From Parcubacteria group bacterium Gr01-1014_3 (GTDB lineage: Bacteria; Patescibacteriota; Minisyncoccia; UBA6257; WO2-44-18), in NCBI GenBank assembly GCA_007376445.1, contig VMGF01000003.1, positions 31,024 to 95,023 on the forward strand: a stretch of DNA of 64,000 nucleotides, in the 5' to 3' direction. Shown here piece after piece: positions 1-64,000 of the stretch. How positions within the stretch are numbered: position 1 is the first letter of the stretch; each line of letters starts with the position of its first letter. Both the position numbers and the translations under genes were made by a program. Below the pieces are notes generated by a model. That model had not been told where the DNA came from. It made no database searches and worked only from the letters and a program-made list of their open reading frames with translations.

Positions 1-60
1 CGAATGATGGATTCGTAATTCGTTTATTCGCTTGTTCGTATTGATTCGATATTCGTAATA

Positions 61-525
61 TTACTTCTTTTTCGTGTAGTTTAAAACTATCTTCTGCCCA
101 TCCTTCATTACTAAATTACCCAATTCAAGGCTTGGCTTCTCATCCACGGTCATTACTACATCATATCCCTCTCGCTCAATGGTTTTACCCCAAAGGCCGA
201 AAAATTCTCCCAGCAGATAGTCGCGGGCAACCTGCGCCTCAATGTGAATAGTTCCGGTGGTGTCATGCATATGGATCGGACGGTGACAGCTACCCTCCAA
301 GCCAAGGTCGGCCGGAATCGGATCATCTTCGCCATCAACCAAAATTTTCAGCACTGGATGCCAGTGTAGGGCCAGCTGCACATTCGGGAGTAAGCAAGGC
401 AAGTTCGCGACATTCACGGTACTCGCGGTGCCGTTAGATCCGCCCTTTAATTTCGGCCCAACAAAAACTACCGCCATCACCAAAACTACCGCTCCAATTA
501 CCCAATTTTGATATTTGCTCATCAT
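61..525 (-). CDS. hypothetical membrane-anchored His-rich protein (N-terminal TM helix; HWHP / HRPIHMH motifs suggest metal binding)
   Basis: ORF track; N-terminal hydrophobic helix; no family recognised. Confidence 0.4.
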   Translation of the reverse strand: MMSKYQNWVIGAVVLVMAVVFVGPKLKGGSNGTASTVNVANLPCLLPNVQLALHWHPVLKILVDGEDDPIPADLGLEGSCHRPIHMHDTTGTIHIEAQVARDYLLGEFFGLWGKTIEREGYDVVMTVDEKPSLELGNLVMKDGQKIVLNYTKKK

Positions 526-609
526 AGTGGTTTTATAGTAATATAAATCTGCTTAATGGGCAATTGCTCATTAACTTGCGGGGTGTCCCATTAGACGATC
601 CCGCAATAT

Positions 610-680
610 TGCGGGATCGTCTAATGGTAGGACGTCGCTCTCTGAAAGCGAAAATTTTGGTTCGATTCCAAGTCCCGCAG
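610..680 (+). tRNA. tRNA-Gln (anticodon CTG)
   Basis: Manual cloverleaf: acceptor TGCGGGA/TCCCGCA, D-arm GTCTAATGGTAGGAC, anticodon loop CTCTGAA, T-arm TTTGG-TTCGATT-CCAAG, discriminator G. Confidence 0.7.
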
Positions 681-738
681 CATATAGAGTTGGCTTAGCG
701 AGGAACGAGCTTAGCAACTCTTATGCCCCGCCATAGGC

Positions 739-1011
739 GTGGGCAAAAAAACTATGTACTATGTCTATATTCTTGAGTGCCAGGATAAAACGCTTTACAC
801 CGGAATTACTACCGATATCCAACGCCGTTTCAAAGAGCATAGTCTGGGAATAGGAAGCGCGTACACCAGGGCCAAAAAAGTAAATAAAGTTTTATATACC
901 GAGCAATTTAAAACAAGAAGCGAAGCTCAAAAGCGTGAAGCCGAAATCAAAAGCTGGCGCCGCGATAAAAAAATAAAATTAATAAAAAAGACCCGCAAGG
1001 TTTTACCTTGA
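739..1011 (+). CDS. GIY-YIG nuclease superfamily protein (UPF0213/YhbQ-like)
   Basis: YVYILECQDKTLYTGITTDIQRRFKEH is a classic GIY-YIG N-terminal motif. Confidence 0.8.
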   Translation: MGKKTMYYVYILECQDKTLYTGITTDIQRRFKEHSLGIGSAYTRAKKVNKVLYTEQFKTRSEAQKREAEIKSWRRDKKIKLIKKTRKVLP

Positions 1012-1026
1012 ACGGGTCTTCGTGAT

Positions 1027-1296
1027 TCAAACAGAATCCACGCACTGGCGGCAGTAAGCCGATCTGGGTTCGTCTGGGGCGAGTGCGTTGCCACAGTGAC
1101 TGCAAAATCTGTCAGCTGCGGGTTCCGGCAGTTTCGTCTTCGGCGGCTCTTCCACCTCGACTTTCACCTGCGGTGGATCATCCGCCGTGCAGTAGCTAGG
1201 ACACCAACCCTCGCCGTCCAACTCGCCACCACACCGGCTACAGTGCGTCGCGATCCATTCAACATATCCTGGTTTCGCCACGGGGCCTCCTTTCAA
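1027..1296 (-). CDS. hypothetical double zinc-ribbon protein (CxxC...CxxC x2)
   Basis: CSRCGG...CPSYC and CSHCGN...CRQC cysteine pairs. Confidence 0.4.
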   Translation of the reverse strand: MKGGPVAKPGYVEWIATHCSRCGGELDGEGWCPSYCTADDPPQVKVEVEEPPKTKLPEPAADRFCSHCGNALAPDEPRSAYCRQCVDSV

Positions 1297-1340
1297 TTCT
1301 TGGAATATTATAACTTATTTTTTAGCAACAGTCAATTCTA

Positions 1341-1376
1341 TCCCCCCCCACTTTCTCCTTCCAAACTGCTTAAGAG
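1341..1376. repeat. degenerate duplicate of the 3' coding end of the DEAD-box helicase gene (direct repeat partner of 1775..1808)
   Basis: The reverse complement reads KQFGRRKWGG, against KQFGRRKWGR* at the real helicase C-terminus; about 28 of 33 nt identical. Confidence 0.6.
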
Positions 1377-1393
1377 CATTATATAATTCAATA

Positions 1394-1738
1394 ATGTCAG
1401 AAACATTTAATCCACAATCTCAAGAGCGCCCTCCTGAAGACCCCTTGAAAAAAGAGCGGATAGAAAACGTGACCAAAGCACTTACTGAGGCTGAGGCAAT
1501 TTTTGAAGCCGAGGGCAGAGAGAAGGCAAAGTCACTTTTGCCGAGAATTTACGATGATTTAATTGTGTTAAACAAAAGAAGCAAAGAAGAGTGGGAAACT
1601 GTCTGGGTTTGGAATTCAGACGGAGATTTGACTGAAGAAGAATTTAACTCCCTGGATCATCGTAGAAGGCTATTATCCAATGCTATTGGTATTCTGACAG
1701 CATCGGGCGAAATCAGGCACGATCTAAACAAAATTTAA
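1394..1738 (+). CDS. hypothetical acidic protein lying between the two helicase-3'-end repeats
   Basis: ORF; TATATAAT -10-like box just upstream; rho-independent terminator just downstream. Confidence 0.5.
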   Translation: MSETFNPQSQERPPEDPLKKERIENVTKALTEAEAIFEAEGREKAKSLLPRIYDDLIVLNKRSKEEWETVWVWNSDGDLTEEEFNSLDHRRRLLSNAIGILTASGEIRHDLNKI

Positions 1739-1741
1739 AAT

Positions 1742-1774
1742 AAAAAAGACCCGATAGCTACCGGGTCTTTTTTA
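1742..1774. terminator. bidirectional rho-independent terminator (GACCCG...CGGGTC with A-run and T-run)
   Basis: Hairpin plus flanking A and T tracts between convergent genes. Confidence 0.7.
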
Positions 1775-3109
1775 TCTCCCCCACTTCCTTCTTCCAAACT
1801 GCTTGCTTGGGCCGGAAAAACCACTCGGGCGAGAAGATGGGCGTCCACCGCCAAAACCTGGGCGGGGTGCTTGCCCGCCGTGGCGGGGACCACCAAAGCC
1901 TGGCCTGCGACCAAAACCGGGACGGCTACCAAAACCTGGCCGACCACCTTCAAAGGCTGGCCGAGCTAACCTAACCGGCGCGCGATGCGGCGGAAGCTGT
2001 GGAACTTTAGAAAGCGGCAAAGCGCCACGCATCAGACGCTCGATATCCCGGACATCACCCTTCTGATTCGGCTCGGCAAAAGAAATAGCGTGACCCTCTT
2101 CACCGGCCCGGCCTGTGCGGCCAATGCGATGGATATAATCCTCGGCGCTTTGCGGAAGATCAAAGTTAATGACCAGCTCGATGCCTTTTACATCAATACC
2201 GCGAGCGGCGATATCCGTGGCCACCAGAATCCGATAACGTCCATTTTTAAAACCCTCCAAGGCATCCCGGCGCTGGCCAAGAGAACGATTAGAATGCAGC
2301 TCTGCTACCGTGTACCCAAAGGTACGAACTGACACGGTGATCTTTTTGGCGCCATATTTTGTGCGAGTGAACACCAAGACTGAACCTTTATATTCGCCCA
2401 ATAATTTTTCTAAAAGACGGACTTTGTCCATTTTTTCCAAAAAGAAAAGCTCGTGAGTAACTTTAGCCGCGGCGGTGCCTTGCGGAGCTACTTCCACGCG
2501 AAGTGGCAACCTCATCACCGATTTTGCCATCGATACGATACTTTCCGGCATCGTCGCGGAGAAAAGCATGGTCTGTCGCTCACGCGGTACCACGGCAAGA
2601 ATACGATTTAATTGCGGCGCGAAACCCATGTCCAACATTCTATCCGCTTCATCCAATACCAAGACCTCCACACCAGAAAGCGAGACGGTCCTTTGCTGAA
2701 TATGATCCACGATCCTGCCCGGAGTGCCGATGATAATGTTCGGATTTTTCTTTAGCATGCTCATTTGACGGCTCATTGAGTCGCCACCGATCACGATCAC
2801 GGATTTCAAACCAAGCGGGCCGGCGATCTTTTCAAAAGTTTCATGAACTTGATAAGCCAATTCCCTAGTAGGCAAAACTACCAAGCCCAACTTGCCTTTA
2901 AGCGCGGCCTGGATCATCGGGATACCAAAAGCGAGCGTCTTACCGGTGCCGGTCTGCGCGATACCCATCAAATCCTTGCCCTCCAAGGCAGACGGAATAC
3001 ACCTCTCCTGAATCGGTGTTGGGGTCGTAAAATTGAGCTTATCTAGCAACGCTAAGATATTGGGAGCGATGCCTAATTTGTAAAAACCGGAAGATTCATT
3101 CACGCCCAT
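1772..3109 (-). CDS. DEAD-box ATP-dependent RNA helicase with C-terminal Gly/Arg-rich (RPGFG) tail
   Basis: AQTGTGKT (motif I), PTRELA, VLDEADRMLDMGF (DEAD), SAT, HRIGRTGR motifs. Confidence 0.9.
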   Translation of the reverse strand: MGVNESSGFYKLGIAPNILALLDKLNFTTPTPIQERCIPSALEGKDLMGIAQTGTGKTLAFGIPMIQAALKGKLGLVVLPTRELAYQVHETFEKIAGPLGLKSVIVIGGDSMSRQMSMLKKNPNIIIGTPGRIVDHIQQRTVSLSGVEVLVLDEADRMLDMGFAPQLNRILAVVPRERQTMLFSATMPESIVSMAKSVMRLPLRVEVAPQGTAAAKVTHELFFLEKMDKVRLLEKLLGEYKGSVLVFTRTKYGAKKITVSVRTFGYTVAELHSNRSLGQRRDALEGFKNGRYRILVATDIAARGIDVKGIELVINFDLPQSAEDYIHRIGRTGRAGEEGHAISFAEPNQKGDVRDIERLMRGALPLSKVPQLPPHRAPVRLARPAFEGGRPGFGSRPGFGRRPGFGGPRHGGQAPRPGFGGGRPSSRPSGFSGPSKQFGRRKWGR

Positions 3110-3154
3110 AGTCTACCATAAAACTGGATAAAATGCACGCATTCCTATATTATC

Positions 3155-3631
3155 TTGAATAAGATGACTATTCGGATAGCAAATAAACAAGATCTTCCCT
3201 CGATCCTCAAAATGGCTTCGGAGATGATCGATTATCATCATTCGCTGGATAAGTACTACAAGCCATCCGCGGACTATAAAAATCTGGAGGAAACGATGAC
3301 TGCCGACCTCAACGATAAAGATGTCGTGTTTTTAATCGCCGAGGAAAATGGAAAGACTCTAGGCTATATCCGCGGCGTAGTGGAATCGGCGCCGGAGTAC
3401 ATCAAACCGAAAAAGATCGGCGTGGTTTTTGACGCTTTCGTGGAAGATAACGCGCGCGAAAGTGGGATCGGAAAACAGCTTTTTGAAGAACTGAAAAAAT
3501 GGTTCGCCACCAAAAAAGTTAAACACCTGGAGTTGAGCGTGGACGCCCGCAACTCCGCCGGTATCGCCTTTTGGAAAAAGCTCGGCTTCTCGGATTACAA
3601 ACTCCGCCTGCGCCAAGAACTCAATGATTAG
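3155..3631 (+). CDS. GNAT family N-acetyltransferase
   Basis: GIGKQLFEEL...ARNSAGIAFWKKLGF acetyl-CoA binding pattern. Confidence 0.75.
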   Translation: MNKMTIRIANKQDLPSILKMASEMIDYHHSLDKYYKPSADYKNLEETMTADLNDKDVVFLIAEENGKTLGYIRGVVESAPEYIKPKKIGVVFDAFVEDNARESGIGKQLFEELKKWFATKKVKHLELSVDARNSAGIAFWKKLGFSDYKLRLRQELND

Positions 3632-5171
3632 TCTTAAAAGCTGGGGCGTGCCTTTCCTGGCCCTGCTGGCGATAATCGCTTTTTTCCAGTTCGTCTCACC
3701 CAATATCCCCGAATCCGACAGCTTCTACTATATGGGCCTCGGCGCTCTTTATAGCGAACAGGGTATTTTCAACGTGGATTTCCCTTGGATCTTCCACTCC
3801 ACCATCCACACATTCTCTTCCTCGCTCTGGTGGGGGTTTGGAGTGGTGATGCTCCCTTTTTCCCTGCTACCGGACCAATTGCTAGCGATTAAAATTGCCG
3901 GCCTGATCTTCGGTTCGCTGGCGCTTTACGCCTACTATTATGTATCGCGGCGAGAAGATTTAGTGATGCCGCTTTTCTGGCCATTTCTGCTTTTCTTTTC
4001 GGCTCCCAATATCCTCTCCCGCTTCCTGATGGTGCGCCCGCAGATCATCTCCTTGCCGCTGAGCTTTTTATTGTTCTCCGGCCTGCTTAATAATCAATCC
4101 TGGCTGGTTTTCCTCGCTTCTTTTGGCATTGCCTGGTTCCATCTTAACTTTGCCTGGGTGCCGATAATGCTTTTGGTAATCGTGATGACGGCAAAATTAT
4201 TTTTCGAGAAATCTTTTAACTGGAAACCGGCTATGGCCGTGCTGAGCGGCGTACTTTTGGGCTGGGTCGCCCGCCCACAATTCTGGAACGCGGCCAATCT
4301 TTTTTATATCCAGATCTTCCAGCAAATCTTTGAGAAGCAGGGTGGCCTACCGCTTCTTTTTGGCAAAGAAAACCTCCCCCTCCCAGCCTCGATTCTATTC
4401 GGCAATTTTCTTATTATCCTAATCCTTTGGCTTGCCGTGATCGGCGTTGCCGCCTGGATGAGTTCGCGTTCCAGCCGATTTCAGTTGGGAGCCAAAGAAA
4501 AGATAACTCTTTGGACCAGTATAGCGATCTCCTCGATCTTCTTTTTGCTTTCTATTGTAGTGGCGCGCCGAGCCTATGATTTCTGGGTCGCTTTTGGCGT
4601 GCTCGCCATCGCCATGGCCTATTCGATTATTGTCCGGAACTCCACTCACCTACGTCTCCAATCGCTCGCTAACAATCTTATGATCGGCCTTTGGGCCGCG
4701 CTGGTTTTCCTGGCCTTATTCTCGGGTATTAAAATAATCGACGCCCTGAAACAAAGTTACGCGCCAAATGAACTCCAGGAAGTCTCCCTCTGGCTCAAGA
4801 GCAACTCCAAGCCAGGCGAGATCGTTTTTAATCTTCACTGGGCCGACTTCTCGCCGCTCTTTTTCTGGAATCGGAATAATTATTATGTTGGTGGCCTGGA
4901 TCCGATCTTCCAGTACTCCTATGACCCAAGTCTTTACTGGAAATTCCACTATCTTTCTACTGACCAAGTTACCAAAAAAACCTGCGGTGCTATCGAATGC
5001 ACCTCGGATCAACTCGTGGATACCTACGGTGTTTTGAAAAATGATTTTAACGCGAAATATGTCGTGCTGACTAAAAAAGAAAATCCAGCGGTCTTCCAAT
5101 ACCTCTCCTCTGACTCGCATTATGTAAAAAGTTTTGAGACTGAGAAGGAGGCGGTGTTTTTTATTAAATAA
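3624..5171 (+). CDS. polytopic integral membrane protein, possibly GT-C fold glycosyltransferase (PMT/ArnT-like)
   Basis: More than 10 predicted TM helices with a C-terminal soluble domain; family assignment tentative. Confidence 0.4.
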   Translation: MISLKSWGVPFLALLAIIAFFQFVSPNIPESDSFYYMGLGALYSEQGIFNVDFPWIFHSTIHTFSSSLWWGFGVVMLPFSLLPDQLLAIKIAGLIFGSLALYAYYYVSRREDLVMPLFWPFLLFFSAPNILSRFLMVRPQIISLPLSFLLFSGLLNNQSWLVFLASFGIAWFHLNFAWVPIMLLVIVMTAKLFFEKSFNWKPAMAVLSGVLLGWVARPQFWNAANLFYIQIFQQIFEKQGGLPLLFGKENLPLPASILFGNFLIILILWLAVIGVAAWMSSRSSRFQLGAKEKITLWTSIAISSIFFLLSIVVARRAYDFWVAFGVLAIAMAYSIIVRNSTHLRLQSLANNLMIGLWAALVFLALFSGIKIIDALKQSYAPNELQEVSLWLKSNSKPGEIVFNLHWADFSPLFFWNRNNYYVGGLDPIFQYSYDPSLYWKFHYLSTDQVTKKTCGAIECTSDQLVDTYGVLKNDFNAKYVVLTKKENPAVFQYLSSDSHYVKSFETEKEAVFFIK

Positions 5172-5203
5172 AAAGCCCGGTCGAATGACCGGGTGGTTTT
5201 TTT
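5171..5203. terminator. bidirectional terminator (CCCGGTCGAATGACCGGG + T-run)
   Basis: Hairpin with A and T runs between convergent genes. Confidence 0.65.
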
Positions 5204-6059
5204 AACTTGGAAGCTTTCTGGAAACGCCGACGGCGAATGGGGGTGTTAATGGGGCGCTATCACCAGCCGCAAACGACTTCCGGCTTGCTGGCCACGCCGG
5301 AAGTAGCTTTAAATCGAGCTCAATCGAAACAACCAACTCGGCCACCTGACTATGATCAAGTTTGTCCATACAGCCATAAGAGATTTTTTCCTCAAGAACT
5401 GAAATCCCTTTTGTGCGCATGATAAACACCTTGACCAATTCTTCGATAAAATAGGATTGCTCATATCCGTCGGGTAAATGGTCTAGCCGCGATTTCCAAT
5501 CATATCCGCCGCCAACCCACAAATGCGGCAGAATCGGCATCAGATACCAGCGAAGATCGCAGGTCTGTTTCTGCAAACGATCTGGCTGAATTCCAAAATG
5601 TACAAAACCAAATGACGCGTAAAGCATAGATACACGCCTGGGCTTCATGGGGTGCTGGCCATCGCTATCAAGGCCCAGAAAAGCGATATGCGTCTCGCGA
5701 ATAGTTTTGCCTTTCACAAAGGGGCAGGATGAATTGAGAACATCCGCGTCCCATGGGAATTTCGCCGCCGCGGCAAGCATGGTCTTATTAAACTTCACCT
5801 GGAAGTGTCTTTCCCAATCTTCCACGCCGAAGAAGTTCTCGGCCATAACGGCTTTCACGACCTTGTAGTCCATCGGCATATCCACTCCGCCACGGATCAT
5901 GCACTCGGCAACCTTTTTCGCGTACATCTTATCGGTCGCCAATCTCTCGAGGTGCTTCACTTCCATGCCCTGATCCACCAGCGCATCCATACAATTCAAA
6001 AGCAGCTTAAAGCTCATATTACCAACCGCGCGATCATCTTTCTCTGGCTTCACAGCCAC
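5202..6059 (-). CDS. hypothetical protein (285 aa), C-terminus low-complexity and GC-rich
   Basis: ORF only; 3' 100 nt unusually GC-rich, containing hairpin ACTTCCGGC...GCCGGAAGT. Confidence 0.35.
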   Translation of the reverse strand: MAVKPEKDDRAVGNMSFKLLLNCMDALVDQGMEVKHLERLATDKMYAKKVAECMIRGGVDMPMDYKVVKAVMAENFFGVEDWERHFQVKFNKTMLAAAAKFPWDADVLNSSCPFVKGKTIRETHIAFLGLDSDGQHPMKPRRVSMLYASFGFVHFGIQPDRLQKQTCDLRWYLMPILPHLWVGGGYDWKSRLDHLPDGYEQSYFIEELVKVFIMRTKGISVLEEKISYGCMDKLDHSQVAELVVSIELDLKLLPAWPASRKSFAAGDSAPLTPPFAVGVSRKLPS

Positions 6060-6109
6060 CTCCTCAAATAGTTAAAGTTCCGACTAGATATTACAATAAT
6101 AACTTGCTT

Positions 6110-6240
6110 TTGACAATATAAATTTTCAATTCGCAATTTTACAATTTTCAATCAATTTCCAAGCATGAATTTTCAAATAGTTTGAACTTTCGGTCTTGAC
6201 CCTTGAATGAAAATTGGTATTTGAAAATTGAGAATTAAAG
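6110..6240. repeat. intergenic repeat family A copy 1 (CAATTTTCAAT...GGTCTTGA...GAATGAAAATTGGTATTTGAAAATTGAGAATT)
   Basis: Near-identical blocks at 44075-44190, 47365-47516 and 50210-50290. Confidence 0.7.
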
Positions 6241-6245
6241 AACAT

Positions 6246-7154
6246 TTAAACTTTCAAATATCTTCGCACCGCAATCGTGCTAGAAACTCCGCCAAGAAAA
6301 ATACCAAATAAAAGCTGATAGCCAAACAATATCGGTAAATTACCAAAGAAGTAATTTGTCAGATTCATCTCCGGAATGAACGCGCCGACATAAGGCGAGG
6401 CCAGCGAAACTATCGGCGCCGCGATCATCAAGCTAATTACCGCGGCAATAGCTCCGTAAATAATGCCGTTCACCAGATAAGGCCCATTGATATACATATT
6501 AGAGGAACCCACCAGACGCATAATGCCGATCTCTTCGCGGTTGGAATAGATAGCGAGGCGGATGCTGTTGAAAGTCACCAAGGCGGCGATTAGCGCCAAG
6601 AACATCGTGGCTACCAAGCCAGAGTTCTGGAAGGTATCGATCAGGCGCGCCAAGCGATCAATCGCCAGGCGGTTTTCTGTATAGCTAACCTTTTCAATAA
6701 TCGAAGCCAGATTTTCATTGTCCAAATATTCCACGATGTTGGCATACTGCCCAGGATCATTCGCCTTAACATTCAACGCTGCGAGCAAAGGGTTGGCCTG
6801 CAATTCCGCGAGAGCCTGGGAAACGGTCGGATCATCTTTGTGGTCGTTTTTAAATATCTCTAAGGCCTTTTCTTGAGAAATATATTCCACGCTTTTTACT
6901 TCGACGAGACTTTCCATCGCCCGCTCTAATTTCAAAATTTCATCCTCTTTAGCTACATCTTTAAAATAAACGCTGATATCAATCTTGTCCTGAATTGAAG
7001 TCACCGCCACGCGGGAAATGGCGCTGAAAATGATCAGTCCGTTAAAAACTATCAGAGCCAAGATTAAGACAGCGATGGTGGTGATCGAAAGCCAGCCATT
7101 GCGGCTGAAGCTTTGAAGTCCAAACTTAATTATTCTCGCGAGTGTAGTTGCCAT
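6246..7154 (-). CDS. ftsX: cell division permease FtsX
   Basis: 4-TM topology with periplasmic domain; follows ftsE. Confidence 0.85.
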   Translation of the reverse strand: MATTLARIIKFGLQSFSRNGWLSITTIAVLILALIVFNGLIIFSAISRVAVTSIQDKIDISVYFKDVAKEDEILKLERAMESLVEVKSVEYISQEKALEIFKNDHKDDPTVSQALAELQANPLLAALNVKANDPGQYANIVEYLDNENLASIIEKVSYTENRLAIDRLARLIDTFQNSGLVATMFLALIAALVTFNSIRLAIYSNREEIGIMRLVGSSNMYINGPYLVNGIIYGAIAAVISLMIAAPIVSLASPYVGAFIPEMNLTNYFFGNLPILFGYQLLFGIFLGGVSSTIAVRRYLKV

Positions 7155-7158
7155 ATCT

Positions 7159-7839
7159 TTAATCTAGTATATATCTCCCACCCTCTTCATCTTTAATAAT
7201 TTTACCATTATCCAGGGTAATCACGCGGCGGCGAATCTTGTTGATGATTTCTTTGCTATGTGTCGCTAAAACCACCGTGGTGCCAAGTTCATTTATTTTT
7301 AAAAGCAGATTCACGATCTCCCAGGTATTATGCGGGTCCAAATTGCCGGTCGGCTCGTCGGCGATGATCACATCCGGGCGATGCACCATGGCGCGGGCGA
7401 TCGCCACCCTCTGCTTCATGCCGCCGGAAAGTTCGTGCGGGAAGCTATGCTGTTTATCCTTTAGGCCAACCATATCCAATACCTGCGGGACCAGCTCTTC
7501 GATCTCGTGCTCCGGACAGCCATTAACTTCCATCGCGAAGGCCACGTTTTCATACGCCGTCCTGGTTGGAAGTAGTTTAAAATCCTGGAACACGATACCG
7601 ATCTTCCTCCGAAGATCCGGTAGCTCTCTCATGCTTAGTTTATTCACCTCGGCAGAGCCGAAAAGAACCCTGCCTTGATTCGGTTTTTCTTCGGCAATAA
7701 GGAGCTTTACGATCGTGGACTTACCGGCGCCGGACTTACCCACCAAAGAAACAAACTCGCCAGGCGCGACTTTAAAGGAAATGTCGTCCAAAATCATCGA
7801 ATTGCCGTATTTTTTGGTTACTCCGTGGAAAGCTATCAT
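7159..7839 (-). CDS. ftsE: cell division ATP-binding protein FtsE
   Basis: GKSGAGKST Walker A, LSGGMKQR signature, IIADEPTGNLD Walker B. Confidence 0.9.
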   Translation of the reverse strand: MIAFHGVTKKYGNSMILDDISFKVAPGEFVSLVGKSGAGKSTIVKLLIAEEKPNQGRVLFGSAEVNKLSMRELPDLRRKIGIVFQDFKLLPTRTAYENVAFAMEVNGCPEHEIEELVPQVLDMVGLKDKQHSFPHELSGGMKQRVAIARAMVHRPDVIIADEPTGNLDPHNTWEIVNLLLKINELGTTVVLATHSKEIINKIRRRVITLDNGKIIKDEEGGRYILD

Positions 7840-7882
7840 AGTAGTAATCGCAAATATACAAATAAAAGATTAATATTGCGAA

Positions 7883-8293
7883 TTAAGCTACCGACGAATT
7901 CAAAATACGTCGATATTTAACTCCCTCTCTCGTAAAATATAGCAGAATTCCTAGCTTTAGACCAGCGCTTCGTAAATAAGTCAAAACCTGCTGAGTATGC
8001 ACATAACCAAACTTTTGAACGACTTTTAACTCCAAGAGAATTTTGTCATCTACAATAAAATCCGCAAAATACTTACCTATATTTTTAGCTTTGTATTCGA
8101 GCGGAATATAAACTTCCCGCTTAAATTCTAGGCCTTGTGTTTTCAATTCTTCAGCTAAAGCTCTTTGATAATCCTTTTCTGTAAATCCCCAACCTAATTC
8201 ATTAAAAACATCAAAAACAGCGCCTACAATTTTATAACTTAGCTCCGGTAAAATTACCTTATCAGCTTTTTCTATTTGCAATATTTTGTTCAT
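7883..8293 (-). CDS. GxxExxY family protein (PD-(D/E)XK nuclease-like)
   Basis: ELGWGFTEKDYQRAL carries the G-x-x-E-x-x-Y signature; paralog of 19019..19423. Confidence 0.8.
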   Translation of the reverse strand: MNKILQIEKADKVILPELSYKIVGAVFDVFNELGWGFTEKDYQRALAEELKTQGLEFKREVYIPLEYKAKNIGKYFADFIVDDKILLELKVVQKFGYVHTQQVLTYLRSAGLKLGILLYFTREGVKYRRILNSSVA

Positions 8294-8312
8294 AAATTCG
8301 CAATATTAGCGA

Positions 8313-9041
8313 TTACTCCAACTGTAGCTCTGCCTCCACAAACTTGTCGAGCTCTCCATCTAAAACCCGGTCCGGCTGGCGGTGCTCCACGTTTGTGCGG
8401 TGATCTTTGACCAGCTGATATGGATTCAGCACGTAAGATCGGATCTGATTCCCCCACTCCGGCTTTACTTTGGTGCGAAGCTCGGAAAGGGTTTGCTTCT
8501 GATTGGCGATCATCAACGCCAATAGCTTGGATTTCAAAAGCTGCATCGCCTTTTCCCGGTTCTGCGGCTGTGAACGCTCAGCCTGCGAAGCCGCGGCCAG
8601 GCCAGTCGGTAAATGAACAATGCGCATGGCCGTCTCGCGTTTATTTACATTCTGACCACCCGGCCCGCTGGAGCGCGACATTTCCAATTTCAAATCTTCC
8701 GGCGGGATCACGAGCTTACGATGTTCAATGTCCGGAAAGATCGGAACTATTTCCACCAGGGCAAACGAAGTATGGCGGAGTTTTTTGGAAGAAAATGGCG
8801 AAATTCGGACGAGCCGATGCACGCCCATTTCTTTTTTCAGCGTTCCATAGACAAATTCACCTTTTATTTCCATCGCGCGATCATCCACGATCGAAGTTTT
8901 CCAGCCCCGCTTTTCCGCGTACTTCAAATACATCTTAAAAAGCATATTCGCCCAATCCTTGGCGTCATCCCCGCCCACGCCGGCGTGAATAGTTAAGTGG
9001 ACTGGGCCGTGATCATATTTTCCTGTCAGGGGCTTAAACAT
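8313..9041 (-). CDS. prfB: peptide chain release factor 2 lacking N-terminal domain 1 (domains 2-4 only, 242 aa)
   Basis: SPF tripeptide (RISPFSS), GGQ motif (SGPGGQNVNK); aligns to E. coli RF2 from about residue 112 onward; ATG overlaps the stop of the upstream amidohydrolase (ATGTTTAA). Confidence 0.75.
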   Translation of the reverse strand: MFKPLTGKYDHGPVHLTIHAGVGGDDAKDWANMLFKMYLKYAEKRGWKTSIVDDRAMEIKGEFVYGTLKKEMGVHRLVRISPFSSKKLRHTSFALVEIVPIFPDIEHRKLVIPPEDLKLEMSRSSGPGGQNVNKRETAMRIVHLPTGLAAASQAERSQPQNREKAMQLLKSKLLALMIANQKQTLSELRTKVKPEWGNQIRSYVLNPYQLVKDHRTNVEHRQPDRVLDGELDKFVEAELQLE

Positions 9042-9852
9042 TGATTTTGAAAAGTTTCGCGGCGTTTTTATACATTACATATTCCATATCCGTCTTGGAA
9101 ATTCCCAGCTTTTTCACATATTTAATATATTCTTTCGGACCAGCGAGCGGCCAATCCGTGCCGAAAATAAGTTTACGGGGCGTCTGTGAATACGCGATCA
9201 GCTCCTTGATCTTCTGTATCGTCATTTTGCCATAAGGCGAGTTAAACCCGTCATGCAAAAACAAACCGGAAATATCGGCATAAACATTCGGATTCCTATA
9301 CAGAACTTCGGCGCAGTCCATCATCCAGGGATTCCCAAGATGCGCTATCACTATCTTTAGATTCGGAAAATCTACTGCCACCTCATCAACACCGAGCGGA
9401 TGCGCGTATTTCACTTTCGCGAAAGTCTTGTAGGCGAGCGTGTCTCCTGTATGGAAAATTACTGGTACGCCCAGTCGGTCGCACATTTCATAGATCGGTC
9501 GCGCGACCGAATCGCCTGGATAGAAATGCTGATAACCGAGGTAAAGTTTAACTCCGACGATCTTTTTCAGCCGGATCAAAACCTCCAGCCGATCCAAATC
9601 TTGCTTGGTGTATTCAGACACGTTCAAAGAACCAATCACATGCAGATTTGAAAGTTCTTCGGTTAATTTGATAAGCGTGTCCGTGGAGGGACCAGTGCCA
9701 TCCTCGCCTCGCCAATTCGCGATCACCAACGCGTGATCCACTTTATTCTTCTTCATCTCCGCTAAAAGAGCGCTTCTTATTTCTTCATAGGACTTTTTAG
9801 CGAACGGAGTATTTTCCAGCTTTGTTATGTGTGTGTGCGCGTCTATGATCAT
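9034..9852 (-). CDS. metal-dependent amidohydrolase (amidohydrolase-2 / TIM-barrel family)
   Basis: IDAHTH N-terminal metal-binding motif, HTGD, IAHLG motifs. Confidence 0.65.
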   Translation of the reverse strand: MIIDAHTHITKLENTPFAKKSYEEIRSALLAEMKKNKVDHALVIANWRGEDGTGPSTDTLIKLTEELSNLHVIGSLNVSEYTKQDLDRLEVLIRLKKIVGVKLYLGYQHFYPGDSVARPIYEMCDRLGVPVIFHTGDTLAYKTFAKVKYAHPLGVDEVAVDFPNLKIVIAHLGNPWMMDCAEVLYRNPNVYADISGLFLHDGFNSPYGKMTIQKIKELIAYSQTPRKLIFGTDWPLAGPKEYIKYVKKLGISKTDMEYVMYKNAAKLFKINV

Positions 9853-9854
9853 GG

Positions 9855-9927
9855 AGCCACCTCCCGGAATCGAACCGGGGACCTTTGCTTTACGAAAGCA
9901 CTGCTCTACCAGCTGAGCTAAGGTGGC
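9855..9927 (-). tRNA. tRNA-Thr (anticodon CGT), copy 1
   Basis: Manual cloverleaf on minus strand: GCCACCT...AGCTGGTAGAGC...loop TTCGTAA...TTCGATT...AGGTGGC; CCA may be encoded (9852-9854). Confidence 0.7.
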
Positions 9928-9934
9928 TTTGACG

Positions 9935-9966
9935 TTATATTATAACATTTCCCGAGTTTTTCCAAA
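9935..9966 (-). promoter_or_regulatory. sigma70-like promoter for tRNA-Thr copy 1 (TTGGAA -35, extended TGTTATAAT -10); duplicated at 10236-10280
   Basis: Minus strand reads TTGGAAaaactcgggaaatgtTATAAT 8 nt before the tRNA 5' end. Confidence 0.55.
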
Positions 9967-10075
9967 GAAAATAAGAGCAGGTGACGAGAATCGTCCGGTC
10001 ATACGACCGGACAGCCCAGTCGGATGACTGGGCGAACTCACGTCTCTACTTTACCCCGCACCTTTTCTCGATTAG

Positions 10076-10147
10076 AGCCAGAGAGAGGAGTCGAACCTCC
10101 AACCCCTCCCTTACGAAGGGATTGCTCTGCCATTGAGCTACTCTGGC
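10076..10147 (-). tRNA. tRNA-Thr-like (anticodon CGT), copy 2, flanked by 35-bp inverted repeats
   Basis: GCCAGAG..GCTCAATGGCAGAGC..loop TTCGTAA..GGAGGTTCGACTCCTCT..CTCTGGC; 27-43 mismatch. Confidence 0.6.
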
Positions 10148-10181
10148 AAATTTTATACGTGATCGAGAAAAGGTGCGGGGT

Positions 10182-10218
10182 TTACGAAAGTAGTGTTCTA
10201 CCACTGAACTATATCGGC
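10182..10218 (-). pseudogene. tRNA 5'-half fragment (acceptor, D-arm, anticodon stem-loop CTACT-TTCGTAA), no 3' half
   Basis: GCCGATATAGTTCAGTGGTAGAACACTACTTTCGTAAA then runs into inverted-repeat sequence; no complementary 3' acceptor nearby. Confidence 0.45.
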
Positions 10219-10284
10219 GTCTCTCTTTATTTAAATACTAGGTCATATTATAACATTTTGCGGATTTTTTCAAAGAAAATAATG

Positions 10285-10356
10285 AGCGGATAACGGGAGT
10301 CGAACCCGTGTCTGATCCTTGGGAAGGATCCATAATAGCCGTTATACGATACCCGC
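10285..10356 (-). tRNA. tRNA-Gly (anticodon CCC)
   Basis: GCGGGTA..GTATAACGGCTATTAT..GGATCC-TTCCCAA..ACGGGTTCGACTCCCGT..TATCCGC. Confidence 0.75.
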
Positions 10357-10359
10357 TTC

Positions 10360-10938
10360 TTAATACTCGCTATTCACCACTACTTCTTTACCATTCCAAG
10401 ATAAACTTGGCAATAAAATCATCACGCGGGCTAAGGCGCGGGCATCGGTTAGCCAGACTGCCAATTCTTTTTTCTGAAGAGTTAGCCGCCCCTCCAGCAC
10501 TTCCCTCTCCGCTTGAGGCACCAAAACCATCTTCCGAAACTCCGACAAACTCACTCCATAAAGACTCTCTACTGATTCGGCCAACTCAGGACTTTGCAGA
10601 TTCGGAGCGCTTAATTTATTTTCCACCAACTGCGCGAGATCGTTGCCCACGATCGTCTTGAGTCCGCCGTTAATTAAAATATTGTCGATCGCGCGGTTCA
10701 AAAGCTGGCGATGAAGCTCCCGCTTAAAGCCCTCGCTTTTTACATCAGTCCCCTGCGCTCCAAGAATATTTCCATAATATTGATAAGCCGCCACAAAGTC
10801 GTTATTCATTGATCTCGCCAGGATCATCTTCGCGTTCACGAACGCCACCGGATAATAACCAAAATGAACAAGGTAGTATCCGCCAAGGCCTAAAAACAAA
10901 ATTGAAAGTAGAATTATAAAGTAGTGGTTAGTTTTCAT
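10360..10938 (-). CDS. membrane-anchored protein, possibly SurA-N/PpiD-like periplasmic chaperone domain
   Basis: Single N-terminal TM, helical extracytoplasmic domain; weak similarity only. Confidence 0.35.
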   Translation of the reverse strand: MKTNHYFIILLSILFLGLGGYYLVHFGYYPVAFVNAKMILARSMNNDFVAAYQYYGNILGAQGTDVKSEGFKRELHRQLLNRAIDNILINGGLKTIVGNDLAQLVENKLSAPNLQSPELAESVESLYGVSLSEFRKMVLVPQAEREVLEGRLTLQKKELAVWLTDARALARVMILLPSLSWNGKEVVVNSEY

Positions 10939-10977
10939 TCCTTATTGTTATTGTCATAGTCATTTTGTCATCGTAAA

Positions 10978-11235
10978 TTACTGTATTTTTATTAACTTCT
11001 CCCCCGGCCGCTTATAGTCAAACTTGGCTTTTAATTCTTTGGCTAAATTCTCCGACTCGGCAAAATAATGAATATCCGATTCCAGAGTGGTGTTTTCATC
11101 ATCCAAAACCTGTATCTCATTGCCGAGCAAGTTCGCTTTGGCATCCAGCTCATTGTTATGGCCGTACAAGCGAACCAACTGGAGCGACAAGAACCCCACA
11201 AAGAGTATCGCCGCCGCCCAGATGAATAGCCGCAT
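10978..11235 (-). CDS. septum formation initiator (FtsB/DivIC-like) small coiled-coil membrane protein
   Basis: N-terminal TM followed by leucine-zipper-like coiled coil. Confidence 0.5.
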   Translation of the reverse strand: MRLFIWAAAILFVGFLSLQLVRLYGHNNELDAKANLLGNEIQVLDDENTTLESDIHYFAESENLAKELKAKFDYKRPGEKLIKIQ

Positions 11236-11299
11236 ACGTTAAGTTTAGAGAATTTTTGGGAAATAAAAAAGAGCGCTTATTCGCGCTCTTGATATTCAT

Positions 11300-12004
11300 C
11301 TAACTAGGATCTGATTTATTCTTCTTTCGGTCACGGACGAAGCGAATCACATATAATGGCGTAAACAGCAAGAACCAAAGGAATATTCCGCTGATAAATA
11401 CGACCAACATCAGCCACCATACTGCTAGCGTAACTGGCCAGAAGAGAAGCCCTAAAGCGCTAAAACCGGAAACAACCCAGAAGCCAAGCGGAGTCATTAA
11501 CCAGTCATTACTAAAATTCTCGTAGTTATTATCTTTCTGAACATCCCGCAAATCCCAACGATGATTCCTGCCATTTACAAACCAGGCATCAGGGTTTGGC
11601 GCGTGCGCCAGGCTAGCTCTATCGTGGCCTTCTTGAACAAGCGCCTCGATCATCTCGGCATTTTTTTTATCGATATCTTTCAGTCTTTGAATTGTTGAAT
11701 CGATAAATTGCCGAGCATAATCAATCTGCTTCTGTCTTCCGCCATTCAGGTAATAAGTTAAATTACGGAAAATAAAGATCAGATTCTCGACGGATGTAAC
11801 CACTGGCAGTACGGGCAGTGAAAGCATATTCTCAAACGCTCCGCTTGAACCGGAAGTCTGTCGATATTTTCGTTTGAGATCATATCTTTGATCTGCCGAT
11901 CGAACTTCTCTCGAAATCCAATGACCAAAATAAGCCGATGTCATAAATAGATATAGGCCCGCCATCAGCACCCAAAGCCATAGGTCCATTCTTTGTCCTC
12001 TCAA
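11300..12004 (-). CDS. hypothetical membrane protein (TM helices at both ends)
   Basis: ORF, hydrophobic segments. Confidence 0.4.
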   Translation of the reverse strand: MRGQRMDLWLWVLMAGLYLFMTSAYFGHWISREVRSADQRYDLKRKYRQTSGSSGAFENMLSLPVLPVVTSVENLIFIFRNLTYYLNGGRQKQIDYARQFIDSTIQRLKDIDKKNAEMIEALVQEGHDRASLAHAPNPDAWFVNGRNHRWDLRDVQKDNNYENFSNDWLMTPLGFWVVSGFSALGLLFWPVTLAVWWLMLVVFISGIFLWFLLFTPLYVIRFVRDRKKNKSDPS

Positions 12005-12030
12005 AAAGCTGGCCTAATTAAAGCACGAAA

Positions 12031-13851
12031 CTACTTTTTTAACAATTCCTTAAAAATGTTCGCGGGAATTTTTATTTGAGAGCCTTCACCGCGTTCTTTC
12101 AAGCGCTCCTTGCCACGTTGCTGCTTCTTCCAAAGCTTCATCTTGCGGGTGCGATCACCGCCATTTTTTCCGAAATCACCGAGATCTTTCTTGAGCGCCG
12201 GAATCGTCTCGCGCGCCACAATTTTACCGCCCACGACCGCCTGCAAGGCTTGAGTAAACTGCTGGGCTTGCAACAATGTCTTTAATTTCTCCACAGTCAT
12301 CCGGCCTTCCCGTTCGATCTCTTTTTTTGGAATAATTCTGGTTAAACCCGGGATCGCGTTGGCGGCCACGTGGATCTCCAGCTTCGCCACATTAGCCAGA
12401 GCATATCCGACCAGCTCATAACTCAAAGAGGCAAAACCATTAGAAACAGACTTCAATTTGTCGTCGAGATCACTGATCAGATCGGCGAGCGGCAGTTTCG
12501 CGGAAATTAAAATATTGTTGCCGAAATTCTTGGTTTCAATTTCGCTGAATCGGAAAATTTCCTTTAGCTGTAAGATCGCGCCAAGATATTTTGTCGGAGT
12601 TAATATTTCGATCTTTGAGATCGGCTCCTCCACCGCCTCCGCGTCGTTCGGAAAATCTTTCGGATTGGTGATCACCCTCCATTCACCCTTTTCTTTCACT
12701 CGATAAGCCACGGATGGGAAGCTGTGCACGGTTTCGATCTTAAACTCGCGCGCCAAACGCTCGGCGGTAATTTCAAAATGAAGCCGTCCTAAAAATCCGC
12801 CCTTGAATCCCCGGCCCAGAACTTCGTTCATATCCGCTTCAAATTTCAGCGAAGCGTCAGTGAGGCGTAGCTTTGATAGCGCTAGTTTCAATTCGTCATA
12901 TTGATCGGTATCTTCCGGATAAAATGACACGAAAACCACCGGCTTTGGCTCGCGATAACCAGGCAAAGCCATCTTTTTTACTTCCGCGGAAAGCGGTTGC
13001 TTCGAGGAAAGCAGCGTATCTCCGATTTTCAGCTTATCGGAATCCTTAATACCCGTGGCGATATAGCCGATCTCCCCGCTTTGAATAGATTTAGAAGGTT
13101 TTGGCTTCGGCGCGAAGTATCCTACTTCTTTTGCTTTGGCGGTGGTGTTGGTAGCGTTTAAAAAGATGTTGTCGTTTTCATTAAAGGATCCATTAAAAAC
13201 CCGGATATGAGCCAGGACGCCCTTGTGTTCGTCGTAATAAGAATCAAAAACTAAAGCGCGGGATAATCCGGCAATAGTTTGCGGTTCGCTCGGGGCCGGA
13301 ATTTTTTCCACGATTTTCTGCAAAAGAGTTTCCACGCCAATGCCCGTCTTTCCGGATACTTTCAAAATTTCTTCAGGATCCAAATTTAATAATAAACTCA
13401 AATCGTTTATGGCCGCTTCGATCTGATCCGGATCGGCCGCGTCAACTTTATTCACCGCGCCGATGATCGTCAGTCCGGACTTCCGGGCATTCTCAAAATT
13501 CGCCAAAGTCTGCGCCTGGATACCCTGCGTGGCGTCAACTAAAAGAACCGCGCCCTCCACGGCCGCGAGCGCGCGCGAAACTTCATAACCGAAATCAGAG
13601 TGCCCTGGCGTATCAATCAGATTCAGGACATAGGGTATAGCGTTTAGGGTATAGGACATTCTGACTGGAGCCATTTTGATGGTGATTCCTCTCTCCCGTT
13701 CCAACTCCAGCTGATCCAAAAACTGCGGCTTCATGAGCCGCTTTTCAATCGTGCCAGTGGATTCCAAGAGCCGGTCCGCCAAAGTGGACTTTCCATGGTC
13801 TATGTGCGCGATTATGCAGAAATTCCTGATGTGACTAGTCAACTGGTTCAT
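12031..13851 (-). CDS. lepA: translation elongation factor 4 (LepA) with Lys-rich C-terminal tail
   Basis: AHIDHGKST, DTPGH, NKVD GTPase motifs; LepA-specific C-terminal domain. Confidence 0.9.
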   Translation of the reverse strand: MNQLTSHIRNFCIIAHIDHGKSTLADRLLESTGTIEKRLMKPQFLDQLELERERGITIKMAPVRMSYTLNAIPYVLNLIDTPGHSDFGYEVSRALAAVEGAVLLVDATQGIQAQTLANFENARKSGLTIIGAVNKVDAADPDQIEAAINDLSLLLNLDPEEILKVSGKTGIGVETLLQKIVEKIPAPSEPQTIAGLSRALVFDSYYDEHKGVLAHIRVFNGSFNENDNIFLNATNTTAKAKEVGYFAPKPKPSKSIQSGEIGYIATGIKDSDKLKIGDTLLSSKQPLSAEVKKMALPGYREPKPVVFVSFYPEDTDQYDELKLALSKLRLTDASLKFEADMNEVLGRGFKGGFLGRLHFEITAERLAREFKIETVHSFPSVAYRVKEKGEWRVITNPKDFPNDAEAVEEPISKIEILTPTKYLGAILQLKEIFRFSEIETKNFGNNILISAKLPLADLISDLDDKLKSVSNGFASLSYELVGYALANVAKLEIHVAANAIPGLTRIIPKKEIEREGRMTVEKLKTLLQAQQFTQALQAVVGGKIVARETIPALKKDLGDFGKNGGDRTRKMKLWKKQQRGKERLKERGEGSQIKIPANIFKELLKK

Positions 13852-13903
13852 AAAGACACCTTATTATATACTATATCCTTAGGGTCTAAAAGACCTATTT
13901 TAT

Positions 13904-16231
13904 ATGGAAAAAACAGGTGAAGTTGCTCTAGCCCGGACTTTAGGTTTGGGCTCTATCGTTCTCTTGGGGGTAGGCGCCCTTTTAGGCGGCGGTCTTCACG
14001 TTCTCCTCGGTCCCGCCATCGGACTTTCCGGTCCGGGTATGTTTATCGCCATGATTTTGGGCGGCTTGATCGCTCTTTTGAACCTTCAGATGTATGTGGC
14101 TCTCGGCACCACCTTCCCCGAAGCCGGAGGCGGTTATCTCTGGGTCCGAAAGGGTCTCGGCAATTTCCAGGGTTTCCTCGCTGGCTGGCTTTCTTGGTTC
14201 GCGCATCTTGCGGCCGGAGGTCTCTACGCGCTAGGTTTCGGTTTTTATGTCCATGAATTACTCACTACCTTCCGAATCGACATTGGCATCAGCCAGGATC
14301 TGCTCCAAAAAATCACCGCCATCGCCGTTATTTTAATTTTCGGATACCTAAACTGGCGGGGATCAAAAATGAGCGGCAGTACGGAAAATATCATCACCGT
14401 AATTCTTCTCGCCATCCTCGGCGCCTACGTACTTTTTGGTAGCGCGCAAATATTAAGCTTTGATCAACCTCTTCAAAACTATCTTCCGCTTTTGCCAAAT
14501 GGAATGCTGGGCATAATCATGGCGGCCGGTTTGTTTTATATCGCTTTTGAAGGTTCTGAAATTCAAGTACAGGCAGGTGAAGAAACGAAAAATCCCCAGC
14601 AAACTATCAAGCGTGGCCTCTTTATGTCCTGGGGAGTTGTTACCGCGCTATACATACTGATTGCGCTGATTATCGTAGGCGTGGAAAACTGGCAAACGGT
14701 ATCGGGCTATGGTGAAAGCGCCATCGTGGAAACCGCGGCCAAGTTCATGCCATTCGGCCGGTTCTTGCTGGTATTAAGCGGCCTGCTTGCCAACATAGCC
14801 GCCCTTAACGCTACTATCTATTCTTCCAGCCGAGTTTCCTTTGCTCTGGCTCGCGATAAGAACGTCTGGTCTCGTCTCGCTGAAATTCACTTAACCAACT
14901 TCACGCCTCATCTTTCGGTCATCGGCTCAGTACTCTTAATGATAGTGATGGTGGTCTCCCTTCCGCTGATCGACGTGGCTAGCATGGCCAGCTTGCTCTT
15001 TATTTTGTTATTTCTTCAGCTGAACATCGCCGGCATCAGCATTCATTATAAATGGCCAGATACCAAGTGGTATTATAAGATCCCATTTTTCCCGGCCACT
15101 CCTCTTATCGCCACCGCTTTTTACATTCTATTGGCCTTTACGATGCTGAGCGTCAATTTGGTCGCCTGGGCCGTCACCGCTTTTTGGGTTCTGCTGGGAT
15201 TCGTGAATTATTTCGCCTACACTGAAACTCGTAGCCGCGAAGATTTTGAAACCGGAATCGTTTATGAGGAAGCTGTCCGAATCGGCCCCAAGACCGGCAA
15301 GCGCATCCTTTTGCCGCTCGCCCCTGGTTTAGCTTGGGAAGAAATTAGAAATTTGAGCGAGGTAGCTTTCGCGCTCGCGAGTAAATTCGATGGAGAATTA
15401 ATTATCGTTCGCGTGCATGAGGTTCCGCCGGCCATGGCCCTACACCCGAACGCGGTGGGCAAAACCACGCTGGACCAGGAAAAAGAATTATTTGAAAAGC
15501 TCCAGGATCTGGTCACCGAGTACAACGTTAAAACCGGTCCGGCGAAAAAAGACATCAATTTTCACAGCCTGATCCTGATCGGCCGCGACGTGGTGGATGT
15601 GATCTTGGATGTAATTAAAATGGAAGATTGCGATCTTCTGATGATGAACTGGCAGGGCTACACGCAGGCGAAAGGCGCCATTTTAGGCCGCCGTATTGAC
15701 CGCGTCCTCCGTGAAGCCAAGTGTGACTTATTGGTTATTAAAAATCCGAAACCAATCAACTCTATCCTGCTCGCTATACATCCATCAGCCAAGAGTCCGT
15801 ATTTGGAACTCATGGGCGAGATTGCTACCGGCTTAATAGATTTCTACAAATCCAAGATCGAGCTTTTCAGCGTGATCGCGCAAAATGTGCCGGCTTATCT
15901 CAAGCCCGATCCGACCATGGCATTGAAGCGCTTACAAATGAAGCGTAAAGATTTCGCCAACATTATTTATGCCTCCGAAAAATCCGTAGTCAGCGGAATT
16001 CTCAAAGAAGCTGAGCAGAAGCAATCAGATCTGATCATCGTGGGCGCTTCGCTACCAAAGATTTTAAAAGAGATCCGTTTCGGCACGGATGCCGAGATGA
16101 TTGTAAAACTAGCCAAAACTTCAGTCATGATCGTGCGCGGACATCAGGGTCCGGCTGAGAATTTTATCCGTAATCTGCTTCATAAGTTTTCCACACCCAA
16201 GGAGCTTCCGGAAAAACCTCCGGTGGTATAA
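13904..16231 (+). CDS. APC-family amino acid permease fused to two C-terminal universal stress protein (UspA) domains
   Basis: 12-TM permease core followed by two USP-like alpha/beta domains. Confidence 0.75.
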   Translation: MEKTGEVALARTLGLGSIVLLGVGALLGGGLHVLLGPAIGLSGPGMFIAMILGGLIALLNLQMYVALGTTFPEAGGGYLWVRKGLGNFQGFLAGWLSWFAHLAAGGLYALGFGFYVHELLTTFRIDIGISQDLLQKITAIAVILIFGYLNWRGSKMSGSTENIITVILLAILGAYVLFGSAQILSFDQPLQNYLPLLPNGMLGIIMAAGLFYIAFEGSEIQVQAGEETKNPQQTIKRGLFMSWGVVTALYILIALIIVGVENWQTVSGYGESAIVETAAKFMPFGRFLLVLSGLLANIAALNATIYSSSRVSFALARDKNVWSRLAEIHLTNFTPHLSVIGSVLLMIVMVVSLPLIDVASMASLLFILLFLQLNIAGISIHYKWPDTKWYYKIPFFPATPLIATAFYILLAFTMLSVNLVAWAVTAFWVLLGFVNYFAYTETRSREDFETGIVYEEAVRIGPKTGKRILLPLAPGLAWEEIRNLSEVAFALASKFDGELIIVRVHEVPPAMALHPNAVGKTTLDQEKELFEKLQDLVTEYNVKTGPAKKDINFHSLILIGRDVVDVILDVIKMEDCDLLMMNWQGYTQAKGAILGRRIDRVLREAKCDLLVIKNPKPINSILLAIHPSAKSPYLELMGEIATGLIDFYKSKIELFSVIAQNVPAYLKPDPTMALKRLQMKRKDFANIIYASEKSVVSGILKEAEQKQSDLIIVGASLPKILKEIRFGTDAEMIVKLAKTSVMIVRGHQGPAENFIRNLLHKFSTPKELPEKPPVV

Positions 16232-16392
16232 TAAGAGTAATCCCACCTTTAGATTCCAGATCAAATAATTGATCACGGGAGGTCGAATCGCTCCAGCCCT
16301 TGGGCTGACGGCTGAGACCACCCACCTAGCTTTCGCTGGGTCGTCTAAGGCGGGGTTACAAAGCTCCCTCTTTATCGAGGGATTTTTGTTTC

Positions 16393-16459
16393 CAGGCAGT
16401 AGAAGTTCGCCAAGGCCATTAGGGCCTCTGGGCTCATCGGGCGAACTTTCACTGCCTGG
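16393..16459. ncRNA. conserved long hairpin motif copy 1 (CCAGGCAGTAGAAGTTCGCC...GGCGAACTTTCACTGCCTGG) in the leader of the exonuclease gene
   Basis: Same stem with compensatory substitutions recurs at 40489-40554. Confidence 0.45.
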
Positions 16460-16515
16460 TTTACAAGGTCATTATTTTTCTATAAGATTGCGGCGTACCT
16501 TGAAAAGGAGAAAAT

Positions 16516-17163
16516 ATGAACCCCCATGTAAACCGAATCGCATTCGTGGACATAGAAACCACCGATATCAAATACTTTAAGTTATTGAATCCTGCCAGAG
16601 AAGACCTCACGCCGTGGGCGGAGATTTGTGAGATTGGAATTGTCGTAGCCACCCCCGACCTCCAAATTATCGAAGAATTTGAAGCCAAGACAACTCTCCG
16701 GTTCCCAGCTCGGCTCGATCCGCGAGCGCAAGCAGTTAATGGGTATGACGAAAAAGACTGGGAACATTCGCGTGATATCGCCGATGCCTTGCAGGCTTAC
16801 GGCCGGCTAATGGAAAGCGCTGGTGGCTGCCTGTTCGCTTCGCAAAATCCAACCTTTGACCGCACGATCTTAGAGATCGCCTGCATTCAGCATATGGTCA
16901 AAGTTAAGATCGATTATCATTCACTCGATGTCTGGACTCATTCATTCGCCACTCTGAGTGCGAAAGGATACAAGCTGGAAAATTACGGCCTAAATTCCGT
17001 GGCCAAGTTCCTGGGTATGAACGAAGAGCCACTGCCGCATCGAGGACTGACCGGCGCCAGATATGCCTGGGAAGTTACTAAGCGAGTCCGCGAGTTGCCG
17101 ATGAAAGCTGCTGGTATTGTTGGTTCGCCGATTGGTTGCCTGGGGACGCCGACCAATGAGTAA
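16516..17163 (+). CDS. DEDD-family 3'-5' exonuclease (DnaQ/RNase T-like)
   Basis: FVDIETTD Exo I motif, second acidic motif and H-x4-D Exo III region. Confidence 0.7.
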   Translation: MNPHVNRIAFVDIETTDIKYFKLLNPAREDLTPWAEICEIGIVVATPDLQIIEEFEAKTTLRFPARLDPRAQAVNGYDEKDWEHSRDIADALQAYGRLMESAGGCLFASQNPTFDRTILEIACIQHMVKVKIDYHSLDVWTHSFATLSAKGYKLENYGLNSVAKFLGMNEEPLPHRGLTGARYAWEVTKRVRELPMKAAGIVGSPIGCLGTPTNE

Positions 17164-17641
17164 GAAAAAAAGGCGCGAAAAGATCGATCCTGATGTCGCG
17201 AACGCGGCCGATATGAATATGGCCCAGCTGATTCTGCGCAGAAAAGCAGAGGAAAAAGAACTGAGCGAATGTGTTTTCTGCCAAGTTGTCCGCGACAGGA
17301 AAAGAATGATCATCGATTTTAAACATCTTTTTTTGATGAAAGACGCCTTTCCGGTGGTTCAAGATCACTTGCTTATCGTTAGCAAGGAACATCTGCCCGG
17401 CTGCCTGGATCTTCCCGAAACTGCCTGGCTGGAAATCCCGGAGCTGATCAAAGCCGGACTCGGCATGACTAAGCACTACGATCCATCGATTACCGGTTTT
17501 AACCTTGGGCATAACAGCGGCCCGGACGCCGGACAAACTGTCCCACACTGCCACTTTCACCTGTTCCCCCGCCGCAAAGGAGATGTAAAAAATCCCCGCG
17601 GCGGAATCAGAAACTTTAAAACTCCAATTGTTCCTTATTAA
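17156..17641 (+). CDS. HIT (histidine triad) family hydrolase
   Basis: HCHFHLFPR histidine triad near C-terminus; start moved to internal Met overlapping previous stop. Confidence 0.7.
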   Translation: MSKKKRREKIDPDVANAADMNMAQLILRRKAEEKELSECVFCQVVRDRKRMIIDFKHLFLMKDAFPVVQDHLLIVSKEHLPGCLDLPETAWLEIPELIKAGLGMTKHYDPSITGFNLGHNSGPDAGQTVPHCHFHLFPRRKGDVKNPRGGIRNFKTPIVPY

Positions 17642-17645
17642 CCAA

Positions 17646-17700
17646 AACCCGGTCATCGACCGGGTTTTTTTATATAAAAAAACCGGCTTTTAAGCCGGTT
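17646..17700. terminator. pair of rho-independent terminators (AACCCGGTCATCGACCGGGTT + T-run; AACCGGCTTTTAAGCCGGTT)
   Basis: Two hairpins with A and T tracts between convergent genes. Confidence 0.7.
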
Positions 17701-18397
17701 TGGATTCGCTTCGATCGATCCTCCAGTAATCGTTAGCGATCGTGTTCTGATAGAAGTCGATAATGACTTTCATGGGTTTGTCGGCTAGATTCTTGAGCGT
17801 GTCAGTCATTTCTTTATCGAGACTGCGTCCGCTGACGCGATACAGAAGACGATCTCCTGCCGCTAGGTTAAGGAGCTTAAAGTTCTTATAGTCATTTTCT
17901 GATGTTTGGCATATCGCGCAAGCTCGGTAGCTTGGATAAGCGTCATCATAATCATTGGACGATGATCCTTCGTACGCGGAATATCCTACCAAGAAGCGGT
18001 GAGGGCAGTACTCCTCCTGGAATACTTTCTGGCATTCATCATATCGCGATGCGGCGTCCTCGGCCTCTTTCACCGTGATATCTTTTCTCTCCATATCGGC
18101 GGCGAATTTCAGCAGCTCGCTTCTCTTTGCCGTGAACTCTGGCGAAAAATCCAGGAACAGTAGCAGATTCGCCTCAATCCGCGATTGCTGATTTTGGCTA
18201 TCATTCACCTTATCGTGAAAAAGCTTCAGTCTGCTTTTCAAATCCACGATCGCGGCCTCGACAGAGCGAACAACCCGAGAATCCCGGCGAATCTTACTCT
18301 TAGTTGTCCTTAAGGCCATCTTCAAAGTTTTTCGCTGATTAGCGCTGTGCCGCCCAGGCATACTTTTCATCCGATCCTCCTTCAAAATACTTCGCAT
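17690..18397 (-). CDS. hypothetical protein (235 aa; charged N-terminus, CxxC pair)
   Basis: ORF bounded by terminators. Confidence 0.45.
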   Translation of the reverse strand: MRSILKEDRMKSMPGRHSANQRKTLKMALRTTKSKIRRDSRVVRSVEAAIVDLKSRLKLFHDKVNDSQNQQSRIEANLLLFLDFSPEFTAKRSELLKFAADMERKDITVKEAEDAASRYDECQKVFQEEYCPHRFLVGYSAYEGSSSNDYDDAYPSYRACAICQTSENDYKNFKLLNLAAGDRLLYRVSGRSLDKEMTDTLKNLADKPMKVIIDFYQNTIANDYWRIDRSESKPA

Positions 18398-18411
18398 AGA
18401 ATACCATAACC

Positions 18412-18440
18412 AAAACCCCCGGTCAATTGACCGGGGGTTT
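18412..18440. terminator. bidirectional terminator AAACCCCCGGTCAATTGACCGGGGGTTTT
   Basis: Perfect 10-bp stem with A and T runs. Confidence 0.75.
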
Positions 18441-18461
18441 TAATAAAACATTAAATTCAAA

Positions 18462-18974
18462 CTACTCTAAAATACCATCAAGGTTTACGTCGTATAGAAT
18501 CGCCTCTGAAACAAGGCGGTAACGCGCGAGATCGTCTGATTTGAACCAAAGATTGATCTCCGCCTTAGCCTCCTCGGCGTTGCCGGAAGCATGAACGATG
18601 TTCCGCACAGCTCGGTTATCGGCGTCAGCGAGTTGATAAGAGTCCACGGTATAGTCGCCACGAATCGTGCCAACGTCCGAAGAGAGTGGCTCGGTGCCGC
18701 CAATCAGCTTTCGAACTATGCCGATCGCGTGGGCGCCCTCCCAAGCCATTGCCACTACCGGCCCGCTGGTCATGAGCCTTTTAAGATGTCCGAGCACTGG
18801 GTCTTTCATTTTGGCGTAATGCTGACCGATCGTTTCCGCGTTCGGCGTGACTAATTTTATGCCAACTAGCTTTAAGCCAACCCTCTCCAGGCGACCAATC
18901 ACCGCTCCGATAAGACCACGCTGAACACCATCGGGTTTTATTAATACTAAGGTTTGTTCTTGTTTAAGCTTCAT
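18462..18974 (-). CDS. ndk: nucleoside diphosphate kinase
   Basis: NIVHASGNAEEAKAEINLWF active-site His region. Confidence 0.9.
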   Translation of the reverse strand: MKLKQEQTLVLIKPDGVQRGLIGAVIGRLERVGLKLVGIKLVTPNAETIGQHYAKMKDPVLGHLKRLMTSGPVVAMAWEGAHAIGIVRKLIGGTEPLSSDVGTIRGDYTVDSYQLADADNRAVRNIVHASGNAEEAKAEINLWFKSDDLARYRLVSEAILYDVNLDGILE

Positions 18975-19018
18975 AGGGTTACGAATAACGAATTTATACT
19001 AATTAACGAATAATCGAA

Positions 19019-19423
19019 TTATAATTGATTTATAATCCTCTTGAATACCACGCCATCATTACTGAATGTAATCAAAATTGCAAGCCGTAAATTATTTAAT
19101 TTTAAATATTCGAGAACCTGATCAATGTGGGACTTAGAAAATCGTAGGCCACGCTTTATTTCTACAATGATTTTGTCATCGACTAAAAAATCTAAAAACT
19201 TTCTGCCAACAACCTCGTCTTGATACTTTATCGGACAATTAACTTGTTCAAGAAAGGATATTCCAGAACCTTTTAATGCCTGAGCCAGTGCCTTTTGATA
19301 ATATTTCTCGAGCAGACCCGGTCCGATTTCATTGAACACATCAAAAGCCCGGCCGATAATTTTATAGCTCAACTCTGGATAAATAAGATCATCTCTTTTT
19401 AAAACCGAAGCCTGTTTAATCAT
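19019..19423 (-). CDS. GxxExxY family protein (PD-(D/E)XK nuclease-like), second paralog
   Basis: EIGPGLLEKYYQKAL signature; flanked by inverted CGAATAACGAAT / ATTCGTTATTCG repeats. Confidence 0.8.
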   Translation of the reverse strand: MIKQASVLKRDDLIYPELSYKIIGRAFDVFNEIGPGLLEKYYQKALAQALKGSGISFLEQVNCPIKYQDEVVGRKFLDFLVDDKIIVEIKRGLRFSKSHIDQVLEYLKLNNLRLAILITFSNDGVVFKRIINQL

Positions 19424-19462
19424 AGATTCGTTTATTCGTATATTCGCCCGATTCGTTATTCG

Positions 19463-20896
19463 CTACTTGGTGATTTTCAGGTGTAGCTCTTTCATCTGCT
19501 TGTCGTCAACATCGGATGGGGCGTCCATCATCAGGTCTCGGCCATCGCCGGTTTTGGAAAACGCGATCACTTCGCGGATGTTTGGTTCATTCAACAGAAT
19601 CATCATCAAGCGATCAAAGCCGATTGCCGCTCCACCATGCGGAGGCACGCCATAAGAGAACGCGTCCATCATGTGGCCGAACTTATCGATCACCACCTTT
19701 TCTTCATAGCCAAGTAAAGTAAACGCTTTCTTCAAAAGATCCGGCAAGTGGTTACGGATGCTCCCACCGGCGATCTCAAAACCATTCAAAGCAAGGTCGT
19801 ACTGCATCGCCATCACATCTTTCAATTTGTCATAGTCATTGTCATTGGTCATATCTGGCAGTTTTTCTCCGTATGGCATACTGAACGGATTGTGGCCGAA
19901 GTCCCATTTTTTTCTCTGCCCTGAGCCCGCCTGCCCCGCCGCGGCGGTGGCCGAAGGGTCCTTCACCTCTTCGTAGAACGGAAAATCAATCACCCAGACG
20001 AAAGCTAGTTCGTTAGGATCATTTTTATCCTTTCGGAAATCCGGCTTATCGTTGCCATACTTTTCCATCGCTTCTTTATAGGAAATTCGCGGGAATGGAG
20101 CTTGCTGGATTTTCTTTTCCGGAAATTCACGCGTGACCAACTCGATCATCAAACCCTCGAGCACCGCCAAAACATCTTCGCGATTCACAAAGCTCATCTC
20201 TAAATCGATCTGTGTAAACTCCGGCTGGCGATCGCCGCGGGTATCCTCATCCCGGAAGCAACGAGCCACCTGAAAATATCGCTCCAATCCAGCCACCATC
20301 AAAAGCTGTTTATATTGCTGGGGAGACTGCGGAAGCGCGTAAAACTTGCCAGGGTACAATCGAGACGGCACTAAATAATCCCGAGCGCCTTCCGGCGTAG
20401 ACTTTGAAAGAATCGGAGTTTCCACCTCCACAAAATCCTGGCCTTTCATATATTCATCAATAAAGCCGAGGGTTTTACTTCGCAAGCGCAAATTCCTCTG
20501 CATTCTGGCTCGGCGTAAATCTACATAGCGGTATTTCATCCGGGCCTCCTCGCCAATCTCCGAACCATCCGTATCCACCGCGATCGGTGGAGTTTTCGCT
20601 TCGGAGTAAACTGATACTTCTTTTGCCAATATCTCGATCGTGCCGGTAGAAATATTCGGATTGACCATATTCGCCGGGCGAGCGTTGACCTGACCGGTGA
20701 TTTTCACCACCCACTCCGGGCGAAGCTTGTCAGCTTGCTCGTATAAATCTTTTAAAAAGACGACCTGAACCACGCCGCTCCGATCCCGAAGTTCAATAAA
20801 AATAAGTTTGCCGTGATCCCGGCGTACATGCACCCAGCCGGAAATTTCTACCTGCTCGCCGACTTTATTTACTAAGTCTCTGATAAGAGTTCGCAT
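19463..20896 (-). CDS. aspS: aspartyl-tRNA synthetase (bacterial type, likely non-discriminating)
   Basis: OB-fold N-domain, class II motifs, GAD-like insertion, GGAAIGFDRL motif 3; start placed at internal Met. Confidence 0.9.
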   Translation of the reverse strand: MRTLIRDLVNKVGEQVEISGWVHVRRDHGKLIFIELRDRSGVVQVVFLKDLYEQADKLRPEWVVKITGQVNARPANMVNPNISTGTIEILAKEVSVYSEAKTPPIAVDTDGSEIGEEARMKYRYVDLRRARMQRNLRLRSKTLGFIDEYMKGQDFVEVETPILSKSTPEGARDYLVPSRLYPGKFYALPQSPQQYKQLLMVAGLERYFQVARCFRDEDTRGDRQPEFTQIDLEMSFVNREDVLAVLEGLMIELVTREFPEKKIQQAPFPRISYKEAMEKYGNDKPDFRKDKNDPNELAFVWVIDFPFYEEVKDPSATAAAGQAGSGQRKKWDFGHNPFSMPYGEKLPDMTNDNDYDKLKDVMAMQYDLALNGFEIAGGSIRNHLPDLLKKAFTLLGYEEKVVIDKFGHMMDAFSYGVPPHGGAAIGFDRLMMILLNEPNIREVIAFSKTGDGRDLMMDAPSDVDDKQMKELHLKITK

Positions 20897-20921
20897 TGAT
20901 AATGAGTTTATCAAATAATCG

Positions 20922-21374
20922 CTACTTTGTCTCTTTTTTGATGACTTCCAAAATTCCAGAAATAACCTCACTTACCATCGCTCGCTCTCTAGTATTACCG
21001 TCTTTGTCCTTCACGTTTTCAAAAAGTAACTTGTCCCCGACTTTAATTAAATTCCGCAAATCTTCCTTTTCTTCTTTTGACAAACCCCGACCCGCATTAT
21101 TGCTATAGCTCTTCATGTCAAAATCGCCGGCTACCCAGCGAGCTATAAATTCTTCAGATTTCTCCAGATTACCCGAGTGGAACCATTCATCTTTTACATT
21201 TACCAACGGTCGTCCTTTTTCTCTGCCAATTAAGGTGATCTTATAAATAGTTTTGTCGTTTCCGCCAGTCGTCTCTATCGAAACGCGATCCCCGTTTACT
21301 AATTCACGTAAATCTACCTGTTCGATATTTTTTTCTTTTTCAGCCCTAGGCAGTTCCGGCTTCTCGAATTTCAT
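20922..21374 (-). CDS. hypothetical protein (150 aa)
   Basis: ORF only. Confidence 0.4.
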   Translation of the reverse strand: MKFEKPELPRAEKEKNIEQVDLRELVNGDRVSIETTGGNDKTIYKITLIGREKGRPLVNVKDEWFHSGNLEKSEEFIARWVAGDFDMKSYSNNAGRGLSKEEKEDLRNLIKVGDKLLFENVKDKDGNTRERAMVSEVISGILEVIKKETK

Positions 21375-21636
21375 AAATCAATCATATCTTTTCAAAACAT
21401 CTCCGTCAAAATACCCACGCACTAATTTTGCTTTTTCAATATTTAAACTTTTATATCTTTAAGTCTTATCTAAATTAAAACAGCGATACGCTAGGGATCA
21501 CGGCTATTCGCCGCCCGCGTATCGCTGTTTATATATCTGCAAAATTAGTACGGGGTTATCGTTTTGTAACTAAAATTCCTTCGCTTTTAGCTTGGAATTT
21601 TAGACAAAGCCGATAAAAAAGACCCCAATTAGGGGT

Positions 21637-21843
21637 CTACTTCTTATGTTTCGCTTTCCATTTCTGATATCGTTTCTGGACCGATTTGTTATTCCAAAGC
21701 CGGAAATACATTTCTTTACCCAGGGCGGTTCCCCGCTTGATCTCATCCAGCACGCTTCCGCCGCCCATCTGAATACCCAGCTCGCCCTTCGCGTCGGTCG
21801 CGATAAATTCCAAAAAATCCTGATCGGGAGACCAGTAACCCAT
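21637..21843 (-). CDS. small hypothetical protein (68 aa) with terminator hairpin at its 3' end
   Basis: ORF; AGACCCCAATTAGGGGTCT hairpin at 21614-21632. Confidence 0.3.
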   Translation of the reverse strand: MGYWSPDQDFLEFIATDAKGELGIQMGGGSVLDEIKRGTALGKEMYFRLWNNKSVQKRYQKWKAKHKK

Positions 21844-21875
21844 GTCGTTTCTCCTTAAGAACTGAAAATACTATA

Positions 21876-22796
21876 TCACTGCCTTACTAACTTTAAAACT
21901 CCGCCGCTCCAACTCGAACCCATCGTCCCCTTCTCCAGGGTAGTGAAGATCTGCGCCCCCGCGGATTTGAGACGAGCGAGCGCTGCCGGCGTGGGGTGGC
22001 CGTAAGTATTTTTGCCAACTTCGATGATCGCGGCCTTCGGTTTTACCGCGGCTAAAAATTCCGCGCCGCTGGAAAATCGAGAACCGTGATGCCCGACCTT
22101 CAAAATATCCGCCGATAGATCGTATCTTTTCATCAACTCGTTTTCGACATTAAAGCCAATATCTGCCGTAAATAAGATCTTGAAGTTCTTGTCGCGAAGC
22201 ATAGTCACCAAGCTGGTGTCGTTTAGCTCGCTACTTAATAGATCACCGCTATTCGGAGAAAGAATGCCTAAGGCCGTATCCTCGTGAATTATCCGATCTT
22301 CCTCCGCTAATTGAATATACGGAACGCCCCGATTCTGAAGCTCGTTGATTAGAGTCTGATAAGCTCCGGCAGTGCCTTTTCTGCCATTCCCAATAAACGC
22401 TCCGACTTCATAATTTTTCAGCACATCAATAAACCCTCCGAAGTGGTCTAACTGGGGATGGGTCATCAAAAGCATATCGATATACCGGTCCTGGGGCGGT
22501 AAGACTTTGGCCAGCGCCGTTAACACTTTGCCATCCGGATTCCCAGCATCGATCAATAACTTCGGGCCACCAGGAAAAATAATCAGCTGGCTATCCCCTT
22601 GCCCGACATCCAGAAAATAAATTCTGGCACTATCACGCGTGATAGTGCTTGCTTGGATAATCTGATACCAGACAATTCCGTCCAGCAATAATAACGCCGC
22701 TACAATATATAAAACCCAGTTAGACTTTTTTGCTTTGGAATTTTTGTTCAGCATAATAGACAAGTCCAATAAGCGCGGCCCAATAAAGCACGCCAT
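21876..22796 (-). CDS. comEC: ComEC C-terminal metallo-beta-lactamase domain protein (split from N-terminal part)
   Basis: HxHxDH-type MBL motifs (HPQLDH, HHGSR); likely starts at internal Met near 22754. Confidence 0.7.
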   Translation of the reverse strand: MACFIGPRLLDLSIMLNKNSKAKKSNWVLYIVAALLLLDGIVWYQIIQASTITRDSARIYFLDVGQGDSQLIIFPGGPKLLIDAGNPDGKVLTALAKVLPPQDRYIDMLLMTHPQLDHFGGFIDVLKNYEVGAFIGNGRKGTAGAYQTLINELQNRGVPYIQLAEEDRIIHEDTALGILSPNSGDLLSSELNDTSLVTMLRDKNFKILFTADIGFNVENELMKRYDLSADILKVGHHGSRFSSGAEFLAAVKPKAAIIEVGKNTYGHPTPAALARLKSAGAQIFTTLEKGTMGSSWSGGVLKLVRQ

Positions 22797-24153
22797 AGAA
22801 CCAATTAAAGTTCACTACTTCGAATACTCCGCCTAGCTTAGAAAACCAGTCGATGACCGTCAACTCGTAAGTAAGGAGTATGCTGACCAGCCAAGCTAAC
22901 GCCTGCGCCAACCAGCCAGAGATCACGGCCGCGAAAGCCACCATAAATCCAAAAAACATCGTGAGCGGTATGGCGGAAAGTAAAAGCATATTGGTCAACA
23001 AACCCATCGCGGAAACTGTGCCGAATGAACTTAATAAAATCGGGAGCACGGCCAGCTGCGCGGAAAGGGTGGCAAAAAGATTCTGCCGCCAGTTCAGGAT
23101 TCCCGGCTCCTCTTTCGCGCGGACAAGCTTTCGTAATGCCGGAGCCAGATAAACGATTCCTAAAAGCGCAGCGAAGGAAAGCTGGAAGCCAATATCCCAC
23201 ACCAACACTCTCGGATTCGCGAGCACCATCAGGAGCGCGGCAAGCGCGAGAGCGTTCCGGAAATTGTGGATCCGCCCGATCTGGTTCGCGAGTAAAAGCA
23301 AAGAAGCCATGATCGCCGCCCGCACCACCGAGGCTTCGGCTCCCGTCATCACCACGAAGCCAAGAATGATCACCACGGTCAGGACGAAAAACGTCCGCCG
23401 CGAGACCCGGCCCGCTAGAGCTAGGCCAATAGCGTCAATAATAATCGCCACGTTGTACCCGGAGAGCGCGACTAAATGAGAAGTGCCAGTCAAACTCAAC
23501 TTTTCCCGGAATTCTTTGGTGAAGCCGGAGGTATCGCCCAGAATTAACCCGGAAAGAAAAGCGGCCCGCTCTGGCGAGAGGACTTTATAAAATGAATCCC
23601 GCACAAAATCCCGTATCGAAAACAATCCCCGCTTCAGCCAAAAACCTTCATTCTCCCCGGTTGGCGTAATTTTCGGATTCCGCATTCGCGCCACAATGCC
23701 ATTTTTCAGATAGGAATTTTTATATTCCTCCGGAATCTCTTCTACCTTGCCATCAATTTTCAAAACATCGCCATATTTATATGCCGGGTATTTCGAGGTG
23801 AATATTTTAAGCCTGCCGTTATATGACTCGCGAATCGCCATAATTAACTCCTGACTCTCCATTCCCTGCTCGGCTTTGGCCACAAACCCGGTCAGTTCCG
23901 CCTTTTGTCCGACCGGTAAATTACTGGACAGGCGGAACTGGTCGACGATGACAACATGACCATAACCAATGACCAGAAAAATGCTTAATGCCGCCATCCA
24001 ATAACGTCCCAGAAGTAAAAACAGCGCGCCCAGTAAAAGCGTGATTCCGATAATTATCCAGAACCTACTTCCCCATTCTTGAAACACGCTTGCCAGAAAT
24101 ACCCCAATCAAAAATAAGCTGGAGGAATAGAAAAATATAGAGCCGGGTTTCAT
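22720..24153 (-). CDS. comEC: ComEC N-terminal part (DUF4131 + competence/Rec2 membrane domain)
   Basis: Polytopic membrane domain typical of ComEC; overlaps the downstream MBL ORF in a different frame. Confidence 0.7.
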   Translation of the reverse strand: MKPGSIFFYSSSLFLIGVFLASVFQEWGSRFWIIIGITLLLGALFLLLGRYWMAALSIFLVIGYGHVVIVDQFRLSSNLPVGQKAELTGFVAKAEQGMESQELIMAIRESYNGRLKIFTSKYPAYKYGDVLKIDGKVEEIPEEYKNSYLKNGIVARMRNPKITPTGENEGFWLKRGLFSIRDFVRDSFYKVLSPERAAFLSGLILGDTSGFTKEFREKLSLTGTSHLVALSGYNVAIIIDAIGLALAGRVSRRTFFVLTVVIILGFVVMTGAEASVVRAAIMASLLLLANQIGRIHNFRNALALAALLMVLANPRVLVWDIGFQLSFAALLGIVYLAPALRKLVRAKEEPGILNWRQNLFATLSAQLAVLPILLSSFGTVSAMGLLTNMLLLSAIPLTMFFGFMVAFAAVISGWLAQALAWLVSILLTYELTVIDWFSKLGGVFEVVNFNWFYGVLYWAALIGLVYYAEQKFQSKKV

Positions 24154-24193
24154 TGCGGCAAGTATAGCCAGCTAAACCACAAACAGTCAAAAA

Positions 24194-24418
24194 TTACTTC
24201 TTATTCCCAATAGCAATATAGAGGATCGCGCGCTTTATAAGTTCTATGATAACAGCTCCAATACCACCACCGAATATAATCGCCCCCATAGCCAACAAAA
24301 TTCCCTCCTCCCAAAGAGCTAAAGTTAAACCAAAAACCCAAATTGCCAAAAAAACGTAGGCTCCAATATATACAACCTTGAGGACGCGATACCAAATTTT
24401 AGCCTCTAAATCTTTCAT
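24194..24418 (-). CDS. small membrane protein (2 TM)
   Basis: ORF, hydrophobic. Confidence 0.3.
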   Translation of the reverse strand: MKDLEAKIWYRVLKVVYIGAYVFLAIWVFGLTLALWEEGILLAMGAIIFGGGIGAVIIELIKRAILYIAIGNKK

Positions 24419-24420
24419 TT

Positions 24421-24819
24421 TTACTTTCTACGAAAACCTCCTATTAAAATGTAAGCTGTCAGTGCCCAAACTGGCACAATCCCAAAAGTTAATGGATCTT
24501 TCACTGCCCTGCTAGCCCAAAGATACATCCCATCAGAAACAAGGACAATCGGGCCGAACACCCACCAAACAATAACCAGCAATGCCAATATTTCGCCAAT
24601 TCTTCTTAGAGGCGTGCTTTGAACTAAGCCTAACCTTCGCTTCTTCGCCGATCTATATGCAAGGGAACCTAAGGTCATGATGAAGCCAATTATTGGGGTA
24701 TTGCCAGGATATGACCCATTAACAACGTTAACCAGACTGATAATCCCCAATATGCCCACGGCCAAGGCGATAGTTGAGCCAACAAACCTTTTATCGAAAC
24801 CAGTAGATTTTATTTCCAT
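24421..24819 (-). CDS. small membrane protein (3-4 TM)
   Basis: ORF, hydrophobic. Confidence 0.35.
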   Translation of the reverse strand: MEIKSTGFDKRFVGSTIALAVGILGIISLVNVVNGSYPGNTPIIGFIMTLGSLAYRSAKKRRLGLVQSTPLRRIGEILALLVIVWWVFGPIVLVSDGMYLWASRAVKDPLTFGIVPVWALTAYILIGGFRRK

Positions 24820-24853
24820 GTATCTTTACATTATAGCATTAGTTCTAAATAAA

Positions 24854-25369
24854 TTAATCTTGATTTTCTTTAGAATACTGCCACAAAGCCTTATCAACTG
24901 TTCTAATATCCAAGCCAACATTTTTTGATATTTCACGAATATAAATAAAATATTTTTTCCAGTATTGAAAAGTATAACTAGCCGGAGGCTTACCCCAGCC
25001 AATAGACCATAGGACTCGAAAATCTAGAACTGGGTATTGTTCCGGAAATGCAAAATGTAAAATTACTGACGCCATAGGCCAGGAAACTCCATTTAAACCA
25101 AGCAAGCTGGAAATGCGAGCCTGTTCGGTTTTGGCTGATAAGCTAAATTTAGTAATCTCTATGACTGCCTCCGGATCATTATTCTTACAATGCCTAACTA
25201 TACGCGGTGCCTTCCAATGTCCGATTTTGATTAGCTCATCGATATTCAAATATCGCCGATTGAATAAAATCTTTTTTAGTTCGGCCTCAATCATCTTGTC
25301 CTTAACGCTGGCCTTCTTGTCGTATTTTTCAGCATATTCAATTAGTAATGCCTTATTATTTATATCCAT
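24854..25369 (-). CDS. hypothetical protein (171 aa)
   Basis: ORF only. Confidence 0.4.
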   Translation of the reverse strand: MDINNKALLIEYAEKYDKKASVKDKMIEAELKKILFNRRYLNIDELIKIGHWKAPRIVRHCKNNDPEAVIEITKFSLSAKTEQARISSLLGLNGVSWPMASVILHFAFPEQYPVLDFRVLWSIGWGKPPASYTFQYWKKYFIYIREISKNVGLDIRTVDKALWQYSKENQD

Positions 25370-25376
25370 TTGAGTT

Positions 25377-26573
25377 TTATTTAATTATTCCCCCGCCAAG
25401 CATCGTACCTTTCTTATCATAAAAAACTGCCGATTGGCCGGGGGCTACAAATTTCATCGGACGATGAAATTTTAGTTCACCAGTTTTAAGTTTAAAGTTT
25501 AAAGTTAGAACAGCGGGTTGAAGAGGCTGGCGGTAGCGGACGCGGGCGGAAACCGGAATAGCTGTAAGATTGCCGCGGCGCTTTGCGCCTCGCAATGACA
25601 GGGGTTCGAAAAATAAATTAACATCGGTTAATACGACTTCTTTCCGGTAAAGTGCCGGGTTGTCTTCGCCTTCGGCGACGACCACGATATTTTTCTTTAT
25701 ATCTTTACTGGCCACATAAAGCGGCTTGTCGCTACCGCCGACGCCAAGGCCGTGGCGCTGGCCGATCGTATAGAAATGGGCGCCGTGATGCTCTCCTATC
25801 TCGTTGCCGTGAATATCTAGGATTGCTCCCTTCTTCGGCTTAATGTATTTCGCCAAAAAATCCGGCAAAGAAACCTGACCCAAAAAGCAGATGCCCTGCG
25901 AATCCTTTTTCGTGGCATTGTGCAGGCCAAACTTTTCAGCCAGTTTTCGAACCTGCGGCTTTGTGTAATCCCCAACCGGGAACAAACAGTGCTTCAACTG
26001 CTCGGGCTTGAGTGTCCACAAAAAATAAGATTGATCCTTGTTCTTGTCCTTAGCGATCGCTATCATTCTAACTTTCAACTTTGAACTTGGAACTTTTAAC
26101 TCGCGCAGTAGCGCGTAATGCCCCGTCGCCACGAAGTCCGCGCCCATCTCCAGGGCTTTTTTATAAAATAAACCGAATTTAATTTCCTTGTTACACATCA
26201 CATCCGGATTCGGCGTGATCCCTTTTTTATATCCATCCACCATATACTTCACCACTAGGTCTTTATATTCCTGCTCGTAATCAAAAGCGTAAAACGGGAT
26301 ATTCAGATGCTCCGCCGCCCGGCGCGCGTCTTCGGCGTCCTCTGCGGCACAACCATCCACATTGAAACACTTCAAGTGAACTCCCACGACATCGTAGCCT
26401 TCCTTTTTCAGCAATGCCGCGGCTACGGACGAATCAACGCCGCCTGACATACCTACAAACACCCTTCGGCTTGGTTCGGCTACGCTCACCACGAGTCGCT
26501 CAGGGTAAACTATTTTTTGCTTAGAGTTCTTCTTCACGGAATATATTTTACGATAAATTTTCCAAATTGGCAA
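25377..26573 (-). CDS. mnmA: tRNA-specific 2-thiouridylase MnmA, with two in-frame low-complexity insertions
   Basis: VGMSGGVDSSV PP-loop, catalytic Cys region, YFLW motif. Confidence 0.9.
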   Translation of the reverse strand: MPIWKIYRKIYSVKKNSKQKIVYPERLVVSVAEPSRRVFVGMSGGVDSSVAAALLKKEGYDVVGVHLKCFNVDGCAAEDAEDARRAAEHLNIPFYAFDYEQEYKDLVVKYMVDGYKKGITPNPDVMCNKEIKFGLFYKKALEMGADFVATGHYALLRELKVPSSKLKVRMIAIAKDKNKDQSYFLWTLKPEQLKHCLFPVGDYTKPQVRKLAEKFGLHNATKKDSQGICFLGQVSLPDFLAKYIKPKKGAILDIHGNEIGEHHGAHFYTIGQRHGLGVGGSDKPLYVASKDIKKNIVVVAEGEDNPALYRKEVVLTDVNLFFEPLSLRGAKRRGNLTAIPVSARVRYRQPLQPAVLTLNFKLKTGELKFHRPMKFVAPGQSAVFYDKKGTMLGGGIIK

Positions 26574-26590
26574 AATTAAAAACCGCCCCG

Positions 26591-26848
26591 TTATTGGGGC
26601 GGTTCGTGTTGCGTGGCACCAGGAGAGCCCACTTCTGGCTTTCTCTGAATACGTTCTTTCTCGTCTTGCCTACAGAGATCAATCATGACTAATCCGGTAA
26701 CTGGCCCGAATGCAGTCATTAATATCAAAAGCACAAATGACCCTATTGGTTGTTGTCGGAAGGAAGCATGCAGATAACGGCAAAGCCTTCCGGCACACCA
26801 TGCGCCAGTCCACAGCCACCAGGCCAGGGAAATGTAGAGGTAGATCAT
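26591..26848 (-). CDS. small membrane protein
   Basis: ORF, 2 TM; terminator hairpin CCGCCCC-GTTATT-GGGGCGG at its end. Confidence 0.35.
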   Translation of the reverse strand: MIYLYISLAWWLWTGAWCAGRLCRYLHASFRQQPIGSFVLLILMTAFGPVTGLVMIDLCRQDEKERIQRKPEVGSPGATQHEPPQ

Positions 26849-27108
26849 TGTTCCTTCGTGTTCTCGTTGAATGGCCAGATCTTTTTTATGTCCATCACAA
26901 TCAGAAACCAGAAAAGTGACATAATCGCGGCCTGGAGAGTCGAGCCTGTTTGATTATCCCAACGACACTCTAAGCCAAAGCCGACCCGCTTAGCCAGCTC
27001 ATCCTGTTGTTTATAATCGAATCCGATAAGATAAACCGCCATCAGGAAAAAGTTGGTGGTGTAGCCCCACATGAGCCACCACAGCGACTCTGACCAATCC
27101 CAGCCCAT
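26845..27108 (-). CDS. small membrane protein (Trp-rich)
   Basis: ORF, 2 TM, overlapping stop/start with downstream gene. Confidence 0.35.
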   Translation of the reverse strand: MGWDWSESLWWLMWGYTTNFFLMAVYLIGFDYKQQDELAKRVGFGLECRWDNQTGSTLQAAIMSLFWFLIVMDIKKIWPFNENTKEQ

Positions 27109-27204
27109 ATGACCTCCTTTTTAAGTTCTGTGCAAATTATATCATATTAAATATAAATTGTCAAAAGATTGCTTAGCGGCGAACTTTTCGATACACTATT
27201 CCAT

Positions 27205-27780
27205 ATGTCGCTTACTTATAATGAACTCAAACCTGGCGCTGTCTTCATGTATGAGGGTCAGCCGTATGAAGTCTTGGAATTCGAGTTTTTGCGCATGCAA
27301 CAGCGTAAACCAGTGGCGCAGACCAAGATCAAAAACCTAGTGACGGGTAAAATTTTGGAACGAAATTTCCATCAAAACGAAACCTTTGAAGAAGCGGAGA
27401 TCGAAAAGCACCAGATCAAATATATGTATAATAGCCGCGGAGAATACTGGTTCTCCGAGCCGAAGGATTCATCCAAGCGCTTCTCAATAAAAGAAGAGGC
27501 TTTGCCACCGGCGGTTAGATTTTTGAAAACAAATACCGAAGTTACGGCCAACAAGATGGGAGATGAGATCATCAGCGTGCAGGTACCGGTCAAAGTTGAG
27601 TTAATGGTCAAAGAGGCTCCTCCGGGCGGCAAAGGCGATACCGTGACTGGCGGTGATAAGAAAGTGGTGCTGGAAACCGGCGCGGAAGTTACCGTTCCTA
27701 TGTTCGTGAATACTGGGGATATTATCAGGATCAATACCGCGACGGGGCAATATACAGAAAGAGTTGAGAAGTCCAAATAA
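27205..27780 (+). CDS. efp: elongation factor P
   Basis: KOW-like N-domain (VFMYEGQPYEVLEF) and two OB domains. Confidence 0.85.
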   Translation: MSLTYNELKPGAVFMYEGQPYEVLEFEFLRMQQRKPVAQTKIKNLVTGKILERNFHQNETFEEAEIEKHQIKYMYNSRGEYWFSEPKDSSKRFSIKEEALPPAVRFLKTNTEVTANKMGDEIISVQVPVKVELMVKEAPPGGKGDTVTGGDKKVVLETGAEVTVPMFVNTGDIIRINTATGQYTERVEKSK

Positions 27781-27784
27781 AAAA

Positions 27785-27805
27785 CCGCTCAGTGAGCGGT
27801 TTTTT
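27785..27805. terminator. terminator CCGCTCAGTGAGCGG + T-run (bidirectional, shared with tgt)
   Basis: Hairpin and T tract. Confidence 0.7.
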
Positions 27806-29012
27806 ATTTGGACTTGGCTAACTTTTCTCGAATCTTTCGGAATAGATTTTCCATAAACCAAAGGTTATGAGCGGTAGCCAAGATCGGGCCAAGCATCTCC
27901 CCTGCGCGGAAAAGATGAGCCAAATATGAACGGCTATAGTTTTTACAGGTATAGCAGCCGCACTTTTTGTCGATCGGATTTTTGTCTTCCAGATTTTTAG
28001 CGAGTTTTAAATTAAATCTTCCACCCTCCACCAAAGCCGCGCCATTCCTGGCCAGCCGGGTCGGGGCCACGCAATCAAAAGTATCCACGCCGGCCATTAC
28101 GGCTTTTTCTATATCCTCCGGAGAGCCGATGCCCAAAAGATGCCGAGGTTTTTCCTCTGGTAAAAGCGGCATAATCCAGTCCAGGATTTTATACATATCC
28201 GACTTGATCTTGCCCATCGCGCCGCCAATACCCACACCATCAAAACCTAAATTGCCGATTACTTTGGCTGATTCTTTGCGCAGATCCTCAAATACACCAC
28301 CCTGAATCACGCCATATAAAGCCTGCCGCCCAATGGGATTGGGCGAGCCTCGCCCAGAATGGGCGGGCTTTTTGTGTTTGAAAGCTTCCAGACAACGGAC
28401 CGCCCAGCGATGCGTGCGCTTCATAGAGCGCTTGGTATATTCATAGTCGTGAAGCGGAGAGGTGCACTCATCAAAAGCAAAAATTAAATCAGCGCCAAGA
28501 TTTTCCTGAATTTGGATAGATTTTTCCGGGCTGATGAAATGGCTCGAGCCGTCGATATGCGAGCGGAACTCCACGCCCTCCTCGCTGATCTTGGTCAGTT
28601 TCTCTTTTTTAGGAATCGCGTGCTCCGCCTCGCCCTCGCGTAAGACCCCGGTCTTTTCTCCGGGGAAAATATTGGCAACTTTACCCACGCCATGCTCCAG
28701 GGCCGCGCCTAAACTGAATACCTGAAAACCGCCGCTGTCCGTCCAGATCGGCCGGTCCCAATTCATAAACTTATGAAGTCCGCCCATTTTTTTAACTATC
28801 TCATCGCCCGGGCGGAGATAGAGATGATAGGTATTACAAAGCAAAGAATCAGAGCCGATTTCTTTAAGTTGATCCACGGTCAGGCCCTTGATGGCCGCCT
28901 GTGTGCCAACCGGAATAAAAGCCGGCGTATGGATCACTCCATGCGCGGTTTTTATAATGCCTAATCTTGCTCGAGTCCTATTTGATTTTTTAATAATTTG
29001 AAAGATTCCCAT
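27804..29012 (-). CDS. tgt: queuine tRNA-ribosyltransferase
   Basis: ARLGIIKTAHGVIHTPAFIPVGT N-terminus, catalytic Asp region, CCxC...H zinc site. Confidence 0.9.
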   Translation of the reverse strand: MGIFQIIKKSNRTRARLGIIKTAHGVIHTPAFIPVGTQAAIKGLTVDQLKEIGSDSLLCNTYHLYLRPGDEIVKKMGGLHKFMNWDRPIWTDSGGFQVFSLGAALEHGVGKVANIFPGEKTGVLREGEAEHAIPKKEKLTKISEEGVEFRSHIDGSSHFISPEKSIQIQENLGADLIFAFDECTSPLHDYEYTKRSMKRTHRWAVRCLEAFKHKKPAHSGRGSPNPIGRQALYGVIQGGVFEDLRKESAKVIGNLGFDGVGIGGAMGKIKSDMYKILDWIMPLLPEEKPRHLLGIGSPEDIEKAVMAGVDTFDCVAPTRLARNGAALVEGGRFNLKLAKNLEDKNPIDKKCGCYTCKNYSRSYLAHLFRAGEMLGPILATAHNLWFMENLFRKIREKLAKSK

Positions 29013-29015
29013 AGA

Positions 29016-29092
29016 TGTAAATTTTCAATTTTAAATTTTGAAATTTTAATTTAAATTAAAATTTATAATTTCAAATTTTAAATTATTGAGTA
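29016..29092. promoter_or_regulatory. AT-rich palindromic leader element family B copy 1 (contains perfect palindrome AAATTTTAATTTAAATTAAAATTT), directly upstream of tgt
   Basis: Near-identical blocks upstream of rplL (35869-35951) and rnc (46806-46876); no Shine-Dalgarno. Confidence 0.6.
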
Positions 29093-29102
29093 ACAGAAAA
29101 AA

Positions 29103-29651
29103 CTATTTCCTAACCACTACCGGTTTCACTTTGGTTAAATCCACGATCTTGGAACCCTTGGTCTTACGGTTAATACCGGCAAAAATGACCGCGTCAATTA
29201 AGTTGGCCTTTTCGCCGAAAACTTCCTTGTAGGTACGAGGATCACTGATCGGTTTCTGGCCGGCGATATTCGCGCTGGTAGCCACGATCGGTTTATCGAA
29301 ATGCTGGAATAACTTTTTAATTTTAGCATTCTTGGAAATGCGGAAAGCCGCGGATTTCTTTTGGGTAACCAGCGGGGAAAGATTCTTAGCTTTGAAAATA
29401 AAGTTGGTCGGCACCTTCGCGGACTTCACGATCTTCTTCGGCTTATCGGTCACGATCGCGTAGTCCATGAGCATGTTGATATCTTTGACCAGAAGCGGGA
29501 AAGACTTGCCGATCGGGCGATTTTTAATGCGATAAACCTTCAAAACTGCCACTGGATTGGTGGCATCACAAAATAGGCCATAAACGGTCTCGGTTGGGTG
29601 AATAACTACCCCTCCGGCGTTCAAAATTTGAGCAATTTTAGAGGCATCCAT
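29103..29651 (-). CDS. tsaC: L-threonylcarbamoyladenylate synthase (TsaC/YrdC)
   Basis: HPTETVYGL motif, YrdC fold length. Confidence 0.85.
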   Translation of the reverse strand: MDASKIAQILNAGGVVIHPTETVYGLFCDATNPVAVLKVYRIKNRPIGKSFPLLVKDINMLMDYAIVTDKPKKIVKSAKVPTNFIFKAKNLSPLVTQKKSAAFRISKNAKIKKLFQHFDKPIVATSANIAGQKPISDPRTYKEVFGEKANLIDAVIFAGINRKTKGSKIVDLTKVKPVVVRK

Positions 29652-29705
29652 AGTATTCGCATATTATACTAAAAAACCGCCCCTTTGTAAAGGGACGGTT
29701 AAATA

Positions 29706-30191
29706 TTAATCAAGCATCTTAGCAGTAACCAAATTATAGAGAGCGTGGGCAAAAGTCGTGATGACCAACGCTCGCAGCTGGAAAATCCGGCTACGGTAGC
29801 TGTCCACCGAGCAAGCTTTGATAAAGAACAAGCAGAGAATAAATCCGCCACAACCCTGGAGAAGAATATTGTAGGTATGTCCATGCCCGAGGCCGAACGC
29901 GACCGAGGCAATCGCGGACATCAACAGCAGAACCGGAATATAAATCTTTTTCCAGAAAAAGATTAACGGACCAAGAGGTAGCAGACGGAATGACAATTCT
30001 TCTTTGAAAGCGGAGGTGACTAGATCTATGATGCCAAAACCGTGGCCTTGAATTTTCGCGAACACACCGGCATAGTCCAGCATAGCCAAGGCCAGGAAGG
30101 ACCATCCAGATATTGCCAGCCAGGCGTTTATCGACAAAAAGAAGCTGGCCTCAAAATTTGCCGGCTCAGTACGCAACCAATGTTTCAGCAA
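29706..30191 (-). CDS. CPBP family intramembrane metalloprotease (CAAX protease-like, short)
   Basis: FGLGHG and FAHALYN motifs typical of CPBP/Abi. Confidence 0.55.
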   Translation of the reverse strand: MLKHWLRTEPANFEASFFLSINAWLAISGWSFLALAMLDYAGVFAKIQGHGFGIIDLVTSAFKEELSFRLLPLGPLIFFWKKIYIPVLLLMSAIASVAFGLGHGHTYNILLQGCGGFILCLFFIKACSVDSYRSRIFQLRALVITTFAHALYNLVTAKMLD

Positions 30192-30292
30192 AAACCAACA
30201 CTAGCCAACATATCGCTGTGCGTTCCGAATGTATCGGCCCACGACTCACCTCTCTTTTTAAAGTACTAAATAATTATAACCAATTTATCCGG

Positions 30293-30364
30293 TGGTCTCA
30301 ACGGGAATCGAACCCGTGTTTTTGCCGTGAGAGGGCAACGTCCTAGCCGCTAGACGATAAGACC
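30293..30364 (-). tRNA. tRNA-Glu (anticodon CTC)
   Basis: GGTCTTA..GTCTAGCGGCTAGGAC..TTGCC-CTCTCAC-GGCAA..ACGGGTTCGATTCCCGT..TGAGACC; TATAAT -10 at 30376-30381 with TTGAAG -35. Confidence 0.75.
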
Positions 30365-30381
30365 ATTACTCGCGTATTATA

Positions 30382-31614
30382 CTAAATTTGCTGGATTTCT
30401 TCAACGATCTTATCCAGCTGAATTCCGTGGGAAGCTTTAACCAAAACCATATCCCCTTTCTTGATCAACTGCTGAACAGCGAGCTTAGCTTCATCGGCTG
30501 TTTCATACATATGAATACTCTTCTTTGGAAGTCCGGCTTTATGAGCGGCTTCGGCAATAAACTTTGCCCTAGCTCCAACCGTCACTAAAATATCAAAAAC
30601 TTTCGCCGACAACCGGCCGATCATCTCGTGCGCTTCGATGGTGTATTTACCAATTTCCAACATATCTCCCAGCACACCGATCCTGCGCGTGGCCCGGAGA
30701 GATTTCGCTGTTTCAATCGCCGCGCGCATGGAAAGGGGCGAGGCGTTATAGGTGTCGTCAATTACATATGAACCCTTCACGCCCGGGATCATCTTCATCC
30801 GATGCGCTGGCGCTTGATAGTAGCTCAAAGCTTCGGCTACCCGCACCAGATTCATTCCGAAAGACAGGCCGACTGCCGCCGCGGCGGCGGCGGCATAACC
30901 CTGGGTTTTGCCAAAAACACCCTCCATCCGGACCGGCACAAAGTTGCTTCCATGCTCAAGCTTGAAGGTGATGCCGAGCGGTCGGCGATTCTCGCTGCGA
31001 TTTTCAAAGTTAGTAATCCGTACCTGCGCCCCGTCGCCATATCCATAAGTCACCACATTAGCGCGAGTCCGGTCTTTCATATCAAAAACCGCCTCATCGT
31101 CATAATTCAAAACAGCGAATCCAATCGTCGGCAAAGTTTCCACTAAACGAGACTTCTCCCGAGCCACCGCGTCCGGACCGCTGTAATACTCCACGTGCGT
31201 CGGAATATCTCCTATGGCCGTCACCACGCTAATCTGTGGTTTTACGATCTCCAATAAATACTTAATATCCCCCGGCCGGTCGGCGGCGTACTCCAAGATC
31301 AATATCTCCGGATAGGTACCGGAAAACATCAGCCGTAAAAATGACCGGCAGATCACCTTGATCCAAAAAATAAGACCACCAGTCTGATCCCAATCACCCA
31401 AAACCGTGAGCGGAAGCCCGATCTCATTATTGAAATTACCACTGGAAGCCCGCACCCGGCGGATACTTCGCATCACCGCCAATATCGCCTCTTTAGTGGA
31501 GGTCTTGCCAACGCTTCCGGTTATGCCAATCACGCCCGGCTGATATTTCTTCACCGTCCAGATCGCTAGAGTACGCAATATCCATTTTAAAAATTTTAAT
31601 TTAAGCGCTTTCAT
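30382..31614 (-). CDS. murF: UDP-N-acetylmuramoyl-tripeptide--D-alanyl-D-alanine ligase
   Basis: GITGSVGKTSTKE Mur ligase P-loop; position in mraZ cluster. Confidence 0.85.
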   Translation of the reverse strand: MKALKLKFLKWILRTLAIWTVKKYQPGVIGITGSVGKTSTKEAILAVMRSIRRVRASSGNFNNEIGLPLTVLGDWDQTGGLIFWIKVICRSFLRLMFSGTYPEILILEYAADRPGDIKYLLEIVKPQISVVTAIGDIPTHVEYYSGPDAVAREKSRLVETLPTIGFAVLNYDDEAVFDMKDRTRANVVTYGYGDGAQVRITNFENRSENRRPLGITFKLEHGSNFVPVRMEGVFGKTQGYAAAAAAAVGLSFGMNLVRVAEALSYYQAPAHRMKMIPGVKGSYVIDDTYNASPLSMRAAIETAKSLRATRRIGVLGDMLEIGKYTIEAHEMIGRLSAKVFDILVTVGARAKFIAEAAHKAGLPKKSIHMYETADEAKLAVQQLIKKGDMVLVKASHGIQLDKIVEEIQQI

Positions 31615-31617
31615 ATT

Positions 31618-33201
31618 TTATTGGGCAATCGGAACATCCGGCGGAATATTGTAATAGTTTAAAATAAACTGGGCCAATTCACGAAACGCGGGAACTACGG
31701 TCGCGCCGGCTAATCTAGCCTGCGGCTTATCAACTTTGATCAGCACGGTGAATTTCGGATCAGTAGCAGGGGCAAAACCGACATATGTGTGTATAAAATT
31801 ATCGCCATAACCGCCTTTTATCAAATCTGCGACCTGAGCAGTTCCGGTTTTCCCGGCTATTCGATAATTTGGAATGTGCGCGATCTCCGCTTTGTCCACC
31901 GCCGAGATCATCATATTTGTCACCTGATGGGCAGTCTCCGCGCTGATAACATTCTCCATGGCTAGCGGCATTTCATCCTGGTTCAGATATGGCCGCATCC
32001 GGATACCATCGTTAGCGATCGCGGAGATCGCGGAGATAAGCTGGATCGGAGTCACGGCCACGCCCTGACCGAAAGAAGCGGTAGCGAAGTTAATGTCCCG
32101 AGAACTAGTTTTTAAGTTCCTTAAATTACCAGAAATTTCACCTGGCAGTTTAATGCCAGTCGGCTCGTCAAGGCCGAATTTCAAAAGATAATTATAAAAA
32201 ATATCATGGCCCGTCGTCCGTTCCGCGAAGGCCGCGCCGGTGTTCACGGATTCTTCGATAACACCCGTCATCGTAAGCTTACCGTGAGCCTTCAAATCCC
32301 AGTTCCTGATAGTTTTTCCGTTTACGATCAACGAGCCGGAATCATAAAAGGTTGTGTCCGGAGTGATCTTGCCGCTATCAATACCCGCCGACATCGTGAT
32401 CACCTTGAAGACCGAGCCAGGCTCGTACAGGCTCTGAATATTCGGATTTAAAAAGGTTTTAATATTTGATTTGGAATAGTTATTCGGATCAAAATTCGGG
32501 TAGCTCCCCATCGCTAAGATCTTACCGGTGCGTGGATCTTGCACGATCACGCTTCCGCTCGGCGCGTTGAATTTTTTGATAGTATCCTCCAGAACTTTTT
32601 CCGCCTGCGATTGGATATTGCGATCGATGGTTAAGTGAATATCGTCATCTTGCAACTTCTGATTGTAGTAAGACTCCAAGCCATAGCGGCCGCCAATGCC
32701 GTCATTTTTGTCACTAGATCCCACGAATCCCAAAAGCTGGGCGGCTAAATTTTCAAAAGGATAAAAGCGGAACATCTCGGACTCGATATGGATTCCTCGA
32801 ATGCCCAATTCCTTAATTTTCTCAACCTGGGTATCGGTGGCCTTAGCTTCTAATAGCGCGTATTGGCTATTGGGTTTAGATAAAATGGTTTGTAACTTTC
32901 CAACTTCAATCCCTAAAACTGGAGACAGCGCGGTGGCGGCTTCGGCCGCGTCATCAATTTCTATTGGCACGCCGTAGATCACCGGATATTCCTTGTTGAG
33001 GGCCACTGGAATCTCGTTGCCATTGCGATCAGTAAAATAAATTCCCCGGCGTTCGGGGTTCAGTATGCTGCCCAAGTTTCCCCGGGCCGCGGCTTTTGCT
33101 AAATAGTATCCGGTCTTATCGATCTGAAGATCATACATATTAAAAGCCAGCGCGGAATAGCTGACGATGATCAGGCCGATAATTATCCAGTACCTAAACA
33201 T
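31618..33201 (-). CDS. ftsI: penicillin-binding protein 2 / FtsI transpeptidase
   Basis: Membrane anchor, dimerisation domain, transpeptidase motifs SxxK (SVFK), SxN, KTG(T). Confidence 0.85.
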   Translation of the reverse strand: MFRYWIIIGLIIVSYSALAFNMYDLQIDKTGYYLAKAAARGNLGSILNPERRGIYFTDRNGNEIPVALNKEYPVIYGVPIEIDDAAEAATALSPVLGIEVGKLQTILSKPNSQYALLEAKATDTQVEKIKELGIRGIHIESEMFRFYPFENLAAQLLGFVGSSDKNDGIGGRYGLESYYNQKLQDDDIHLTIDRNIQSQAEKVLEDTIKKFNAPSGSVIVQDPRTGKILAMGSYPNFDPNNYSKSNIKTFLNPNIQSLYEPGSVFKVITMSAGIDSGKITPDTTFYDSGSLIVNGKTIRNWDLKAHGKLTMTGVIEESVNTGAAFAERTTGHDIFYNYLLKFGLDEPTGIKLPGEISGNLRNLKTSSRDINFATASFGQGVAVTPIQLISAISAIANDGIRMRPYLNQDEMPLAMENVISAETAHQVTNMMISAVDKAEIAHIPNYRIAGKTGTAQVADLIKGGYGDNFIHTYVGFAPATDPKFTVLIKVDKPQARLAGATVVPAFRELAQFILNYYNIPPDVPIAQ

Positions 33202-33491
33202 TAATTTCTGGCTAGATAATCTGGTCGACGTTCTTTAACCAATCCCAGCTTGCTAACTAAAAGGTCCGCGTCCTCAAGGTCTAGCAGGCTGTAAACCTGA
33301 TTTTTGAGCGACGCGTTCTTAGTCCGAATTTCTTCCACCGCCTCCTGCTGTTTAGCGATCAAATGATCCAAGCTCACGCTCTGGCTATAAGCAATGATGC
33401 TAAATACCGCTTCAGCGAGGAAAAGGACGGCGAAAAAGGCCGCAAAGAGATTGATCCTGAATTTTTGTTTATTTGGTTCGATGAATGTCAT
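33201..33491 (-). CDS. ftsL: cell division protein FtsL-like
   Basis: Small bitopic coiled-coil protein between rsmH and ftsI. Confidence 0.5.
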   Translation of the reverse strand: MTFIEPNKQKFRINLFAAFFAVLFLAEAVFSIIAYSQSVSLDHLIAKQQEAVEEIRTKNASLKNQVYSLLDLEDADLLVSKLGLVKERRPDYLARN

Positions 33492-33492
33492 T

Positions 33493-34383
33493 TTAGATAA
33501 GCTGTGCCGCCCGTAACTTAGCCGAGCGCGACCTTGGGTTGGTCATAATTTCTGGGTTGGTGGCAATAATGGGTTTTTTTGTCAGGGTTTTCAGTTTCCC
33601 GGATTTTTCGAGGTCACGGAAAGAGTTTTTAACGATCCGGTCTTCCAGGGAATGGAAAGAGATAATGGCGACCCGGGCGCCTGGCTTCAGGATTGTTTCC
33701 AGATTATTTAAAGCTTGCTGTAGATTCTCTAATTCCCGGTTGGCGTAGATGCGGAGCGCCTGGAATGTCCTGGTGGCCGGATGAATACGCCCGCGTTCGT
33801 AGTTTTCCGGAACTGCCGCCTTAACTATTTCGGCCAGCTGCTTGGTAGTCTCGATAGATTTCTTTCTGCCCGCCGCTTTAATGGCCTTGGCAATCTTTGG
33901 CGCGTAACTCTCTTCGCCAAACTCGCTGATGATTTTCGTAAGCTCGGCCTCGGAAAGTTCTTTTAAAATTTCTTGGACTGATTTTGAAGTGGCGCTATAA
34001 GTCATGATCAGCGGCTCGTCGGACTGGAAGCTGAATCCCCTGCCTCCGCCGATCTGTTCGGAAGAAAATCCCAGATCCAAAATCAACCCATCGGCTTTGT
34101 GTAATTTTTTACTTTCCAAAATCGCCGGAAGGTCGGCGTAATTCTCGCCGGTCTTTTCCCAGTCTATTCCCAATACATGCCCGGTGAGACCAACTTTTTC
34201 CCGCAGTGCCGCGGTGTGGCCCTCAGCTCCGGCTGTGCCGTCAATAAAAAATTCTCCCGGCTTCGGATCCAGAACTTTAATAACCTCGTCGAGCAGAACT
34301 GGAACATGTTTAGAATTAGGAATCATGAATAAGGAATTATGGTTGATTAGTTTTATTTGTTTGGGGTGATTTTGAAAATTCAT
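33493..34383 (-). CDS. rsmH: 16S rRNA (cytosine1402-N4)-methyltransferase
   Basis: MraW family SAM-binding motifs (DGTAGAEGH). Confidence 0.9.
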   Translation of the reverse strand: MNFQNHPKQIKLINHNSLFMIPNSKHVPVLLDEVIKVLDPKPGEFFIDGTAGAEGHTAALREKVGLTGHVLGIDWEKTGENYADLPAILESKKLHKADGLILDLGFSSEQIGGGRGFSFQSDEPLIMTYSATSKSVQEILKELSEAELTKIISEFGEESYAPKIAKAIKAAGRKKSIETTKQLAEIVKAAVPENYERGRIHPATRTFQALRIYANRELENLQQALNNLETILKPGARVAIISFHSLEDRIVKNSFRDLEKSGKLKTLTKKPIIATNPEIMTNPRSRSAKLRAAQLI

Positions 34384-34394
34384 AATTCTTGATT

Positions 34395-34826
34395 CTAAAT
34401 TCCTAATTCTCCGAGCTTCTCAGCGATATCGTCGGATGAAGCTTCGGTTTTTGATTTGTAAGATTTCCAACTTGCCTCATCCCAGATTTCGATTCGGTCA
34501 TACAGACCCGCGAAGATTGCCTGTTTTTTTAAAGACGCGTAGTTTCTCAAGTATTCTGGAATTAAAATTCTTCCCTGATTATCAAACTCAACTTCGCTCG
34601 CGCCCGCGAGCATCAAACGAGCGAATGCCCGAGAATCGGATTTCATAAAAGACATGCCGGCAATTTTGGCGGTTAATTTTTCCCAGCTTTCTTTTGTAAA
34701 TACAAACAAGCAGTGATCCAATCCGCGCGCGATAATTGCTCCATCGCCAAGCTGCGGCCGAAATTTAGCCGGTAAAGCTACGCGTCCTTTATTGTCTAAA
34801 CTATGTGTATATTCGCCGATGAACAT
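34395..34826 (-). CDS. mraZ: transcriptional regulator MraZ
   Basis: Duplicated DxxxR motifs, MFIGEYTHSLDNKGRVALP. Confidence 0.9.
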   Translation of the reverse strand: MFIGEYTHSLDNKGRVALPAKFRPQLGDGAIIARGLDHCLFVFTKESWEKLTAKIAGMSFMKSDSRAFARLMLAGASEVEFDNQGRILIPEYLRNYASLKKQAIFAGLYDRIEIWDEASWKSYKSKTEASSDDIAEKLGELGI

Positions 34827-35033
34827 TTGAGCTTATTATTTTAAAAGTTATCCCCAGAAACGGCTGTTATCCCCACCTTTATCCACCTTTCACCACTTAA
34901 CATCAATATACCCCACTCCTCCTCTTAAGGTAAAGCTGAAGTTGTGGATAATTCCCCACACTTAAAATAGGCTTAAATTTAGCGGGTTGACCGCTTTAAA
35001 TTAGCCGTGTAAATTGCTTATAAGTTCGATCGG

Positions 35034-35105
35034 GGGCATTTAGCTCAGTGGTAGAGCGTTCCGTTCACATCGGAAAGGTCACAGGTTCGATCCCTGTAAT
35101 GCCCA
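35034..35105 (+). tRNA. tRNA-Val (anticodon CAC)
   Basis: GGGCATT..GCTCAGTGGTAGAGC..TTCCG-TTCACAT-CGGAA..ACAGGTTCGATCCCTGT..AATGCCC-A; TTGACC-17-TAAATT promoter at 34987-35015. Confidence 0.8.
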
Positions 35106-35146
35106 CAAAAAATAAAAAAACCACCCCGCTTAGGGTGGTGTGAGTT

Positions 35147-41864: not shown

Positions 41865-44048
41865 CTATTCCAGTTTTACGGAGAGTAATCGCGAAGTTCC
41901 ATCGCTTCCCATCGTAACGCCATACATGATATCCGCCGATTCCATGGTGGCGCGATTATGCGTGACAATAATAAACTGAGTTTTGGAAGAAAAATCTTTA
42001 ACCAGTTCCGCGAACTTTCGCGCGTTGCGTTCGTCCAGGGCGGCATCTACTTCATCAAGCACCAAAAACGGCGGTGGACTGACGGAAATCAAGGCAAACA
42101 AAACCGCCACGGACACCAAGGCCTTTTCTCCGCCAGAAAGCATTTCGAGGCCACTGATCTTTTTGCGAGGAATACTGATGCCCATCTCAATGCCACCGTG
42201 GTCGAATTTATGGTCCTCCTCCCTTTCCGCCGCCCCCTGCCTACCGGCAGGCAGGTCCTCCACCATCGCTTCCTCGGCTTCACTTATAATTTTCTTTTCT
42301 TTTTTAACCAGAGTTAGCTTTGCTGATCCGCCGTCGAAAAGCAGTTTGAAATATTTATTGAATTCTTCGTTGATGGACTTGAGCGCGCTGTTAAATTCTC
42401 CGTGAATTTTCTCATCCAAGTCATTAATAAGTAAGGCGAGATCGGCTGAAGCTTTTTTCAAATCTTCATTTTGCGCGGACAAAAAATTGTAGCGTGATTC
42501 AGTTTCCTGCGCTTCTTTAACTAGCGCCGGATCAAGATCACCAATACCAGCCAACTCCGCGCGCAGCTTGAACATCCGCTTCTCCATCTCGGCGAAATCG
42601 CTAGTCTTTCCGCCCGAGGCGGATCCTCGTTGGGAGGAAAATTCATGCAATCGGCGGCCAGATTGCATCGCCAGGTTTTCCAGTTCTTTCCGGCGGATCT
42701 CTACTCTTTCTCTTTCAAATAAAATTTTATTCTTCTCGGTATCCAGACGCGCCATCTCATCTTTTTTCTGCTCGACTAATTCAAAGGCTCTCCGGAAAGT
42801 GCCGGTGAACTGCTTGAGCGTGTCGTTGAGGTGGCTTTCCGCCTCCCTAAGCTTATTTAAATCAGCGTCCACCGTCTGAATATCCGCCATCGCCTTTTTC
42901 TTAGCACTATCCAATTCAGCGATCTTTTCATCCCGGCCGGAATTATCTGCCTGCAAGCTGTCATCGATACGCTTGATCAGCTTTTGCAAAAGCGACTTCA
43001 CTGCGCCAAAATCGCCTTCATTTAATACCGCGCCAATCGCGCCCTTCACTTCCTCAAGCAGTTTCACCGCCTCCGCGGCTTTAATTTCGCTCTTCGGCTG
43101 AGCCGCCAAAAACTCCATCTGCGCCTCCAAACGGCCAAGTTCTTTTTGAAGTAAAGATTTCCGGTTTAGAACATCGCTCTGCTGTTTTTTAAAATCGTTG
43201 AATCCTTTGTCGTCGGAAGGCTGAGCTTTTTCTACTTTATGTAATTCTTCCTGTAATTTTCTTAATTCTTGATTCTTGATTCCTACTTCCTGATTTATTT
43301 TTTGGATCTGCGGTTCAATGGCGGAAAAATCCGATTCGATCACGCCGAGTCTTCCGCTGAAATAATTTTCCTCCAAAGTTCGCAATTCTTTTTCGACTTC
43401 GGCATGCTTTTCCCAACGCGTGGTCTGGCGTCTTAATAACCGAAGATGTGGCAGTATCTCCTGCACCATCGCCTCCACCTTATCGAGGTTGATCTTGGTA
43501 TTCTTCAGTTTATTCTGCGCCTCATGCTTTTTGAGCTGATACTGACGAAGGCCGAGTACCTCTTCGATCATCTCGCGCCGTTCTTCCTGGCTAGCCCGCA
43601 CGAATAGATCGCTACTGCCCTGGTTTATGATAGAAAACCCTTTTGTGCCGAGGCGGGCTTTGGCAAAAAAATCGATAATGTCTTTTAAGCGGACCTCCGA
43701 GCCATTTAATAAATATTCCGAAGTGCCATCGCGGCTAATCTTGCGGGTAATCGCGATCTCGGTGTAATCAATGGGAAAAAACCGGGTGCTGTTGTCGAAA
43801 ACAATGGTCGCCTGCGCCATACCAACACGCGGGCGCTCCGGCGTGCCAGCGAAGATCAGATCTTCCGCTTTGGCGCCACGGATATTTTTCGCTTCGCGTT
43901 CACCCAAAAGCCAACGCAAAGCGTCGATGACATTCGATTTACCAGAACCATTCGGACCAACAATAGCCGTGATTCCAGCCGGAAAATCGAGCGTGGTTTT
44001 GGAAACAAATGACTTAAAACCCACCAGCTCTAACTGCTTAAGTAGCAT
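41865..44048 (-). CDS. smc: SMC-family chromosome segregation ATPase (short, 727 aa)
   Basis: N-terminal Walker A GPNGSGKSN, long coiled coil, C-terminal LSGGEKALVSVAVLFAL...LDEVDAALDE. Confidence 0.8.
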   Translation of the reverse strand: MLLKQLELVGFKSFVSKTTLDFPAGITAIVGPNGSGKSNVIDALRWLLGEREAKNIRGAKAEDLIFAGTPERPRVGMAQATIVFDNSTRFFPIDYTEIAITRKISRDGTSEYLLNGSEVRLKDIIDFFAKARLGTKGFSIINQGSSDLFVRASQEERREMIEEVLGLRQYQLKKHEAQNKLKNTKINLDKVEAMVQEILPHLRLLRRQTTRWEKHAEVEKELRTLEENYFSGRLGVIESDFSAIEPQIQKINQEVGIKNQELRKLQEELHKVEKAQPSDDKGFNDFKKQQSDVLNRKSLLQKELGRLEAQMEFLAAQPKSEIKAAEAVKLLEEVKGAIGAVLNEGDFGAVKSLLQKLIKRIDDSLQADNSGRDEKIAELDSAKKKAMADIQTVDADLNKLREAESHLNDTLKQFTGTFRRAFELVEQKKDEMARLDTEKNKILFERERVEIRRKELENLAMQSGRRLHEFSSQRGSASGGKTSDFAEMEKRMFKLRAELAGIGDLDPALVKEAQETESRYNFLSAQNEDLKKASADLALLINDLDEKIHGEFNSALKSINEEFNKYFKLLFDGGSAKLTLVKKEKKIISEAEEAMVEDLPAGRQGAAEREEDHKFDHGGIEMGISIPRKKISGLEMLSGGEKALVSVAVLFALISVSPPPFLVLDEVDAALDERNARKFAELVKDFSSKTQFIIVTHNRATMESADIMYGVTMGSDGTSRLLSVKLE

Positions 44049-44074
44049 ACCTTAATTCTAAAACACAAAACTCC

Positions 44075-44190
44075 AATTTCCAATTATCAATTTTCATTCA
44101 ATACGCAATAACCAAACTTTAAACGGTTTAAAAATTGGTTCTTTGAAAATTCAATGAAAATTGCAAAATTGAGAATTGAAAATTAAAGGA
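44075..44190. repeat. intergenic repeat family A copy 2
   Basis: CAATTTTCATTCAAT ... ATTCAATGAAAATTGCAAAATTGAGAATTGAAAATT inverted arms. Confidence 0.65.
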
Positions 44191-44194
44191 GCCC

Positions 44195-45991
44195 CTATGG
44201 GGCTCCGTCAACTATCGCTTCGACTTCTCGTCCATCCAGCGTTTCTTTTTCCAGAAGAGCTTTCGCTATTTTTTCAAGCTTATCCTGATTATCTTTAATC
44301 AACTTCACTGCTAGCTCATAAGCCTCGTCCAGAAGCTTTTTCACTTCCGCGTCAATGATCTGCTTAGTCGCTTCGGAACAATTCATCGTGTCGGAGGTAA
44401 TGTTCAAGAACGCCGCCCGAGTCACAAAAACTTCCTTTCCGACCTTGTCGCTCATGCCATACTCACACACCATAGCTCTCGCAACTCGGCTTGCTTCGCG
44501 GAAATCAGATGAAGCGCCGCTACTTTCGGAATTGAACTTGTACATCTCACCGGCTCGGCCACCCATCATCACCGCCATCTGCGCTAACATCATTTCCTTG
44601 CTTTGAATATGAACGTCTTCGTCCGGAAGCATCCACGTCGCGCCACCCGATGGTCCGCGCGGAATGATCGTCACGATGCGGACAGGATTTGATCCTTTAT
44701 TCCGCAAAAGCGTGGTGATCAGAGCGTGGCCGCCTTCATGATAAGCCGTAATAGCTTTTTCCCGGTCGGGAATAAAATTCTTCGATGCCGCGCCCATCAT
44801 CACTTTAATGATCGCCTCATCCAGATCCGCGCTATCAATCGCGGGTTTTTTCTTACCAACCGCGGCAATTGCCGATTCGTTCATAACCGCGGCCAAGTCA
44901 GCGCCAGAAAACCCGGAAGTGCCCTTAGCAACTCTTTGCAGGCTCACGTCCGGAGCTAATTTCTTACCCTTAGAATGAACCAAGAGAATTGCTTCTCTTG
45001 ATCTAACGTCGGGACGAGCAATTAATATCTTTCGATCTAGCCGGCCAGGCCGGACAATTGCTTCGTCAAGCGATTCTGGGCGGTTCGTCGCCGCCAGAAC
45101 TACCACTCGGTCAGAACTGGAAAAACCATCCATCTCGGTCAAAAGCGAGCTCAAAGTTTGATTGTATTCCTCATGCGTCATGCGCATTGTCCGAGTGCTA
45201 GCAACAGTATCCAATTCATCAATGAAGATGATACAGGGCTGACTCTTGCGGGCTTTCTCAAACATTTCACGGACTCGGCCAGCGCCAACGCCAACGAACA
45301 TTTCCACGAACTTAGAGCCATCCATGCTGATAAAAGCCATATTGGATTCCCCGGCCGTAGCTTTGGCCAGCAAAGTTTTGCCGTTACCAGGAGGTCCAAC
45401 TAGAAGAACTCCTCGCGGAACCTTAGCGCCAACGTCAGTATACTTTGTCGGATTATCAAAAAAATCGACGATCTCTTTCAACTCCTTGATCGCTTCATCG
45501 CAACCGGCCACGTCAGAATATCTCTCCTTCGGTCGCTTTGCTTCGCCGATCTTAGTCTGATCCATGGCCATCTGCCGCTGACGTTTATTGATCCAGAGCA
45601 TCGCGGCGATCAGCAGTAAAATCGGACCAAAGATAAACAACAGGGTGAAGATAATACTCCAGCCCCACCAGGCAGCTTCGGTCTTTTGGCGAGTTACGGG
45701 TATGCCTTTAGCGACCGCTTTCTCCACGAGATCGTTCACGTCAAAAACGGTAGACCGGAATTTATTGCCGTCTGTATATTCGCCTGTCGCGATGGCCGAC
45801 TCCACGTTAACCGCTAACGACTTAACATTTCCATCATTGATTGCCTTATAAAGCTCGGTGACCGTGATGTCCCGCGCTGCTTCCGTAATCGGAACACGCA
45901 CAACTATCATCGAAAGGGCTATCATGATCAGCGAAGCTATAAAAAATATCCGTAAGAAAGCTCTCAGCGGTGAAGGCGGTTTATTTTCCAC
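44195..45991 (-). CDS. ftsH: ATP-dependent zinc metalloprotease FtsH
   Basis: GPPGNGKT Walker A, AAA SRH, HEGGHA zinc motif. Confidence 0.9.
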   Translation of the reverse strand: MENKPPSPLRAFLRIFFIASLIMIALSMIVVRVPITEAARDITVTELYKAINDGNVKSLAVNVESAIATGEYTDGNKFRSTVFDVNDLVEKAVAKGIPVTRQKTEAAWWGWSIIFTLLFIFGPILLLIAAMLWINKRQRQMAMDQTKIGEAKRPKERYSDVAGCDEAIKELKEIVDFFDNPTKYTDVGAKVPRGVLLVGPPGNGKTLLAKATAGESNMAFISMDGSKFVEMFVGVGAGRVREMFEKARKSQPCIIFIDELDTVASTRTMRMTHEEYNQTLSSLLTEMDGFSSSDRVVVLAATNRPESLDEAIVRPGRLDRKILIARPDVRSREAILLVHSKGKKLAPDVSLQRVAKGTSGFSGADLAAVMNESAIAAVGKKKPAIDSADLDEAIIKVMMGAASKNFIPDREKAITAYHEGGHALITTLLRNKGSNPVRIVTIIPRGPSGGATWMLPDEDVHIQSKEMMLAQMAVMMGGRAGEMYKFNSESSGASSDFREASRVARAMVCEYGMSDKVGKEVFVTRAAFLNITSDTMNCSEATKQIIDAEVKKLLDEAYELAVKLIKDNQDKLEKIAKALLEKETLDGREVEAIVDGAP

Positions 45992-46111
45992 GTACCATCT
46001 CCTTTCATTTTCAATGAACCTTACAATTCAAACACTAACTTTAGCCTCGGTCAAAGCACTAGAACACAGAATTTTACAATGACAATATGACGATGACCGA
46101 TGAAAAATAGC

Positions 46112-46804
46112 CTACTCCTCCCATTTCGTCAGAGCCTGCTTGGCCGCGTCTACTTCCGCGTCTTGCTTCGCCTGCCCGCTACCGGTAGCTAAGTGCTTTT
46201 CACCGATATACACGCCAACCCGGAAAACTTTCTGGTGATCTGGACCGCTCTCTTCGAGAACTTTATAGATCGGCGTGATCTTGAATTCGCTCTGCGCCTT
46301 TTCCTGTAAGTTGCTTTTCGCGTCTTTGATCAGTCCTTTTTTGAAAACTTCTTCGAGATGCTCCAATACGAAAGTCACTACGAATTTCTTAGCCGGCGCG
46401 TAGCCGTCGTCTAAATAAATCGCGCCGATAACCGCCTCGATCGCGTTCGCCAAGATCACATCCCTGGCGCGGCCGGTATCTTTTGCTTCTCCGCGGGACA
46501 TCAGCACGTATTTTTCAAGATCAATGGATTTCGCCACCGTGGCCATCATCACGTAATTCACCAGCGCCGCGCGGATCCCGGTCAGCGGGCCCTCTTTATA
46601 ATCTGGGTACCTATTATATAGCTCCTCGGTGACGATCAGCTCCAGCACCGCGTCGCCCAAAAACTCCAGCCGTTCGTTGTGAGGTACTTCCCACTTTGGG
46701 TTTTCATTTAAATACGAGCGGTGCGTCAAAGCCTCCTTCAAAAGGTCTTTGTTCTTAAAAACATAATCTACGTTTTTTTCAAACGTTTTAATATTTTGTA
46801 ACAT
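46112..46804 (-). CDS. rnc: ribonuclease III
   Basis: ERLEFLGDAVL catalytic signature; C-terminal dsRBD. Confidence 0.9.
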   Translation of the reverse strand: MLQNIKTFEKNVDYVFKNKDLLKEALTHRSYLNENPKWEVPHNERLEFLGDAVLELIVTEELYNRYPDYKEGPLTGIRAALVNYVMMATVAKSIDLEKYVLMSRGEAKDTGRARDVILANAIEAVIGAIYLDDGYAPAKKFVVTFVLEHLEEVFKKGLIKDAKSNLQEKAQSEFKITPIYKVLEESGPDHQKVFRVGVYIGEKHLATGSGQAKQDAEVDAAKQALTKWEE

Positions 46805-46805
46805 C

Positions 46806-46876
46806 AGACAAATTTTAAATTTTTAATTTTGAAATTTTAAATTAATTTAAAATTTTTAATTTATAATTGAAAATTA
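46806..46876. promoter_or_regulatory. AT-rich palindromic leader element family B copy 3, directly upstream of rnc
   Basis: TTTAAAATTTTTAATTTATAATTGAAAATTATT core. Confidence 0.6.
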
Positions 46877-47350
46877 TTTTTCAGCCGCTTTCTCTTTCTT
46901 CTCCCTCTTCGGCTCCTCTTTCAAGTCGCCTGAGGCGATCATCTGCTTATAAACCGTGCCAAGCACGCCATTAATAAATTTACCGGAATTCGGACCGCCG
47001 TAATTTTTCGAAATCTCAATGGCTTCATTAATCGCCACCTTCGGTGGAACTTCCTCATGATCGGCATACATCAGCTCATAAAGTCCGATACGAATGGCAT
47101 TGCGGTCAATAATCGCGATCTGCTCAAGCGGCCAATCCGGCGCGACCTTCGTGATTATCTCGTTCAGGTCTTTTAAATGTTCAACTATCCCCTTTACTAA
47201 ACGCCAGGCAAAATCCGGCTCATCGATACCCGGAGCGAACTCCAGTAAGTTCCTCTCAACGATCTTGATAAGGTCATTCTTCTGACTATAAAAATCCCAC
47301 TCGTACAAAGATTGTAGGACTACGGAACGCGCTAGTTGTCGAGTAGCCAT
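46874..47350 (-). CDS. nusB: transcription antitermination factor NusB with Lys/Glu-rich tail
   Basis: NusB fold signature. Confidence 0.85.
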
Positions 47351-47364
47351 GTTTTTATTATTAC

Positions 47365-47516
47365 AGAAAAATTCTCAATTTTCAAATACCTGTTTTTGAA
47401 TTTCCAAATATCAATTTTGCAATTTTCAATCAATTTACAATGAATTAATTTTCAAAACCATTGATCCTTAGGTCTTGATGATTGAATGAAAATTGGTATT
47501 TGGAAATTGAAAATTA
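47365..47516. repeat. intergenic repeat family A copy 3 (longest)
   Basis: Aligns along about 110 nt with copy 1 at 6128-6240. Confidence 0.7.
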
Positions 47517-47766
47517 CTTAGAGGATCCGTAGTGGGCGCACTGTGGGCAGGTTTTGTGCGACAAAACCGGACCCTGGCAATTCGGGCATACGGAAATATT
47601 CAGCTTCTTGAGGGCCATATGCGAACGCCTGCGCCCCGTCTTCCCTTTTGAATGATGTTTTGTTGGTACACCTCCCATAAATTTATTAGTTAGATTATAT
47701 AGCTATTTCAGATTTTCGTCAACTTTGACTTTCAAATACACCGAGGCGTAAAATTAAGGGAGTTGT

Positions 47767-48891
47767 TTGAAATGGAGATCAACCGTGCAGAGCAGCAAAC
47801 TCTACCTCGCTTTAATATTTACTTCATTAATAGTAGCCTGCTCGAAAAAACCAATACCGCAAACTCCTATCGCGAGTGTTCCGGTGGTTAACTCGGTTCC
47901 TAAACCCTTACCGCCTCAACCAAAAACTCCTGGCGAAATTTTTGAAGAAGCAGATTATCTTGCTTATATCACCATCGAATTCCTGCTTGACCCGAAAAAC
48001 CCCGCCACCTACCGGCGAGGAGTCGGCTCCGGCTCGCTGTTTGAATTCGAAAAAAATCTTTACGTACTGACCGCGGCCCATCTCAAACCGCCATTTGGCG
48101 AGATTCAAAGCGTCTGGGTCAGACTGAAAGACAAAGAATATTACGAAAAACATCTGGAAGCTGAATTTGTGGCCTATGATCGGGTGCTAGATGTCGCCAT
48201 CTTGGGTTTCAAGGAAAAGTTTGAATATAAAGGAAGGCTTGCCAACTTCGGTAAATCCGCGACGCTCAAGCAGGGCGATGTAGTGGCCGCTCTCGGAGCG
48301 CCAAATCAGATACCGGACTGCTTTTCCGGCGGCCTGATCGAAAATCCTTTCGTTGGAATGGATGAAGGCACGGACCATCCCGGACTGATCTTCTATAGCG
48401 CCACGGTAAGGCCCGGTAATTCTGGTGGTCCCTTGTTGGATCAGTATGGCGAATTGGTAGGTATCAATATCCGAATCTTCGGAGGCAATCCCGGCAACTG
48501 GAGCGCTCAAGCGGTGCCGATCGATGACATTAAAAATCTTATCCCGAAGATCATGGCCGTCGGCTCGGACTGGCCGCACATGATCCTGCCGATGACGATC
48601 CTCAACGGCTGGGACATCACTCCATACGGCTATGAACGCTTGGGACTGAAAGCCCCGGATAAACCCGGGCTGGTAATTATGAAGATTCCCGCTGTCTTCG
48701 CCGAAAAATATAAAGACTTTAAGGTTGGCGATCTGATCCTGAAGGTGAACGGAGAAAAAATCGTTAATGCCGGCCGCTTCATTCATCAGATCATGACCGA
48801 CGTAGAGTTGCCGGACAGCGTTGAGCTCTTGATCGAACGGGACGGAGAAACCCTGACGCTTAAAGCCCCCCTGATGCCGTTTTTTAAATAA
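47767..48891 (+). CDS. trypsin-like serine protease with C-terminal PDZ domain (HtrA/DegP-like lipoprotein), paralog 1
   Basis: TTG start with AAGGGAG RBS; lipobox LIVAC; LTAAHL (His), DVAIL (Asp), GNSGGPL (Ser); PDZ GLVIMKIP...GDLILKVNG. Confidence 0.8.
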   Translation: MKWRSTVQSSKLYLALIFTSLIVACSKKPIPQTPIASVPVVNSVPKPLPPQPKTPGEIFEEADYLAYITIEFLLDPKNPATYRRGVGSGSLFEFEKNLYVLTAAHLKPPFGEIQSVWVRLKDKEYYEKHLEAEFVAYDRVLDVAILGFKEKFEYKGRLANFGKSATLKQGDVVAALGAPNQIPDCFSGGLIENPFVGMDEGTDHPGLIFYSATVRPGNSGGPLLDQYGELVGINIRIFGGNPGNWSAQAVPIDDIKNLIPKIMAVGSDWPHMILPMTILNGWDITPYGYERLGLKAPDKPGLVIMKIPAVFAEKYKDFKVGDLILKVNGEKIVNAGRFIHQIMTDVELPDSVELLIERDGETLTLKAPLMPFFK

Positions 48892-48973
48892 ACCTGACCC
48901 TCTCTTGCGATTTCGCGAGGGAGGGTTTATTCTTTGTGAAGTTTTCGGAACCTTGAAATAAAGGAGGTCTCTA

Positions 48974-50182
48974 ATGAGACGAATCGTGGCTGTCGCCGGA
49001 CTGCTTGTTTGTGTTGCTATTATGACCGGATGCATCCCAAGTTTCTTGAAGCCGACCTATAGCAACTTCGCTGAAAATCTTGCGTTGGACCAAGACACTT
49101 CGTTTGGATGTGACGACGCCAAGGATGGCTTAGCCAAGCCTGAAAAAACTGCCGAAGAAATCTATCAATGCGTTAACGTAGTTCATCTTGAATTGGTGGT
49201 TGGATTAAGCCGGGAGGCCGGAAGCGCGGCGGGATTCGTTGTGAAATACAACAACAAACCGCACATTCTGACCGCGGGCCACGTTAACACGACCAACGTC
49301 AAATTCAAGGCAATCTATGCTTACTTCAGCCAGGGCCATCAGAGGCCGGAAGAAGTTGAGATCGTTGTTTCGGATAATTTCCTGGACTTTGCCTTGCTCC
49401 GATTCAAAGATCCGAAGTTCGTCTACGATGGCCCATACGCGGTACTTGGCTGTTCTAGCGGCTTGAGTGTTGGGCAAAAAGTATACGCGCTTGGGTCTCC
49501 GCTCGGATTCCGATACTACTTTTCGGAAGGGATCATCGGAAAGATCGAGCAGGGCATGGATCATGACGGAATTCTCCAGCCGGAGATCATCATGCATGGC
49601 GCCACGATCAATCCAGGAAATTCCGGCGGACCGCTGGTTGATAAGTATGGAAGAGTAGTCGGCATCAATGTGATGGGCATCAGCGGGGGTTTCTCTCCGT
49701 TCCGTCCGTCGATAGTCACTACTATGCCGGTCGCGATACCGATCGATGATGTGAAATCTGTGGTCATGCGTACCAGAAAAGGCGGACCTGTTGAGCATTC
49801 CTATCTCGGACTCAAACTCTGGGACACGCGCGACCTCAATCCGTTGGACTACGAACAGCGCGAGGTGACAATTCCCGACCGAGATGGCCTGATCGTTTTC
49901 CTGATGGCAAAGAATTCGCCGGCCGCGAAATCGGGCCTTCAAAAGGGCGATCTGATCCTGGAATGCGACGGTAAAAAGTACGACCGCACCTGCGAGATCG
50001 CCAAGCGCGCGCTTTTCGAGACCGAACCCGGAACCGAAATGGAATTTAAGGTTCTGCGGCAATACACCGGTTATCAGATTGTTGAAACCAATGAAAAAGG
50101 TATGGCTGTGTACAAGACCGCTTATACCAAAATGAAGAATCCAGCCGTCCTGACCATCAAAGTCAAGCCGGAGGTTAGGTAA
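48974..50182 (+). CDS. trypsin-like serine protease with PDZ domain (HtrA-like lipoprotein), paralog 2
   Basis: Lipobox IMTGC; LTAGHV, DFALL, GNSGGPL; C-terminal PDZ. Confidence 0.8.
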   Translation: MRRIVAVAGLLVCVAIMTGCIPSFLKPTYSNFAENLALDQDTSFGCDDAKDGLAKPEKTAEEIYQCVNVVHLELVVGLSREAGSAAGFVVKYNNKPHILTAGHVNTTNVKFKAIYAYFSQGHQRPEEVEIVVSDNFLDFALLRFKDPKFVYDGPYAVLGCSSGLSVGQKVYALGSPLGFRYYFSEGIIGKIEQGMDHDGILQPEIIMHGATINPGNSGGPLVDKYGRVVGINVMGISGGFSPFRPSIVTTMPVAIPIDDVKSVVMRTRKGGPVEHSYLGLKLWDTRDLNPLDYEQREVTIPDRDGLIVFLMAKNSPAAKSGLQKGDLILECDGKKYDRTCEIAKRALFETEPGTEMEFKVLRQYTGYQIVETNEKGMAVYKTAYTKMKNPAVLTIKVKPEVR

Positions 50183-50209
50183 ACAATCGTCCCCGCAAAT
50201 GCGGGGACT

Positions 50210-50290
50210 TTTAATTTTCAATTCTCAATTTTGCAATTTTCAAATTTGGAAATTGAATGAAAATTGGTAATTGGAAATTGATAATTGGTG
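50210..50290. repeat. intergenic repeat family A copy 4 (short)
   Basis: CAATTTTGCAATTTTCAAATTTGGAAATTGAATGAAAATTGGTAATTGGAAATTG. Confidence 0.65.
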
Positions 50291-50324
50291 TTGTATAGTC
50301 TTGGTAGTTACTTGAAAGGGCTCA

Positions 50325-51068
50325 TTGGTGGAGAAAATTCTCTCGATCACGCTTGCGCTGATCTTCTGTCAGGCCTGTACTCCCGCGGAGATCCAGCCAC
50401 TACCCGATCCCCTAGCGAATTTGCCGGTCAAAACCGCCCAGCAGATCTACGACGAAGCTGATTATTTCGTGATGATTGAAGGAAGCCGGTACGCCGATGG
50501 CGATTTTCAATCCTTCAAGCTTTCCGGGTTTTTGCTTCAATACGCCGACACCTACTATATAGTTACCGCCGGGCATATCAAAAAACCCGGACAGATCATC
50601 TCCGAACCTCTCCGTGTAACTTTGAAAAATGAGACGAACCGTTACTATCACGCCAAAATTCTCGCGATAGATAATGACTATGACGTGGCAATCCTGAAGA
50701 TCGGTTCGGACGCCTTCGATTTTCGCGGCAATATCGGCAAGTTCGGGAACTCCGACTTGGTTGAATTAGATGATCCAGTAATATCCATCGGGAATCCGCC
50801 CGGACACGACTGGCATCTTTCCACCGGAAAAGTGTTAAGTCGGAACTATCGCAACTATAAAAACGTCGCCAAGCATATTCAGCATTCCGCCTGGGGCGGC
50901 CATGGCAGTTCCGGCGGCCCATTACTCAACCGTTACGGTCAGATCATCGGCATGAACATTTCGATGAAGACCGCCAGCATCGACGAAACGAGCTCGAACC
51001 GGATCAACGCTCTTCCCGCGAAATATATTCAAAGATTTTTAGAAAAGGTTTTGCAAAATCCCCACTAG
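50325..51068 (+). CDS. trypsin-like serine protease without PDZ domain, paralog 3
   Basis: Signal peptide; VTAGHI, DVAIL, GSSGGPL triad. Confidence 0.7.
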   Translation: MVEKILSITLALIFCQACTPAEIQPLPDPLANLPVKTAQQIYDEADYFVMIEGSRYADGDFQSFKLSGFLLQYADTYYIVTAGHIKKPGQIISEPLRVTLKNETNRYYHAKILAIDNDYDVAILKIGSDAFDFRGNIGKFGNSDLVELDDPVISIGNPPGHDWHLSTGKVLSRNYRNYKNVAKHIQHSAWGGHGSSGGPLLNRYGQIIGMNISMKTASIDETSSNRINALPAKYIQRFLEKVLQNPH

Positions 51069-51148
51069 ATGGGGATTTTTTTAATTTTATATATTCTGTT
51101 TCCAGAAAGTAGTTGTCCGAGCAAGAAAAATTTAGTAAAATTCTAGCA

Positions 51149-54100
51149 ATGCCTCGCTTTACTCATCTACATACGCATAGCCACTATTCGTTGCTTGATG
51201 GCCTCACCCAAATTAACGATCTCGTAAAACGCGCCAAGGAACTCGGCATGGATTCGCTCGCGGTCACCGACCACGGCAACCTTTATGGCGCCATCGAATT
51301 CTACAAAGCGGCCAAGGCCGCCGGAATTAAACCAATTCTGGGCGTGGAGGCGTACATAATGCCCAACACCAACGGTAATTCGACTACGACAGAACGCTAT
51401 TATCACCTGATCATTCTTTGTAAAAATCTGACCGGCTGGAAAAATCTTTTGAAACTCATCACTCATGCTAATTTGGAGGGCTTCTATTATAAGCCGCGCA
51501 TCAATAAGGACTTTTTACGCAAACACAGCGAGGGCCTGATCGCGCTTTCTGCCTGCCTCGCCGGAGAAGTCTCCAGAGCGATCATGGCAAATAAAATGCC
51601 GGAAGCAGAAAAGATCGCGCTGGAATATCAGGATATTTTTGGAGCGGGAAATTTCTATCTCGAAGTCGGCCATCACCCCGGCATCAAAGAAACCATAAAA
51701 GCCGGCGCGGGCTTGATAGAGATCTCTAAAAAAACCGGCATTCCTCTCGCCGCCACGCAAGACATCCACTATCTCAAAAAAGAGGACGCCAAATACCATG
51801 ATATTCTCCTCGCCGTCCAAACTGGAAATAAATTGAATGACCCCGATCGGCTGACTCTCAAAGACGATGACTTCTCGATGCGTTCCCCGGAAGAAATGGC
51901 CAGTTTCTTTACTCACATCCCGGAAGCTATTGAAAATACCGCCAAGATCGCCGATATGTGTAATATCGAACTCGAACTCGGCAAGATCCAACTCCCAAAA
52001 TTCGCCGTGCCTGTCGATAAGAGCGCGCAAGATTATCTCAAGCAACTTATCGAAGAACGCACCAGTAAACGCTACGCCGTATTAAATGAAGTCGTACAGC
52101 AGCGCATATCTTACGAACTTAGCGTCGTTGAAAAGATGGGTTTTGCCGATTATTTCTTGATCGTCCAAGACTTCATCAACTGGGCTAAAGATCGTGGCAT
52201 CGTGGTGGGGCCGGGCCGTGGTTCGGCCGCGGGAAGTATCGTGGCCTACATTCTTGGCATCACTGACGTCGACCCGATCAAATATGAACTACTCTTTGAG
52301 CGTTTCTTGAACCCGGATCGTATTCAGATGCCTGATATCGACATTGATATTGCTGACCATCGCCGAGGTGAAGTACTCGCCTATCTCACGCAGAAATATG
52401 GAGACGATCGCGTCGCCCACATCATCACCTTCGGAACCATGGCCGCCCGCGCTTCTATTAGAGACGTAGGCCGCGCTTTAGATATCAGCCTCGCCTTTTG
52501 CGATCAGCTAGCCAAACTCATCCCTTTCAACCAAGACCTGGACGAAGCCCTTAAAAGCACCAGTGAGCTGGCCACGCTTTATCGCACCAACCCAGACGCG
52601 CAACGCATCATCGACGCCGCCAAAAAATTGGAGGGCGTGGCTCGCCATGCTTCCATGCACGCCTGCGGTATCGTGATTTCCAATGAACCGCTCATCAATC
52701 AGCTCCCGCTCCAGCGCGCGCCACAAGACGAAAATTCTATTTTGACTCAGTTTGAAATGCACACCGTAGAAGACCTCGGACTTTTAAAAATGGACTTGCT
52801 CGGTCTAAAAAACCTGACCATCATCGAGAATGCCCTAGTTCTGATCAAGGAAAATCACGGCGTGGATCTTGATATACATAAACTTCCGGAATGGGACGCA
52901 AAAACCGAGAAGCTGCTTCAGGCCGCCGACACGACCGGCGTGTTTCAATTTGAATCTTCGGGTATGCGGAGATATATGAAAGAGATCAAGCCATCGGAGC
53001 TTGAAGATCTGATCGCTCTCGTGGCTCTCTACCGCCCTGGCCCGATGGACCTGATCCCGGATTACATTCAAGTCAAACACGGCCTCAAGCAGGTTAAATA
53101 TCTTCATCCGAAACTCGAACCGATCTTGAAAACGACCTACGGCGTGGGTATTTATCAGGAGCAGATGATGCGTATCGCTCGCGACCTCGCCGGCTTCACT
53201 CTCGCCGAAGCCGACACTCTCCGTAAAGCCATCGGTAAGAAAATTAAAGAACTCCTGGATAAGCAGGAAGAAAAATTGATTAAAGGTATGCTTGCTAATG
53301 GAATTGAACCCGCCACGGCCAAGGCCATCTGGGAACTCTTCCCCCCATTCGCCCGCTACGGCTTCAACCGCTCCCATGCCGCCTGCTATGCCCTGATCGG
53401 TTATCAGACCGCCTACCTGAAAGCTAACTATCCAGTTGAACTAATGACCGCCGTACTCAACGCCGATTCCGGCGACACTGACCGCATCTCTTTCTTAATT
53501 ACCGAATGCCAAAAGATGGGCATTCAGATCCTCCCGCCAGATATCAATAAAAGCTCCGCTAGATTCACGCCTGAAGACAAAAATATTCGTTTCGGTTTAG
53601 CGGCCATTAAAAATGTGGGTGAAAATATCGTGAAGCTTCTGATTGAGGAGCGTCAGCGCGGTGGACCATTCCCCGATCTCGTTTCTCTGCTTCAGCGCGT
53701 GCAGAATCGCGACTTAAATAAAAAATCGCTGGAAAGTCTGGCGAAGTGTGGCGTCTTTGATTCGCTCAATATTGAACGCAACCAGATCGTCGCCAATCTC
53801 GAAGATATCGTAAAATTCAGCTCACTCGTGAAGAAAACCGGCCAAAGCACCCAGATGGGACTTTTTGGAAATACCATCTCCAGTAAATCACTCAAACTCG
53901 CTCCCGCCGCCGCGGCTGGCACACAAGAGCGCCTGCTTTGGGAAAAGGAACTGCTCGGCCTCTACTTATCCGATCATCCGCTGAATAGTTATAAAGAAAA
54001 ATTCCGCTCGGCGGGAATCCGCGATATTAAAGATGTAATGACCAGCGCGAATCCGGCCACGCCGAATACGATGTATAAGATCGGCGGCTTAGTTTCCAAA

Positions 54101-54310
54101 GTTCAAAAAATAGTAACCCGCCTCGGCCAACCGATGGTCTTCGTGAAGGTGGAAGATATGAATACCACGCTGGAAGTCGTCGTCTTCTCCGACACGCTCG
54201 CGAAAAACCCCGACATCTGGCAAGAAAATAAGATCTTAGTCATCAATGGCAAAATGTCCTGGCGCAACGGCGAGCAGAAACTCATCTGCAATAGCGCGAC
54301 TGAAGTATAA
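51149..54310 (+). CDS. dnaE: DNA polymerase III alpha subunit (short form)
   Basis: PHP domain HTHSHYSLLDG, polymerase core, OB-fold; start placed at ATG. Confidence 0.9.
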   Translation: MPRFTHLHTHSHYSLLDGLTQINDLVKRAKELGMDSLAVTDHGNLYGAIEFYKAAKAAGIKPILGVEAYIMPNTNGNSTTTERYYHLIILCKNLTGWKNLLKLITHANLEGFYYKPRINKDFLRKHSEGLIALSACLAGEVSRAIMANKMPEAEKIALEYQDIFGAGNFYLEVGHHPGIKETIKAGAGLIEISKKTGIPLAATQDIHYLKKEDAKYHDILLAVQTGNKLNDPDRLTLKDDDFSMRSPEEMASFFTHIPEAIENTAKIADMCNIELELGKIQLPKFAVPVDKSAQDYLKQLIEERTSKRYAVLNEVVQQRISYELSVVEKMGFADYFLIVQDFINWAKDRGIVVGPGRGSAAGSIVAYILGITDVDPIKYELLFERFLNPDRIQMPDIDIDIADHRRGEVLAYLTQKYGDDRVAHIITFGTMAARASIRDVGRALDISLAFCDQLAKLIPFNQDLDEALKSTSELATLYRTNPDAQRIIDAAKKLEGVARHASMHACGIVISNEPLINQLPLQRAPQDENSILTQFEMHTVEDLGLLKMDLLGLKNLTIIENALVLIKENHGVDLDIHKLPEWDAKTEKLLQAADTTGVFQFESSGMRRYMKEIKPSELEDLIALVALYRPGPMDLIPDYIQVKHGLKQVKYLHPKLEPILKTTYGVGIYQEQMMRIARDLAGFTLAEADTLRKAIGKKIKELLDKQEEKLIKGMLANGIEPATAKAIWELFPPFARYGFNRSHAACYALIGYQTAYLKANYPVELMTAVLNADSGDTDRISFLITECQKMGIQILPPDINKSSARFTPEDKNIRFGLAAIKNVGENIVKLLIEERQRGGPFPDLVSLLQRVQNRDLNKKSLESLAKCGVFDSLNIERNQIVANLEDIVKFSSLVKKTGQSTQMGLFGNTISSKSLKLAPAAAAGTQERLLWEKELLGLYLSDHPLNSYKEKFRSAGIRDIKDVMTSANPATPNTMYKIGGLVSKVQKIVTRLGQPMVFVKVEDMNTTLEVVVFSDTLAKNPDIWQENKILVINGKMSWRNGEQKLICNSATEV

Positions 54311-54347
54311 AAAAGCACCCATTTCTGGGTGCTTGCTAGTCACTATT

Positions 54348-54917
54348 CTAGTATTCCGCTCTTGCCTTGTCCTGAGCTGGCGGAAGAGGCTTCCCTTGAA
54401 TCGGTTCGGCCTTTTCTCTCAACTTCCGCTTCATTTCGCGAAGCGCGAGAAGCTGAACCACATCAACACGACCGATGGTCTTAATCAAATCATAAGTCTC
54501 TTGGTCAAGGTGAATGTAACGAACATCCTCCCCTTGACCAACATAAACACGAAGAACTCGCTTCTTATCCCATGCGTATGTCGCACTCACTCTCGCGTTC
54601 ACATAGCTCACGAGCTGTTCGTCGGTAAGCGTTGGTCCCTGTGCCGCCTCATCGGCTAGCCGATGAGGCTTGATGCAGTCCTCATCATAGGCCTGATAAA
54701 TGGCAAGTCCCAGCCCTGAAACTACAACAGCAATAATGAGTATTGGCACCAATGACGCAAGAAGCTTCATTGAAAAAATCCTCTTAAAAATACTCGGCCG
54801 GCGAAGCTTCACAAGCTCCGCCTCTTGCTCTCCGTTCTTCGCCTTAAGTCCCTCAATCAAATGCTCGCACTCCTCCATCGTCATACCTTGATCGCCGACC
54901 TCTACATCATCAGACAT
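54348..54917 (-). CDS. hypothetical membrane-anchored protein carried on the dnaE 3'-end insertion
   Basis: ORF with single TM. Confidence 0.4.
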   Translation of the reverse strand: MSDDVEVGDQGMTMEECEHLIEGLKAKNGEQEAELVKLRRPSIFKRIFSMKLLASLVPILIIAVVVSGLGLAIYQAYDEDCIKPHRLADEAAQGPTLTDEQLVSYVNARVSATYAWDKKRVLRVYVGQGEDVRYIHLDQETYDLIKTIGRVDVVQLLALREMKRKLREKAEPIQGKPLPPAQDKARAEY

Positions 54918-55015
54918 TTGCCGCCTCCTTGCCCCGCCATCGGCGTGGGCTGAAAAAAGGTTGTAAACTAACTGCTGGATATGTTAACCAATTTCCTTGA
55001 ATTTGTCAAATCATC

Positions 55016-55047
55016 CCACCCCACTATCACATGTGATAGTGGGGTGG
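55016..55047. promoter_or_regulatory. 32-bp perfect palindrome CCACCCCACTATCACATGTGATAGTGGGGTGG overlapping the promoter (TATAAT at 55048-55053) of the HTH gene
   Basis: Palindrome immediately followed by TATAAT and an 11-nt leader. Confidence 0.7.
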
Positions 55048-55064
55048 TATAATATTCATTACTT

Positions 55065-55544
55065 ATGATAATCAACAATAAAAAGCTGATTGGTAAATCA
55101 GCAGAAGATTGGACCGAGAAACTTTGGCTAAAGTTAATAGAAAAAGTTAGTCAAACAAATAATGAAGAGGCCACGAGAAAACTGATTGAGCACCTACTTA
55201 GCGCTGATGAGAAAAAGATGATCGCAAAAAGACTCGGTGTTATTGCGCTAATAAAATCTGACAAGTCTTATAAAGAAATCAGTGAAATTCTATGGTTGTC
55301 CCCCAATACCATCAGCACGATCAAAAAGAACATTTTAGGAAATGATGGAAATTATAAGAGTTATCGTAAATTTTATGGCGGGCCGAAAAAATGGAGCGCG
55401 GATATAAAATACGAAAAACCTTTTTGGGAAGACTTCAATCTATTAGAATTTATTGACGATTTGCTTCCGAGATATAGGGGTATAGGACTATTGAGCTCGC
55501 CGGACGTTGCCGCGAATCATACATATCGCAGAAGGCGAAAATAA
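55065..55544 (+). CDS. helix-turn-helix DNA-binding protein (sigma region-4 / TrpR-YerC-like HTH), probable regulator binding the flanking palindromes
   Basis: LSADEKKMIAKRLGVIALIKSDKSYKEISEILWLSPNTISTIKKNI HTH. Confidence 0.5.
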   Translation: MIINNKKLIGKSAEDWTEKLWLKLIEKVSQTNNEEATRKLIEHLLSADEKKMIAKRLGVIALIKSDKSYKEISEILWLSPNTISTIKKNILGNDGNYKSYRKFYGGPKKWSADIKYEKPFWEDFNLLEFIDDLLPRYRGIGLLSSPDVAANHTYRRRRK

Positions 55545-55557
55545 GGCCTCAATCAAT

Positions 55558-55585
55558 CAGCCACTATCACATGTGATAGTGGCTG
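55558..55585. promoter_or_regulatory. 28-bp perfect palindrome CAGCCACTATCACATGTGATAGTGGCTG downstream of the HTH gene
   Basis: Third copy of the palindrome family. Confidence 0.7.
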
Positions 55586-55592
55586 GAAAATA

Positions 55593-55671
55593 AAGTCCTG
55601 GTCGTAAGCGGGAAAATGAGCTGGCGTAACGGCGAACAGAAACTCATCTGTAATAGCGCGGTGGAAATATA
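55593..55671 (+). pseudogene. duplicated 3' end of dnaE (encodes KVLVVSGKMSWRNGEQKLICNSAVEI*), direct-repeat partner of 54231-54310, with its own terminator at 55668-55700
   Basis: About 85% nucleotide identity to the real dnaE 3' end. Confidence 0.65.
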
Positions 55672-55684
55672 AATGCTCCGGTAA

Positions 55685-56086
55685 TTACCGGAGCATTTTT
55701 TTATTTAGAGCTTCTTCGAGCAAACCCACAACGCAATCATACCCACCCTTTTTTGCCCAAAAAATCGCAATACTGTCCCCGGCACGAGGATCGGCGCCAT
55801 GGGAAAGCAATATTCTCACAAGCTCATAATTACCCGCATTGGCCGCACAGCTTAAAGCATAGTCGTTTTGAGCGTGTACGTTTGCGCCGTTTTTTAAAAT
55901 GAATTCGGTCAGCTCGGAATTTCTGGTCAAAAGCCAGACTTCCCAGTCTTCTCGTTTTCGATCATGTATGGTCATAATTACTTCTTCGAGTGACGCCGAC
56001 GCACCGAAAGCTTCCAAGAAATCGGCGCGGGCTTCTACGCATGCACCCATAACTTCAAGTTCTTTGAGGGTAATGATTTTTTGCAA
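55685..56086 (-). CDS. ankyrin-repeat protein
   Basis: ALSCAANAGNYELVRILLSHGADP repeats. Confidence 0.7.
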   Translation of the reverse strand: MQKIITLKELEVMGACVEARADFLEAFGASASLEEVIMTIHDRKREDWEVWLLTRNSELTEFILKNGANVHAQNDYALSCAANAGNYELVRILLSHGADPRAGDSIAIFWAKKGGYDCVVGLLEEALNKKMLR

Positions 56087-56185
56087 AGTGCCTCCTATGC
56101 GAATTGCGTTTCATATTATAAATTAAAAATTTTACTATGTCAAATTCTTTCAAAGCGCGGAGTTCCCTGTTAGAATAATCTACAT

Positions 56186-57907
56186 ATGAAAGAGAATGGG
56201 TCTCTCGAAAATATACGGCACTCGCTCGCCCATCTTTTGGCGGCGGCGGTTTTGAAAAAATACCCGGACGCTAAACTCGGCATCGGTCCGGTGATTGAGA
56301 ATGGATTTTATTATGATTTCCTCCTGCCAGCCGCTCTGACCCCGGAAAATCTCAAAGAATTTGAGAAAACGATGAGGAATCTGGTAAATCAGAAGCTCCC
56401 TTTCTCTGGCAAAGAAGTCAGCGCCGCGGAAGCCAAAAAACTCTTCAAAGATCAGCCATTCAAGCTAGATCTCATAAAAGAATTCGCTAAGGATAAAAAA
56501 CCAATGACCGTATATTCAACCGGCGAGGTCTTTATGGATCTCTGTCGCGGCGGTCATGTGGAAAGTACATCGGAAATCAACGCCGAATCCTTCAAGCTCG
56601 ACAAACTCGCCGGCGCTTATTGGCGCGGTGATGAGAAAAAGCCACAACTCCAGCGTATCTATGGCTTGGCTTTCGCCTCGAAAAAAGAGCTCGAAGAATA
56701 TGTAAAAATGCGCGAAGAAGCTATTAAGCGCGATCACCGCAAGCTCGGTAAAGACCTCGAGCTCTTTTCGATCATTGATGAAATTGGTCCTGGCCTTCCC
56801 CTCTTTTATCCAAAAGGCGCGCTTCTCCGCCGCTTAGTAGAAAATTATATTATTCAGCTTCAGGAACAACGCGGCTATGAGCCGATCTGGATTCCCCACA
56901 TCACCAAAGGCGAGCTTTATAAGATCTCCGGCCATCTGGATAAATACGACGCCATGTACCCGCCGATGAAGCTCAAGAACGAAGCGGATTATTATCTGAA
57001 ACCGATGAACTGTCCGCACTTCATGATGCTTTATAAAACCCTGCCGCATTCCTATAAAGAGCTTCCAATCCGCTGGACCAGCACTACCACCAATTATCGC
57101 TATGAAAAATCCGGCGAACTCTCCGGCTTAACCCGCGTCCGCTCGCTCACCCAGGACGACTGCCATGTCTTCGCCCGGCCCGATCAGATCTCCGGAGAAA
57201 TAAATCTTATGCTGGATATGATCGCGGAAGTATACGAAAAATTCGGCTTTAAGGATTTCTGGGTCCGCATCTCCACTCATGATCCGAAAGATAAGACGAA
57301 ATACATCGGTGATCCGAAAATCTGGGAAGAATCGGAGGCGACTCTGACAAAGCTAATCGAAAATCGCGGCTGGAAACACGAAATCGGCGTGGGCGAAGCG
57401 GCTTTCTATGGACCGAAGCTGGATTTCATCTTCAAAGACGTTCTCGGCCGCGAATGGCAACTCTCCACCATTCAGCTGGACATGAACCTGCCGGAAAGAT
57501 TTGAATTGGAGTACGTCGGTGAAGACGGAAAGAAACAAAGGCCCGTGGTCATTCACCGCGCCATCCTCGGCTCTACAGAACGCTTCCTCGGAATTTTGAT
57601 AGAACATTTTGGCGGCAACTTCCCTCTCTGGCTCGCGCCGGTGCAGATCCGCATCATCCCTATCGCCGACCGGCATCTGGATTACGCCAAGAAAGTCGCC
57701 GCTCAACTCAAAGATTATCGAGTAGAGATTGCCGGCGAAAGCGAAACTATGGGTAAAAAAATCCGCGCCGCGGAGATGCAAAAAATTCCATTTGTCTTAA
57801 TCATGGGCGATGAAGAAGAAAAATCCGATACTGTCAGCGTGCGTGAAGGTCACAAGGGTGATCAGGGCAAGATGACAATAGCCGATCTCCTAAAGAAGTT
57901 AGTATAA
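56186..57907 (+). CDS. thrS: threonyl-tRNA synthetase lacking the N-terminal TGS domain
   Basis: HSLAH editing motif at the N-terminus, class II core, anticodon-binding domain. Confidence 0.9.
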   Translation: MKENGSLENIRHSLAHLLAAAVLKKYPDAKLGIGPVIENGFYYDFLLPAALTPENLKEFEKTMRNLVNQKLPFSGKEVSAAEAKKLFKDQPFKLDLIKEFAKDKKPMTVYSTGEVFMDLCRGGHVESTSEINAESFKLDKLAGAYWRGDEKKPQLQRIYGLAFASKKELEEYVKMREEAIKRDHRKLGKDLELFSIIDEIGPGLPLFYPKGALLRRLVENYIIQLQEQRGYEPIWIPHITKGELYKISGHLDKYDAMYPPMKLKNEADYYLKPMNCPHFMMLYKTLPHSYKELPIRWTSTTTNYRYEKSGELSGLTRVRSLTQDDCHVFARPDQISGEINLMLDMIAEVYEKFGFKDFWVRISTHDPKDKTKYIGDPKIWEESEATLTKLIENRGWKHEIGVGEAAFYGPKLDFIFKDVLGREWQLSTIQLDMNLPERFELEYVGEDGKKQRPVVIHRAILGSTERFLGILIEHFGGNFPLWLAPVQIRIIPIADRHLDYAKKVAAQLKDYRVEIAGESETMGKKIRAAEMQKIPFVLIMGDEEEKSDTVSVREGHKGDQGKMTIADLLKKLV

Positions 57908-58133
57908 GGGCTTCAGCGGCCGTTTTTTCTTCGCCCTCGGCGCGCCGCTCCGACTTAAGTCGGAGACCGATTATAGGATAGTCCAGCCGGCGCGCCTCCC
58001 CACGGCCCCGCTAAAAGCGGAGCCTCGCCGTTGGCGGGGCGTGGCGGGATGTTCCGAAAAATTAATTGGCCTCCGCTTTGTTAAATAAAGGAAATTATAT
58101 ATAGAAAAACCCCGTCCTTTCAAGGGCGGGGTT

Positions 58134-58550
58134 CTAAATTGTTATCACAGTTTTGCCGATCACGGTCTTATCTGCCCGAATCAGCTTCAATTCGATCCGG
58201 ATGACTTTTCCATTTTGGACTTCAGCTTCGAGCTCAATATCTTCACCTCGAGAATCATCTAGTACCCGCCACTTCCCGTCAATTAAGGCGGATACGGCTT
58301 TGTTCTCTTCATCCTTGAAACCCCAGGTCTTAAGGACAACCTCCTTACCTAACGGCTCAAAAGCCACGCCGCAAATATCCGGATTAGTGGGATGCTCATA
58401 GAAGTAAAAATGCCCCCACCACGGAAAAGATCCGATTTTGTCTTTGTATGACGGGATAGGTCTTTCCTCGTCGGTATTCCAAAAAGCGTTTAATTTCGGA
58501 TAGCCTTTCCAGCTTGAAAAATCCGGCGGCTGTTTGTCCTGATTACTCAT
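58134..58550 (-). CDS. hypothetical protein, paralog of 60661..61143 (PDF[ST]SWK...WGxK family)
   Basis: Shared motifs PDFSSWK, FPWWG/PFWCG, LKTWGFK/LKIWGLK. Confidence 0.5.
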   Translation of the reverse strand: MSNQDKQPPDFSSWKGYPKLNAFWNTDEERPIPSYKDKIGSFPWWGHFYFYEHPTNPDICGVAFEPLGKEVVLKTWGFKDEENKAVSALIDGKWRVLDDSRGEDIELEAEVQNGKVIRIELKLIRADKTVIGKTVITI

Positions 58551-58581
58551 CGACCACCTCTTTTGGAGAACTACTTTCAGT

Positions 58582-60033
58582 CTACCTCGTTGCCAGAAGC
58601 TCCTGCAAGATTTTCCGGATCACCTCCGGATTCCCCCTCCCCTTCAAGGCCGCCATGGTTTTGCCCACCAAAAACTGCAGGGCGTTCATTTTGCCTTTTT
58701 TATAATCTTCGATCGCTTTCGGATTTTCCGTTAGGACCTGCTCAGCGGTCGGGCGGATGCTTCCCTCGTCGGAAACTTGGCCAAGATTCTCCTGCTCCAT
58801 CACCGCGCTCGGATCCAGGCCGGTTTCAGACATCTTCGCGAGCACATTCTTCGCGCCCCGGCTGGAGAGTTTATCATTGGCGATCAGCTCGACAAGATCA
58901 GCAAAATTCTCCGGGTCAATCTTGAGATTGGAAAAGGAAGTGTCTGTTTGCGACATAATTCCACGGAGATCACTGGTAAGATAGTTGTATAAAAGCTGAG
59001 TCTTCTCGGGCAATTTTGCCGAATCTCCCGCCGTGGCGGGCAAGTCCGCGGCTAATTCTGAAACTGCCTCCTCGAAGTACTCCGCCATCGCCCGATCCGC
59101 GGCTAAAATATCCGCCTGCTCCGATTTCAATCCGAATTCCTTGGCAAACCGAAGACGCTTCGCGGATGGCAACTCCGGAATATCTAATTTTAAAGATTTC
59201 AAATCAAAATGGCTCATATCGAGCGGTGGCAAATCCGGCTCCGGGAAATAGCGATAATCATGCGCCGACTCTTTCAGGCGCTGCGAAACGGTTTTATTAT
59301 GGACATCATCCCAGCCGCGGGTTTCTTGCACTACCTTGCCGCCGGACTCTAAAACTTCTTCTTGCCGTTTTATCTCATAATCAATCGCCCCCTGAACGGC
59401 TTTAAAAGAATTGATGTTTTTTACTTCTACCTTAGTGCCGAGCGTACTGCCAGAACTGATGGAAACATTGGCCTCCACCCTCATCTGCCCTTTATCCATA
59501 TCCGCGTCAGAAACGCCCAAATAGCGCAAAATTAGCTGTAATTCCCTGGCAAAGGCCACCGCCTGCTCGGCATTCTTGATATCCGGTTCGGTCACCAATT
59601 CCATCAAAGGAACGCTCGCTCGGTTCAAATCAACGAGCGAAGATTTCTTATCATCAGCGTGAAGTAGCCGACCAGTATCCTCTTCCAAGTGAATACGGGT
59701 CAGGCGGACGCCATTTAATAAACCGCCGAAAATCAGAGGCAGATCATATTGAGAAATCTGATAGCCCTTCGGAAGGTCAGGGTAAAAATAATTCTTGCGG
59801 TCGAATTTAGAAAACTGTGGAATATCTCCGTTCAATGCCATGCCAACTTTCAAAACTGCTTCCACGGCTTTTTTGTTGATCGTCGGCAAAGTCCCCGGAT
59901 GGCCGGAGCAGATCGGGCAGATATTCGTGTTGGGGTGCTTTTCCATCGGGTCATTCAAGCACTCGCAGAACATCTTGGTCGCGGTCTTAAGTTCGGCGTG
60001 TATCTCCAAGCCGATTGTGGGTTGATATTTCAT
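58582..60033 (-). CDS. gatB: Asp-tRNA(Asn)/Glu-tRNA(Gln) amidotransferase subunit B
   Basis: MKYQPTIGLEIHAEL N-terminus, YqeY-like C-terminus. Confidence 0.9.
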   Translation of the reverse strand: MKYQPTIGLEIHAELKTATKMFCECLNDPMEKHPNTNICPICSGHPGTLPTINKKAVEAVLKVGMALNGDIPQFSKFDRKNYFYPDLPKGYQISQYDLPLIFGGLLNGVRLTRIHLEEDTGRLLHADDKKSSLVDLNRASVPLMELVTEPDIKNAEQAVAFARELQLILRYLGVSDADMDKGQMRVEANVSISSGSTLGTKVEVKNINSFKAVQGAIDYEIKRQEEVLESGGKVVQETRGWDDVHNKTVSQRLKESAHDYRYFPEPDLPPLDMSHFDLKSLKLDIPELPSAKRLRFAKEFGLKSEQADILAADRAMAEYFEEAVSELAADLPATAGDSAKLPEKTQLLYNYLTSDLRGIMSQTDTSFSNLKIDPENFADLVELIANDKLSSRGAKNVLAKMSETGLDPSAVMEQENLGQVSDEGSIRPTAEQVLTENPKAIEDYKKGKMNALQFLVGKTMAALKGRGNPEVIRKILQELLATR

Positions 60034-60099
60034 TGCTTCTAGTATAAAATAGATGAACTCTTTGATAAAGGTCGCCAGAGACGACCAAGGAGGCAGCTA

Positions 60100-60630
60100 G
60101 TGATTATTACCGTTGGCGGCCACATTGGCTCGGGTAAGAGCACGGCCTGTAAGATTCTAAGGGAGCGTTATCTGCTTAATTACAGTTATTCTTACACCGG
60201 CCAGATCTTCCGGGATATGGCCGAGGAGCGTGGACTATCGATTGAAGATTTCTACGCGCAGATGAAAGCGGATCCAGATGGTGAAAAGGCCATCGATCTC
60301 CGTCAGGCGGAGCGGATGAACTCCGAAAACTACCTGATCGTGGACGGCCGGATGGCCGCCTTTCAAAAGACAGTATTCGACATGAAGCGTGTTCTCCTGA
60401 CTGTTAATCCAGAAGAAGGCGCGCGGCGTACTATGCTCCGTGAAAAGAAAGGCAAGTCGCTGACGCAAACGTTGGCGGACAATATCAAGCGCGCGAATGA
60501 CGAACGGGCGCGATACAACAGCCTTTATAACATCAAAGACTTCCTTGATCCTCGGCATTACGACGTCGTGATCGACACCACGAAGATTCCGGCCTATGAG
60601 GTAGCGCACCGGGTCTACATGGCGCTGTAA
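60100..60630 (+). CDS. cmk: cytidylate kinase-like P-loop NMP kinase
   Basis: MIITVGGHIGSGKST P-loop. Confidence 0.75.
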   Translation: MIITVGGHIGSGKSTACKILRERYLLNYSYSYTGQIFRDMAEERGLSIEDFYAQMKADPDGEKAIDLRQAERMNSENYLIVDGRMAAFQKTVFDMKRVLLTVNPEEGARRTMLREKKGKSLTQTLADNIKRANDERARYNSLYNIKDFLDPRHYDVVIDTTKIPAYEVAHRVYMAL

Positions 60631-60660
60631 AAAATCAAAACCCCGACATATTGTCGGGGT

Positions 60661-61143
60661 TTATTTATTATCTGTTGGCGGTAAACCGGTCAAATCTCTC
60701 GGAATGACAACGCGGATAACCTCAGCGTCAGCCCTTCTCCGATCCAGGATCCTCACCGCGCACGCGAAGACGCTAATGGGTTTTTTGTCCTTATTTCTGA
60801 AAACGGTAGTCAGTACACCCACATAATCTTTACCGGAAAAAAATTCCCAATCCTTGCCGCGTAAGATCGCGTAACCATTATAATACTCTTCCGTTTTTAA
60901 TCCCCATATCTTTAGCACCTGGCCATATCCAAAAATTTCAATCGCTATGCCATCCGCGCTTCCAGAAGGGTCCTCGTATGTAGTTTCATAACCGCACCAA
61001 AATGGATTTTCGCCGTCTCCTTCATCGGGAGATTTTTTGAGAAAGTCGGGTCTATTAGGGGCGTAGAAAAATGACTTTCTTTCGATTAATTTCCAGGACG
61101 TGAAATCCGGCACCGGGCTTTTAGCCATTTTGGTTTCCTTCAA
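60661..61143 (-). CDS. hypothetical protein, paralog of 58134..58550
   Basis: See paralog motifs above. Confidence 0.5.
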   Translation of the reverse strand: MKETKMAKSPVPDFTSWKLIERKSFFYAPNRPDFLKKSPDEGDGENPFWCGYETTYEDPSGSADGIAIEIFGYGQVLKIWGLKTEEYYNGYAILRGKDWEFFSGKDYVGVLTTVFRNKDKKPISVFACAVRILDRRRADAEVIRVVIPRDLTGLPPTDNK

Positions 61144-61200
61144 ATTACTGACAATAAATTAACAAAAAATCCCCCCGTTGTAAACGGAGGGATTCGAATC

Positions 61201-61722
61201 TTACATGTCCCCGATCCAGGGACGAAGCCATTCGTAAACAGCGTCAAAGTCCATCGGATCACCCTGTGGGCGCTCCATCGTGAAGACCTGCTCCTTCTCG
61301 ACAATCGACATGATCCACTCTTCCTCATGCGGCTTCAAGAGAAGCACGGTGATATCGAGAGCATGCGAGTGAGAAATTTCCGCCTGCGTGTTGCTGCCAA
61401 TATAGCCATGGGACTTGGACTGGCCTTCCAGCGCAGTCGGATTAAAAACAAGGCAGAGGCCGCCCAGGGTACGGGTTTTGCGCAGCTTGCTGAAATGGCT
61501 GAGCACCATACCCGGCACCTTCGCCTTGTAGGCTGAAGATTTCATGCGAAGACGCTCCGGCTTCCGGATGAACTTCTTCCGATGGCGTCGGAAATTCGGT
61601 TGAAAAACCAGAACCCCGCGTTTTTGGAGATAGCTCACAAAACTATCAATCGAAGCCTTATATCTTTGACTGGCGCAAATCACCAGAGGTCGCTTCAAAC
61701 CCAATGGAAACTCCTTAAACAA
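61201..61722 (-). CDS. hypothetical protein, possibly Rossmann-like nucleotide-binding
   Basis: ORF only. Confidence 0.35.
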   Translation of the reverse strand: MFKEFPLGLKRPLVICASQRYKASIDSFVSYLQKRGVLVFQPNFRRHRKKFIRKPERLRMKSSAYKAKVPGMVLSHFSKLRKTRTLGGLCLVFNPTALEGQSKSHGYIGSNTQAEISHSHALDITVLLLKPHEEEWIMSIVEKEQVFTMERPQGDPMDFDAVYEWLRPWIGDM

Positions 61723-61783
61723 CTAACCATAAACTAACGAAAAATTTATTGATTGTCAATAAAAAAACCAGTCAAATGACCGG

Positions 61784-62335
61784 TTAAATCTTATTATAAA
61801 CGATATCCACTTTTTCCATTTTCGAAAGCACTCCGCCGGGGCCCTGCAGGCGAGACAAGGTTTTAACGAGAATATCCAGCAGGATTTTGGGGTCTGGGTG
61901 ATTCACCACCTCGACCTCTTTTCGTTCACACAAACCCCTTACGAAATCATTGTAAGCAGAGTTCGTAGAATTCCGATATGACCCCACGAAAACTATCCGC
62001 TTCACGCCCATTTGGAGCATGCTTTTGACGCAGTCGATACAGGGCGTGGCCACCACGTAAGCCGTCGCGCCATTGATGTCAGCGACCGAATTATCAATCG
62101 CGTTCCGCTCGCCATGCTGAGTGCGTTTGCAATGCCCTTCGATCATCAGATGACCGACGTCATCACAAGTATCCGCGCCCGCTACCGAACCGTTATATCC
62201 CGCGCCGACGATCTTATTGTTCTTCACTAAAACGCAGGCAGTCCGTAAACGATCGCAACTTCCCCGCGAAGACATGACCGTGGCCATCAGCAGAAAAAGT
62301 TCGTCCCAGCTCGGCTTATCCGTGGCGTCGCTCAT
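61784..62335 (-). CDS. dCMP/cytidine deaminase family protein (ComEB-like)
   Basis: HGERNAI and PCIDC zinc-binding motifs; AGGAGG RBS. Confidence 0.85.
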   Translation of the reverse strand: MSDATDKPSWDELFLLMATVMSSRGSCDRLRTACVLVKNNKIVGAGYNGSVAGADTCDDVGHLMIEGHCKRTQHGERNAIDNSVADINGATAYVVATPCIDCVKSMLQMGVKRIVFVGSYRNSTNSAYNDFVRGLCERKEVEVVNHPDPKILLDILVKTLSRLQGPGGVLSKMEKVDIVYNKI

Positions 62336-62412
62336 AAAACCTCCTAAGAACTTCTGGGATTGTACAAAATAAAAACCGCCCTCGCAAGTACATTCAGTAC
62401 ACTTTCTAGCGA

Positions 62413-62547
62413 GACAATAATCATTTTTCGGAACATGTCGGAGCCCAGACAGCTTGGTTTTTCGCGAAGCGAAAATGTCTGGGCGAGAGAGAAGAAAATC
62501 CGGCTGCTAGAGCCGGATTATTCTGTTTCCGAAAAATGATTATTGTC
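62413..62547. ncRNA. about 135-nt structured element: 23-bp outer inverted repeat (GACAATAATCATTTTTCGGAAAC) enclosing three inner hairpins; lies where rplA/L1 leader would be expected
   Basis: Perfect outer stem plus inner hairpins CCCAGACA...TGTCTGGG, TTTTCGCGAAGCGAAAA, AATCCGGCTGCTAGAGCCGGATT; no ORF. Confidence 0.45.
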
Positions 62548-62552
62548 GAAGC

Positions 62553-62981
62553 CTACTTCTCGATTACCTCGATGCCCATATTCCGGGCGGTGCCGGCGAT
62601 GATCCTCATCGCGGCGTCGATATCGTGAGCATTCAGATCTACCATCTTCTTTTCCGCGATCGCGCGGACATCGGCCTGAGTAACTTTACCAACTTTCTTC
62701 TTGTTCGGTTCGCCGGAACCCTTTTCAATACCAGCGGCTTTTTTCAATAAAGAAGAAGCCGGGGAAGTCTTTAGCTTGAAATCAAAGGTACGGTCTTCGT
62801 AGATCGTAATTACAGCCGGCACTACATCGCCGATCATGTCCTTGGTCGCTTCATTGAACTTCTTACAGAAGTCCTGAATGTTGATACCGTGCGGACCAAG
62901 CGCCGTACCGATTGGCGGGGCTGGATTAGCCTTCCCGGCGTCAATTTGTAGCTTTAAAGTTGTCTTAATAGGCTTTGCCAT
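62553..62981 (-). CDS. rplK: 50S ribosomal protein L11
   Basis: [35 protein letters not shown]. Confidence 0.9.
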
Positions 62982-62999
62982 TTTGTTTGTCTATTATAC

Positions 63000-63539
63000 T
63001 TATAATTTTTGAACCTGTAAAGAATCAAGCTCTACTACCGTATCGCGGCCGAAGATGCCTACTAAAACCTTAACTTTGCCTTTTTCCTGGTCAACTTCGG
63101 AAACTTTCGCGTCATAATCCTTAAAAGGACCATCGGTGATCTTCACGGTCTCCCCGACTTGTAAATCCACGTTGAATTTCGCCTCCTTGCCGGCGCCTAT
63201 CCTACCCATCAGCCCATCGATCTCCGCCTGAGACAATGGAGTAGGCGTGGTGGAATCAGAACCTACGAATCCGGTAACACGAGGAGTGTTGCGAACCACA
63301 TACCAAGAGTCCTCGGTCAGAACCATTTCAACCAAAACATACCCCGGATAGATCTTCTCTTCCGCGGTGCGACGCTTGCCGTTTTTTATTTTGATCTTGG
63401 TTTCCTTCGGAACGATGATGTTGAAGATCTTGTCGTTCATTGCCAAAGAATCAACGCGCTGCTTTAAATAACGCGCCACCGCGTCTTCATAACCAGAATA
63501 AGTATGTACTGCGTACCAATGACGTGCTTTATCTACCAT
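63000..63539 (-). CDS. nusG: transcription termination/antitermination factor NusG
   Basis: NGN domain (WYAVHTYSGYE) and KOW domain. Confidence 0.9.
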   Translation of the reverse strand: MVDKARHWYAVHTYSGYEDAVARYLKQRVDSLAMNDKIFNIIVPKETKIKIKNGKRRTAEEKIYPGYVLVEMVLTEDSWYVVRNTPRVTGFVGSDSTTPTPLSQAEIDGLMGRIGAGKEAKFNVDLQVGETVKITDGPFKDYDAKVSEVDQEKGKVKVLVGIFGRDTVVELDSLQVQKL

Positions 63540-63558
63540 AAAAGTTTAATTTATAAAA

Positions 63559-63744
63559 TTAAAGTAATAATTTACCAAGTAGAAACGTAAAGATATAATC
63601 TAAAACCCCCAAAAACATCGCCACTACGAGCGACATTGCCACGACCGAAACAGTCATGCGCATGGTTTCATTCGCGCTCGGCCAGTTCACCCGCTTAAAC
63701 TCCTGCTGGGATTCCTGTAAAAATGATTTGACTTTGCTTAACAT
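63559..63744 (-). CDS. secE: preprotein translocase subunit SecE
   Basis: Single TM small protein immediately upstream of nusG. Confidence 0.8.
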   Translation of the reverse strand: MLSKVKSFLQESQQEFKRVNWPSANETMRMTVSVVAMSLVVAMFLGVLDYIFTFLLGKLLL

Positions 63745-63771
63745 AGTATTGCTATTTTATAACTTAAAACC

Positions 63772-64000
63772 CTAGATGTCAAGGTTTTTCACGTATTGCG
63801 CCCGGCTCTGAATGAACTGCTTACGAGGCTCCACTTCATCGCCAAGAAGAATATCGAATAGCCTGTCGGCTTCCTTCGCGTCCTCAACAATCACCTTTCT
63901 TAGGAGGCGGTTGGCCGGATTCATCGTAGTTTCCCAGAGCTGAGCTGGATTCATTTCACCAAGACCCTTATAGCGCTGAATGGAAATTCCCTTAACTTCA
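63772..64000 (-). CDS. gyrB: DNA gyrase subunit B, C-terminal end (gene continues beyond window)
   Basis: [13 protein letters not shown]...[24 protein letters not shown] matches GyrB C-terminus. Confidence 0.75.

Follow-up and report, generated by a model that had tools for sequence, protein, structure and literature searches.

A perfect palindrome over the start of a tRNA-Gln gene beside a GIY-YIG gene in a Parcubacteria genome: a candidate template-switch scar

Near the left end of the window, by which we mean the whole 64-kb stretch of DNA analysed, is a tRNA-Gln gene flanked upstream by a divergent open reading frame and a series of repeats, and downstream by two hairpins and a small gene of the GIY-YIG type (Table 1). 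The tRNA scores 61.5 bits against RF00005 (gathering score 29) and, folded as an isolated 71-nt molecule, adopts the cloverleaf as its minimum-free-energy structure; an Rfam scan of the locus gave no family besides tRNA. The upstream neighbour served as the anchor for locating orthologous loci, designated here by L numbers, and exact look-ups of this 154-aa protein and of a 153-aa neighbour protein gave no record. Encoded after the tRNA, where the first-pass annotation had placed a GIY-YIG nuclease gene, is indeed such a protein, which matches two UPF0213 structures (PDB 1zg2 and 1ywl) with E values of about 1e-16, comprises the catalytic domain alone with no DNA-binding domain, and is the product of the sole GIY-YIG gene in the window.

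Table 1 Features of the tRNA-Gln locus, in window coordinates.
Feature	Position	Strand	Description
154-aa ORF, divergent upstream neighbour	61-525	-	No Pfam or NCBIfam match
Conserved block, intergenic and 5'-coding	515-564	.	97-100% identity across relatives (coding DNA 62-90%)
22-bp palindrome, 1 mismatch	553-574	.	TTAATGGGCAA/TTGCTCATTAA
43-nt insertion relative to L248	565-607	.	Between GCAAT direct repeats 560-564 and 603-607
Copy A	576-587	+	Degenerate direct copy of tRNA positions -1 to 12; TTGCGGGGTGTC versus TTGCGGGATCGTC
Left palindrome arm	588-607	-	CCATTAGACGATCCCGCAAT; perfect inverted copy of 'AT' plus tRNA positions 1-18
Right palindrome arm	608-627	+	ATTGCGGGATCGTCTAATGG; 'AT' plus tRNA-Gln positions 1-18
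tRNA-Gln, anticodon CUG, intact cloverleaf	610-680 (ARAGORN 610-681)	+	ARAGORN, Rfam
Imperfect hairpin between tRNA and GIY-YIG gene	685-720	+	AGAGTTGGCTTAGCGAGGAACGAGCTTAGCAACTCT; found by eye, no tool call
Small GC-rich hairpin directly before GIY-YIG start codon	724-746	+	TGCCCCGCC-ATA-GGCGTGGGCA
GIY-YIG catalytic-domain protein, 85 aa, UPF0213 type	754-1011	+	PF01541, E=2.9e-20, residues 1-74 of 85

Positions 588–627 form the perfect 40-bp palindrome that had been proposed for this locus, its two arms being complementary at 20 of 20 positions with zero spacer. The right arm, as had also been proposed, coincides with the beginning of the tRNA gene, and contains the 5′ strand of the acceptor stem, the 5′ strand of the D stem and most of the D loop. 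The third, degenerate copy of the tRNA start suspected further upstream was recovered as well, and is referred to here as copy A; when it is joined to the remainder of the gene, a tRNA-Gln is still called. In a search of the 64-kb window that allowed up to three mismatches, the 20-nt arm occurred at these two sites only and none of the shuffled sequences gave a match, the longest perfect hairpin arm in shuffled sequence being 12 nt. The left arm matches the tRNA start at all 20 positions and copy A carries 3 changes in 13 (Fisher P = 0.05), a weak hint that the arm may be maintained. Compared between lineages, the left arm shows 1 change in 20 positions against 2 in 12 and 1 in 12 for its neighbours, a difference that is not significant.

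Two common classes of palindrome were rejected. A repeated element of the REP or MITE type does not fit an arm that is single-copy in the 64-kb window and has 0 matches in metagenomes (the pattern TAGACGATCCCGCA-N(0-12)-TGCGGGATCGTCTA, searched in JGI metagenome contigs). Neither does an intrinsic or bidirectional terminator, as no A or T runs flank the palindrome and a terminator scan was silent at 588–627; other long palindromes of the window, at 27769–27815 and 40096–40137, have A/T-run flanks and resemble bidirectional terminators.

The conserved block may hold overlapping divergent promoters. By eye, a rightward candidate (TTGCTC-18-TAATAT, 515–544) and a leftward one (TTGCCC-17-TACTAT, 563–535) can be recognized, both with weak hexamers, and a sigma-70 scan found no strong site in 515–564; the conserved intergenic motif TAGTAATATAAATCTGCTTAATG had 0 matches in metagenome contigs. 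Overlapping the end of this block is the 22-bp palindrome, whose right arm (565–574) is an inverted copy of the flank, and which is present in L252 and L253 and missing from L248 and L250.

Folding of the precursor agrees with the earlier proposal that the leader can sequester the 5′ half of the tRNA. Its minimum-free-energy fold includes a 20-bp hairpin, the native cloverleaf lies 15.6 kcal/mol above that fold when the full leader is present, and the acceptor stem is predicted to form with a probability of 4e-10, versus 0.99 with the leader of L248 type. Copy A pairs in the same fold with the 3′ acceptor strand of the tRNA, and three mutually exclusive pairings are available in all: the left arm can pair either with copy A or with the 5′ half of the tRNA, and the third option joins copy A to the 3′ end of the tRNA (precursor fold z = -6.7). 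If the leader is transcribed, the palindrome is thus predicted to be, probably, a burden on the tRNA. A scan found no internal promoter that would shorten the leader, and a by-eye reading of 564–609 gave only 3/6 hexamers. Because CAG accounts for 65% of glutamine codons in long ORFs, a crippled tRNA-Gln(CUG) should be costly, barring an extra copy outside the window.

The closest orthologous locus, L248, has a neighbour protein 93% identical to that of the window and an intergenic flank 100% identical, and is without the arm, its tRNA following directly after GGGCAAT-AT. In L250 and L251 a degenerate tRNA start is followed by the same inverted arm, identical over 19 nt, with an A-C mismatch in the copy A/arm stem of L250. 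Elsewhere, a broken 5′ tRNA fragment precedes a GIY-YIG gene (L252 and L255), or hicAB-like genes lie between the neighbour gene and the tRNA with no palindrome (L254); the more distant loci L254 and L255 are both without the arm. L249 is uninformative, its homology ending inside the neighbour gene, and L256, the only homologue of the Zn-ribbon ORF, stops before the GIY-YIG gene. Both sides of the palindrome centre are colinear with orthologous loci. Between the promoter block and the tRNA, each relative has its own structure, and because this structure differs in every one of them, the site is, on these comparisons, a rearrangement hotspot. The arm is common to the window and L250 but absent from L248, although L248 is closer by neighbour protein, and loss, recurrence or exchange is therefore required. 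Orthologous loci lacking the arm with no associated rearrangement had been expected to signal a recent random duplication; one orthologue does lack the arm, whereas the remaining orthologous loci are themselves rearranged. In 129 tRNA-Gln genes that begin with the identical 18 nt, inverted matches upstream reach 8 nt at most, which rejects the palindrome as a general trait of this tRNA-Gln type. It is probably, on this distribution, a lineage-specific DNA rearrangement rather than a conserved regulatory device.

The reading that we favour, at a probability of roughly 60%, is that the palindrome arose as a structural mutation at the DNA level, being the scar of a short-range template switch or of break repair, with a presumptive link to the GIY-YIG gene and the hairpins and with its RNA effect as a side effect. 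The ancestor would have been L248-like; in L248 the flank (...TTAATGGGCAAT) is joined directly to the tRNA start (ATTGCGGGATCG...), and this junction already holds the 10-bp palindrome GCAAT-ATTGC. A replication or repair polymerase would have passed to the opposite strand and back over a short range, or a break would have been repaired by fold-back. After position 12, tRNA positions 18 to -2 would have been copied inverted and synthesis would have resumed at -2, giving a duplication-inversion-original product in which copy A is followed by the left arm and then by the intact tRNA. A second inverted copy, of 10 nt of flank, would have produced the adjoining 22-bp palindrome, and copy A would have acquired a few changes since. 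The perfection of the arm would reflect either a young event or arms that homogenise each other; template switching is described, in the cited portions of the literature, as homogenising and expanding inverted-repeat arms (PMC13100816; PMC5941160; PMC7202029). Transcription starting at about 551, in the conserved block, would then yield a 58-nt leader that locks the 5′ half of the tRNA into a 20-bp helix, and maturation of tRNA-Gln(CUG) would be impaired rather than regulated.

Two templated inverted insertions placed in L248-type sequence reproduce window positions 501–700 with three substitutions and one 1-nt deletion. As is characteristic of template switches, the insert is the reverse complement of the sequence directly next to it, and the short palindrome that would have served as pivot, GCAATATTGC, is present in L248. 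One switch for all 43 nt was rejected, and two events are needed, because only 20 nt of the reverse complement are contiguous in L248-type sequence. We infer the direction of change to be from the L248 type to the window; with the reverse polarity, a deletion between the GCAAT repeats could have removed 43 nt from L248.

The surroundings of the palindrome form part of a wider pattern. Across 120 Patescibacteria loci, chosen for containing tRNA-Gln, 12 of the 16 GIY-YIG ORFs lie no more than 200 nt from the tRNA-Gln gene (binomial P of about 1e-9 for a 10% zone), and 7 of 13 GIY-adjacent loci contain tRNA relics of 16 nt or more, versus 6 of 104 others (P = 4e-5). The GIY-YIG gene follows the tRNA in the window and in L257, and stands before it, behind a relic, in L255 and L252, and GIY-YIG proteins at the same neighbourhood share only 36–50% identity. 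Variable presence or position at one locus with disturbed flanks, a trait of free-standing GIY-YIG homing endonucleases, is found here. The small hairpin before the GIY-YIG gene has a second copy at 54930–54952 and is related to an element (CTTGCCCCGC...GCGGGGTGAAG) inside broken tRNA-Gln genes of L131, L171, L243 and L255. Four viral GIY-YIG relatives (41–53% identical) have no tRNA within 1.5 kb; Rfam at the gathering threshold detected only tRNAs and one unrelated LOOT RNA at ten related loci, and no intron family there or in the window; and a literature search found no paper on an association of UPF0213 GIY-YIG genes with tRNA-Gln in Patescibacteria. The breaks may be linked to the adjacent UPF0213 GIY-YIG gene or to the hairpin elements, and the clustering of GIY-YIG genes with tRNA-Gln, often alongside broken or nested relics that hairpins interrupt, suggests that tRNA-Gln is the target of cassettes associated with the nuclease. 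A possible, though doubtful, extension is that UPF0213 genes and GC-rich hairpins, the element described above among others, are selfish cassettes that break tRNA-Gln in the region of the D arm or anticodon loop while supplying or preserving another tRNA-Gln to replace it, whose acceptor stem is often altered and compensated ('cleave-and-rescue'), the palindrome in the window being one footprint. The first-pass idea of a palindrome used by a mobile element is left unsupported for the palindrome itself, which is single-copy, but the locus does fit the wider pattern of GIY-YIG genes, hairpins and broken tRNA-Gln.

Relics of this kind also raise the rather unlikely alternative that copy A and the inverted arm are remains of an older tRNA-Gln, its D arm broken by a cassette that brought in the present tRNA-Gln, with or without the GIY-YIG gene and hairpin, the palindrome then marking the insertion junction. 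Arrangements of a relic with an intact gene are frequent at other loci. In L131, the D loop of a tRNA-Gln is split by an element that is bounded by 13-bp inverted repeats and whose cargo is a GIY-YIG gene plus an intact tRNA-Gln, and a 28-nt solo hairpin sits in the anticodon loop; restoring TGG at both sites rebuilds a tRNA. In L156 a GIY-YIG gene precedes an intact tRNA and, beyond it, a relic in which an 18-bp palindrome follows G10, and in L154, L137, L180, L205, L243, L252 and L255 a 5′ relic is followed by a GIY-YIG gene and then by an intact tRNA-Gln or its start (except in L252, where the contig ends inside the GIY-YIG gene). Relic breakpoints fall at tRNA positions 7–21, a range that includes those of the window at 12 and 18; acceptor stems of relic and intact copy often differ, with compensation in the 3′ strand (L131, L174 and L187); copy A reads UGCGGGG, matching the tRNA of L257, where the present gene reads UGCGGGA; and the low identity of GIY-YIG proteins at the same neighbourhood would also suit replacement. 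All other relics are direct, however, only the arm of the window being inverted, and copy A differs too little from the start of the present tRNA for an assignment of origin. Cassette boundaries cannot be defined in the window, the gene adjoining the tRNA is the same there and in L248, and two-step local copying already fits with four differences. It is also improbable that the arm was selected as a functional leader, either to delay or time maturation of tRNA-Gln(CUG), with copy A as partner in a three-way switch, or as an RNase entry site. The mutually exclusive pairings and the fold z-score speak for such a device, as does the arm being perfect where copy A is not. Its 19-nt identity in L250 and L251 would point the same way, but says little because conservation of the adjoining promoter block likewise reaches 100%. 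A processing or regulatory structure, one of the readings first offered for the palindrome, is left unsupported by the absence of the arm from L248 and from the 129 same-start tRNA-Gln genes; there is, moreover, no covariation to inspect, the L250 stem carries its A-C mismatch, no Rfam family other than tRNA matches, and no ligand or partner is evident that could overturn the 15.6 kcal/mol advantage of the misfold.

There is a slim chance that the palindrome is an artefact of assembly or library preparation, in which 607/608 would be a misjoin through reverse-complementary k-mers of co-occurring strain variants. The junction of left arm and tRNA is known from a single assembly, that of the window contig, and the contigs of relatives break off at this point or close to it: L250 and L251 at the exact centre, L248 inside the tRNA and L253 inside the flank palindrome. 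Logan contig L121 matches the window exactly where it was read (652–1090) and ends at window position 652, and the predicted damage to an apparently important tRNA is severe. Assembler k values in the final round normally exceed 20 nt, however, and because the 20-nt arms are shorter than that, the join of left arm and tRNA needs spanning reads. Against a misjoin also stand the colinearity with orthologous loci on both sides of the centre and the junction of copy A with the left arm in L250 and L251, two contigs from two other sample records that possibly share reads. An att-type scar of an integrase-mediated genomic island at the tRNA gene is scarcely credible and was rejected, even though a partial tRNA duplicate does lie beside the tRNA gene and a degenerate direct copy is found upstream: the exact repeat is inverted, abuts the gene and covers its 5′ rather than its 3′ end, the direct copies enclose 22 nt only, and no integrase was found among the five neighbouring ORFs scanned against Pfam. 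Of the three readings first offered, a recombination scar comes closest, without its att-like character.

The template-switch reading places the palindrome beside short-range template-switch mutations of the quasipalindrome or fold-back kind, with which it shares an exact reverse complement, a pivot on a short palindrome (that of L248), a duplication-inversion-original order, an expanded perfect inverted repeat and a sister lineage without the insert. It differs from typical cases in being a net insertion of 34 + 10 nt rather than an in-place correction, and in drawing its copy from the 5′ third of a tRNA gene that appears functional, which would create a trap at the RNA level; at least two events and later point changes are needed, with a mechanism that is read from the sequence.

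For the GIY-YIG gene, a comparison is offered by SegB of phage T4, a larger phage protein that has a DNA-binding part and for which site-specific cleavage has been demonstrated. The window protein, unlike SegB, is an 85-aa UPF0213 catalytic domain encoded on a bacterial chromosome and known from sequence alone, and its catalytic domain is not joined to a DNA-binding domain. SegB is described in the cited portions of two papers as a homing endonuclease of the free-standing GIY-YIG kind whose gene lies in a cluster of tRNA genes, and the likeness lies in a GIY-YIG gene among or beside tRNA genes that is tied to non-reciprocal transfer and rearrangement of the region (PMC2330249; PMC13096335). 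With att sites in tRNA genes, the locus shares a partial tRNA copy beside an intact gene; att copies, in contrast, are direct repeats, usually of the 3′ end and at the far end of an island with an integrase, whereas the copy in the window is an adjacent inverted repeat of the 5′ end, and no integrase was found among the five ORFs scanned.

Disrupted tRNAs of archaea, with non-canonical introns or split genes, resemble L131, L171 and L243 rather than the window, sharing interruptions in the D loop or anticodon loop and short flanking helices; unlike these, the L131 copies are without TGG at both sites and as they stand would give no rejoined tRNA. The interrupted tRNA-Gln copies look like pseudogenes because an intact copy lies beside or inside them. 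Published tRNA introns of Patescibacteria come from the same phylum and likewise interrupt tRNA genes with inserted DNA, but are described, in the portions of that paper drawn on here, as self-splicing, with few carrying endonuclease genes, and are named in tRNA-Asn and tRNA-Asp; a term search of its main text found no 'Gln', and a literature search showed no 'GIY-YIG' in it.

If formed as proposed, the palindrome would be a natural case of templated inverted duplication, by which the beginning of a tRNA gene comes to yield a precursor that traps itself, and could serve as a substrate for testing how far RNase P and tRNA folding tolerate structure in the leader; because CAG is the majority glutamine codon, the host would either pay a cost or have a workaround. 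The larger value lies in the context, in which UPF0213 genes are strongly associated in Patescibacteria with tRNA-Gln, with copies of it that are broken, nested or interrupted by hairpins, and with exchanged acceptor stems. If the nuclease causes the breaks, the function of UPF0213 would be directly testable, and the tRNA genes of these reduced genomes would be battlegrounds for selfish DNA. The selfish-cassette reading, if true, would give a function to the long-uncharacterised UPF0213 family.

Overlapping the 5′ end of the tRNA-Gln(CUG) gene is a perfect 40-bp palindrome composed of two 20-nt arms, complementary at 20 of 20 positions and abutting without a spacer. As the tRNA is called at 610–680, the right arm consists of 'AT' and tRNA positions 1–18. 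Upstream is a degenerate third copy of the tRNA start (copy A), and downstream is a GIY-YIG gene; on all four points the first-pass annotation was correct. The window has no second GIY-YIG gene. The palindrome is real and far beyond chance, perfect hairpin arms in shuffled sequence being at most 12 nt long. The search for the arm elsewhere in the genome, proposed with that annotation, was run within the 64-kb window: at a tolerance of up to 3 mismatches, the 20-nt arm matched only the two palindrome arms, and shuffled sequence gave no match. The anticodons of the six tRNA genes in the window (CUG, CGU twice, CCC, CUC and CAC) all begin with C, and the two tRNA-Thr(CGU) genes form a cluster with tRNA-Gly(CCC).

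Features of the window, with positions and strand
Feature	Position	Strand	Description
Divergent neighbour ORF	61–525	−	154 aa
Flank palindrome TTAATGGGCAATTGCTCATTAA	553–574		22 bp; overlaps the putative −35 of the divergent neighbour
Extra segment relative to L248	565–607		43 nt; bracketed by a GCAAT repeat
Copy A, TTGCGGGGTGTC	576–587	+	Imperfect copy of the tRNA start, in direct orientation
Palindrome, CCATTAGACGATCCCGCAAT then ATTGCGGGATCGTCTAATGG	588–627		20-nt arms
tRNA-Gln(CUG)	610–680	+	ARAGORN and Rfam (61.5 bits; gathering score 29)
Small hairpin TGCCCCGCC-ATN-GGCGTGGGC	724–746	+	5′ untranslated region, directly before the GIY-YIG start codon
GIY-YIG gene	754–1011	+	85 aa, UPF0213 type; resembles PDB 1zg2 and 1ywl
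Direct repeats	1345–1371; 1778–1804		27 nt, 93% identical
ORF between the direct repeats	1394–1738		114 aa
A-run/GC stem/T-run palindrome	1740–1775		36 bp, 94% complementary
DEAD-box helicase gene	1772–3109	−	
Repeats CCAAAACCTGG... in its 3′ part	1851–1964		About 15 nt, 18–42 nt apart
Other tRNA genes	9852–10356; 30291–30364; 35034–35106		
A-run/GC stem/T-run palindromes	27769–27815; 40096–40137; 18412–18441; 55671–55698		Perfect, 28–47 bp
Palindrome core CCACTATCACATGTGATAGTGG	37350–37379; 55016–55047; 55558–55585		Perfect
ORF	54348–54917	−	189 aa
Small hairpin, second copy	54930–54952		5′ untranslated region of the 189-aa ORF; adjoins its AAGGAGG ribosome-binding site
ORF bracketed by two CCACTATCACATGTGATAGTGG copies	55065–55544		159 aa

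Contigs with homologues of the divergent neighbour were taken as orthologous loci, and the structure to its right was compared (L-numbers denote loci or contigs compared with the window). Common to all orthologous loci is a conserved, near-invariant block (...TTTGCTCATCATAGTGGTTTTATAGTAATATAAATCTGCTTAATG...; 97–100% identity, against 62–90% for coding DNA), to the right of which the structure differs in each lineage. The closest locus, L248 (neighbour protein 93% identical), has GGGCAAT-ATTGCGGGATCGTCTAATGGTAGG... with the tRNA directly after it and no arm; the window has the same arrangement plus the extra segment. In L250/L251 (77%), GAGCAAT-ATTACGGGGCGTC-CCATTAGACGATCCCGCAAG, a degenerate tRNA start with the same inverted arm, is followed by the contig end, as is a perfect flank palindrome, TTAATGGGCAATTGCCCATTA, in L253 (74%). 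L252 (75%) carries the flank palindrome and TTGCGGGA[22 nt]TCGTCTAATGG[38-nt hairpin]TAGGACGT, directly followed by the ATG of a GIY-YIG gene, and in L255 (57%) ATTGCGGGATCGGCTAAC-TTGCCCCGCCAAATTT leads into the ATG of a GIY-YIG gene, after which comes the start of a second tRNA-Gln whose acceptor strand differs. The stretch from block to tRNA is thus a rearrangement hotspot, the palindrome being one variant of several. The comparison of relatives suggested earlier gave a divided answer: L248 lacks the arm, but the other orthologous loci are rearranged too. The 553–574 palindrome has one mismatch in the window; in L252 the mismatch falls in the opposite arm, L253 has the palindrome in perfect form, and L248 and L250 lack it. 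An 'inside-out' relative of it, TGCCCTTAAGCTTAAGGGCA, stands 9 nt upstream of the tRNA-Gln in L257.

Already present at the flank/tRNA junction of L248 is a 10-bp palindrome, GCAAT-ATTGC. From such a junction, forward copying would pass through tRNA position 12, switch strand at 18, run back to −2 and resume at −2, giving ATTGCGGGATCGTC + CCATTAGACGATCCCGCAAT + ATTGCGGG...; in a second step, 10 nt copied from the flank in inverted orientation would be inserted after GCAAT. The 201-nt product of this two-step model departs from window 501–700 at four places (three substitutions and a 1-nt deletion), each of them within the two new non-arm segments. Judged from the sequence, this pattern is characteristic of short-range template switching or of fold-back repair, and the palindrome shows the defining sequence features of a template-switch inverted duplication. 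Template switching homogenises and expands inverted repeats, according to passages in PMC13100816, PMC5941160 and PMC7202029. The polarity could also be the reverse: a GCAAT–GCAAT deletion in a window-type locus would give an L248-type one, and the arm is common to the window and L250, not to the closer relative L248. We favour, with a probability of about 0.6, a templated inverted duplication that is specific to this lineage and arose in a hotspot adjoining the GIY-YIG gene.

An att-like recombination scar at the tRNA, raised in the first-pass annotation, does not fit, the copy being in the wrong orientation and at the wrong tRNA end, with no integrase among the five neighbouring ORFs scanned against Pfam. 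The 18-nt tRNA-Gln start is common in Patescibacteria and found in some Actinomycetota, yet none of 129 tRNA-Gln genes sharing it (from 126 loci) has the upstream inverted arm (matches of at most 8 nt in the 120 nt upstream, against 18–20 nt in the window), and the palindrome with a 0–12-nt spacer had no match in 241 million JGI metagenome records. On these comparisons the palindrome is not a general or conserved feature. A conserved leader is rejected on the absence of the arm from L248 and from these 129 genes, and a repeated element on its single copy in 64 kb and the lack of metagenome matches. Nor is the palindrome a terminator, as it lacks flanking A and T runs, unlike the other long palindromes of the window, whose A-run/GC stem/T-run form probably marks bidirectional intrinsic terminators.

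Only 41 nt separate the neighbour start codon from tRNA +1 in L248, so the tRNA promoter must lie in the conserved block. Two weak, divergent candidate promoters were read there by eye (rightward TTGCTC-18-TAATAT, leftward TTGCCC-17-TACTAT), neither of them called by a promoter scan; as the window insertion holds no better candidate, copy A and the left arm are most likely both part of the leader. In the minimum-free-energy structure predicted for 551–690 (−64.0 kcal/mol), a 20-bp helix takes the place of the D arm, and copy A pairs with the 3′ strand of the tRNA. A native cloverleaf with leader hairpins is predicted to be 15.6 kcal/mol worse. For the acceptor pairs the mean predicted probability is 4e-10, whereas an L248-type leader gives 0.99. 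That the leader can sequester the tRNA 5′ half, as first proposed, is thus supported by the predicted fold, and kinetics should favour the trap too, owing to transcription of the left arm before the tRNA 3′ half. In long ORFs, 65% of the glutamine codons are CAG, so the allele should be costly unless another tRNA-Gln is encoded elsewhere in the genome. The palindrome probably harms pre-tRNA folding rather than controls it; the regulatory structure also considered at first is not supported, and the leader is not conserved. In L203, L174, L243, L156 and L131 (Patescibacteria), tRNA-Gln flanks are complementary over about 6–19 nt, which would lengthen the acceptor stem in the precursor (for example, AAATGCTTTTTCGCAAAGC-tRNA-TTTGCGAAAAAGCATTT in L203).

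With a GIY-YIG profile derived from 120 homologues, 120 genome loci picked for tRNA-Gln (L128–L247) were searched. Of the 16 UPF0213-type ORFs found, 12 are within 200 nt of tRNA-Gln (binomial P ~1e-9 for a 10% zone, in loci chosen for tRNA-Gln) and another is between tRNA-Glu and tRNA-Lys. In L257 (protein 77% identical), reached by a single GIY-anchored look-up without prior knowledge, the GIY-YIG gene begins 78 nt after a tRNA-Gln. In the window and in L257, L191, L203, L166, L161 and L204, an intact tRNA-Gln has the GIY-YIG gene downstream of it; in L154, L131, L243, L137, L180, L205 and L255, the order is a fragment of the tRNA-Gln 5′ part, in most cases with a GC-rich hairpin interrupting it, then the GIY-YIG gene and then an intact tRNA-Gln. 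L252 follows the latter order from relic (a broken or partial tRNA-Gln copy) to GIY-YIG gene, within which the contig ends. Relics are interrupted at positions 7 to 21, and those of at least 16 nt occur in 7 of the 13 loci with an adjacent GIY-YIG gene, compared with 6 of the 104 other loci (P = 4e-5; some of the 6 may be ordinary tandem paralogues). The nucleases of GIY-adjacent loci share 30–50% identity, and those of the window and L255 are 36% identical, although the neighbour gene is the same.

The clearest case is L131 (1700–2800, − strand), where an element with 13-bp inverted ends (CCCCGCCAAATTT...AAATTTGGCGGGG) interrupts the D loop of a tRNA-Gln whose acceptor is UGCCAGA/UCUGGCA. Besides a GIY-YIG gene, this element carries an intact tRNA-Gln, the acceptor of which is different but compensated (UGCGGGA/UCCCGCA). 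A 28-nt solo hairpin that shares the ends of the element interrupts the outer tRNA a second time, in the anticodon loop. Both insertions stand in place of TGG: with TGG put back at both sites ARAGORN accepts the outer tRNA, and the pieces joined without it form no tRNA. Hairpins with L131-type ends interrupt the relics of L171 and L243, and in L255 such a left end follows the relic, the contig stopping before any right end. In L156 the GIY-YIG gene is followed by an intact tRNA and a relic with a perfect 18-bp palindrome after G10, while L171, L174, L187, L246, L196 and L163 have relics and no GIY-YIG gene. Related to the relic hairpins is the small hairpin present twice in the window. About 250–330 nt downstream of the L164 tRNA-Gln are permuted tRNA-Gln fragments (T-arm and 3′-acceptor piece, then D arm-to-T stem piece) beside a divergently oriented GIY-YIG gene.

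Elsewhere in the window, the CCACTATCACATGTGATAGTGG copies could be operators or element ends. The 114-aa ORF segment is missing as a whole from the relative L256 and is thus an insertion/deletion polymorphism, and the 1851–1964 repeats encode the Gly/Arg/Pro-rich C-terminal tail of the helicase.

Taken together, these loci suggest recurrent breakage and replacement of tRNA-Gln genes by cassettes or hairpin elements associated with GIY-YIG genes; copy A and the left arm would be traces of such damage and its repair. The window neighbourhood resembles that of phage T4 SegB, a GIY-YIG homing endonuclease in a tRNA cluster according to portions of PMC2330249 and PMC13096335; the 85-aa protein itself has no DNA-binding domain and differs from SegB-like architecture. 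The cassettes are inferred for this reason and because the sample was tRNA-Gln-selected and the window relic is the sole inverted one. Portions of PMC13011429 describe tRNA introns in Patescibacteria as group I introns, with no 'Gln' in the main text and no 'GIY-YIG' found in those portions, and no paper that connects UPF0213 with tRNA-Gln came up in literature searches. Taken by itself, the palindrome is of modest interest; the pattern of GIY-YIG genes with broken tRNA-Gln genes is the more novel lead.

Follow-up and report, generated by a model that had tools for sequence, protein, structure and literature searches.

The analysed window, a stretch of 64,000 nucleotides, contains an intact gene for a RhlE-like DEAD-box RNA helicase on the minus strand, and the encoded protein is 100% identical to TSC88832.1 of Parcubacteria group bacterium Gr01-1014_3. 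Read in the direction of the helicase, the gene is followed by a terminator, an antiparallel gene for a 114-aa protein, a relic of the helicase 3' end and the gene for a small double zinc-ribbon protein (ZR), beyond which lie a second terminator (T1), a GIY-YIG gene and a tRNA-Gln gene (Table 1). The helicase stop codon sits in the outer arm of the 36-nt palindrome, while the inner arm is part of the 114-aa block, and the ZR promoter begins 3 nt past the TAG of the relic. The 114-aa gene is the sole ORF between the two helicase repeats, and Rfam matches within the window were to tRNAs only.

Table 1. Coordinates of the features at the helicase and dnaE loci, as positions within the window.
Feature	Position	Strand	Remarks
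tRNA-Gln(CTG)	610–681	+	Conserved anchor to the right of the variable region; 98.6% identity with L168
GIY-YIG gene	754–1011	+	Catalytic domain only, 85–90 aa; Pfam GIY-YIG 3.5e-20
Terminator T1	986–1021		Common to ZR and the GIY-YIG gene
ZR, small double zinc-ribbon protein	1027–1281	-	84 aa; weak zinc-ribbon Pfam matches; adjoins helicase in L177
ZR promoter	1307–1335	-	TTGACT, 17 nt, TATAAT; consensus 11/12; orthologous in L177 and L168
Relic of helicase 3' end	1338–1371	-	34 nt, one additional G, own TAG; fused to ZR promoter like the empty site
Upstream stub of cargo gene, right-hand insert junction	1372–1393	+	Homology to L168 923–945 begins exactly at 1372
Cargo gene, acidic helical protein	1394–1738	+	114 aa; function unknown
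Near-perfect palindrome, bidirectional intrinsic terminator	1740–1775		36 nt; inverted repeat 18+18 nt, 94% complementary, no spacer; terminator-scan match
Active helicase 3' end block	1772–1804	-	Last 10 codons and TAA; 27-nt core identical to L177 end
DEAD-box RNA helicase gene (RhlE-like)	1772–3109	-	445 aa, intact; Pfam DEAD 2.6e-51, Helicase_C 2.1e-29
dnaE active 3' end	54218–54310	+	Last 30 codons and stop
dnaE cargo region	54311–55579		Terminator and two genes
dnaE cargo gene	54348–54917	-	189 aa
dnaE cargo gene, TrpR-like	55065–55544	+	159 aa; 22-nt palindrome flanks
Relic of dnaE 3' end	55580–55673	+	Frame open; differs from active end at 20 nt but only 6 aa

A repeat search detected a 27-nt direct repeat (1345–1371 and 1778–1804, spacing 433) in which 25 of the 27 positions match (93%), and with one indel allowed this lengthens to 33–34 bases, which span the final ten codons of the helicase with their stop codon. 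Read on the minus strand, its active end (1804 to 1772) is AAGCAGTTTGGAAGAAGGAAGTGGGGGAGATAA, encoding KQFGRRKWGR*, and the second copy (1371 to 1338) reads AAGCAGTTTGGAAGGAGAAAGTGGGGGGGGATAG. The two arginine codons are AGA AGG in the active end and AGG AGA in the copy, a synonymous exchange, and both base differences within the 27-nt core are silent; the further differences are one extra G in a run of Gs, one A>G change and a TAG in place of the TAA. Owing to the extra G the copy reads KQFGRRKWGG and continues through a further eight codons (IELTVAKK*), and has thus ceased to be a proper gene end. The preliminary description, made from the sequence alone, had both copies encode KQFGRRKWG on the minus strand; these residues are present in each, but the relic reads on past them. 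The repeat blocks it quoted are real, except that the upstream block has eight Cs rather than seven and the strings ran 1–2 nt past their coordinates.

In ungapped local alignment the helicase repeat scores 22, about 12 SD over chance: 2000 Markov resamples of the 3.5 kb lying downstream gave 9.3 ± 1.05 and at most 17. Resampling the tail instead led to the same result, with 0 of 2000 cases reaching 22. Together with the 25/27 alignment this upholds the proposed duplication of the helicase 3' end. When 74 crude window genes were scanned for a downstream copy of their last 120 nt, dnaE (43) was the only case besides the helicase (22), with all others scoring 15 or less, and no relics of 5' ends were detected upstream of genes in the window (maximum score 13.5). 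The same arrangement of the helicase locus is present in three independent assemblies (the window, L172 from Logan and L173 from ENA), which excludes an assembly artefact.

In L177, the closest relative found, ZR with its promoter comes directly after the helicase stop and there is a single copy of the gene end (...AAGCAGTTTGGAAGAAGGAAGTGGGGGAGGTAG joined to AGTTGACA...TATAAT...GTG of ZR). This is an uninterrupted, empty site, and the window must therefore have gained 400 bases together with a copy of the gene end, as had been claimed for the helicase 3' end before any relatives were compared. ZR is thus the original downstream neighbour of the helicase, and the relic stands where, at the orthologous position, L177 has its real gene end. 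The helicase tails of the two genomes are 86.5% identical and the dS of ZR is 0.19. The relic is ~7% diverged from the active copy and is young, with two of 27 bases changed and one indel, compared with dS values of 0.19 (L177) and 0.83 (L168, the sister lineage). Its AGGAGA allele is exactly that of the active L168 gene. The arginine codons, the extra G and the AGA/AGG and TAG/TAA states were dropped as phylogenetic markers, as A and G flip back and forth across five copies and are homoplastic. A sliding three-way identity comparison (window, L168 and L170) gave no recombination breakpoint within the helicase; the nearest relative was constant except in the last ~25 nt, where the switch is not usable as breakpoint evidence because there are too few sites.

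The sister lineage L168 retains the order helicase, ZR slot, terminator and 114-aa gene (antiparallel), with the 114-aa orthologue lying ~0.35 kb away on the far side of the ZR-type slot and its orientation to the helicase unchanged. The spot it holds there is occupied in the window by the GIY-YIG gene. Homology between window positions 1372–1753 and L168 positions 923–1306 includes the left arm of the terminator, and in L168 it is the equivalent of T1 that comes after the 114-aa gene; within the window itself, AATAAAAAAGACCCG is common to 1739–1753 and the T1 region (983–997) at 15 of 15 positions. Both the L168 position and this 15/15 match are predicted by a local duplication and not by a foreign-element model. 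The helicase end of L168 holds a different cassette: a 115-aa gene separates the active end from a degenerate relic, which is joined to the same ZR promoter. On its left, the L168 relic begins at only roughly the same place (−24 to −31, versus −33 in the window). That this gene end was hit independently in L168 suggests a hot spot or a degree of site preference. In a further relative (L170) the corresponding slot at the helicase end contains a 103-aa gene, and a GIY-YIG remnant adjoins the tRNAs. A possible third helicase-end relic in L168 (1425–1443) was not significant, its score of 11.5 equalling the 95th percentile of the null, and an apparent promoter duplication there (73% over 70 nt) is probably the relic plus consensus promoter hexamers and was not relied on.

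The 114-aa cargo, a real gene, possesses a −10 box (TATAAT at 1382–1387, 6 nt ahead of the ATG at 1394) and a palindromic terminator of its own, so the promoter-like box, the acidic gene between the repeats and the bidirectional terminator of the preliminary description were all recovered. It lacks a Shine-Dalgarno sequence and its transcript is probably leaderless. The protein is acidic (pI 4.9, 24 D+E versus 17 K+R) and is conserved in Parcubacteria-type metagenomes. Between the window and L168 the gene has a dN/dS of 0.19 and a dS of 0.82, the adjacent helicase having a dS of 0.83. Because its dS equals that of the helicase and an orthologue is located near ZR in the sister lineage, the helicase cargo is resident and vertically inherited, not foreign. 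Seven other genomes carry 114-aa homologues in unrelated contexts without helicase-end flanks, and no flanking repeats bracketed these homologues, the one candidate pair (L081, 4016/4927) being two tandem paralogous M14 peptidase genes. Mobile-element families of PHROG and Pfam were not found among the cargo proteins, and a phage origin was rejected, as the 114-aa family and the TrpR-like protein of the dnaE insert had no relatives in IMG/VR.

The dnaE locus shares the architecture of the helicase locus, as the preliminary description had proposed, but not its history. Its repeat (54218–54311 and 55580–55673) is 94 nt long, 79% identical and spaced by 1362. The two dnaE ends, with a dN/dS of 0.10 and a dS of ~1.4, are old and diverged as functional coding sequence under purifying selection, hence one of them was imported from another lineage. 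In-situ duplication at dnaE was accordingly rejected, as the two copies cannot have begun identical. The junction shows a microhomology of 4–5 nt (TGGC). Close relatives of dnaE were absent from the protein collection (best 59–62% identity), and neither an empty site nor a sister arrangement was found. The helicase scar, which is young and holds local cargo, and the dnaE scar, which is old and involves an import, have no common history.

Scars of the same type occur sporadically in other genomes (L168, L081 and L166), those of L081 and L166 having emerged from a scan of 990 genes. In L081, 72 nt of the end of an HI0933-like gene are found on both sides of a NYN gene, the repeat being bimodal with 40 nt identical and ~32 nt at only ~70%. 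In a distant bacterium (L166), ~75 nt of a helicase end flank a bare 78-aa ORF on both sides. Repeat lengths across the window helicase, L081, L166 and dnaE cases are 33, 72, ~75 and 94 nt.

No integrase, excisionase, or tyrosine or serine recombinase is encoded in the helicase insert (400 nt) or the dnaE insert (1.3 kb), the helicase insert has no transposase, and none of the 10 unassigned ORFs of the 64-kb window belongs to an integrase or transposase family. Terminal inverted repeats were not found between the ends of the helicase insert, and neither window insert has a recombinase, terminal inverted repeats or a phage link in or near it. The earlier proposal of a single dedicated mechanism that inserts cargo at gene 3' ends in this genome is thus not borne out. 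A diversity-generating retroelement (DGR) was also rejected, as there is no reverse transcriptase among the neighbouring ORFs and the repeat differences are A to G in both directions plus an indel, not confined to adenines. Integron attC and IMEX/dif readings were dropped likewise, with no integrase, no dif-like palindrome in the repeat, and the 36-nt palindrome being a plain terminator. Elsewhere in the same genome, a tRNA-Thr gene contains an element with 19-nt TIRs and a TAAA duplication.

On balance, we consider it probable that duplicative, non-site-specific recombination relocated the resident cassette and left the scar at 1338–1371, which looks like an ordinary recombination scar and not the product of a new cargo-inserting machine. 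The ancestral order would have been as in the relatives: helicase, ZR promoter and ZR, terminator, 114-aa gene (antiparallel) and tRNA-Gln. We infer the molecular route, which may have been duplication with loss or unequal recombination. In the former, a segmental duplication (tandem or by template switch) would have extended from 33 nt before the helicase stop to just upstream of the 114-aa −10 box, and the redundant copies would then have been lost; in the latter, unequal, illegitimate recombination would have occurred with DNA of a very close relative entering by the competence channel. ComEC is present among the window ORFs (PF03772, 1.1e-47), which makes DNA uptake from relatives plausible. 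By both routes the helicase and ZR would come to be separated by the 114-aa cassette (−10 box, leaderless ORF and terminator). Of the two gene ends, the upstream one would be in frame and take a new TAA from the palindromic terminator of the cassette, leaving the helicase unharmed, the downstream copy would remain joined to the ZR promoter and decay, and the old cassette site beside tRNA-Gln would be the one that now holds the small GIY-YIG gene. Such an event would be tolerated because the upstream copy keeps the helicase gene whole, and the bias towards 3' ends may likewise reflect survivorship, with events tolerated only where the upstream copy completes the gene, making dedicated machinery unnecessary.

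Gene order classically changes by tandem duplication with random loss, a process known above all from the mitochondrial genomes of animals. As in that process, neighbours at the helicase locus have swapped order with orientation kept and no gene disrupted, and a 5'-truncated helicase fragment at the junction is followed by the original ZR promoter as in L177; unlike in that process, there are no pseudogene remnants and one lost copy is replaced by the GIY-YIG gene. Neither a ZR fragment at 1740–1775 nor a 114-aa fragment in 682–1011 was found, only the terminator stem being duplicated, and duplication plus loss would therefore need two clean deletions. Also against relocation, L168 has an independent insertion behind the same helicase, the loop of 1740–1775 differs from that of T1 and has an A-run that no simple deletion in T1 would yield, and since in-situ duplication is rejected at dnaE, at least one event in this genome used a foreign gene end. 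The synonymous core differences and the L168 allele in the relic would likewise be compatible with two gene ends that were both functional and came from different lineages. A process known from Acinetobacter and Streptococcus pneumoniae, homology-facilitated illegitimate recombination in the course of natural transformation, shares with our cases the anchoring of one end in a conserved gene and the illegitimate joining of the other, which can bring in a donor gene end plus new DNA. It fits the presence of ComEC and the TGGC microhomology at dnaE; however, its usual outcome is a deletion in the recipient and not a duplication, and anchoring at the 79% identity of dnaE would be very inefficient.

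Site-specific integration of the att type, in which the ~30-nt helicase end would be an attachment site for CIME-like cassettes served by a recombinase in trans, is possible but unlikely. Small circular cassettes, running from promoter to terminator, would carry a surrogate gene end and be swapped by a recombinase encoded elsewhere. This would explain direct repeats derived from the target 3' end, an intact 445-aa target ORF, the empty site in L177, the other cassette found behind this gene in L168, whose relic is about as long, and copies that each have their own stop codon and differ synonymously. The bimodal L081 repeat resembles a core with diverged arms, and the dnaE ends show the evolution of functional coding sequence that a surrogate end borne by an element should have. 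A documented parallel is e14, a 15-kb prophage in Escherichia coli icd with its own integrase and SOS-inducible excision, where icd is completed by insert-side sequence, a C-terminal pseudogene (icdC) is left and the differences between the ends are mostly synonymous or conservative (PMC13626634). As with e14 (and phage 21) in icd, the insert lies in the 3' end of a housekeeping gene with the displaced C-terminal fragment as a direct repeat on the far side, and the dnaE pair behaves like icd/icdC (dN/dS 0.10); unlike e14, the window inserts are 0.4 and 1.3 kb and recombinase-free, and the helicase cargo is resident. Integrase-less CIMEs of 1.2–13 kb and gene-free microCIMEs of 130–220 bp are documented too, with CIMEs of the ICESt3 family sitting at the 3' ends of streptococcal fda, rpsI and rpmG and differing in content between strains (PMC7563491). 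Our cases share with these the integrase-less DNA bracketed by direct repeats where a conserved gene ends, and contents that differ between genomes at one site, but CIMEs are defined by descent from an ICE or IME and by att sites of a known integrase, and no such element or integrase is known here. To our knowledge, no conjugative system has been described in CPR bacteria. Against the att reading are also the lack of an integrase or excisionase in either insert or among the unassigned ORFs, a resident cargo whose dS matches the helicase in place of a foreign passenger, and cargo homologues elsewhere without helicase-end flanks. A fixed crossover point is not supported by the differing left edge in L168, and repeat lengths vary widely among cases.

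That the GIY-YIG gene cut this region, with repair leaving a duplicated C-terminal segment, is very improbable. In its favour, such a gene is located at the 114-aa position of L168 and uses the same terminator, a GIY-YIG remnant lies beside the tRNAs of L170, and in fungal mitochondria partial C-terminal duplicates of atp6 and cob are flanked by free-standing GIY-YIG or LAGLIDADG endonuclease ORFs (PMC6279837). The fungal cases resemble ours in the succession of gene, inserted ORF and duplicate C-terminal segment with a GIY-YIG gene nearby, but there the endonuclease ORFs lie inside the repeats, whereas the window GIY-YIG gene is outside them, 330 nt from the relic, with only the 114-aa ORF in between the repeats. 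Its protein is a catalytic domain alone without a DNA-binding domain, and the dnaE, L081 and L166 cases have no endonuclease gene. A transposon-type insertion, with a long target-site duplication from staggered cuts 33 nt apart, is barely credible: the insert is flanked by direct repeats and the genome has at least one TIR/TSD element (19-nt TIRs, TAAA, tRNA-Thr gene), but the helicase insert has neither terminal inverted repeats nor a transposase, and the dnaE copies cannot have started out identical. Target duplications of known transposases are usually 2–15 bp, far exceeded by the 33–94 nt seen here. Chance similarity or an assembly artefact, suggested by a block that is short and CT-rich, is counted as refuted by the 0/2000 resamples, the orthologous position in L177 and the concordance of the three assemblies. 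Lastly, we regard it as quite doubtful that Parcubacteria shuffle minimal cassettes into the last codons of conserved genes, with an unrecognised or trans-acting system regenerating the end. Under such a scheme, the units may consist of an extended −10 box, a leaderless ORF and a hairpin terminator (0.4–1.3 kb), gene 3' ends may act as reusable slots (for the 114-aa gene here, the 115-aa gene in L168 and the 103-aa gene in L170), and the exchange may be integron-like without an integron.

If relocation by ordinary recombination holds, the value of the helicase locus is documentary, as a resolved change of gene order in a streamlined CPR genome in which an essential-type gene stayed undamaged, and for which the empty site, the arrangement in the sister lineage and the age of the scar are all available. 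Its signature is simple, with a gene-end relic directly adjoining the promoter of the following gene, and could be mined to count such events. The contrast between helicase and dnaE indicates that this signature has more than one origin and does not represent one mechanism. If a recombinase in trans does serve the slot, this would point to a cassette-exchange system in bacteria whose mobile elements are poorly known.

The 3′ end of the DEAD-box helicase gene is present twice in the window, which comes from a MAG of the Candidate Phyla Radiation (CPR), “Parcubacteria group bacterium Gr01-1014_3”; the helicase and the 114-aa protein beside it are 100% identical to TSC88832.1 and TSC88831.1 of Gr01-1014_3, respectively. 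The duplication proposed in the preliminary description was borne out, with 25 of 27 bases matching between 1345–1371 and 1778–1804 and a local-alignment score of 22 compared with 9.3 ± 1.05 (maximum 17) in 2000 resamples. With one extra G the repeat reaches 33–34 nt, the last ten codons and the stop; the gene end codes for KQFGRRKWGR and stop, and the second, out-of-use copy (the relic) for KQFGRRKWGG, continuing into IELTVAKK and stop. The arrangement is identical in two further assemblies of the same population (L172, L173). Among 74 crude window genes, only dnaE (score 43) and the helicase had a downstream copy of their own 3′ end, and none had an upstream copy of its own 5′ end.

Features at the helicase 3′ end, in helicase sense (window coordinates)
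Feature	Position	Strand	Remarks
DEAD-box helicase, 445 aa	3109→1772	minus	intact; Pfam DEAD 2.6e-51, Helicase_C 2.1e-29
Palindromic terminator, 36 nt	1775→1740		downstream of helicase
114-aa gene	1394–1738	plus	antiparallel to helicase
Second copy of helicase end (relic)	1371→1338	minus	
Strong promoter, TTGACT-17-TATAAT	1335→1307	minus	ahead of ZR
ZR, 84-aa double zinc-ribbon gene	1281→1027	minus	
Terminator T1	1021→986		beyond ZR
GIY-YIG gene	754–1011	plus	antiparallel to helicase
tRNA-Gln	610–681		

Relatives settle that the helicase 3′ end carries an insertion, as had been proposed. The nearest relative found (L177, a 512-nt contig, GCA_900218045.1) has a helicase tail 86.5% identical to the window (81% in the sister lineage L168, 71% in the more distant locus L170) and a ZR dS of 0.19. 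Its helicase terminates in ...AAGCAGTTTGGAAGAAGGAAGTGGGGGAGGTAG, followed directly by AGTTGACA...TATAAT...GGAGG...GTG, the ZR promoter and gene. As the helicase stop in this empty site is succeeded at once by the ZR promoter, the window contains 433 extra bases, made up of a 400-nt cassette (the 114-aa gene, its −10 box and terminator) and the second gene-end copy. The relic is the copy adjoining the ZR promoter, now disused, and the active helicase stop TAA sits within the outer arm of the cassette’s palindromic terminator. Relic and active end differ by ~7% plus one indel, hence the scar fits an origin near the L177 split (dS 0.19) or later and, judged by these divergences, is far younger than the L168 split (dS 0.83). 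ZR itself has 84 aa and two CxxC pairs in the window (1027–1281), and 55 aa, the first half only, in L177 (324–491), with a terminator directly after it.

The 114-aa cargo is a real gene and is not foreign. Thirty-seven homologues of the protein occur in Parcubacteria-type metagenomes; ten positions are invariant and conservation is strong in the C-terminal half. The protein matched no Pfam or PHROG family and had no relatives in IMG/VR. Structure prediction gives a small bundle of helices (pLDDT 70) whose fold matches are only generic. The −10 box lies 6 nt ahead of the ATG and there is no ribosome-binding site, which suggests that the transcript may be leaderless. In L168, whose helicase shows 97% protein and 84–85% DNA identity to that of the window, the orthologue (74% aa) lies on the far side of the ZR slot, its orientation relative to the helicase unchanged, followed by the terminator that follows the GIY-YIG gene in the window. 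The homologous block (window 1372–1753, L168 923–1306) begins precisely where the insert has its right-hand junction and stops within the terminator. Between the two lineages dS is 0.82 for the 114-aa gene (dN/dS 0.19) and 0.83 for the adjacent helicase; this equality and the position in L168 show that the cargo was inherited vertically in the clade and moved a few hundred bases in the window lineage. Its former place is now occupied by the GIY-YIG gene, whose ORF runs through the T1 left arm and loop (983–1011) before its stop (..KKTRKVLP), which suggests that this gene became attached to a terminator already in place. In more distant genomes the 114-aa family occurs in unrelated neighbourhoods, without flanking repeats.

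The same gene end has been altered elsewhere. In L168 it is followed by a promoter, a 115-aa gene on the helicase strand, a terminator and a degenerate helicase-end fragment (...CAGAAGGAAGTGGGGGGAGATAG) fused to the orthologous ZR promoter, and the ages indicate an independent, older event. Neither ZR nor a relic is present in L170 and L171 (helicase ~91% aa), where the helicase is followed by a 103-aa gene. These differing arrangements mark the helicase 3′ flank as a place of repeated gene turnover. In L168, the same promoter precedes short, unrelated Cys- and Arg-rich ORFs in the ZR slot.

In this clade, coding tails and tRNA genes alike seem to receive small hairpin insertions. L170 has a 32-nt hairpin, AGCCTCGCCCGTGGCCGGTCTACGGCCGAGGG, in frame in the helicase C-terminal tail and again in a tRNA-like gene (2217–2248 and 3632–3663, 97% identical), and, compared with L177 and L168, the window helicase tail also carries an insertion at roughly this position (~1870–1892), a GC-rich palindrome of different sequence, CCCCGCCACGGCGGGG. 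A tRNA-Thr(CGT)-like gene in the window (9975–10245, minus strand) carries within its anticodon loop a 127-nt insert with perfect 19-nt terminal inverted repeats (CCCCGCACCTTTTCTCGAT / ATCGAGAAAAGGTGCGGGG) and TAAA on both sides, and two further hairpins (41 nt) in its T-loop; with all inserts removed, ARAGORN recovers a tRNA-Thr(CGT) with a degenerate acceptor stem. The 127-nt insert contains an intact tRNA-Thr(CGT) (10147→10075), and so brings along a substitute for the gene that it interrupts. A third tRNA-Thr(CGT) (9927→9852) is accompanied by a duplicated 41-nt promoter-like block (9934–9974 and 10242–10282).

The dnaE scar has the architecture of the helicase scar and a different history. 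The last 94 nt of dnaE are repeated 1362 nt downstream, enclosing a terminator, a 189-aa gene and a TrpR-like gene. Between the copies there are 20 nucleotide differences, a TCC/AGC serine switch among them, but only 6 amino-acid differences (dN 0.137, dS 1.42, dN/dS 0.10). When in-situ duplication with a neutrally decaying relic was simulated, ≤6 amino-acid differences, or dN/dS ≤0.10, arose in about 1% of runs or fewer. The dN/dS and the simulations therefore indicate that the two copies acquired most of their differences while functioning as gene ends in separate lineages, one of them having been imported. Both ends have lineage-specific residues (GKMSWRNGEQKLICNSA) absent from the nearest database relatives, pointing to a fairly close relative as donor; no close relatives of the dnaE locus were found. 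The junction, a 4–5 nt overlap (TGGC) with a 26-nt palindrome, is a typical microhomology join. A 22-nt perfect palindrome, CCACTATCACATGTGATAGTGG, occurs in three identical copies (37354–37375, 55021–55042, 55561–55582; none expected by chance), two flanking the TrpR-like gene, one of these forming the junction with the dnaE relic, and the third overlapping the stop of a sigma-70-like gene; possible roles of this palindrome are an operator for the TrpR-like protein or one end of a small mobile unit. A 20-nt GC-rich hairpin, GCCCCGCCATNGGCGTGGGC, has only two window copies (725–744 and 54931–54950; 0.02 expected), just upstream of the GIY-YIG gene and the 189-aa gene.

When 148 helicase loci and the 990 genes of all retrieved loci were put through the gene-end test, two clear further cases emerged besides paralogue pairs. 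The pattern is sporadic and extends beyond this genome. In the Parcubacteria contig L081 (8750–9530), an antiparallel NYN-domain gene lies between two copies, ~700 nt apart, of the final 72 nt of an HI0933-like flavoprotein gene; identity is complete over the 3′-most 40 nt and only ~70% over the ~32 nt before them, with one indel, and the stop codons differ (TAG and TGA). A second assembly (L082) breaks exactly within this repeat. In a distant marine bacterium (L166, 2580–3050; helicase 38–40% identical), ~75 nt of the helicase 3′ end recur 314 nt downstream, and the 78-aa ORF enclosed by them is bare, beginning 6 nt past the helicase stop and having neither promoter nor terminator of its own.

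On balance, the helicase scar probably arose as a junction when duplicative, non-site-specific recombination moved a resident cassette to a new place. A tandem or template-switch duplication could have begun 33 nt ahead of the stop and ended immediately upstream of the cassette, after which the first ZR copy would have been lost and the second 114-aa copy replaced; equally, a single unequal recombination between two close relatives, differently arranged, could have produced it. The window encodes ComEC (PF03772 and a metallo-beta-lactamase domain), making DNA uptake from relatives plausible; its Competence (22720–24153) and metallo-beta-lactamase (21876–22796) domains lie in two overlapping ORFs, reflecting either a frameshift or two genes. 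As local duplication predicts, the inserted gene is the former downstream neighbour in the same orientation, and the original downstream sequence directly follows the relic. Apparent 3′-end targeting needs no special mechanism, since a partial duplicate can be tolerated only where the upstream copy leaves the gene complete. Weak points of relocation are that no remnants of the lost copies were found, that the new terminator’s loop differs, that an independent event affected the same gene end in L168, and that both core differences are synonymous and match L168’s allele.

These same points, the dnaE result and the bimodal L081 repeat leave some room for an att-type model, which we consider doubtful; in it, a recombinase acting in trans would move cassettes that bear a surrogate gene end, much as in CIMEs (PMC7563491) or in e14 at icd (PMC13626634). 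Ten unassigned window ORFs contained no recombinase or transposase families and the remaining ORFs look, in our reading, like housekeeping genes; between the helicase repeats there is no ORF besides the cargo, and the insert ends are not inverted repeats. The GIY-YIG gene, which lies outside the repeats and comprises only the catalytic domain, is unlikely to have played a part like that suggested by fungal mitochondria, where C-terminal duplications are associated with endonucleases (PMC6279837). From the preliminary description, an insertion at the helicase 3′ end and a second case at dnaE stand, but the cargo is resident and the histories differ; the recurring insertion mechanism it proposed is not supported, no machinery having been found and the dnaE scar being of different history. 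The helicase scar is a further instance of a scar type already known. It seems quite improbable that it is the trace of a system exchanging cassettes in CPR bacteria, which, if true, would be considerably more interesting.

Follow-up and report, generated by a model that had tools for sequence, protein, structure and literature searches.

The window analysed here, a stretch of 64,000 nucleotides, carries four copies (c1 to c4) of a repeat, family A, together with related fragments and candidate regulatory sites (Table 1). The initial annotation had proposed four homologous copies with mutually inverted arms, all of them intergenic; an alignment of all four placed them close to where they were first reported, none lies within a coding sequence, and each folds into one long hairpin. 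The copies are AT-rich imperfect palindromes of 78-118 nt, in which about five heptamers of the CAATTTT type make up the left arm (consensus TTTTAATTTTCAATTCTCAATTTTGCAATTTTCAATCAATTT) and about five of the AAAATTG type the right arm (consensus TTGAATGAAAATTGGTAWTTGGAAATTGAAAATT), around a centre of 9-45 nt. The GGTCTTGA core that had been counted as part of the consensus is found in c1 and c3 only. A solo right-arm fragment beside c3 is 93% complementary to the c1 right arm. Copy c2 is reversed relative to c1, c3 and c4, a point that had gone unremarked, and orientation relative to host transcription is 2:2 (c2 and c4 sense, c1 and c3 antisense). The neighbouring genes first listed were partly wrong, as c3 borders rpmF and nusB and not the first HtrA-like paralog: a gene for the 54-aa ribosomal protein L32 (47514-47678, minus strand; Pfam E = 2e-13) ends at the right edge of c3, whose right arm overlaps its stop codon. 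Thus, c3 lies tail-to-head between co-directional genes (rpmF, c3, nusB), as do the other copies.

Table 1. Repeat copies, related fragments and predicted signals in the 64,000-nt window.
Feature	Position	Strand	Details
c1	6120-6236	+	left arm 6120-6158, centre 6159-6202, right arm 6203-6236; between FtsX-like 6246-7154(-) and hypothetical 5202-6059(-), antisense to host transcription
c1 relic ATG	6165-6167		within centre
c2	44072-44187	-	on + strand: right arm 44072-44102, centre 44103-44146, left arm 44147-44187; between FtsH 44195-45991(-) and SMC-like gene 41865-44048(-), sense to host transcription
c3	47398-47515	+	left arm 47398-47438, centre to 47481, right arm 47482-47515; between rpmF (L32) 47514-47678(-) and nusB 46874-47350(-), antisense to host transcription
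c3 relic ATG	47440-47442
c4, short form	50210-50287	+	left arm 50210-50243, 9-nt centre, right arm 50253-50287; between HtrA-like 48974-50182(+) and HtrA-like 50325-51068(+), sense to host transcription
Solo right-arm fragment	47370-47390	-	GGTATTTGAAAATTGAGAATT on minus strand; precedes c3, inverted
Family B copy 1	29020-29087		between Sua5/YrdC-like and Tgt genes
Family B copy 2	35875-35943		within rplJ-rplL spacer
Family B copy 3	46810-46878		fills nusB-rnc spacer, overlaps nusB stop codon
RNase III gene (rnc)	46112-46804	-	Ribonucleas_3_3 E = 2e-38, dsrm E = 7e-14
Predicted promoter, SMC-like gene	44055-44083	-	-35 TTGGAA in c2 right arm, 17 nt, -10 TAGAAT outside
Predicted promoter, HtrA-like gene 3	50271-50299	+	-35 TTGGAA in c4 right arm, 17 nt, -10 TATAGT outside
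Predicted promoter, nusB	47385-47357	-	solo-arm TTGAAA, 17 nt, TGtAATAAT ending 6 nt before ATG
Promoter-like site	6088-6116	-	TTGTCA-17-TAATAT just outside c1 left arm; read by eye
ftsH terminator hairpin, GC-rich	44188-44206	-	includes stop codon; GGAGCCCCATAGGGGCTCC TTTAATTTTC
HtrA-like gene 2 terminator hairpin, GC-rich	50189-50208	+	GTCCCCGCAAATGCGGGGAC TTTTAATTTT; c4 left arm directly after

The repeat units are short and AT-rich, and GAAAATTG alone is weakly enriched in the window (13 matches, compared with 7.3 expected, a number reached by 5 of 100 shuffles), which would fit a similarity produced by chance in AT-rich, low-complexity intergenic DNA. However, clusters of at least three CAAWT or AWTTG units occur eight times in the window, exactly as the four left and four right arms and all paired left-then-right, whereas dinucleotide shuffles gave 0-3 such clusters. 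Likewise, the right arms agree among copies at 31-32 of 34 bases, while the best match in 2000 random sequences of 5 kb with the elements' own AT-rich composition was 27/34. Copies c1 and c3 share an 82-nt stretch at 79% identity, and the hairpins, with stems of about 30-45 bp, have predicted energies between -22 and -35 kcal/mol, with z-scores from -3.8 to -4.9. The similarity therefore survives, far above the controls, the comparison with shuffled AT-rich sequence that had been suggested for it, and a chance origin, refuted by the cluster and right-arm controls, deserves practically no credence. Moreover, the two arms differ from each other in the same way in all copies, the left arm having ..CAATCAAT.. 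where the right has ..ATTGAATG.., and CTCAATTTTG where the right has CCAAWTAC. Since these arm-specific differences are common to all, the copies descend from one whole element.

Intact cassettes whose two arms agree with those of the window copies, polarity included, were found in Saccharibacteria-like and Parcubacteria loci around a gene for a protein of 119-127 aa (TIGR02436, E = 6e-21; PDB 2RLD, E = 1e-11). The family, PF05635/TIGR02436, is that of S23p, the "23S rRNA intervening-sequence protein", a four-helix-bundle relative of the retroelement protein Avd, and to our knowledge it is no known recombinase. The arm-flanked gene is present in L007, L011, L005 and the Parcubacteria locus L106; the arms bracket it exactly, from start codon to stop codon, and lie about 360 nt apart in L007 and L011. 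Left arms of the window are matched by the 5' ends of the cassettes and right arms by their 3' ends, each in the expected orientation, with 87-94% identity across 31-46 nt and, in a search of the 64-kb window, E values between 1e-8 and 3e-6. The arms are built of low-complexity heptamers. A 21-mer from the window served to find the cross-phylum loci, whose similarity is therefore partly ascertained. For instance, the 5' end of L007 matches c1 at 6121-6156 (92% over 36 nt, E = 1e-8) and c3 at 47398-47443, ATG included (87% over 46 nt, E = 2e-7), and its 3' end matches c2 at 44102-44072 (94% over 31 nt, E = 5e-8). The c3 string 'CAATCAATTTACAATGAATT' corresponds to 'CAATCAATCTACAATGACG' of L007, where the ATG is the start codon of the gene. 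In the window copies, both arms and the ATG at the left arm's inner end are retained and the ORF is absent, so that these copies look like MITE-like deletion derivatives; no PF05635 homologue was detected by tblastn in the 64-kb window. The L106 cassette has a Y1_Tnp gene at a distance of 2.4 kb. P0216 occurs on many contigs, always in the same context, with no sign of multiple insertion sites.

The origin of family A that these comparisons suggest, to which we assign a probability of roughly 0.7, is that of ORF-less, MITE-like derivatives of an arm-bracketed four-helix-bundle (PF05635/TIGR02436) cassette. This relationship of the four repeats to cassettes is what is new here; the repeats share both arms, and their polarity, with intact cassettes. 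The reverse direction, in which a palindrome captured the ORF instead of a cassette losing it, could also apply. Mobile miniature elements had been among the possibilities named initially, and that reading gains support from the shared arm differences, the occurrence in both orientations, the absence from relatives described below and the larger, gene-carrying version with the same termini in other CPR genomes. At the RNA level, with G-U asymmetry taken as a test of the stem, the strand equivalent to cassette sense folds better than its complement in all four window copies (by 2.4-8.4 kcal/mol), and in full cassettes this advantage is inconsistent (4/7). Family A elements matched no known RNA family at gathering thresholds, and a search at E <= 1 returned only sub-threshold matches to unrelated AU-rich hairpin families. 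No description of these elements was found in the published literature on CPR repeats, exact heptamer strings and STRR.

A second family, B, is an AT-only relative of A, built of palindromes of AATTTTN heptamers akin to the left arm of A. The 5' end of the L007 cassette also matches B copy 1 (29020-29039, 95% over 20 nt), and B copy 3 contains TTAAAA-17-TAAAAT 7 nt before the rnc ATG.

Comparison with other genomes showed that L104 and L105 have no A or B element between ftsH and smc, nusB and rnc, or rplJ and rplL. The window has 146 nt between ftsH and smc, compared with 44 nt in L104 and 50 nt in L105; for nusB-rnc the three lengths are 69, 28 and 48 nt, respectively, and for rplJ-rplL the window has 83 nt and L105 has 6 nt. 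L103, whose NusB is 96% identical, has another palindrome between rpmF and nusB, and L104 has a cassette between rpsP and the khpA promoter at a site that is empty in L105. A metagenome scan with FtsH returned mostly proteins of 40-50% identity from unrelated bacteria, L023 being the sole useful relative; in this closest relative (FtsH 94% identical) the spacer is rearranged, with possible arm remnants and no clean empty site. As close relatives are without elements in the same spacers, element turnover is fast. A target-site duplication, for which a check had been advised, was not found in the flanks of c1-c4 as read from the sequence, nor was a common target sequence.

The position of several arms relative to predicted promoters and terminators raises another explanation, in which each spacer evolved its own regulatory module, combining a terminator U tract, an UP element and a -35 region, and no mobile DNA is involved. 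The palindrome would then arise incidentally where the T-rich tail of a terminator faces A-rich sequence upstream of a promoter. A TTGGAA or TTGAAA heptad stands 17 nt upstream of an external -10 box in c2 (TTGGAA-17-TAGAAT), in c4 (TTGGAA-17-TATAGT) and in the solo arm next to c3 (TTGAAA-17-TGtAATAAT, nusB), and the TTAAAA-17-TAAAAT of rnc can be added to these. The -10 box of the SMC-like gene is followed after 6 nt by the ATG, a leaderless geometry, and that of HtrA-like gene 3 by a GAAAGGG ribosome-binding site and a TTG start. A GC-rich hairpin directly adjoins the left arm in both c2 and c4; in c2 it is the ftsH terminator hairpin, and the T-rich arm after it is its presumed U tract. Furthermore, all seven A and B elements lie in co-directional spacers, compared with a background of 22/34 among spacers of at least 60 nt (p ~0.05), and a right arm upstream of holA is conserved at 33/35 in three genomes in which the flanking coding sequence is about 75% identical. 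A leaderless or internal promoter wholly inside that right arm was considered and rejected, since its spacing would be 14-15 nt or its -10 box too near the ATG. Tandem TTGAAAA heptads automatically yield TTGAAA-17-GAWAAT, because 6 + 17 = 23 = 3 x 7 + 2.

Several observations argue against this regulatory origin, which we regard as improbable. The arm-specific differences and the homologous centre indicate copies of one element and not convergent spacers, and their orientation relative to transcription is evenly divided. Copy c1 supplies no -35 box, its right arm pointing into the 3' end of ftsX; downstream of the promoter-like site outside its left arm comes the ribosome-binding site (GAGGAGG) of ORF 5202-6059. 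In addition, the smc -10 box and its surroundings (TAGAATTAAGGT) are conserved in L023, which is without the element, relatives do with spacers of 6-50 nt, and the arms of L007 and L011, about 360 nt apart around a gene, are left unexplained. The earlier suggestion of shared promoter modules is partly supported, as a possible by-product, by the predicted -35 heptads of c2, c4 and the solo arm, and c1 has no such heptad.

Inverted tandem-heptamer arrays are a wider feature of four-helix-bundle genes. By a strict criterion they flank 15 of 27 such genes in a sample spanning CPR, Cyanobacteria, Chloroflexota and bacteria from soil, whereas only 4 of 1143 control ORFs passed, three of which were four-helix-bundle genes themselves, which leaves 1 in about 1140. 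Loci L104, L005b, L034 and L042 carry four-helix-bundle genes between inverted heptamer arrays of other sequences, and the same architecture, including (TAATTCG)5...(TTACGAA)5, was observed at 20 plasmid loci. Arrays are 3 to 14 units long, and many cassettes have about 4-5 heptamers per arm. Heptamer sequence differs between cassette types and is inherited together with the protein variant of each type, and 1-10 nt separate the arms from start codons, which often have no ribosome-binding site.

These features could indicate that the arrays are binding sites for a four-helix-bundle protein encoded elsewhere in the genome, or for a nucleoid or RNA-binding protein, the copies then acting in trans in regulation or processing, e.g., in translation control of the downstream gene. 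The number of about 4-5 heptamers in many arms, their co-inheritance with the protein variant and the conserved right arm upstream of holA would all fit such a role, and bAvd is pentameric. The Xanthomonas S23p homologue has also been reported as a pentamer (PMC4990558), and the placement of arms at start codons often lacking a ribosome-binding site resembles that of the TAACTGA heptamer repeats of Beggiatoaceae, for which a post-transcriptional regulator has been proposed (PMC4679880). However, the four-helix-bundle protein is not encoded in the 64-kb window, arrays of 3-14 units fit a pentamer only loosely, and the putative site GAAAATTG is not enriched outside the elements, nearly all of its 13 occurrences (7 expected) being inside them. 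A binding function of this kind appears unlikely, and the equation of a pentamer with five heptamers stays speculation, as array lengths span 3 to 14. The initial suggestion of sites for a nucleoid protein or transcription factor is neither favoured nor contradicted by the sequence. Among other candidates, a DNA-uptake sequence was rejected because the motif is not dispersed, the 13 GAAAATTG sites lying almost all within elements, and a CodY box (AATTTTCWGAAAATT) because its half-sites are not juxtaposed. No consistent match was obtained for IHF, CtsR or H-NS sites or for the Bacteroidetes -7 motif TAnnTTTG.

Under the preferred derivation from a cassette, the copies would be selfish or neutral insertions that may have survived in tail-to-head spacers, at 'safe' points beyond the stop codon or terminator of the preceding gene and short of the -10 box of the following one. 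On transcription, the arms would be expected to pair into an AU-rich stem of 30-45 bp, potentially an RNase III substrate by analogy with 23S rRNA intervening sequences of like architecture, and the RNase III encoded in the window is a candidate trans-acting enzyme for its cleavage. Orientation would be irrelevant, since the stem is the same on either strand, and c2 and c4 may rarely be transcribed, as they are located between a terminator and a promoter. Some arms may also have been exapted, the T-rich left arm as the U tract of a preceding GC hairpin terminator (c2, c4) and the outermost TTGGAA/TTGAAA of the right arm as a -35 box for an external -10 box (c2, c4 and the nusB solo arm).

More tentatively, and with the odds rather against it, four-helix-bundle genes with inverted heptamer arrays could form a distinct, unnamed pan-bacterial class of small mobile cassettes. 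Such a class may unite ORF-bearing 23S intervening sequences, many intergenic heptamer repeats of Cyanobacteria and CPR and the palindromes of the window. In it, a pentameric protein may recognise its own heptamer arms as RNA or DNA and aid the processing or copying of the element, possibly with the involvement of a reverse transcriptase, by analogy with Avd in diversity-generating retroelements. The window touches three puzzles that are decades old, namely the origin and mobility of rRNA intervening sequences with S23p ORFs, the role of the abundant "four helix bundle protein" genes and the purpose of intergenic tandem heptamer repeats, and it ties them together through a gene-less CPR palindrome with the same termini as four-helix-bundle cassettes. 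The result is a testable model of a stem cut by RNase III, a protein possibly binding its own arms and miniature derivatives. For annotation, the elements are relevant to spurious ORFs in heptamer arrays, to contigs that break at such repeats, such as L001, and to hybrid promoters in ultra-small CPR genomes.

Bacterial MITEs and REPINs include the Correia/NEMIS elements of Neisseria and REP/REPIN sequences with their RAYT, and Correia elements donate outward promoters and form RNase III-sensitive hairpins. Family A resembles these groups in being short (~80-150 nt), non-coding, multi-copy and strictly intergenic, with terminal inverted repeats that are here arms of about 35 nt, and in its occurrence in both orientations, genome-specific families and fast turnover. 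Unlike MITEs, family A has no TA or other target duplication, its termini are tandem heptamer arrays and not unique inverted repeats, and the only gene of its longer relative encodes a four-helix-bundle protein, no DDE or Y1 transposase being known to share these ends. Its arms also lack the conserved GTAG-type head of REP sequences, palindromes of 20-40 nt that occur in pairs as REPINs and have a cognate Y1 (RAYT) gene.

Cyanobacterial STRR are intergenic tandem heptamer repeats. Family A shares with STRR and TAACTGA repeats the intergenic 7-nt units in 2-6 or more copies, the frequent termination a few nucleotides before a start codon without a ribosome-binding site, the patchy distribution across phyla and the indels in 7-nt steps. 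The TAACTGA repeats are known from Beggiatoaceae, Cyanobacteria and Bacteroidetes (PMC4679880), and Nostoc has (TTTTGAA)3 and (GACYAAT)8 (bioRxiv 10.1101/2022.06.06.494920). In contrast to the TAACTGA repeats, the unit here is CAATTTT and the arrays form inverted pairs that fold into a hairpin or bracket a gene, whereas the Beggiatoa genome has 169 direct repeat sets and one inverted set (PMC4679880). Four-helix-bundle genes are not connected with the repeats in the text of that report, from which 'four helix' and 'S23' are both absent (0 occurrences each). The cassette gene belongs to the same four-helix-bundle superfamily as Avd of diversity-generating retroelements (PMC10053308), although no reverse transcriptase or template/variable repeat pair lies beside the cassettes examined and the window copies are gene-less.

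A further comparison is with the S23p intervening sequences of Coxiella burnetii and Leptospira (PMC4990558). The Coxiella element carries a decaying S23p ORF, a terminal inverted-repeat stem of 28 bp that RNase III cuts in vitro, and 2-4 tandem heptamers just upstream of the ATG (PMC4990558). The window copies differ from these sequences in lying between protein-coding genes and not in helix 25 or 45 of 23S rRNA (the window contains no rRNA), in having no ORF and in their far more AT-rich arms, which consist almost wholly of heptamers; cutting of their stems by RNase III is a prediction. Nevertheless, in both cases terminal inverted repeats pair into a long stem, tandem heptamers occupy the terminal region by the ATG of a four-helix-bundle ORF, and this ORF is prone to decay or loss in an element regarded as selfish and patchily distributed, the enclosed PF05635 gene being represented on the side of family A only by the related full-length cassettes (L007, L011, L005 and L106).

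The four AT-rich imperfect palindromes of family A (copies c1 to c4) are homologous and form one repeat family, a proposal of the initial annotation that was confirmed by direct reading and by alignment. The alignment gave TTTTAATTTTCAATTCTCAATTTTGCAATTTTCAATCAATTT as the left arm and TTGAATGAAAATTGGTAWTTGGAAATTGAAAATT as the right arm, with a centre of 9 nt in c4 and of about 45 nt in the other three copies; comparison of the repeats within the window placed c2 in the opposite orientation. Each arm consists of about five units of 7-8 nt, CAATTTT on the left and the complementary AAAATTG on the right, so every copy folds into one long imperfect hairpin (-22 to -35 kcal/mol, z -3.8 to -4.9, equal folding in 0-2 of 200 shuffles). 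The 64 kb contain exactly eight clusters of three or more CAAWT or AWTTG units, one for every left and right arm of the four copies, and the similarity persisted against AT-rich shuffled controls, dinucleotide shuffles yielding 0-3 such clusters. The right arms are identical at 31-32 of 34 positions, compared with 27 of 34 for the best random match in 2000 sequences of 5 kb with the dinucleotide composition of the elements themselves. AT-richness is insufficient to produce this pattern.

All copies are intergenic, as had been annotated, with none of the four within a coding region. The gene context, obtained from Pfam scans and a list of small ORFs, corrected one earlier placement: c3 does not lie upstream of HtrA paralog 1, since a 54-aa L32 gene ends at its right edge. 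The seven elements of family A and of the related family B all lie tail-to-head between co-directional genes, which is only marginally unusual because 22 of the 34 spacers that reach 60 nt share that type. Copies c2 and c4 run in the sense direction of host transcription, with the left arm leading, and c1 and c3 are antisense to it. No flanking target-site duplications were seen around the family A copies, and no common target sequence either.

Features of the window and of comparison loci (L-numbers), with positions and context
Feature	Position	Context or detail
Family A, c1 (+)	6120-6236	ftsX → c1 → hypothetical gene
Family A, c2 (-)	44072-44187	ftsH → GC hairpin → c2 → SMC-like gene
Family A, c3 (+)	47398-47515	rpmF (L32) → c3 → nusB → B3 → rnc
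Family A, c4 (+)	50210-50287	htrA2 → GC hairpin → c4 → htrA3
Family B, B1	29020-29087	sua5 → B1 → tgt
Family B, B2	35875-35943	rplJ → B2 → rplL
Family B, B3	46810-46878	see c3
smc start	44055-44083	-10 TAGAAT, 6 nt, ATG
htrA3 start		-10 TATAGT
nusB start	47357-47385	-10 TGtAATAAT, 6 nt, ATG
Solo right-arm fragment	47370-47390	candidate -35 heptad of nusB
rnc start	46812-46841	
RNase III gene	46112-46804	
Third palindromic array family	34312-34410	30-nt arms, AGAATTAGGAATCATGAATAAGGAATTATG / CATAATTCTTGATTCTAAATTCCTAATTCT
Perfect 26-nt palindrome	37352-37377, 55559-55584	AGCCACTATCACATGTGATAGTGGCT, identical; variants at 22625 and 55019
94-nt gene-end stretch	54218-54311, 55580-55673	duplicated, 79% identity
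41-nt repeat	9934-9974, 10242-10282	adjoins tRNA-Thr(CGT) and tRNA-Gly(CCC) genes of the 9852-10356 cluster
TrmD-like gene (minus)	38077-38739	arrays 38158-38185 and 38490-38517; two 12-residue inserts
MnmA-like gene (minus)	25377-26573	arrays 25482-25502 and 26070-26090; inserts NFKLKTGELKF, ELKVPSSKLKVR
L005, split cassette gene	6322-7413	1.1-kb insertion
L106, Y1 gene downstream of cassette	5292-5372	PF01797
L069, armed ORF	3020-3760	146 aa
L103, GC-richer palindrome	895-1005	GGGGTCATTCTGAACACTGCGACTTCGCTCAGTG...GATCCTTCGCTGTGCTCAGGATGACTC
L104, degenerate runs	472-506, 13620-13654	inside called genes

A one-genome-per-species scan with a 21-mer of the right arm returned 21 loci, about 15 of them from diverse CPR bacteria (Saccharibacteria, Peribacteria, Falkow-, Morani-, Berkel-, and Roizmanbacteria). 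The motif again lay within (CAATTTT)n ... (AAAATTG)n palindromes, with more arms every few kb, all intergenic; since the loci were selected by the presence of the 21-mer, the arm similarity across them is in part an ascertainment effect. The difference between left and right arms that marks the window copies (..CAATCAAT.. on the left versus ..ATTGAATG.. on the right) nevertheless recurred among these loci, for instance in L002 and L017. At three loci (L007, L011, and L005) the arms stand about 360 nt apart between fpg and holA, enclosing a gene of 119-127 aa from ATG to stop codon. This gene matches PF05635 ('23S rRNA intervening-sequence protein', E = 6e-16) and TIGR02436 ('four helix bundle protein', E = 6e-21), the closest solved structure to its product being 2RLD, and PF05635 is considered homologous to Avd of diversity-generating retroelements (PMC10053308). 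The same cassette design with very similar arms was found in Parcubacteria locus L106. The family A arms are homologous to the cassette termini: they were the best matches of the cassette ends in the window (87-94% over 31-46 nt, E = 1e-8 to 3e-6), 5' ends matching left arms and 3' ends right arms in the correct polarity. Between c3 and the 5' end of the L007 cassette, the match continues through the start codon of the gene (CAATCAATTTACAATGAATT versus CAATCAATCTACAATGACG), and c1 reads ..CAAGCATGAA.. at the equivalent position. The ORF itself is absent from the window copies, and no PF05635 homologue was found in the 64-kb window. The reverse direction, in which a pre-existing palindrome captured an ORF, appears less likely, and we conclude from these sequence comparisons that family A probably represents an ORF-less, MITE-like form of the heptamer-armed PF05635 cassette.

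In one Patescibacteria genome (L005), a CAATTTT-armed four-helix-bundle gene is split by an insertion with a 277-aa ORF on the opposite strand. In L106, the intact CAATTTT-armed cassette is followed at a distance of about 2.4 kb by a Y1 transposase gene (IS200/IS605 or RAYT type), which is also present in L108, L109, and L112-L114. Y1 enzymes act on hairpin ends without producing target duplications; the proximity in L106 may be a coincidence.

Four-helix-bundle genes found by chance likewise lay between inverted tandem heptamers of unrelated sequence, with GAAATTC-type arms in L104, GAAATCA-type arms in L005b, and GGATGAA / TTCATCC arms in two soil-bacterial loci of 54-55% GC (L034 and L042). 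A tblastn search of plasmids gave 30 records, mostly from Nostoc and other cyanobacteria, and also from Bacteroidota, Chloroflexota, Treponema, and Monoglobus. Among the 20 plasmid loci fetched, many carried near-perfect arrays, such as (TAATTCG)5 - gene - (TTACGAA)5, (CAATTCG)5 / (CGAATTG)5, and (GTCGGAR)4 / (CGACYTC)5; in two cases the array reaches 13-14 units. Under a strict rule applied automatically, a gene counted as positive if it had three or more tandem 7-mers and, across the gene within 140 nt, a complementary match of at least 18 of 21 bases. Of the four-helix-bundle genes, 15 of 27 qualified, as did 4 of 1143 mechanical control ORFs (90-150 aa). Three of these four controls are themselves four-helix-bundle genes, and the fourth, in L069, is a small ORF that has no Pfam match and sits between inverted arrays, A-rich and T-rich (AAAAGTAAAAAGGAAAAAGG... 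/ ...CCTTTTTCTTTTTTACCTTTTTACTTTT), so cassettes armed in a similar way may also hold other cargo. The four-helix-bundle genes are usually co-oriented within operons (drmD/MmeI, hsdS/hsdR, RND adaptor/permease, helicase/methylase), and two loci, L120 and L127, have the gene on the opposite strand between cas2 and cas1. These association statistics suggest that heptamer-armed four-helix-bundle cassettes may be a widespread, unnamed class of mobile elements, which, if true, would place rRNA intervening sequences, many of the intergenic heptamer repeats, and the CPR palindromes described here in a single group. No recombinase activity is known for the four-helix-bundle protein.

NusB similarity places the organism of the window as a relative within Parcubacteria/Paceibacterota. 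Gain and loss of the elements are rapid among its relatives. In L104 and L105 (NusB 81-82% identical) synteny is retained and spacers are short: the ftsH-smc spacer measures 146 nt in the window, 44 nt in L104, and 50 nt in L105, the nusB-rnc spacer 69, 28, and 48 nt, respectively, and the rplJ-rplL spacer 83 nt in the window and 6 nt in L105. No CAATT/AATTG clusters were found in 2 x 20 kb of these genomes except two degenerate runs in L104. The rpmF-nusB spacer of L103 (NusB 96% identical) contains a different palindrome, of TTCATAAAG units, and L105 yet another, of AAATCCAAA units. About 190 nt of GC-hairpin-rich sequence stands in place of the ftsH-smc spacer in L023 (FtsH 94% identical), where nothing but the terminator position, the TAGAATTAAGGT region, and possible remnants of the arms has been conserved. 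L104 has a four-helix-bundle cassette between rpsP and the promoter of khpA, a site that is empty in L105. The contig of L001 (another sample, identical NusB) breaks inside c3 and c2, as expected for repeated DNA. The nusB-rnc spacer of L103 holds a GC-richer palindrome, one more repeat family in this lineage, where the window has family B.

Family B, the second palindromic family, is AT-only and built of AATTTTN heptamers; its left arm was found by sequence search to be similar to that of family A. Its members fill their spacers and end 7-10 nt before start codons without a ribosome-binding site, and B2 splits the normally tight rplJ-rplL junction. Other repeats in the window include a third palindromic array family, a 26-nt palindrome (possibly an operator or a terminator-like hairpin), a duplicated gene-end stretch, and a repeat beside tRNA genes. 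In-frame tandem heptamer arrays encoding Lys-rich inserts lie inside two tRNA-modification genes, each with one (AAAACTT)n-type and one (AAAAGTT)n-type array, a pair that is not mutually complementary.

A consensus scan showed that in c2 and c4 a GC-rich terminator hairpin is directly followed by the T-rich left arm, and that at smc, htrA3, and nusB a -10 box outside the element is preceded, at a distance of 17 nt, by a right-arm TTGGAA or TTGAAA heptad. The T-rich arm could complete a terminator, and the outer TTGNAA heptads could stand in for the -35 box of the downstream promoter. At nusB, smc, and rnc the -10 box, often TG-extended, lies 6-7 nt before the ATG without a ribosome-binding site, and the nusB geometry is kept in three related genomes (TGtAATAAT, TGaTAAACT, and TGaTATAGT, the upstream regions of L103 and L104 included). 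This geometry suggests that leaderless mRNAs are common in the lineage. The family A copies would be selfish or neutral relics that, when transcribed, form AU-rich stems of 30-45 bp, which RNase III should cut by analogy with intervening sequences of like design. Such cleavage would uncouple the flanking cistrons, or merely take the insert out of the transcript, and copies would persist where expression signals stay intact. Folding favours the cassette-sense strand over its complement in each of the four window copies, with no consistent advantage in full cassettes.

The 23S rRNA intervening sequence of Coxiella carries a decaying ORF for the four-helix-bundle protein S23p, a 28-bp terminal inverted-repeat stem that is cut by RNase III in vitro, and two to four tandem heptamers (GACAGAT) directly before the ATG (PMC4990558). 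ORF, inverted-repeat stem, and tandem heptamers are the same parts as those of the heptamer-armed cassettes, but family A lies outside rRNA and is without an ORF. Unlike MITEs, it shows no target duplication and its longer relative has no recognised transposase, and unlike REP/REPIN elements it has no REP head. The TAACTGA/STRR repeats share the tandem-heptamer character, whereas family A is arranged as inverted pairs; the papers on intergenic heptamer repeats make no mention of four-helix-bundle genes (PMC4679880; bioRxiv 10.1101/2022.06.06.494920). While departing from each in some defining features, family A appears to work like miniature intervening sequences or MITEs.

Follow-up and report, generated by a model that had tools for sequence, protein, structure and literature searches.

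The ORF-bearing intervening sequences (IVS) of 23S rRNA are among the elements closest in design to the ones considered here. The IVS of Coxiella burnetii, an RNase III substrate, is 428-444 nt long, with a stem of 28 bp and a GC content of 36% vs. 42.5% (PMC4990558). More than 25 years after the discovery of ORF-bearing rRNA IVS, their origin and mobility were described as still unclear (PMC4990558).

Dispersed DNA repeats provide a second set of comparisons. In REPtrons, RAYT genes are flanked by inverted REP sequences, and the same repeats are found as dispersed REPIN doublets. The Correia/NEMIS elements of Neisseria are MITEs, and their transcripts are cut by RNase III.

Here we describe small units in which a gene of the GxxExxY family lies between inverted arrays of short repeats at the junction of two operon genes. 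The window, the whole stretch of 64,000 nucleotides that was analysed, has two of them. It belongs to a Patescibacteria MAG, the product of ORF 7883-8293 being identical to a protein of Parcubacteria group bacterium Gr01-1014_3. The observation of hairpin-bounded GxxExxY cassettes is real, statistically solid and general.

The cassettes and the ORF-bearing 23S IVS (Coxiella, S23p) have in common a length of about 430-470 nt, terminal inverted repeats, a stem of 23-28 bp and one small ORF (PMC4990558). Both have a GC content below that of the host, and both are suspected to be selfish (PMC4990558). In locus L045, a member of the IVS protein family itself, PF05635, is the cargo of such a cassette. 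Unlike the IVS, which lie in helix 25 or 45, the window elements are found between protein-coding genes of an mRNA operon. Their cargo is a PD-(D/E)XK nuclease, and their arms are arrays of short units.

With REPtrons the cassettes share a single gene between inverted copies of a short repeat, and the gene-less arm pairs near the cassettes may be counterparts of the dispersed REPIN doublets. The enzymes differ, however, RAYT being an HUH/Y1 transposase. RAYTs are also usually single-copy with hundreds of REPINs, whereas the nuclease gene is present in several diverged copies and few gene-less hairpins were seen. Nor do REPs abut stop and start codons as the arms do. The Correia/NEMIS MITEs likewise are short hairpins bounded by inverted repeats and intergenic in operons, but they have a TA target duplication, many near-identical copies and no nuclease gene inside. 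Finally, in the fold-back inhibition of hok/sok, an entire small ORF is enclosed by long-range 5'-3' pairing, as it would be by the arms here, and the hok pairing silences translation; hok, however, belongs to a toxin-antitoxin system and has a promoter of its own and an antisense RNA, neither of which was seen in the cassettes. In sum, the closest known systems are the ORF-bearing rRNA IVS and the REPtron/MITE group, and the cassettes are set apart from each of them by where they lie, by their enzyme or by their copy dynamics.

The GxxExxY family is large and was described earlier as multi-copy; its function was given as unknown in a survey of the PD-(D/E)XK superfamily (PMC3424549). We found no description of the flanking repeats of its genes in the searchable literature, although there may be one elsewhere.

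Two nuclease cassettes in the window

The positions of the cassettes and of their neighbours are given in Table 1. The repeats quoted around both genes in the preliminary description are present where it placed them. In cassette 1, GTAATCGC (7844-7851) and AATATTGCGAATT (7872-7884) stand opposite AATTCGCAATATT (8295-8307) and GCGATTAC (8309-8316). A repeat search returned an inner inverted repeat of 14 nt that is perfect (7871-7884 / 8295-8308) and an outer one of 27 nt at 78% (7831-7857 / 8303-8329); the outer pair GTAATCGC / GCGATTAC extends to GGAGTAATCGC / GCGATTAC(TAC). The coding strand reads ...CTG GAG TAA(prfB stop)TCGC-T-AATATTGCGAATT-T-ATG(ORF)TAA on the 5' side and, after the TAA of the ORF, TTCGCAATATTA-atctttt-ATTTGTATATTTGCGATTAC-tact-ATG(ftsE), which puts the ATG of ftsE 4 nt beyond the 3' arm.

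Table 1. Features of the nuclease cassettes and their neighbours in the window
Feature	Position	Strand	Remarks
GxxExxY gene 1	7883-8293	-	136 aa; GC 33.6%
GxxExxY gene 2	19019-19423	-	134 aa; GC 34.6%
5' arm, cassette 1	8295-8320	-	coding strand GGAGTAATCGCTAATATTGCGAATT; matches the 36-locus arm consensus
3' arm, cassette 1	7840-7884	-	two units, AATTCGCAATATTA and ATTTGTATATTTGCGATTACTAC
5' arm, cassette 2	19424-19468	-	coding strand AAGTAG then CGAAT x5, spacing 7-9 nt
3' arm, cassette 2	18975-19021	-	coding strand ATTCG x4
5'-arm-type array, window start	1-63	-	coding strand AAGTAATATTACGAATATCGAAT...; TAA 61-63 is the stop of ORF 61-525
prfB	8313-9041	-	upstream neighbour, cassette 1; stop is the TAA of GAGTAA (8313-8315), within the 5' arm
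ftsE	7159-7839	-	downstream neighbour, cassette 1; start codon 7837-7839
aspS	19463-20971	-	upstream neighbour, cassette 2; stop TAG 19463-19465
ndk	18462-18974	-	downstream neighbour, cassette 2; start codon 18972-18974, directly after the 3' arm

Cassette 2 is built on another unit: CGAAT x4 at 18982-19019 faces ATTCG x5 at 19426-19462, with a perfect outer inverted repeat of 12 nt (18982-18993 / 19451-19462). Its coding strand reads AAG TAG(aspS stop)-(CGAAT)5-ATG ... TAA-(ATTCG)4-TAACCCT-ATG(ndk). The ATTCG pattern that had been noted at the window start (positions 1-60) was confirmed, positions 1-55 holding five ATTCG and one CGAAT. Read on the minus strand, the array at 1-63 is AAG TAA TATTACGAATATCGAAT..., that is, a 5' arm beginning at the stop of ORF 61-525, so its presumed cargo would be beyond the window start.

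The cassettes measure about 470 nt, have a predicted stem of about 23 bp and have a GC content of 34%, vs. 48-52% in the neighbouring genes. The repeats are not generic microsatellites: the pattern CGAATN{2,4}CGAAT has 9 matches in the 64 kb (1.35 expected; 0 of 100 shuffles reach 9), all of them within the three arm sites, and the objection that ATTCG arrays might be found everywhere therefore fails.

The window has no rRNA, and the cassettes sit at prfB|ftsE and aspS|ndk, not in a 23S rRNA helix. They also do not look like integron gene cassettes, as they have arms on both sides, are dispersed among housekeeping genes and have no integrase nearby. No intrinsic terminator and no internal promoter that would convince was found in either window cassette. 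The possibility that two 3'-arm units make up an outward promoter was considered and gave one weak match, in cassette 1; it was rejected as a general explanation because many loci have a single 3' unit and no room for a promoter.

Both genes matched the GxxExxY/PDDEXK_3 family (PF13366, TIGR04256) in a profile search, with E values of 1e-35 and 1e-31 for genes 1 and 2, Pfam scores of 122.6 and 110.3 bits (cut-off 22) and NCBIfam scores of 121.4 and 110.7 bits (cut-off 35). No further copy is present in the 64 kb, and the two proteins are 47% identical. The alignment retains the GxxExxY motif, G35-x-x-E38-x-x-Y41, as well as the PD-(D/E)XK catalytic residues D77 and E87-x-K89, and the AF2 model is confident (pLDDT 89.8). 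By profile and motif, the product of gene 1 is a predicted minimal, Cas4-like PD-(D/E)XK nuclease. Compared with Cas4/RecB-like nucleases of this fold, GxxExxY has only 135 aa, lacks the Fe-S cluster module and is without CRISPR context. A domain search found PF13366 as the sole domain, with no recombinase or transposase and no HUH/Y1 transposase. Searches by sequence returned no relative among solved structures and no GxxExxY relatives on viral contigs, and the PADLOC defence-system models gave no match except one marginal (E 0.008).

Arms, placement and mobility in related loci

In species-representative genomes, 47 related loci were detected, almost all of them in Patescibacteria and in many different contexts. 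Their flanks follow a common design, (G)GAGTAATCGCGAATAATGCGAAT - 0-30 nt - ATG ... stop - ATTCGCATTATT - spacer - ATT(A/C)GCATTATTCGCGATTACTC(C) - 0-5 nt - next-gene ATG. The arms are inverted arrays of 7-10-nt units and come in two types, type 1 with the consensus GAGTAATCGCGAATAATGCGAAT and type 2 with (CGAAT-N2-4)n. When the 5' flank was scored for complementarity against the reverse complement of the 3' flank, the median was 35 for the 47 GxxExxY loci vs. 14 for 240 control genes from the same loci, and 42 of the 47 (89%) lay above the 95th percentile of the controls. In 36 anchored arm pairs, 87% of the arm cells are paired, and 13 of 24 pairs have changes on both sides. The covariation across these 36 loci is not reached by any of 500 shuffles, and no slid register comes near it. 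The inverted-repeat-bounded single-gene unit, proposed earlier from the copies in this window, is thus real and general; since flank complementarity and covariation are general, the objection that other copies lack repeats fails. The few high-scoring controls are host genes between two elements and one PF05635 gene.

The arm motif is also specific to the surroundings of these genes. With up to 2 mismatches allowed, the type-1 motif was met 89 times in the 246 kb surrounding GxxExxY genes and twice in 356 kb of control loci centred on FtsE in other Patescibacteria. Even distant loci agree in the sequence of the outer 11 nt of the arm, which a pure stem would not require; this counts against a stem-only role. 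Two copies show what the arms follow. The copy P0005 (73% identity to gene 1) has a response regulator on one side and a MacB-type ABC transporter on the other, and its arms are of type 1 (GTAATCGCAAATAATGCGAAT ... ATTATTCGCGATCAC). The copy P0125 (70% identity to gene 2) is part of a type IV secretion (T4SS) operon and has type-2 arms, (CGAAT-N2-3)n / (ATTCG-N2-3)n. The two arm types of this one genome thus follow two protein clades. Arms and gene are inherited as a unit: the arms go with the gene, not with the site or the genome. Six pseudogenised GxxExxY copies retain their arms.

Of 31 loci, 14 have the TAA of GAGTAA as the upstream stop; among the remaining 17, it falls within -8 to +10 nt in 12, and 5 have no upstream stop call. 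The downstream ATG is 0-5 nt past GATTACT in 24-25 of the 31. Both neighbours are co-directional with the cassette at 35 loci, and a single locus is antisense (p = 1e-9).

The prfB-ftsE junction was compared in 80 relatives. Without a cassette, prfB and ftsE overlap or are at most 17 nt apart in many loci (L061, L085, L103, L107, L097), so the cassettes occupy junctions that are otherwise tightly coupled. Other occupants are lineage-specific short-repeat hairpins (L063, L066, L071, L080, L106), a RelE/ParE pair (L064/L065) and, in L060, a GxxExxY cassette. All that L062 has at this place is a stretch of 17 nt similar to a lone 3' arm, TAATTAGTGAACACTCT-ATG, which may be a deletion scar.

The preliminary description took the units for small mobile or selfish cassettes. 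The selfish or foreign character stands, on the low GC, the arms that follow the gene, the presence or absence among relatives and the gene-less derivatives (see below). The hallmarks of recent movement did not appear, a recombinase included. Target-site duplications were looked for, and neither the window nor the 45 loci read had a direct repeat beyond the arms. Empty sites were looked for in relatives, and none that matches exactly was found in a close relative: those with FtsE 78-100% identical all carry the cassette, and the nearest cassette-free prfB-ftsE junction has an FtsE identity of only 70%. There are no near-identical copies in different contexts either. Pairs with at least 77% protein identity all share one context, and different contexts are met only at 73% identity or below. 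Gene 1 shares 54-92% identity with copies at the prfB-ftsE junction and 73% with one copy placed elsewhere; relocation or exchange would thus have occurred, though not recently. We infer mobility of the cassette to this extent.

Gene-less hairpins, other cargo and other phyla

Five arm pairs without a gene were found 1-3 kb from a cassette, with 60-130 nt between the arms and the same stop/start placement as the cassettes. Their ends (43-50 nt each) are 85-96% identical to those of the neighbouring cassette, about 1 kb off, and the ORF body is absent. These gene-less elements fold into strong hairpins (z-scores -3 to -9).

The cargo can also be another gene. In L045, a PF05635 (23S rRNA IVS protein) gene with arms of its own, GTTAGTT.../...AACTAAC, is nested within type-1 arms. 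A second PF05635 gene has (AGATGCTGCT)n / (CTAGCAGCAT)n arms and lies at the junction of two natural VirB4 ORFs. Gene splitting by the PF05635 cassette in L045 was considered and rejected, since in L149 the VirB4 N-terminal and ATPase ORFs are naturally separate and overlapping.

Outside Patescibacteria, eight GxxExxY copies were examined from plasmid or chromid records. The copy of Bacteroides finegoldii follows radA; its arms, 30 nt long, are built of CACAGAGGA units, and the ATG of the gene after it begins 5 nt past the arm. That of Sphingomonas stands between fabD and fabG, with CGCGAAG units. The arms consist of CACAGAGA units in Bernardetia; Gemmatirosa has a 32-nt perfect inverted repeat of CCTCTGCG units, and Treponema has an 11-nt perfect inverted repeat. 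Two of the eight, from Fusobacteria and Prevotella, have direct, not inverted, flanking repeats, and one, from Persicobacter, has no flanking repeat. To judge from these copies, the cassette architecture is widespread and the repeat sequence is lineage-specific.

Candidate explanations

We prefer the view that the unit is a promoterless selfish single-gene cassette living in an operon, with the arms acting as a closing stem as in the ORF-bearing rRNA IVS, and consider the chances that this is right to be about even. The unit would consist of 5' arm, GxxExxY nuclease ORF and 3' arm, in sense orientation at a stop/start junction of the host operon. In the polycistronic transcript the arms are predicted to pair into a closing stem of at least 20 bp, with the whole ORF looped out; predicted RNA folding has the arm-arm stem in both the MFE and the centroid folds of both window cassettes. 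The stem would make the insertion tolerable, as it would rejoin the host stop and start codons at its base. By analogy with the ORF-bearing 23S rRNA IVS, it would probably also offer RNase III a site, or else keep the nuclease silent by folding back. As DNA, the cassette would be a selfish element that persists for long and now and then is copied or lost, and the encoded Cas4-like nuclease would be the likely agent, acting on the hairpin or the junction.

Whether the arms work in RNA or in DNA can be approached from several sides. Strict sense orientation and flush stop/start placement, taken with the IVS analogy, point to an RNA-level hairpin role. The arm mismatches have no sense-strand wobble bias (G.U 44 vs. 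A.C 40, p = 0.74), and selection on pairing at the RNA level thus gains no positive support from them; concerted evolution of DNA repeats would yield equal covariation. The lack of G.U excess, the conserved outer arm and the unit arrays, which resemble protein-binding sites, are in line with recognition of the DNA or with concerted evolution. An RNA and a DNA role are mutually compatible, and the best explanation joins both.

A wider conjecture is possible, if doubtful. GxxExxY and PF05635 genes would form one class of hairpin-bounded "intervening cassettes" found across phyla, in operon stop/start junctions and in rRNA helices. The stem would allow the insert to be bypassed without splicing, either by RNase III excision or by termination-reinitiation across the stem base. 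Copying of the element would start from cuts that the small nuclease makes in hairpin or cruciform targets, and REPIN-like gene-less hairpins would be left behind. If this were true, the rRNA intervening sequences would be one special case of a much larger class of mobile elements, and the host operon would keep working through the closing-stem bypass. The arms, the flush placement, the gene-less hairpins and the architecture common with IVS-protein genes provide a concrete, testable model for GxxExxY function and for IVS origin and mobility. The junction hairpins of Patescibacteria genomes are a class overlooked by gene callers and repeat finders.

In a rival reading, the unit is a classical DNA transposon or MITE. 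The arms would be terminal inverted repeats with subterminal arrays of binding sites, GxxExxY an end-recognising nuclease or transposase, the gene-less hairpins non-autonomous elements, and the RNA structure incidental. Much of the anatomy suits it: inverted repeats are present at the termini, their outer sequence is conserved, and they are made of repeated units like multi-site transposon ends. The arm type tracks the protein clade even inside one genome, the gene-less derivatives have ends in common with the local cassette, the arm mismatches are without G.U bias, and the catalytic residues are conserved. Yet symmetric terminal repeats would not lead one to expect a 35-to-1 sense bias or flush stop/start placement, and both target-site duplications and recent copies are missing. 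To our knowledge, moreover, a 135-aa PD-(D/E)XK domain brings no strand-transfer or ligation module. On balance we find a transposon rather unlikely.

It is distinctly unlikely, in our judgement, that the arms are a host-side cis-regulatory device without mobility, either operator or iteron arrays or a hok-like RNA fold-back controlling a resident and possibly toxic nuclease. Such control would leave no reason for arms to be retained in gene-less hairpins and pseudogenised cassettes, or to enclose the unrelated PF05635 cargo. Nor would it account for cassettes that are low in GC, present or absent among relatives and relocated to other contexts. Regulation would, on the other hand, be well served by a GxxExxY start codon that adjoins or falls inside the 5' arm and by the closing stem of the predicted folds. 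Some GxxExxY N-termini (NNAN) are translated arm units, and the copies are old and mostly inherited vertically, which would also suit a resident gene.

GxxExxY might also be a free-standing homing endonuclease that cuts cassette-free junctions and is copied in by repair, the arms being secondary. The gene is inserted between conserved housekeeping genes, and the prfB-ftsE junction, where only part of the relatives have an insert, also hosts the RelE/ParE pair and other hairpins. Homing, however, explains spread at the same locus only, not the same-armed relatives in unrelated contexts, and it leaves arms and gene-less hairpins unexplained; we regard it as very unlikely. That the repeats are chance or low-complexity sequence without biological meaning, as AT-rich flanks might suggest, is effectively ruled out by the flank scores, the covariation shuffles, the confinement of CGAAT arrays and the specificity of the arm-motif counts.

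The comparison of relatives also turned up a 112-aa ORF upstream of prfB. It was considered as the missing N-terminal domain of RF2 and rejected as such, since it encodes a membrane protein.

Neighbours and arms of the GxxExxY cassettes

The prfB-ftsE junction is evidently used by different selfish genes. At the junction in two loci from related genomes (L064/L065, 560-1215), a RelE/ParE-type toxin-antitoxin pair was read by eye, and repeats containing CGAAT/ATTCG, also read by eye, come after it. The arms themselves can vary within a species. In two samples of the same species (L003, 4412-4573, compared with L006), the assemblies differ at the orthologous cassette: one has the 58-nt unit of the 3′-arm three times in tandem and the other twice, so the arm is polymorphic in copy number.

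The GxxExxY gene of the second cassette (19019-19423) has 61-63% identity to three proteins of the family (P0173, P0181, and P0204) from Bacteroidia and Flavobacteriales MAGs, and is about equally close to these and to many Patescibacteria copies. Judged from sequence identity, this suggests transfer between phyla. It should be noted that in a related locus (L033, 3310-6276), gyrA, the gene immediately downstream of the GxxExxY cassette, carries an intein (PF14890).

The RF2 homologue (prfB) is just 242-243 aa long. Its match to the prfB model covers only positions 109-352, and the N-terminal domain is therefore absent. A 112-aa ORF upstream of the homologue in relatives was considered as the missing domain and rejected, being a membrane protein. 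Two tRNA-Thr(CGT) genes in the window are separated by 150 nt and adjoined by a tRNA-Gly.

Features of the window and of related loci
Feature	Position	Strand	Remark
RF2 homologue (prfB)	8313-9041
RF2 homologue, L003	3250-3981
RF2 homologue, L007	3253-3981
tRNA-Thr(CGT), two genes	9852-9927; 10075-10147
AT-rich hairpins with loops	6116-6239; 44061-44186; 47376-47520; 50209-50295
AT-rich hairpins without loop	29018-29084; 35877-35951; 46810-46880
Long hairpin, nearly perfect	40942-41076		AAAGCCCCGTCAAACCCCGCACCTTTGTAGGAC ... GTCCTACAAAGGTGCGGGGTCAAACGGGGCTT; between two minus-strand genes
Structured element, ~100 nt, two copies	41700-41864; 62400-62552	minus
Ribosomal protein L32 (MGVPTKHHSKGKTGRRRSHMALKKLN...)	~47525-47705	minus	unlisted small ORF, read by eye

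Hairpins and palindromes

Seven AT-rich hairpins lie in intergenic regions of the window, built of units of about 7 nt, (AATTTTC)n ... (GAAAATT)n. Their neighbours are co-directional genes and their interior holds no gene; folding z-scores range from -2.6 to -4.2. By sequence they split into two families, one of which has AATTCGCAATTTT, similar to the arm of the first cassette (prfB-ftsE). Other Patescibacteria have comparable lineage-specific short-repeat hairpins at the prfB-ftsE junction. By eye, one of these seven hairpins (starting TAAGTAATTTTCAAT) directly follows the stop codon of the L32 ORF. Elsewhere, the palindrome CCACTATCACATGTGATAGTGG flanks a Trp-repressor-like gene (55065-55544) on both sides (~54985-55050 and 55555-55585), likely as an operator pair.

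A structured element in two copies

Both copies of the structured element have the layout TTCGGAAC...stem...CTTCTCTCTC...stem...GTTCCGAA, and their inner stems differ by compensatory changes. One is upstream of a phosphoribosyltransferase gene (41077-41604) and the other of a cytidine/dCMP deaminase gene (61784-62335). No Rfam family was matched by the element, possibly a riboswitch or leader related to nucleotides that has yet to be described.
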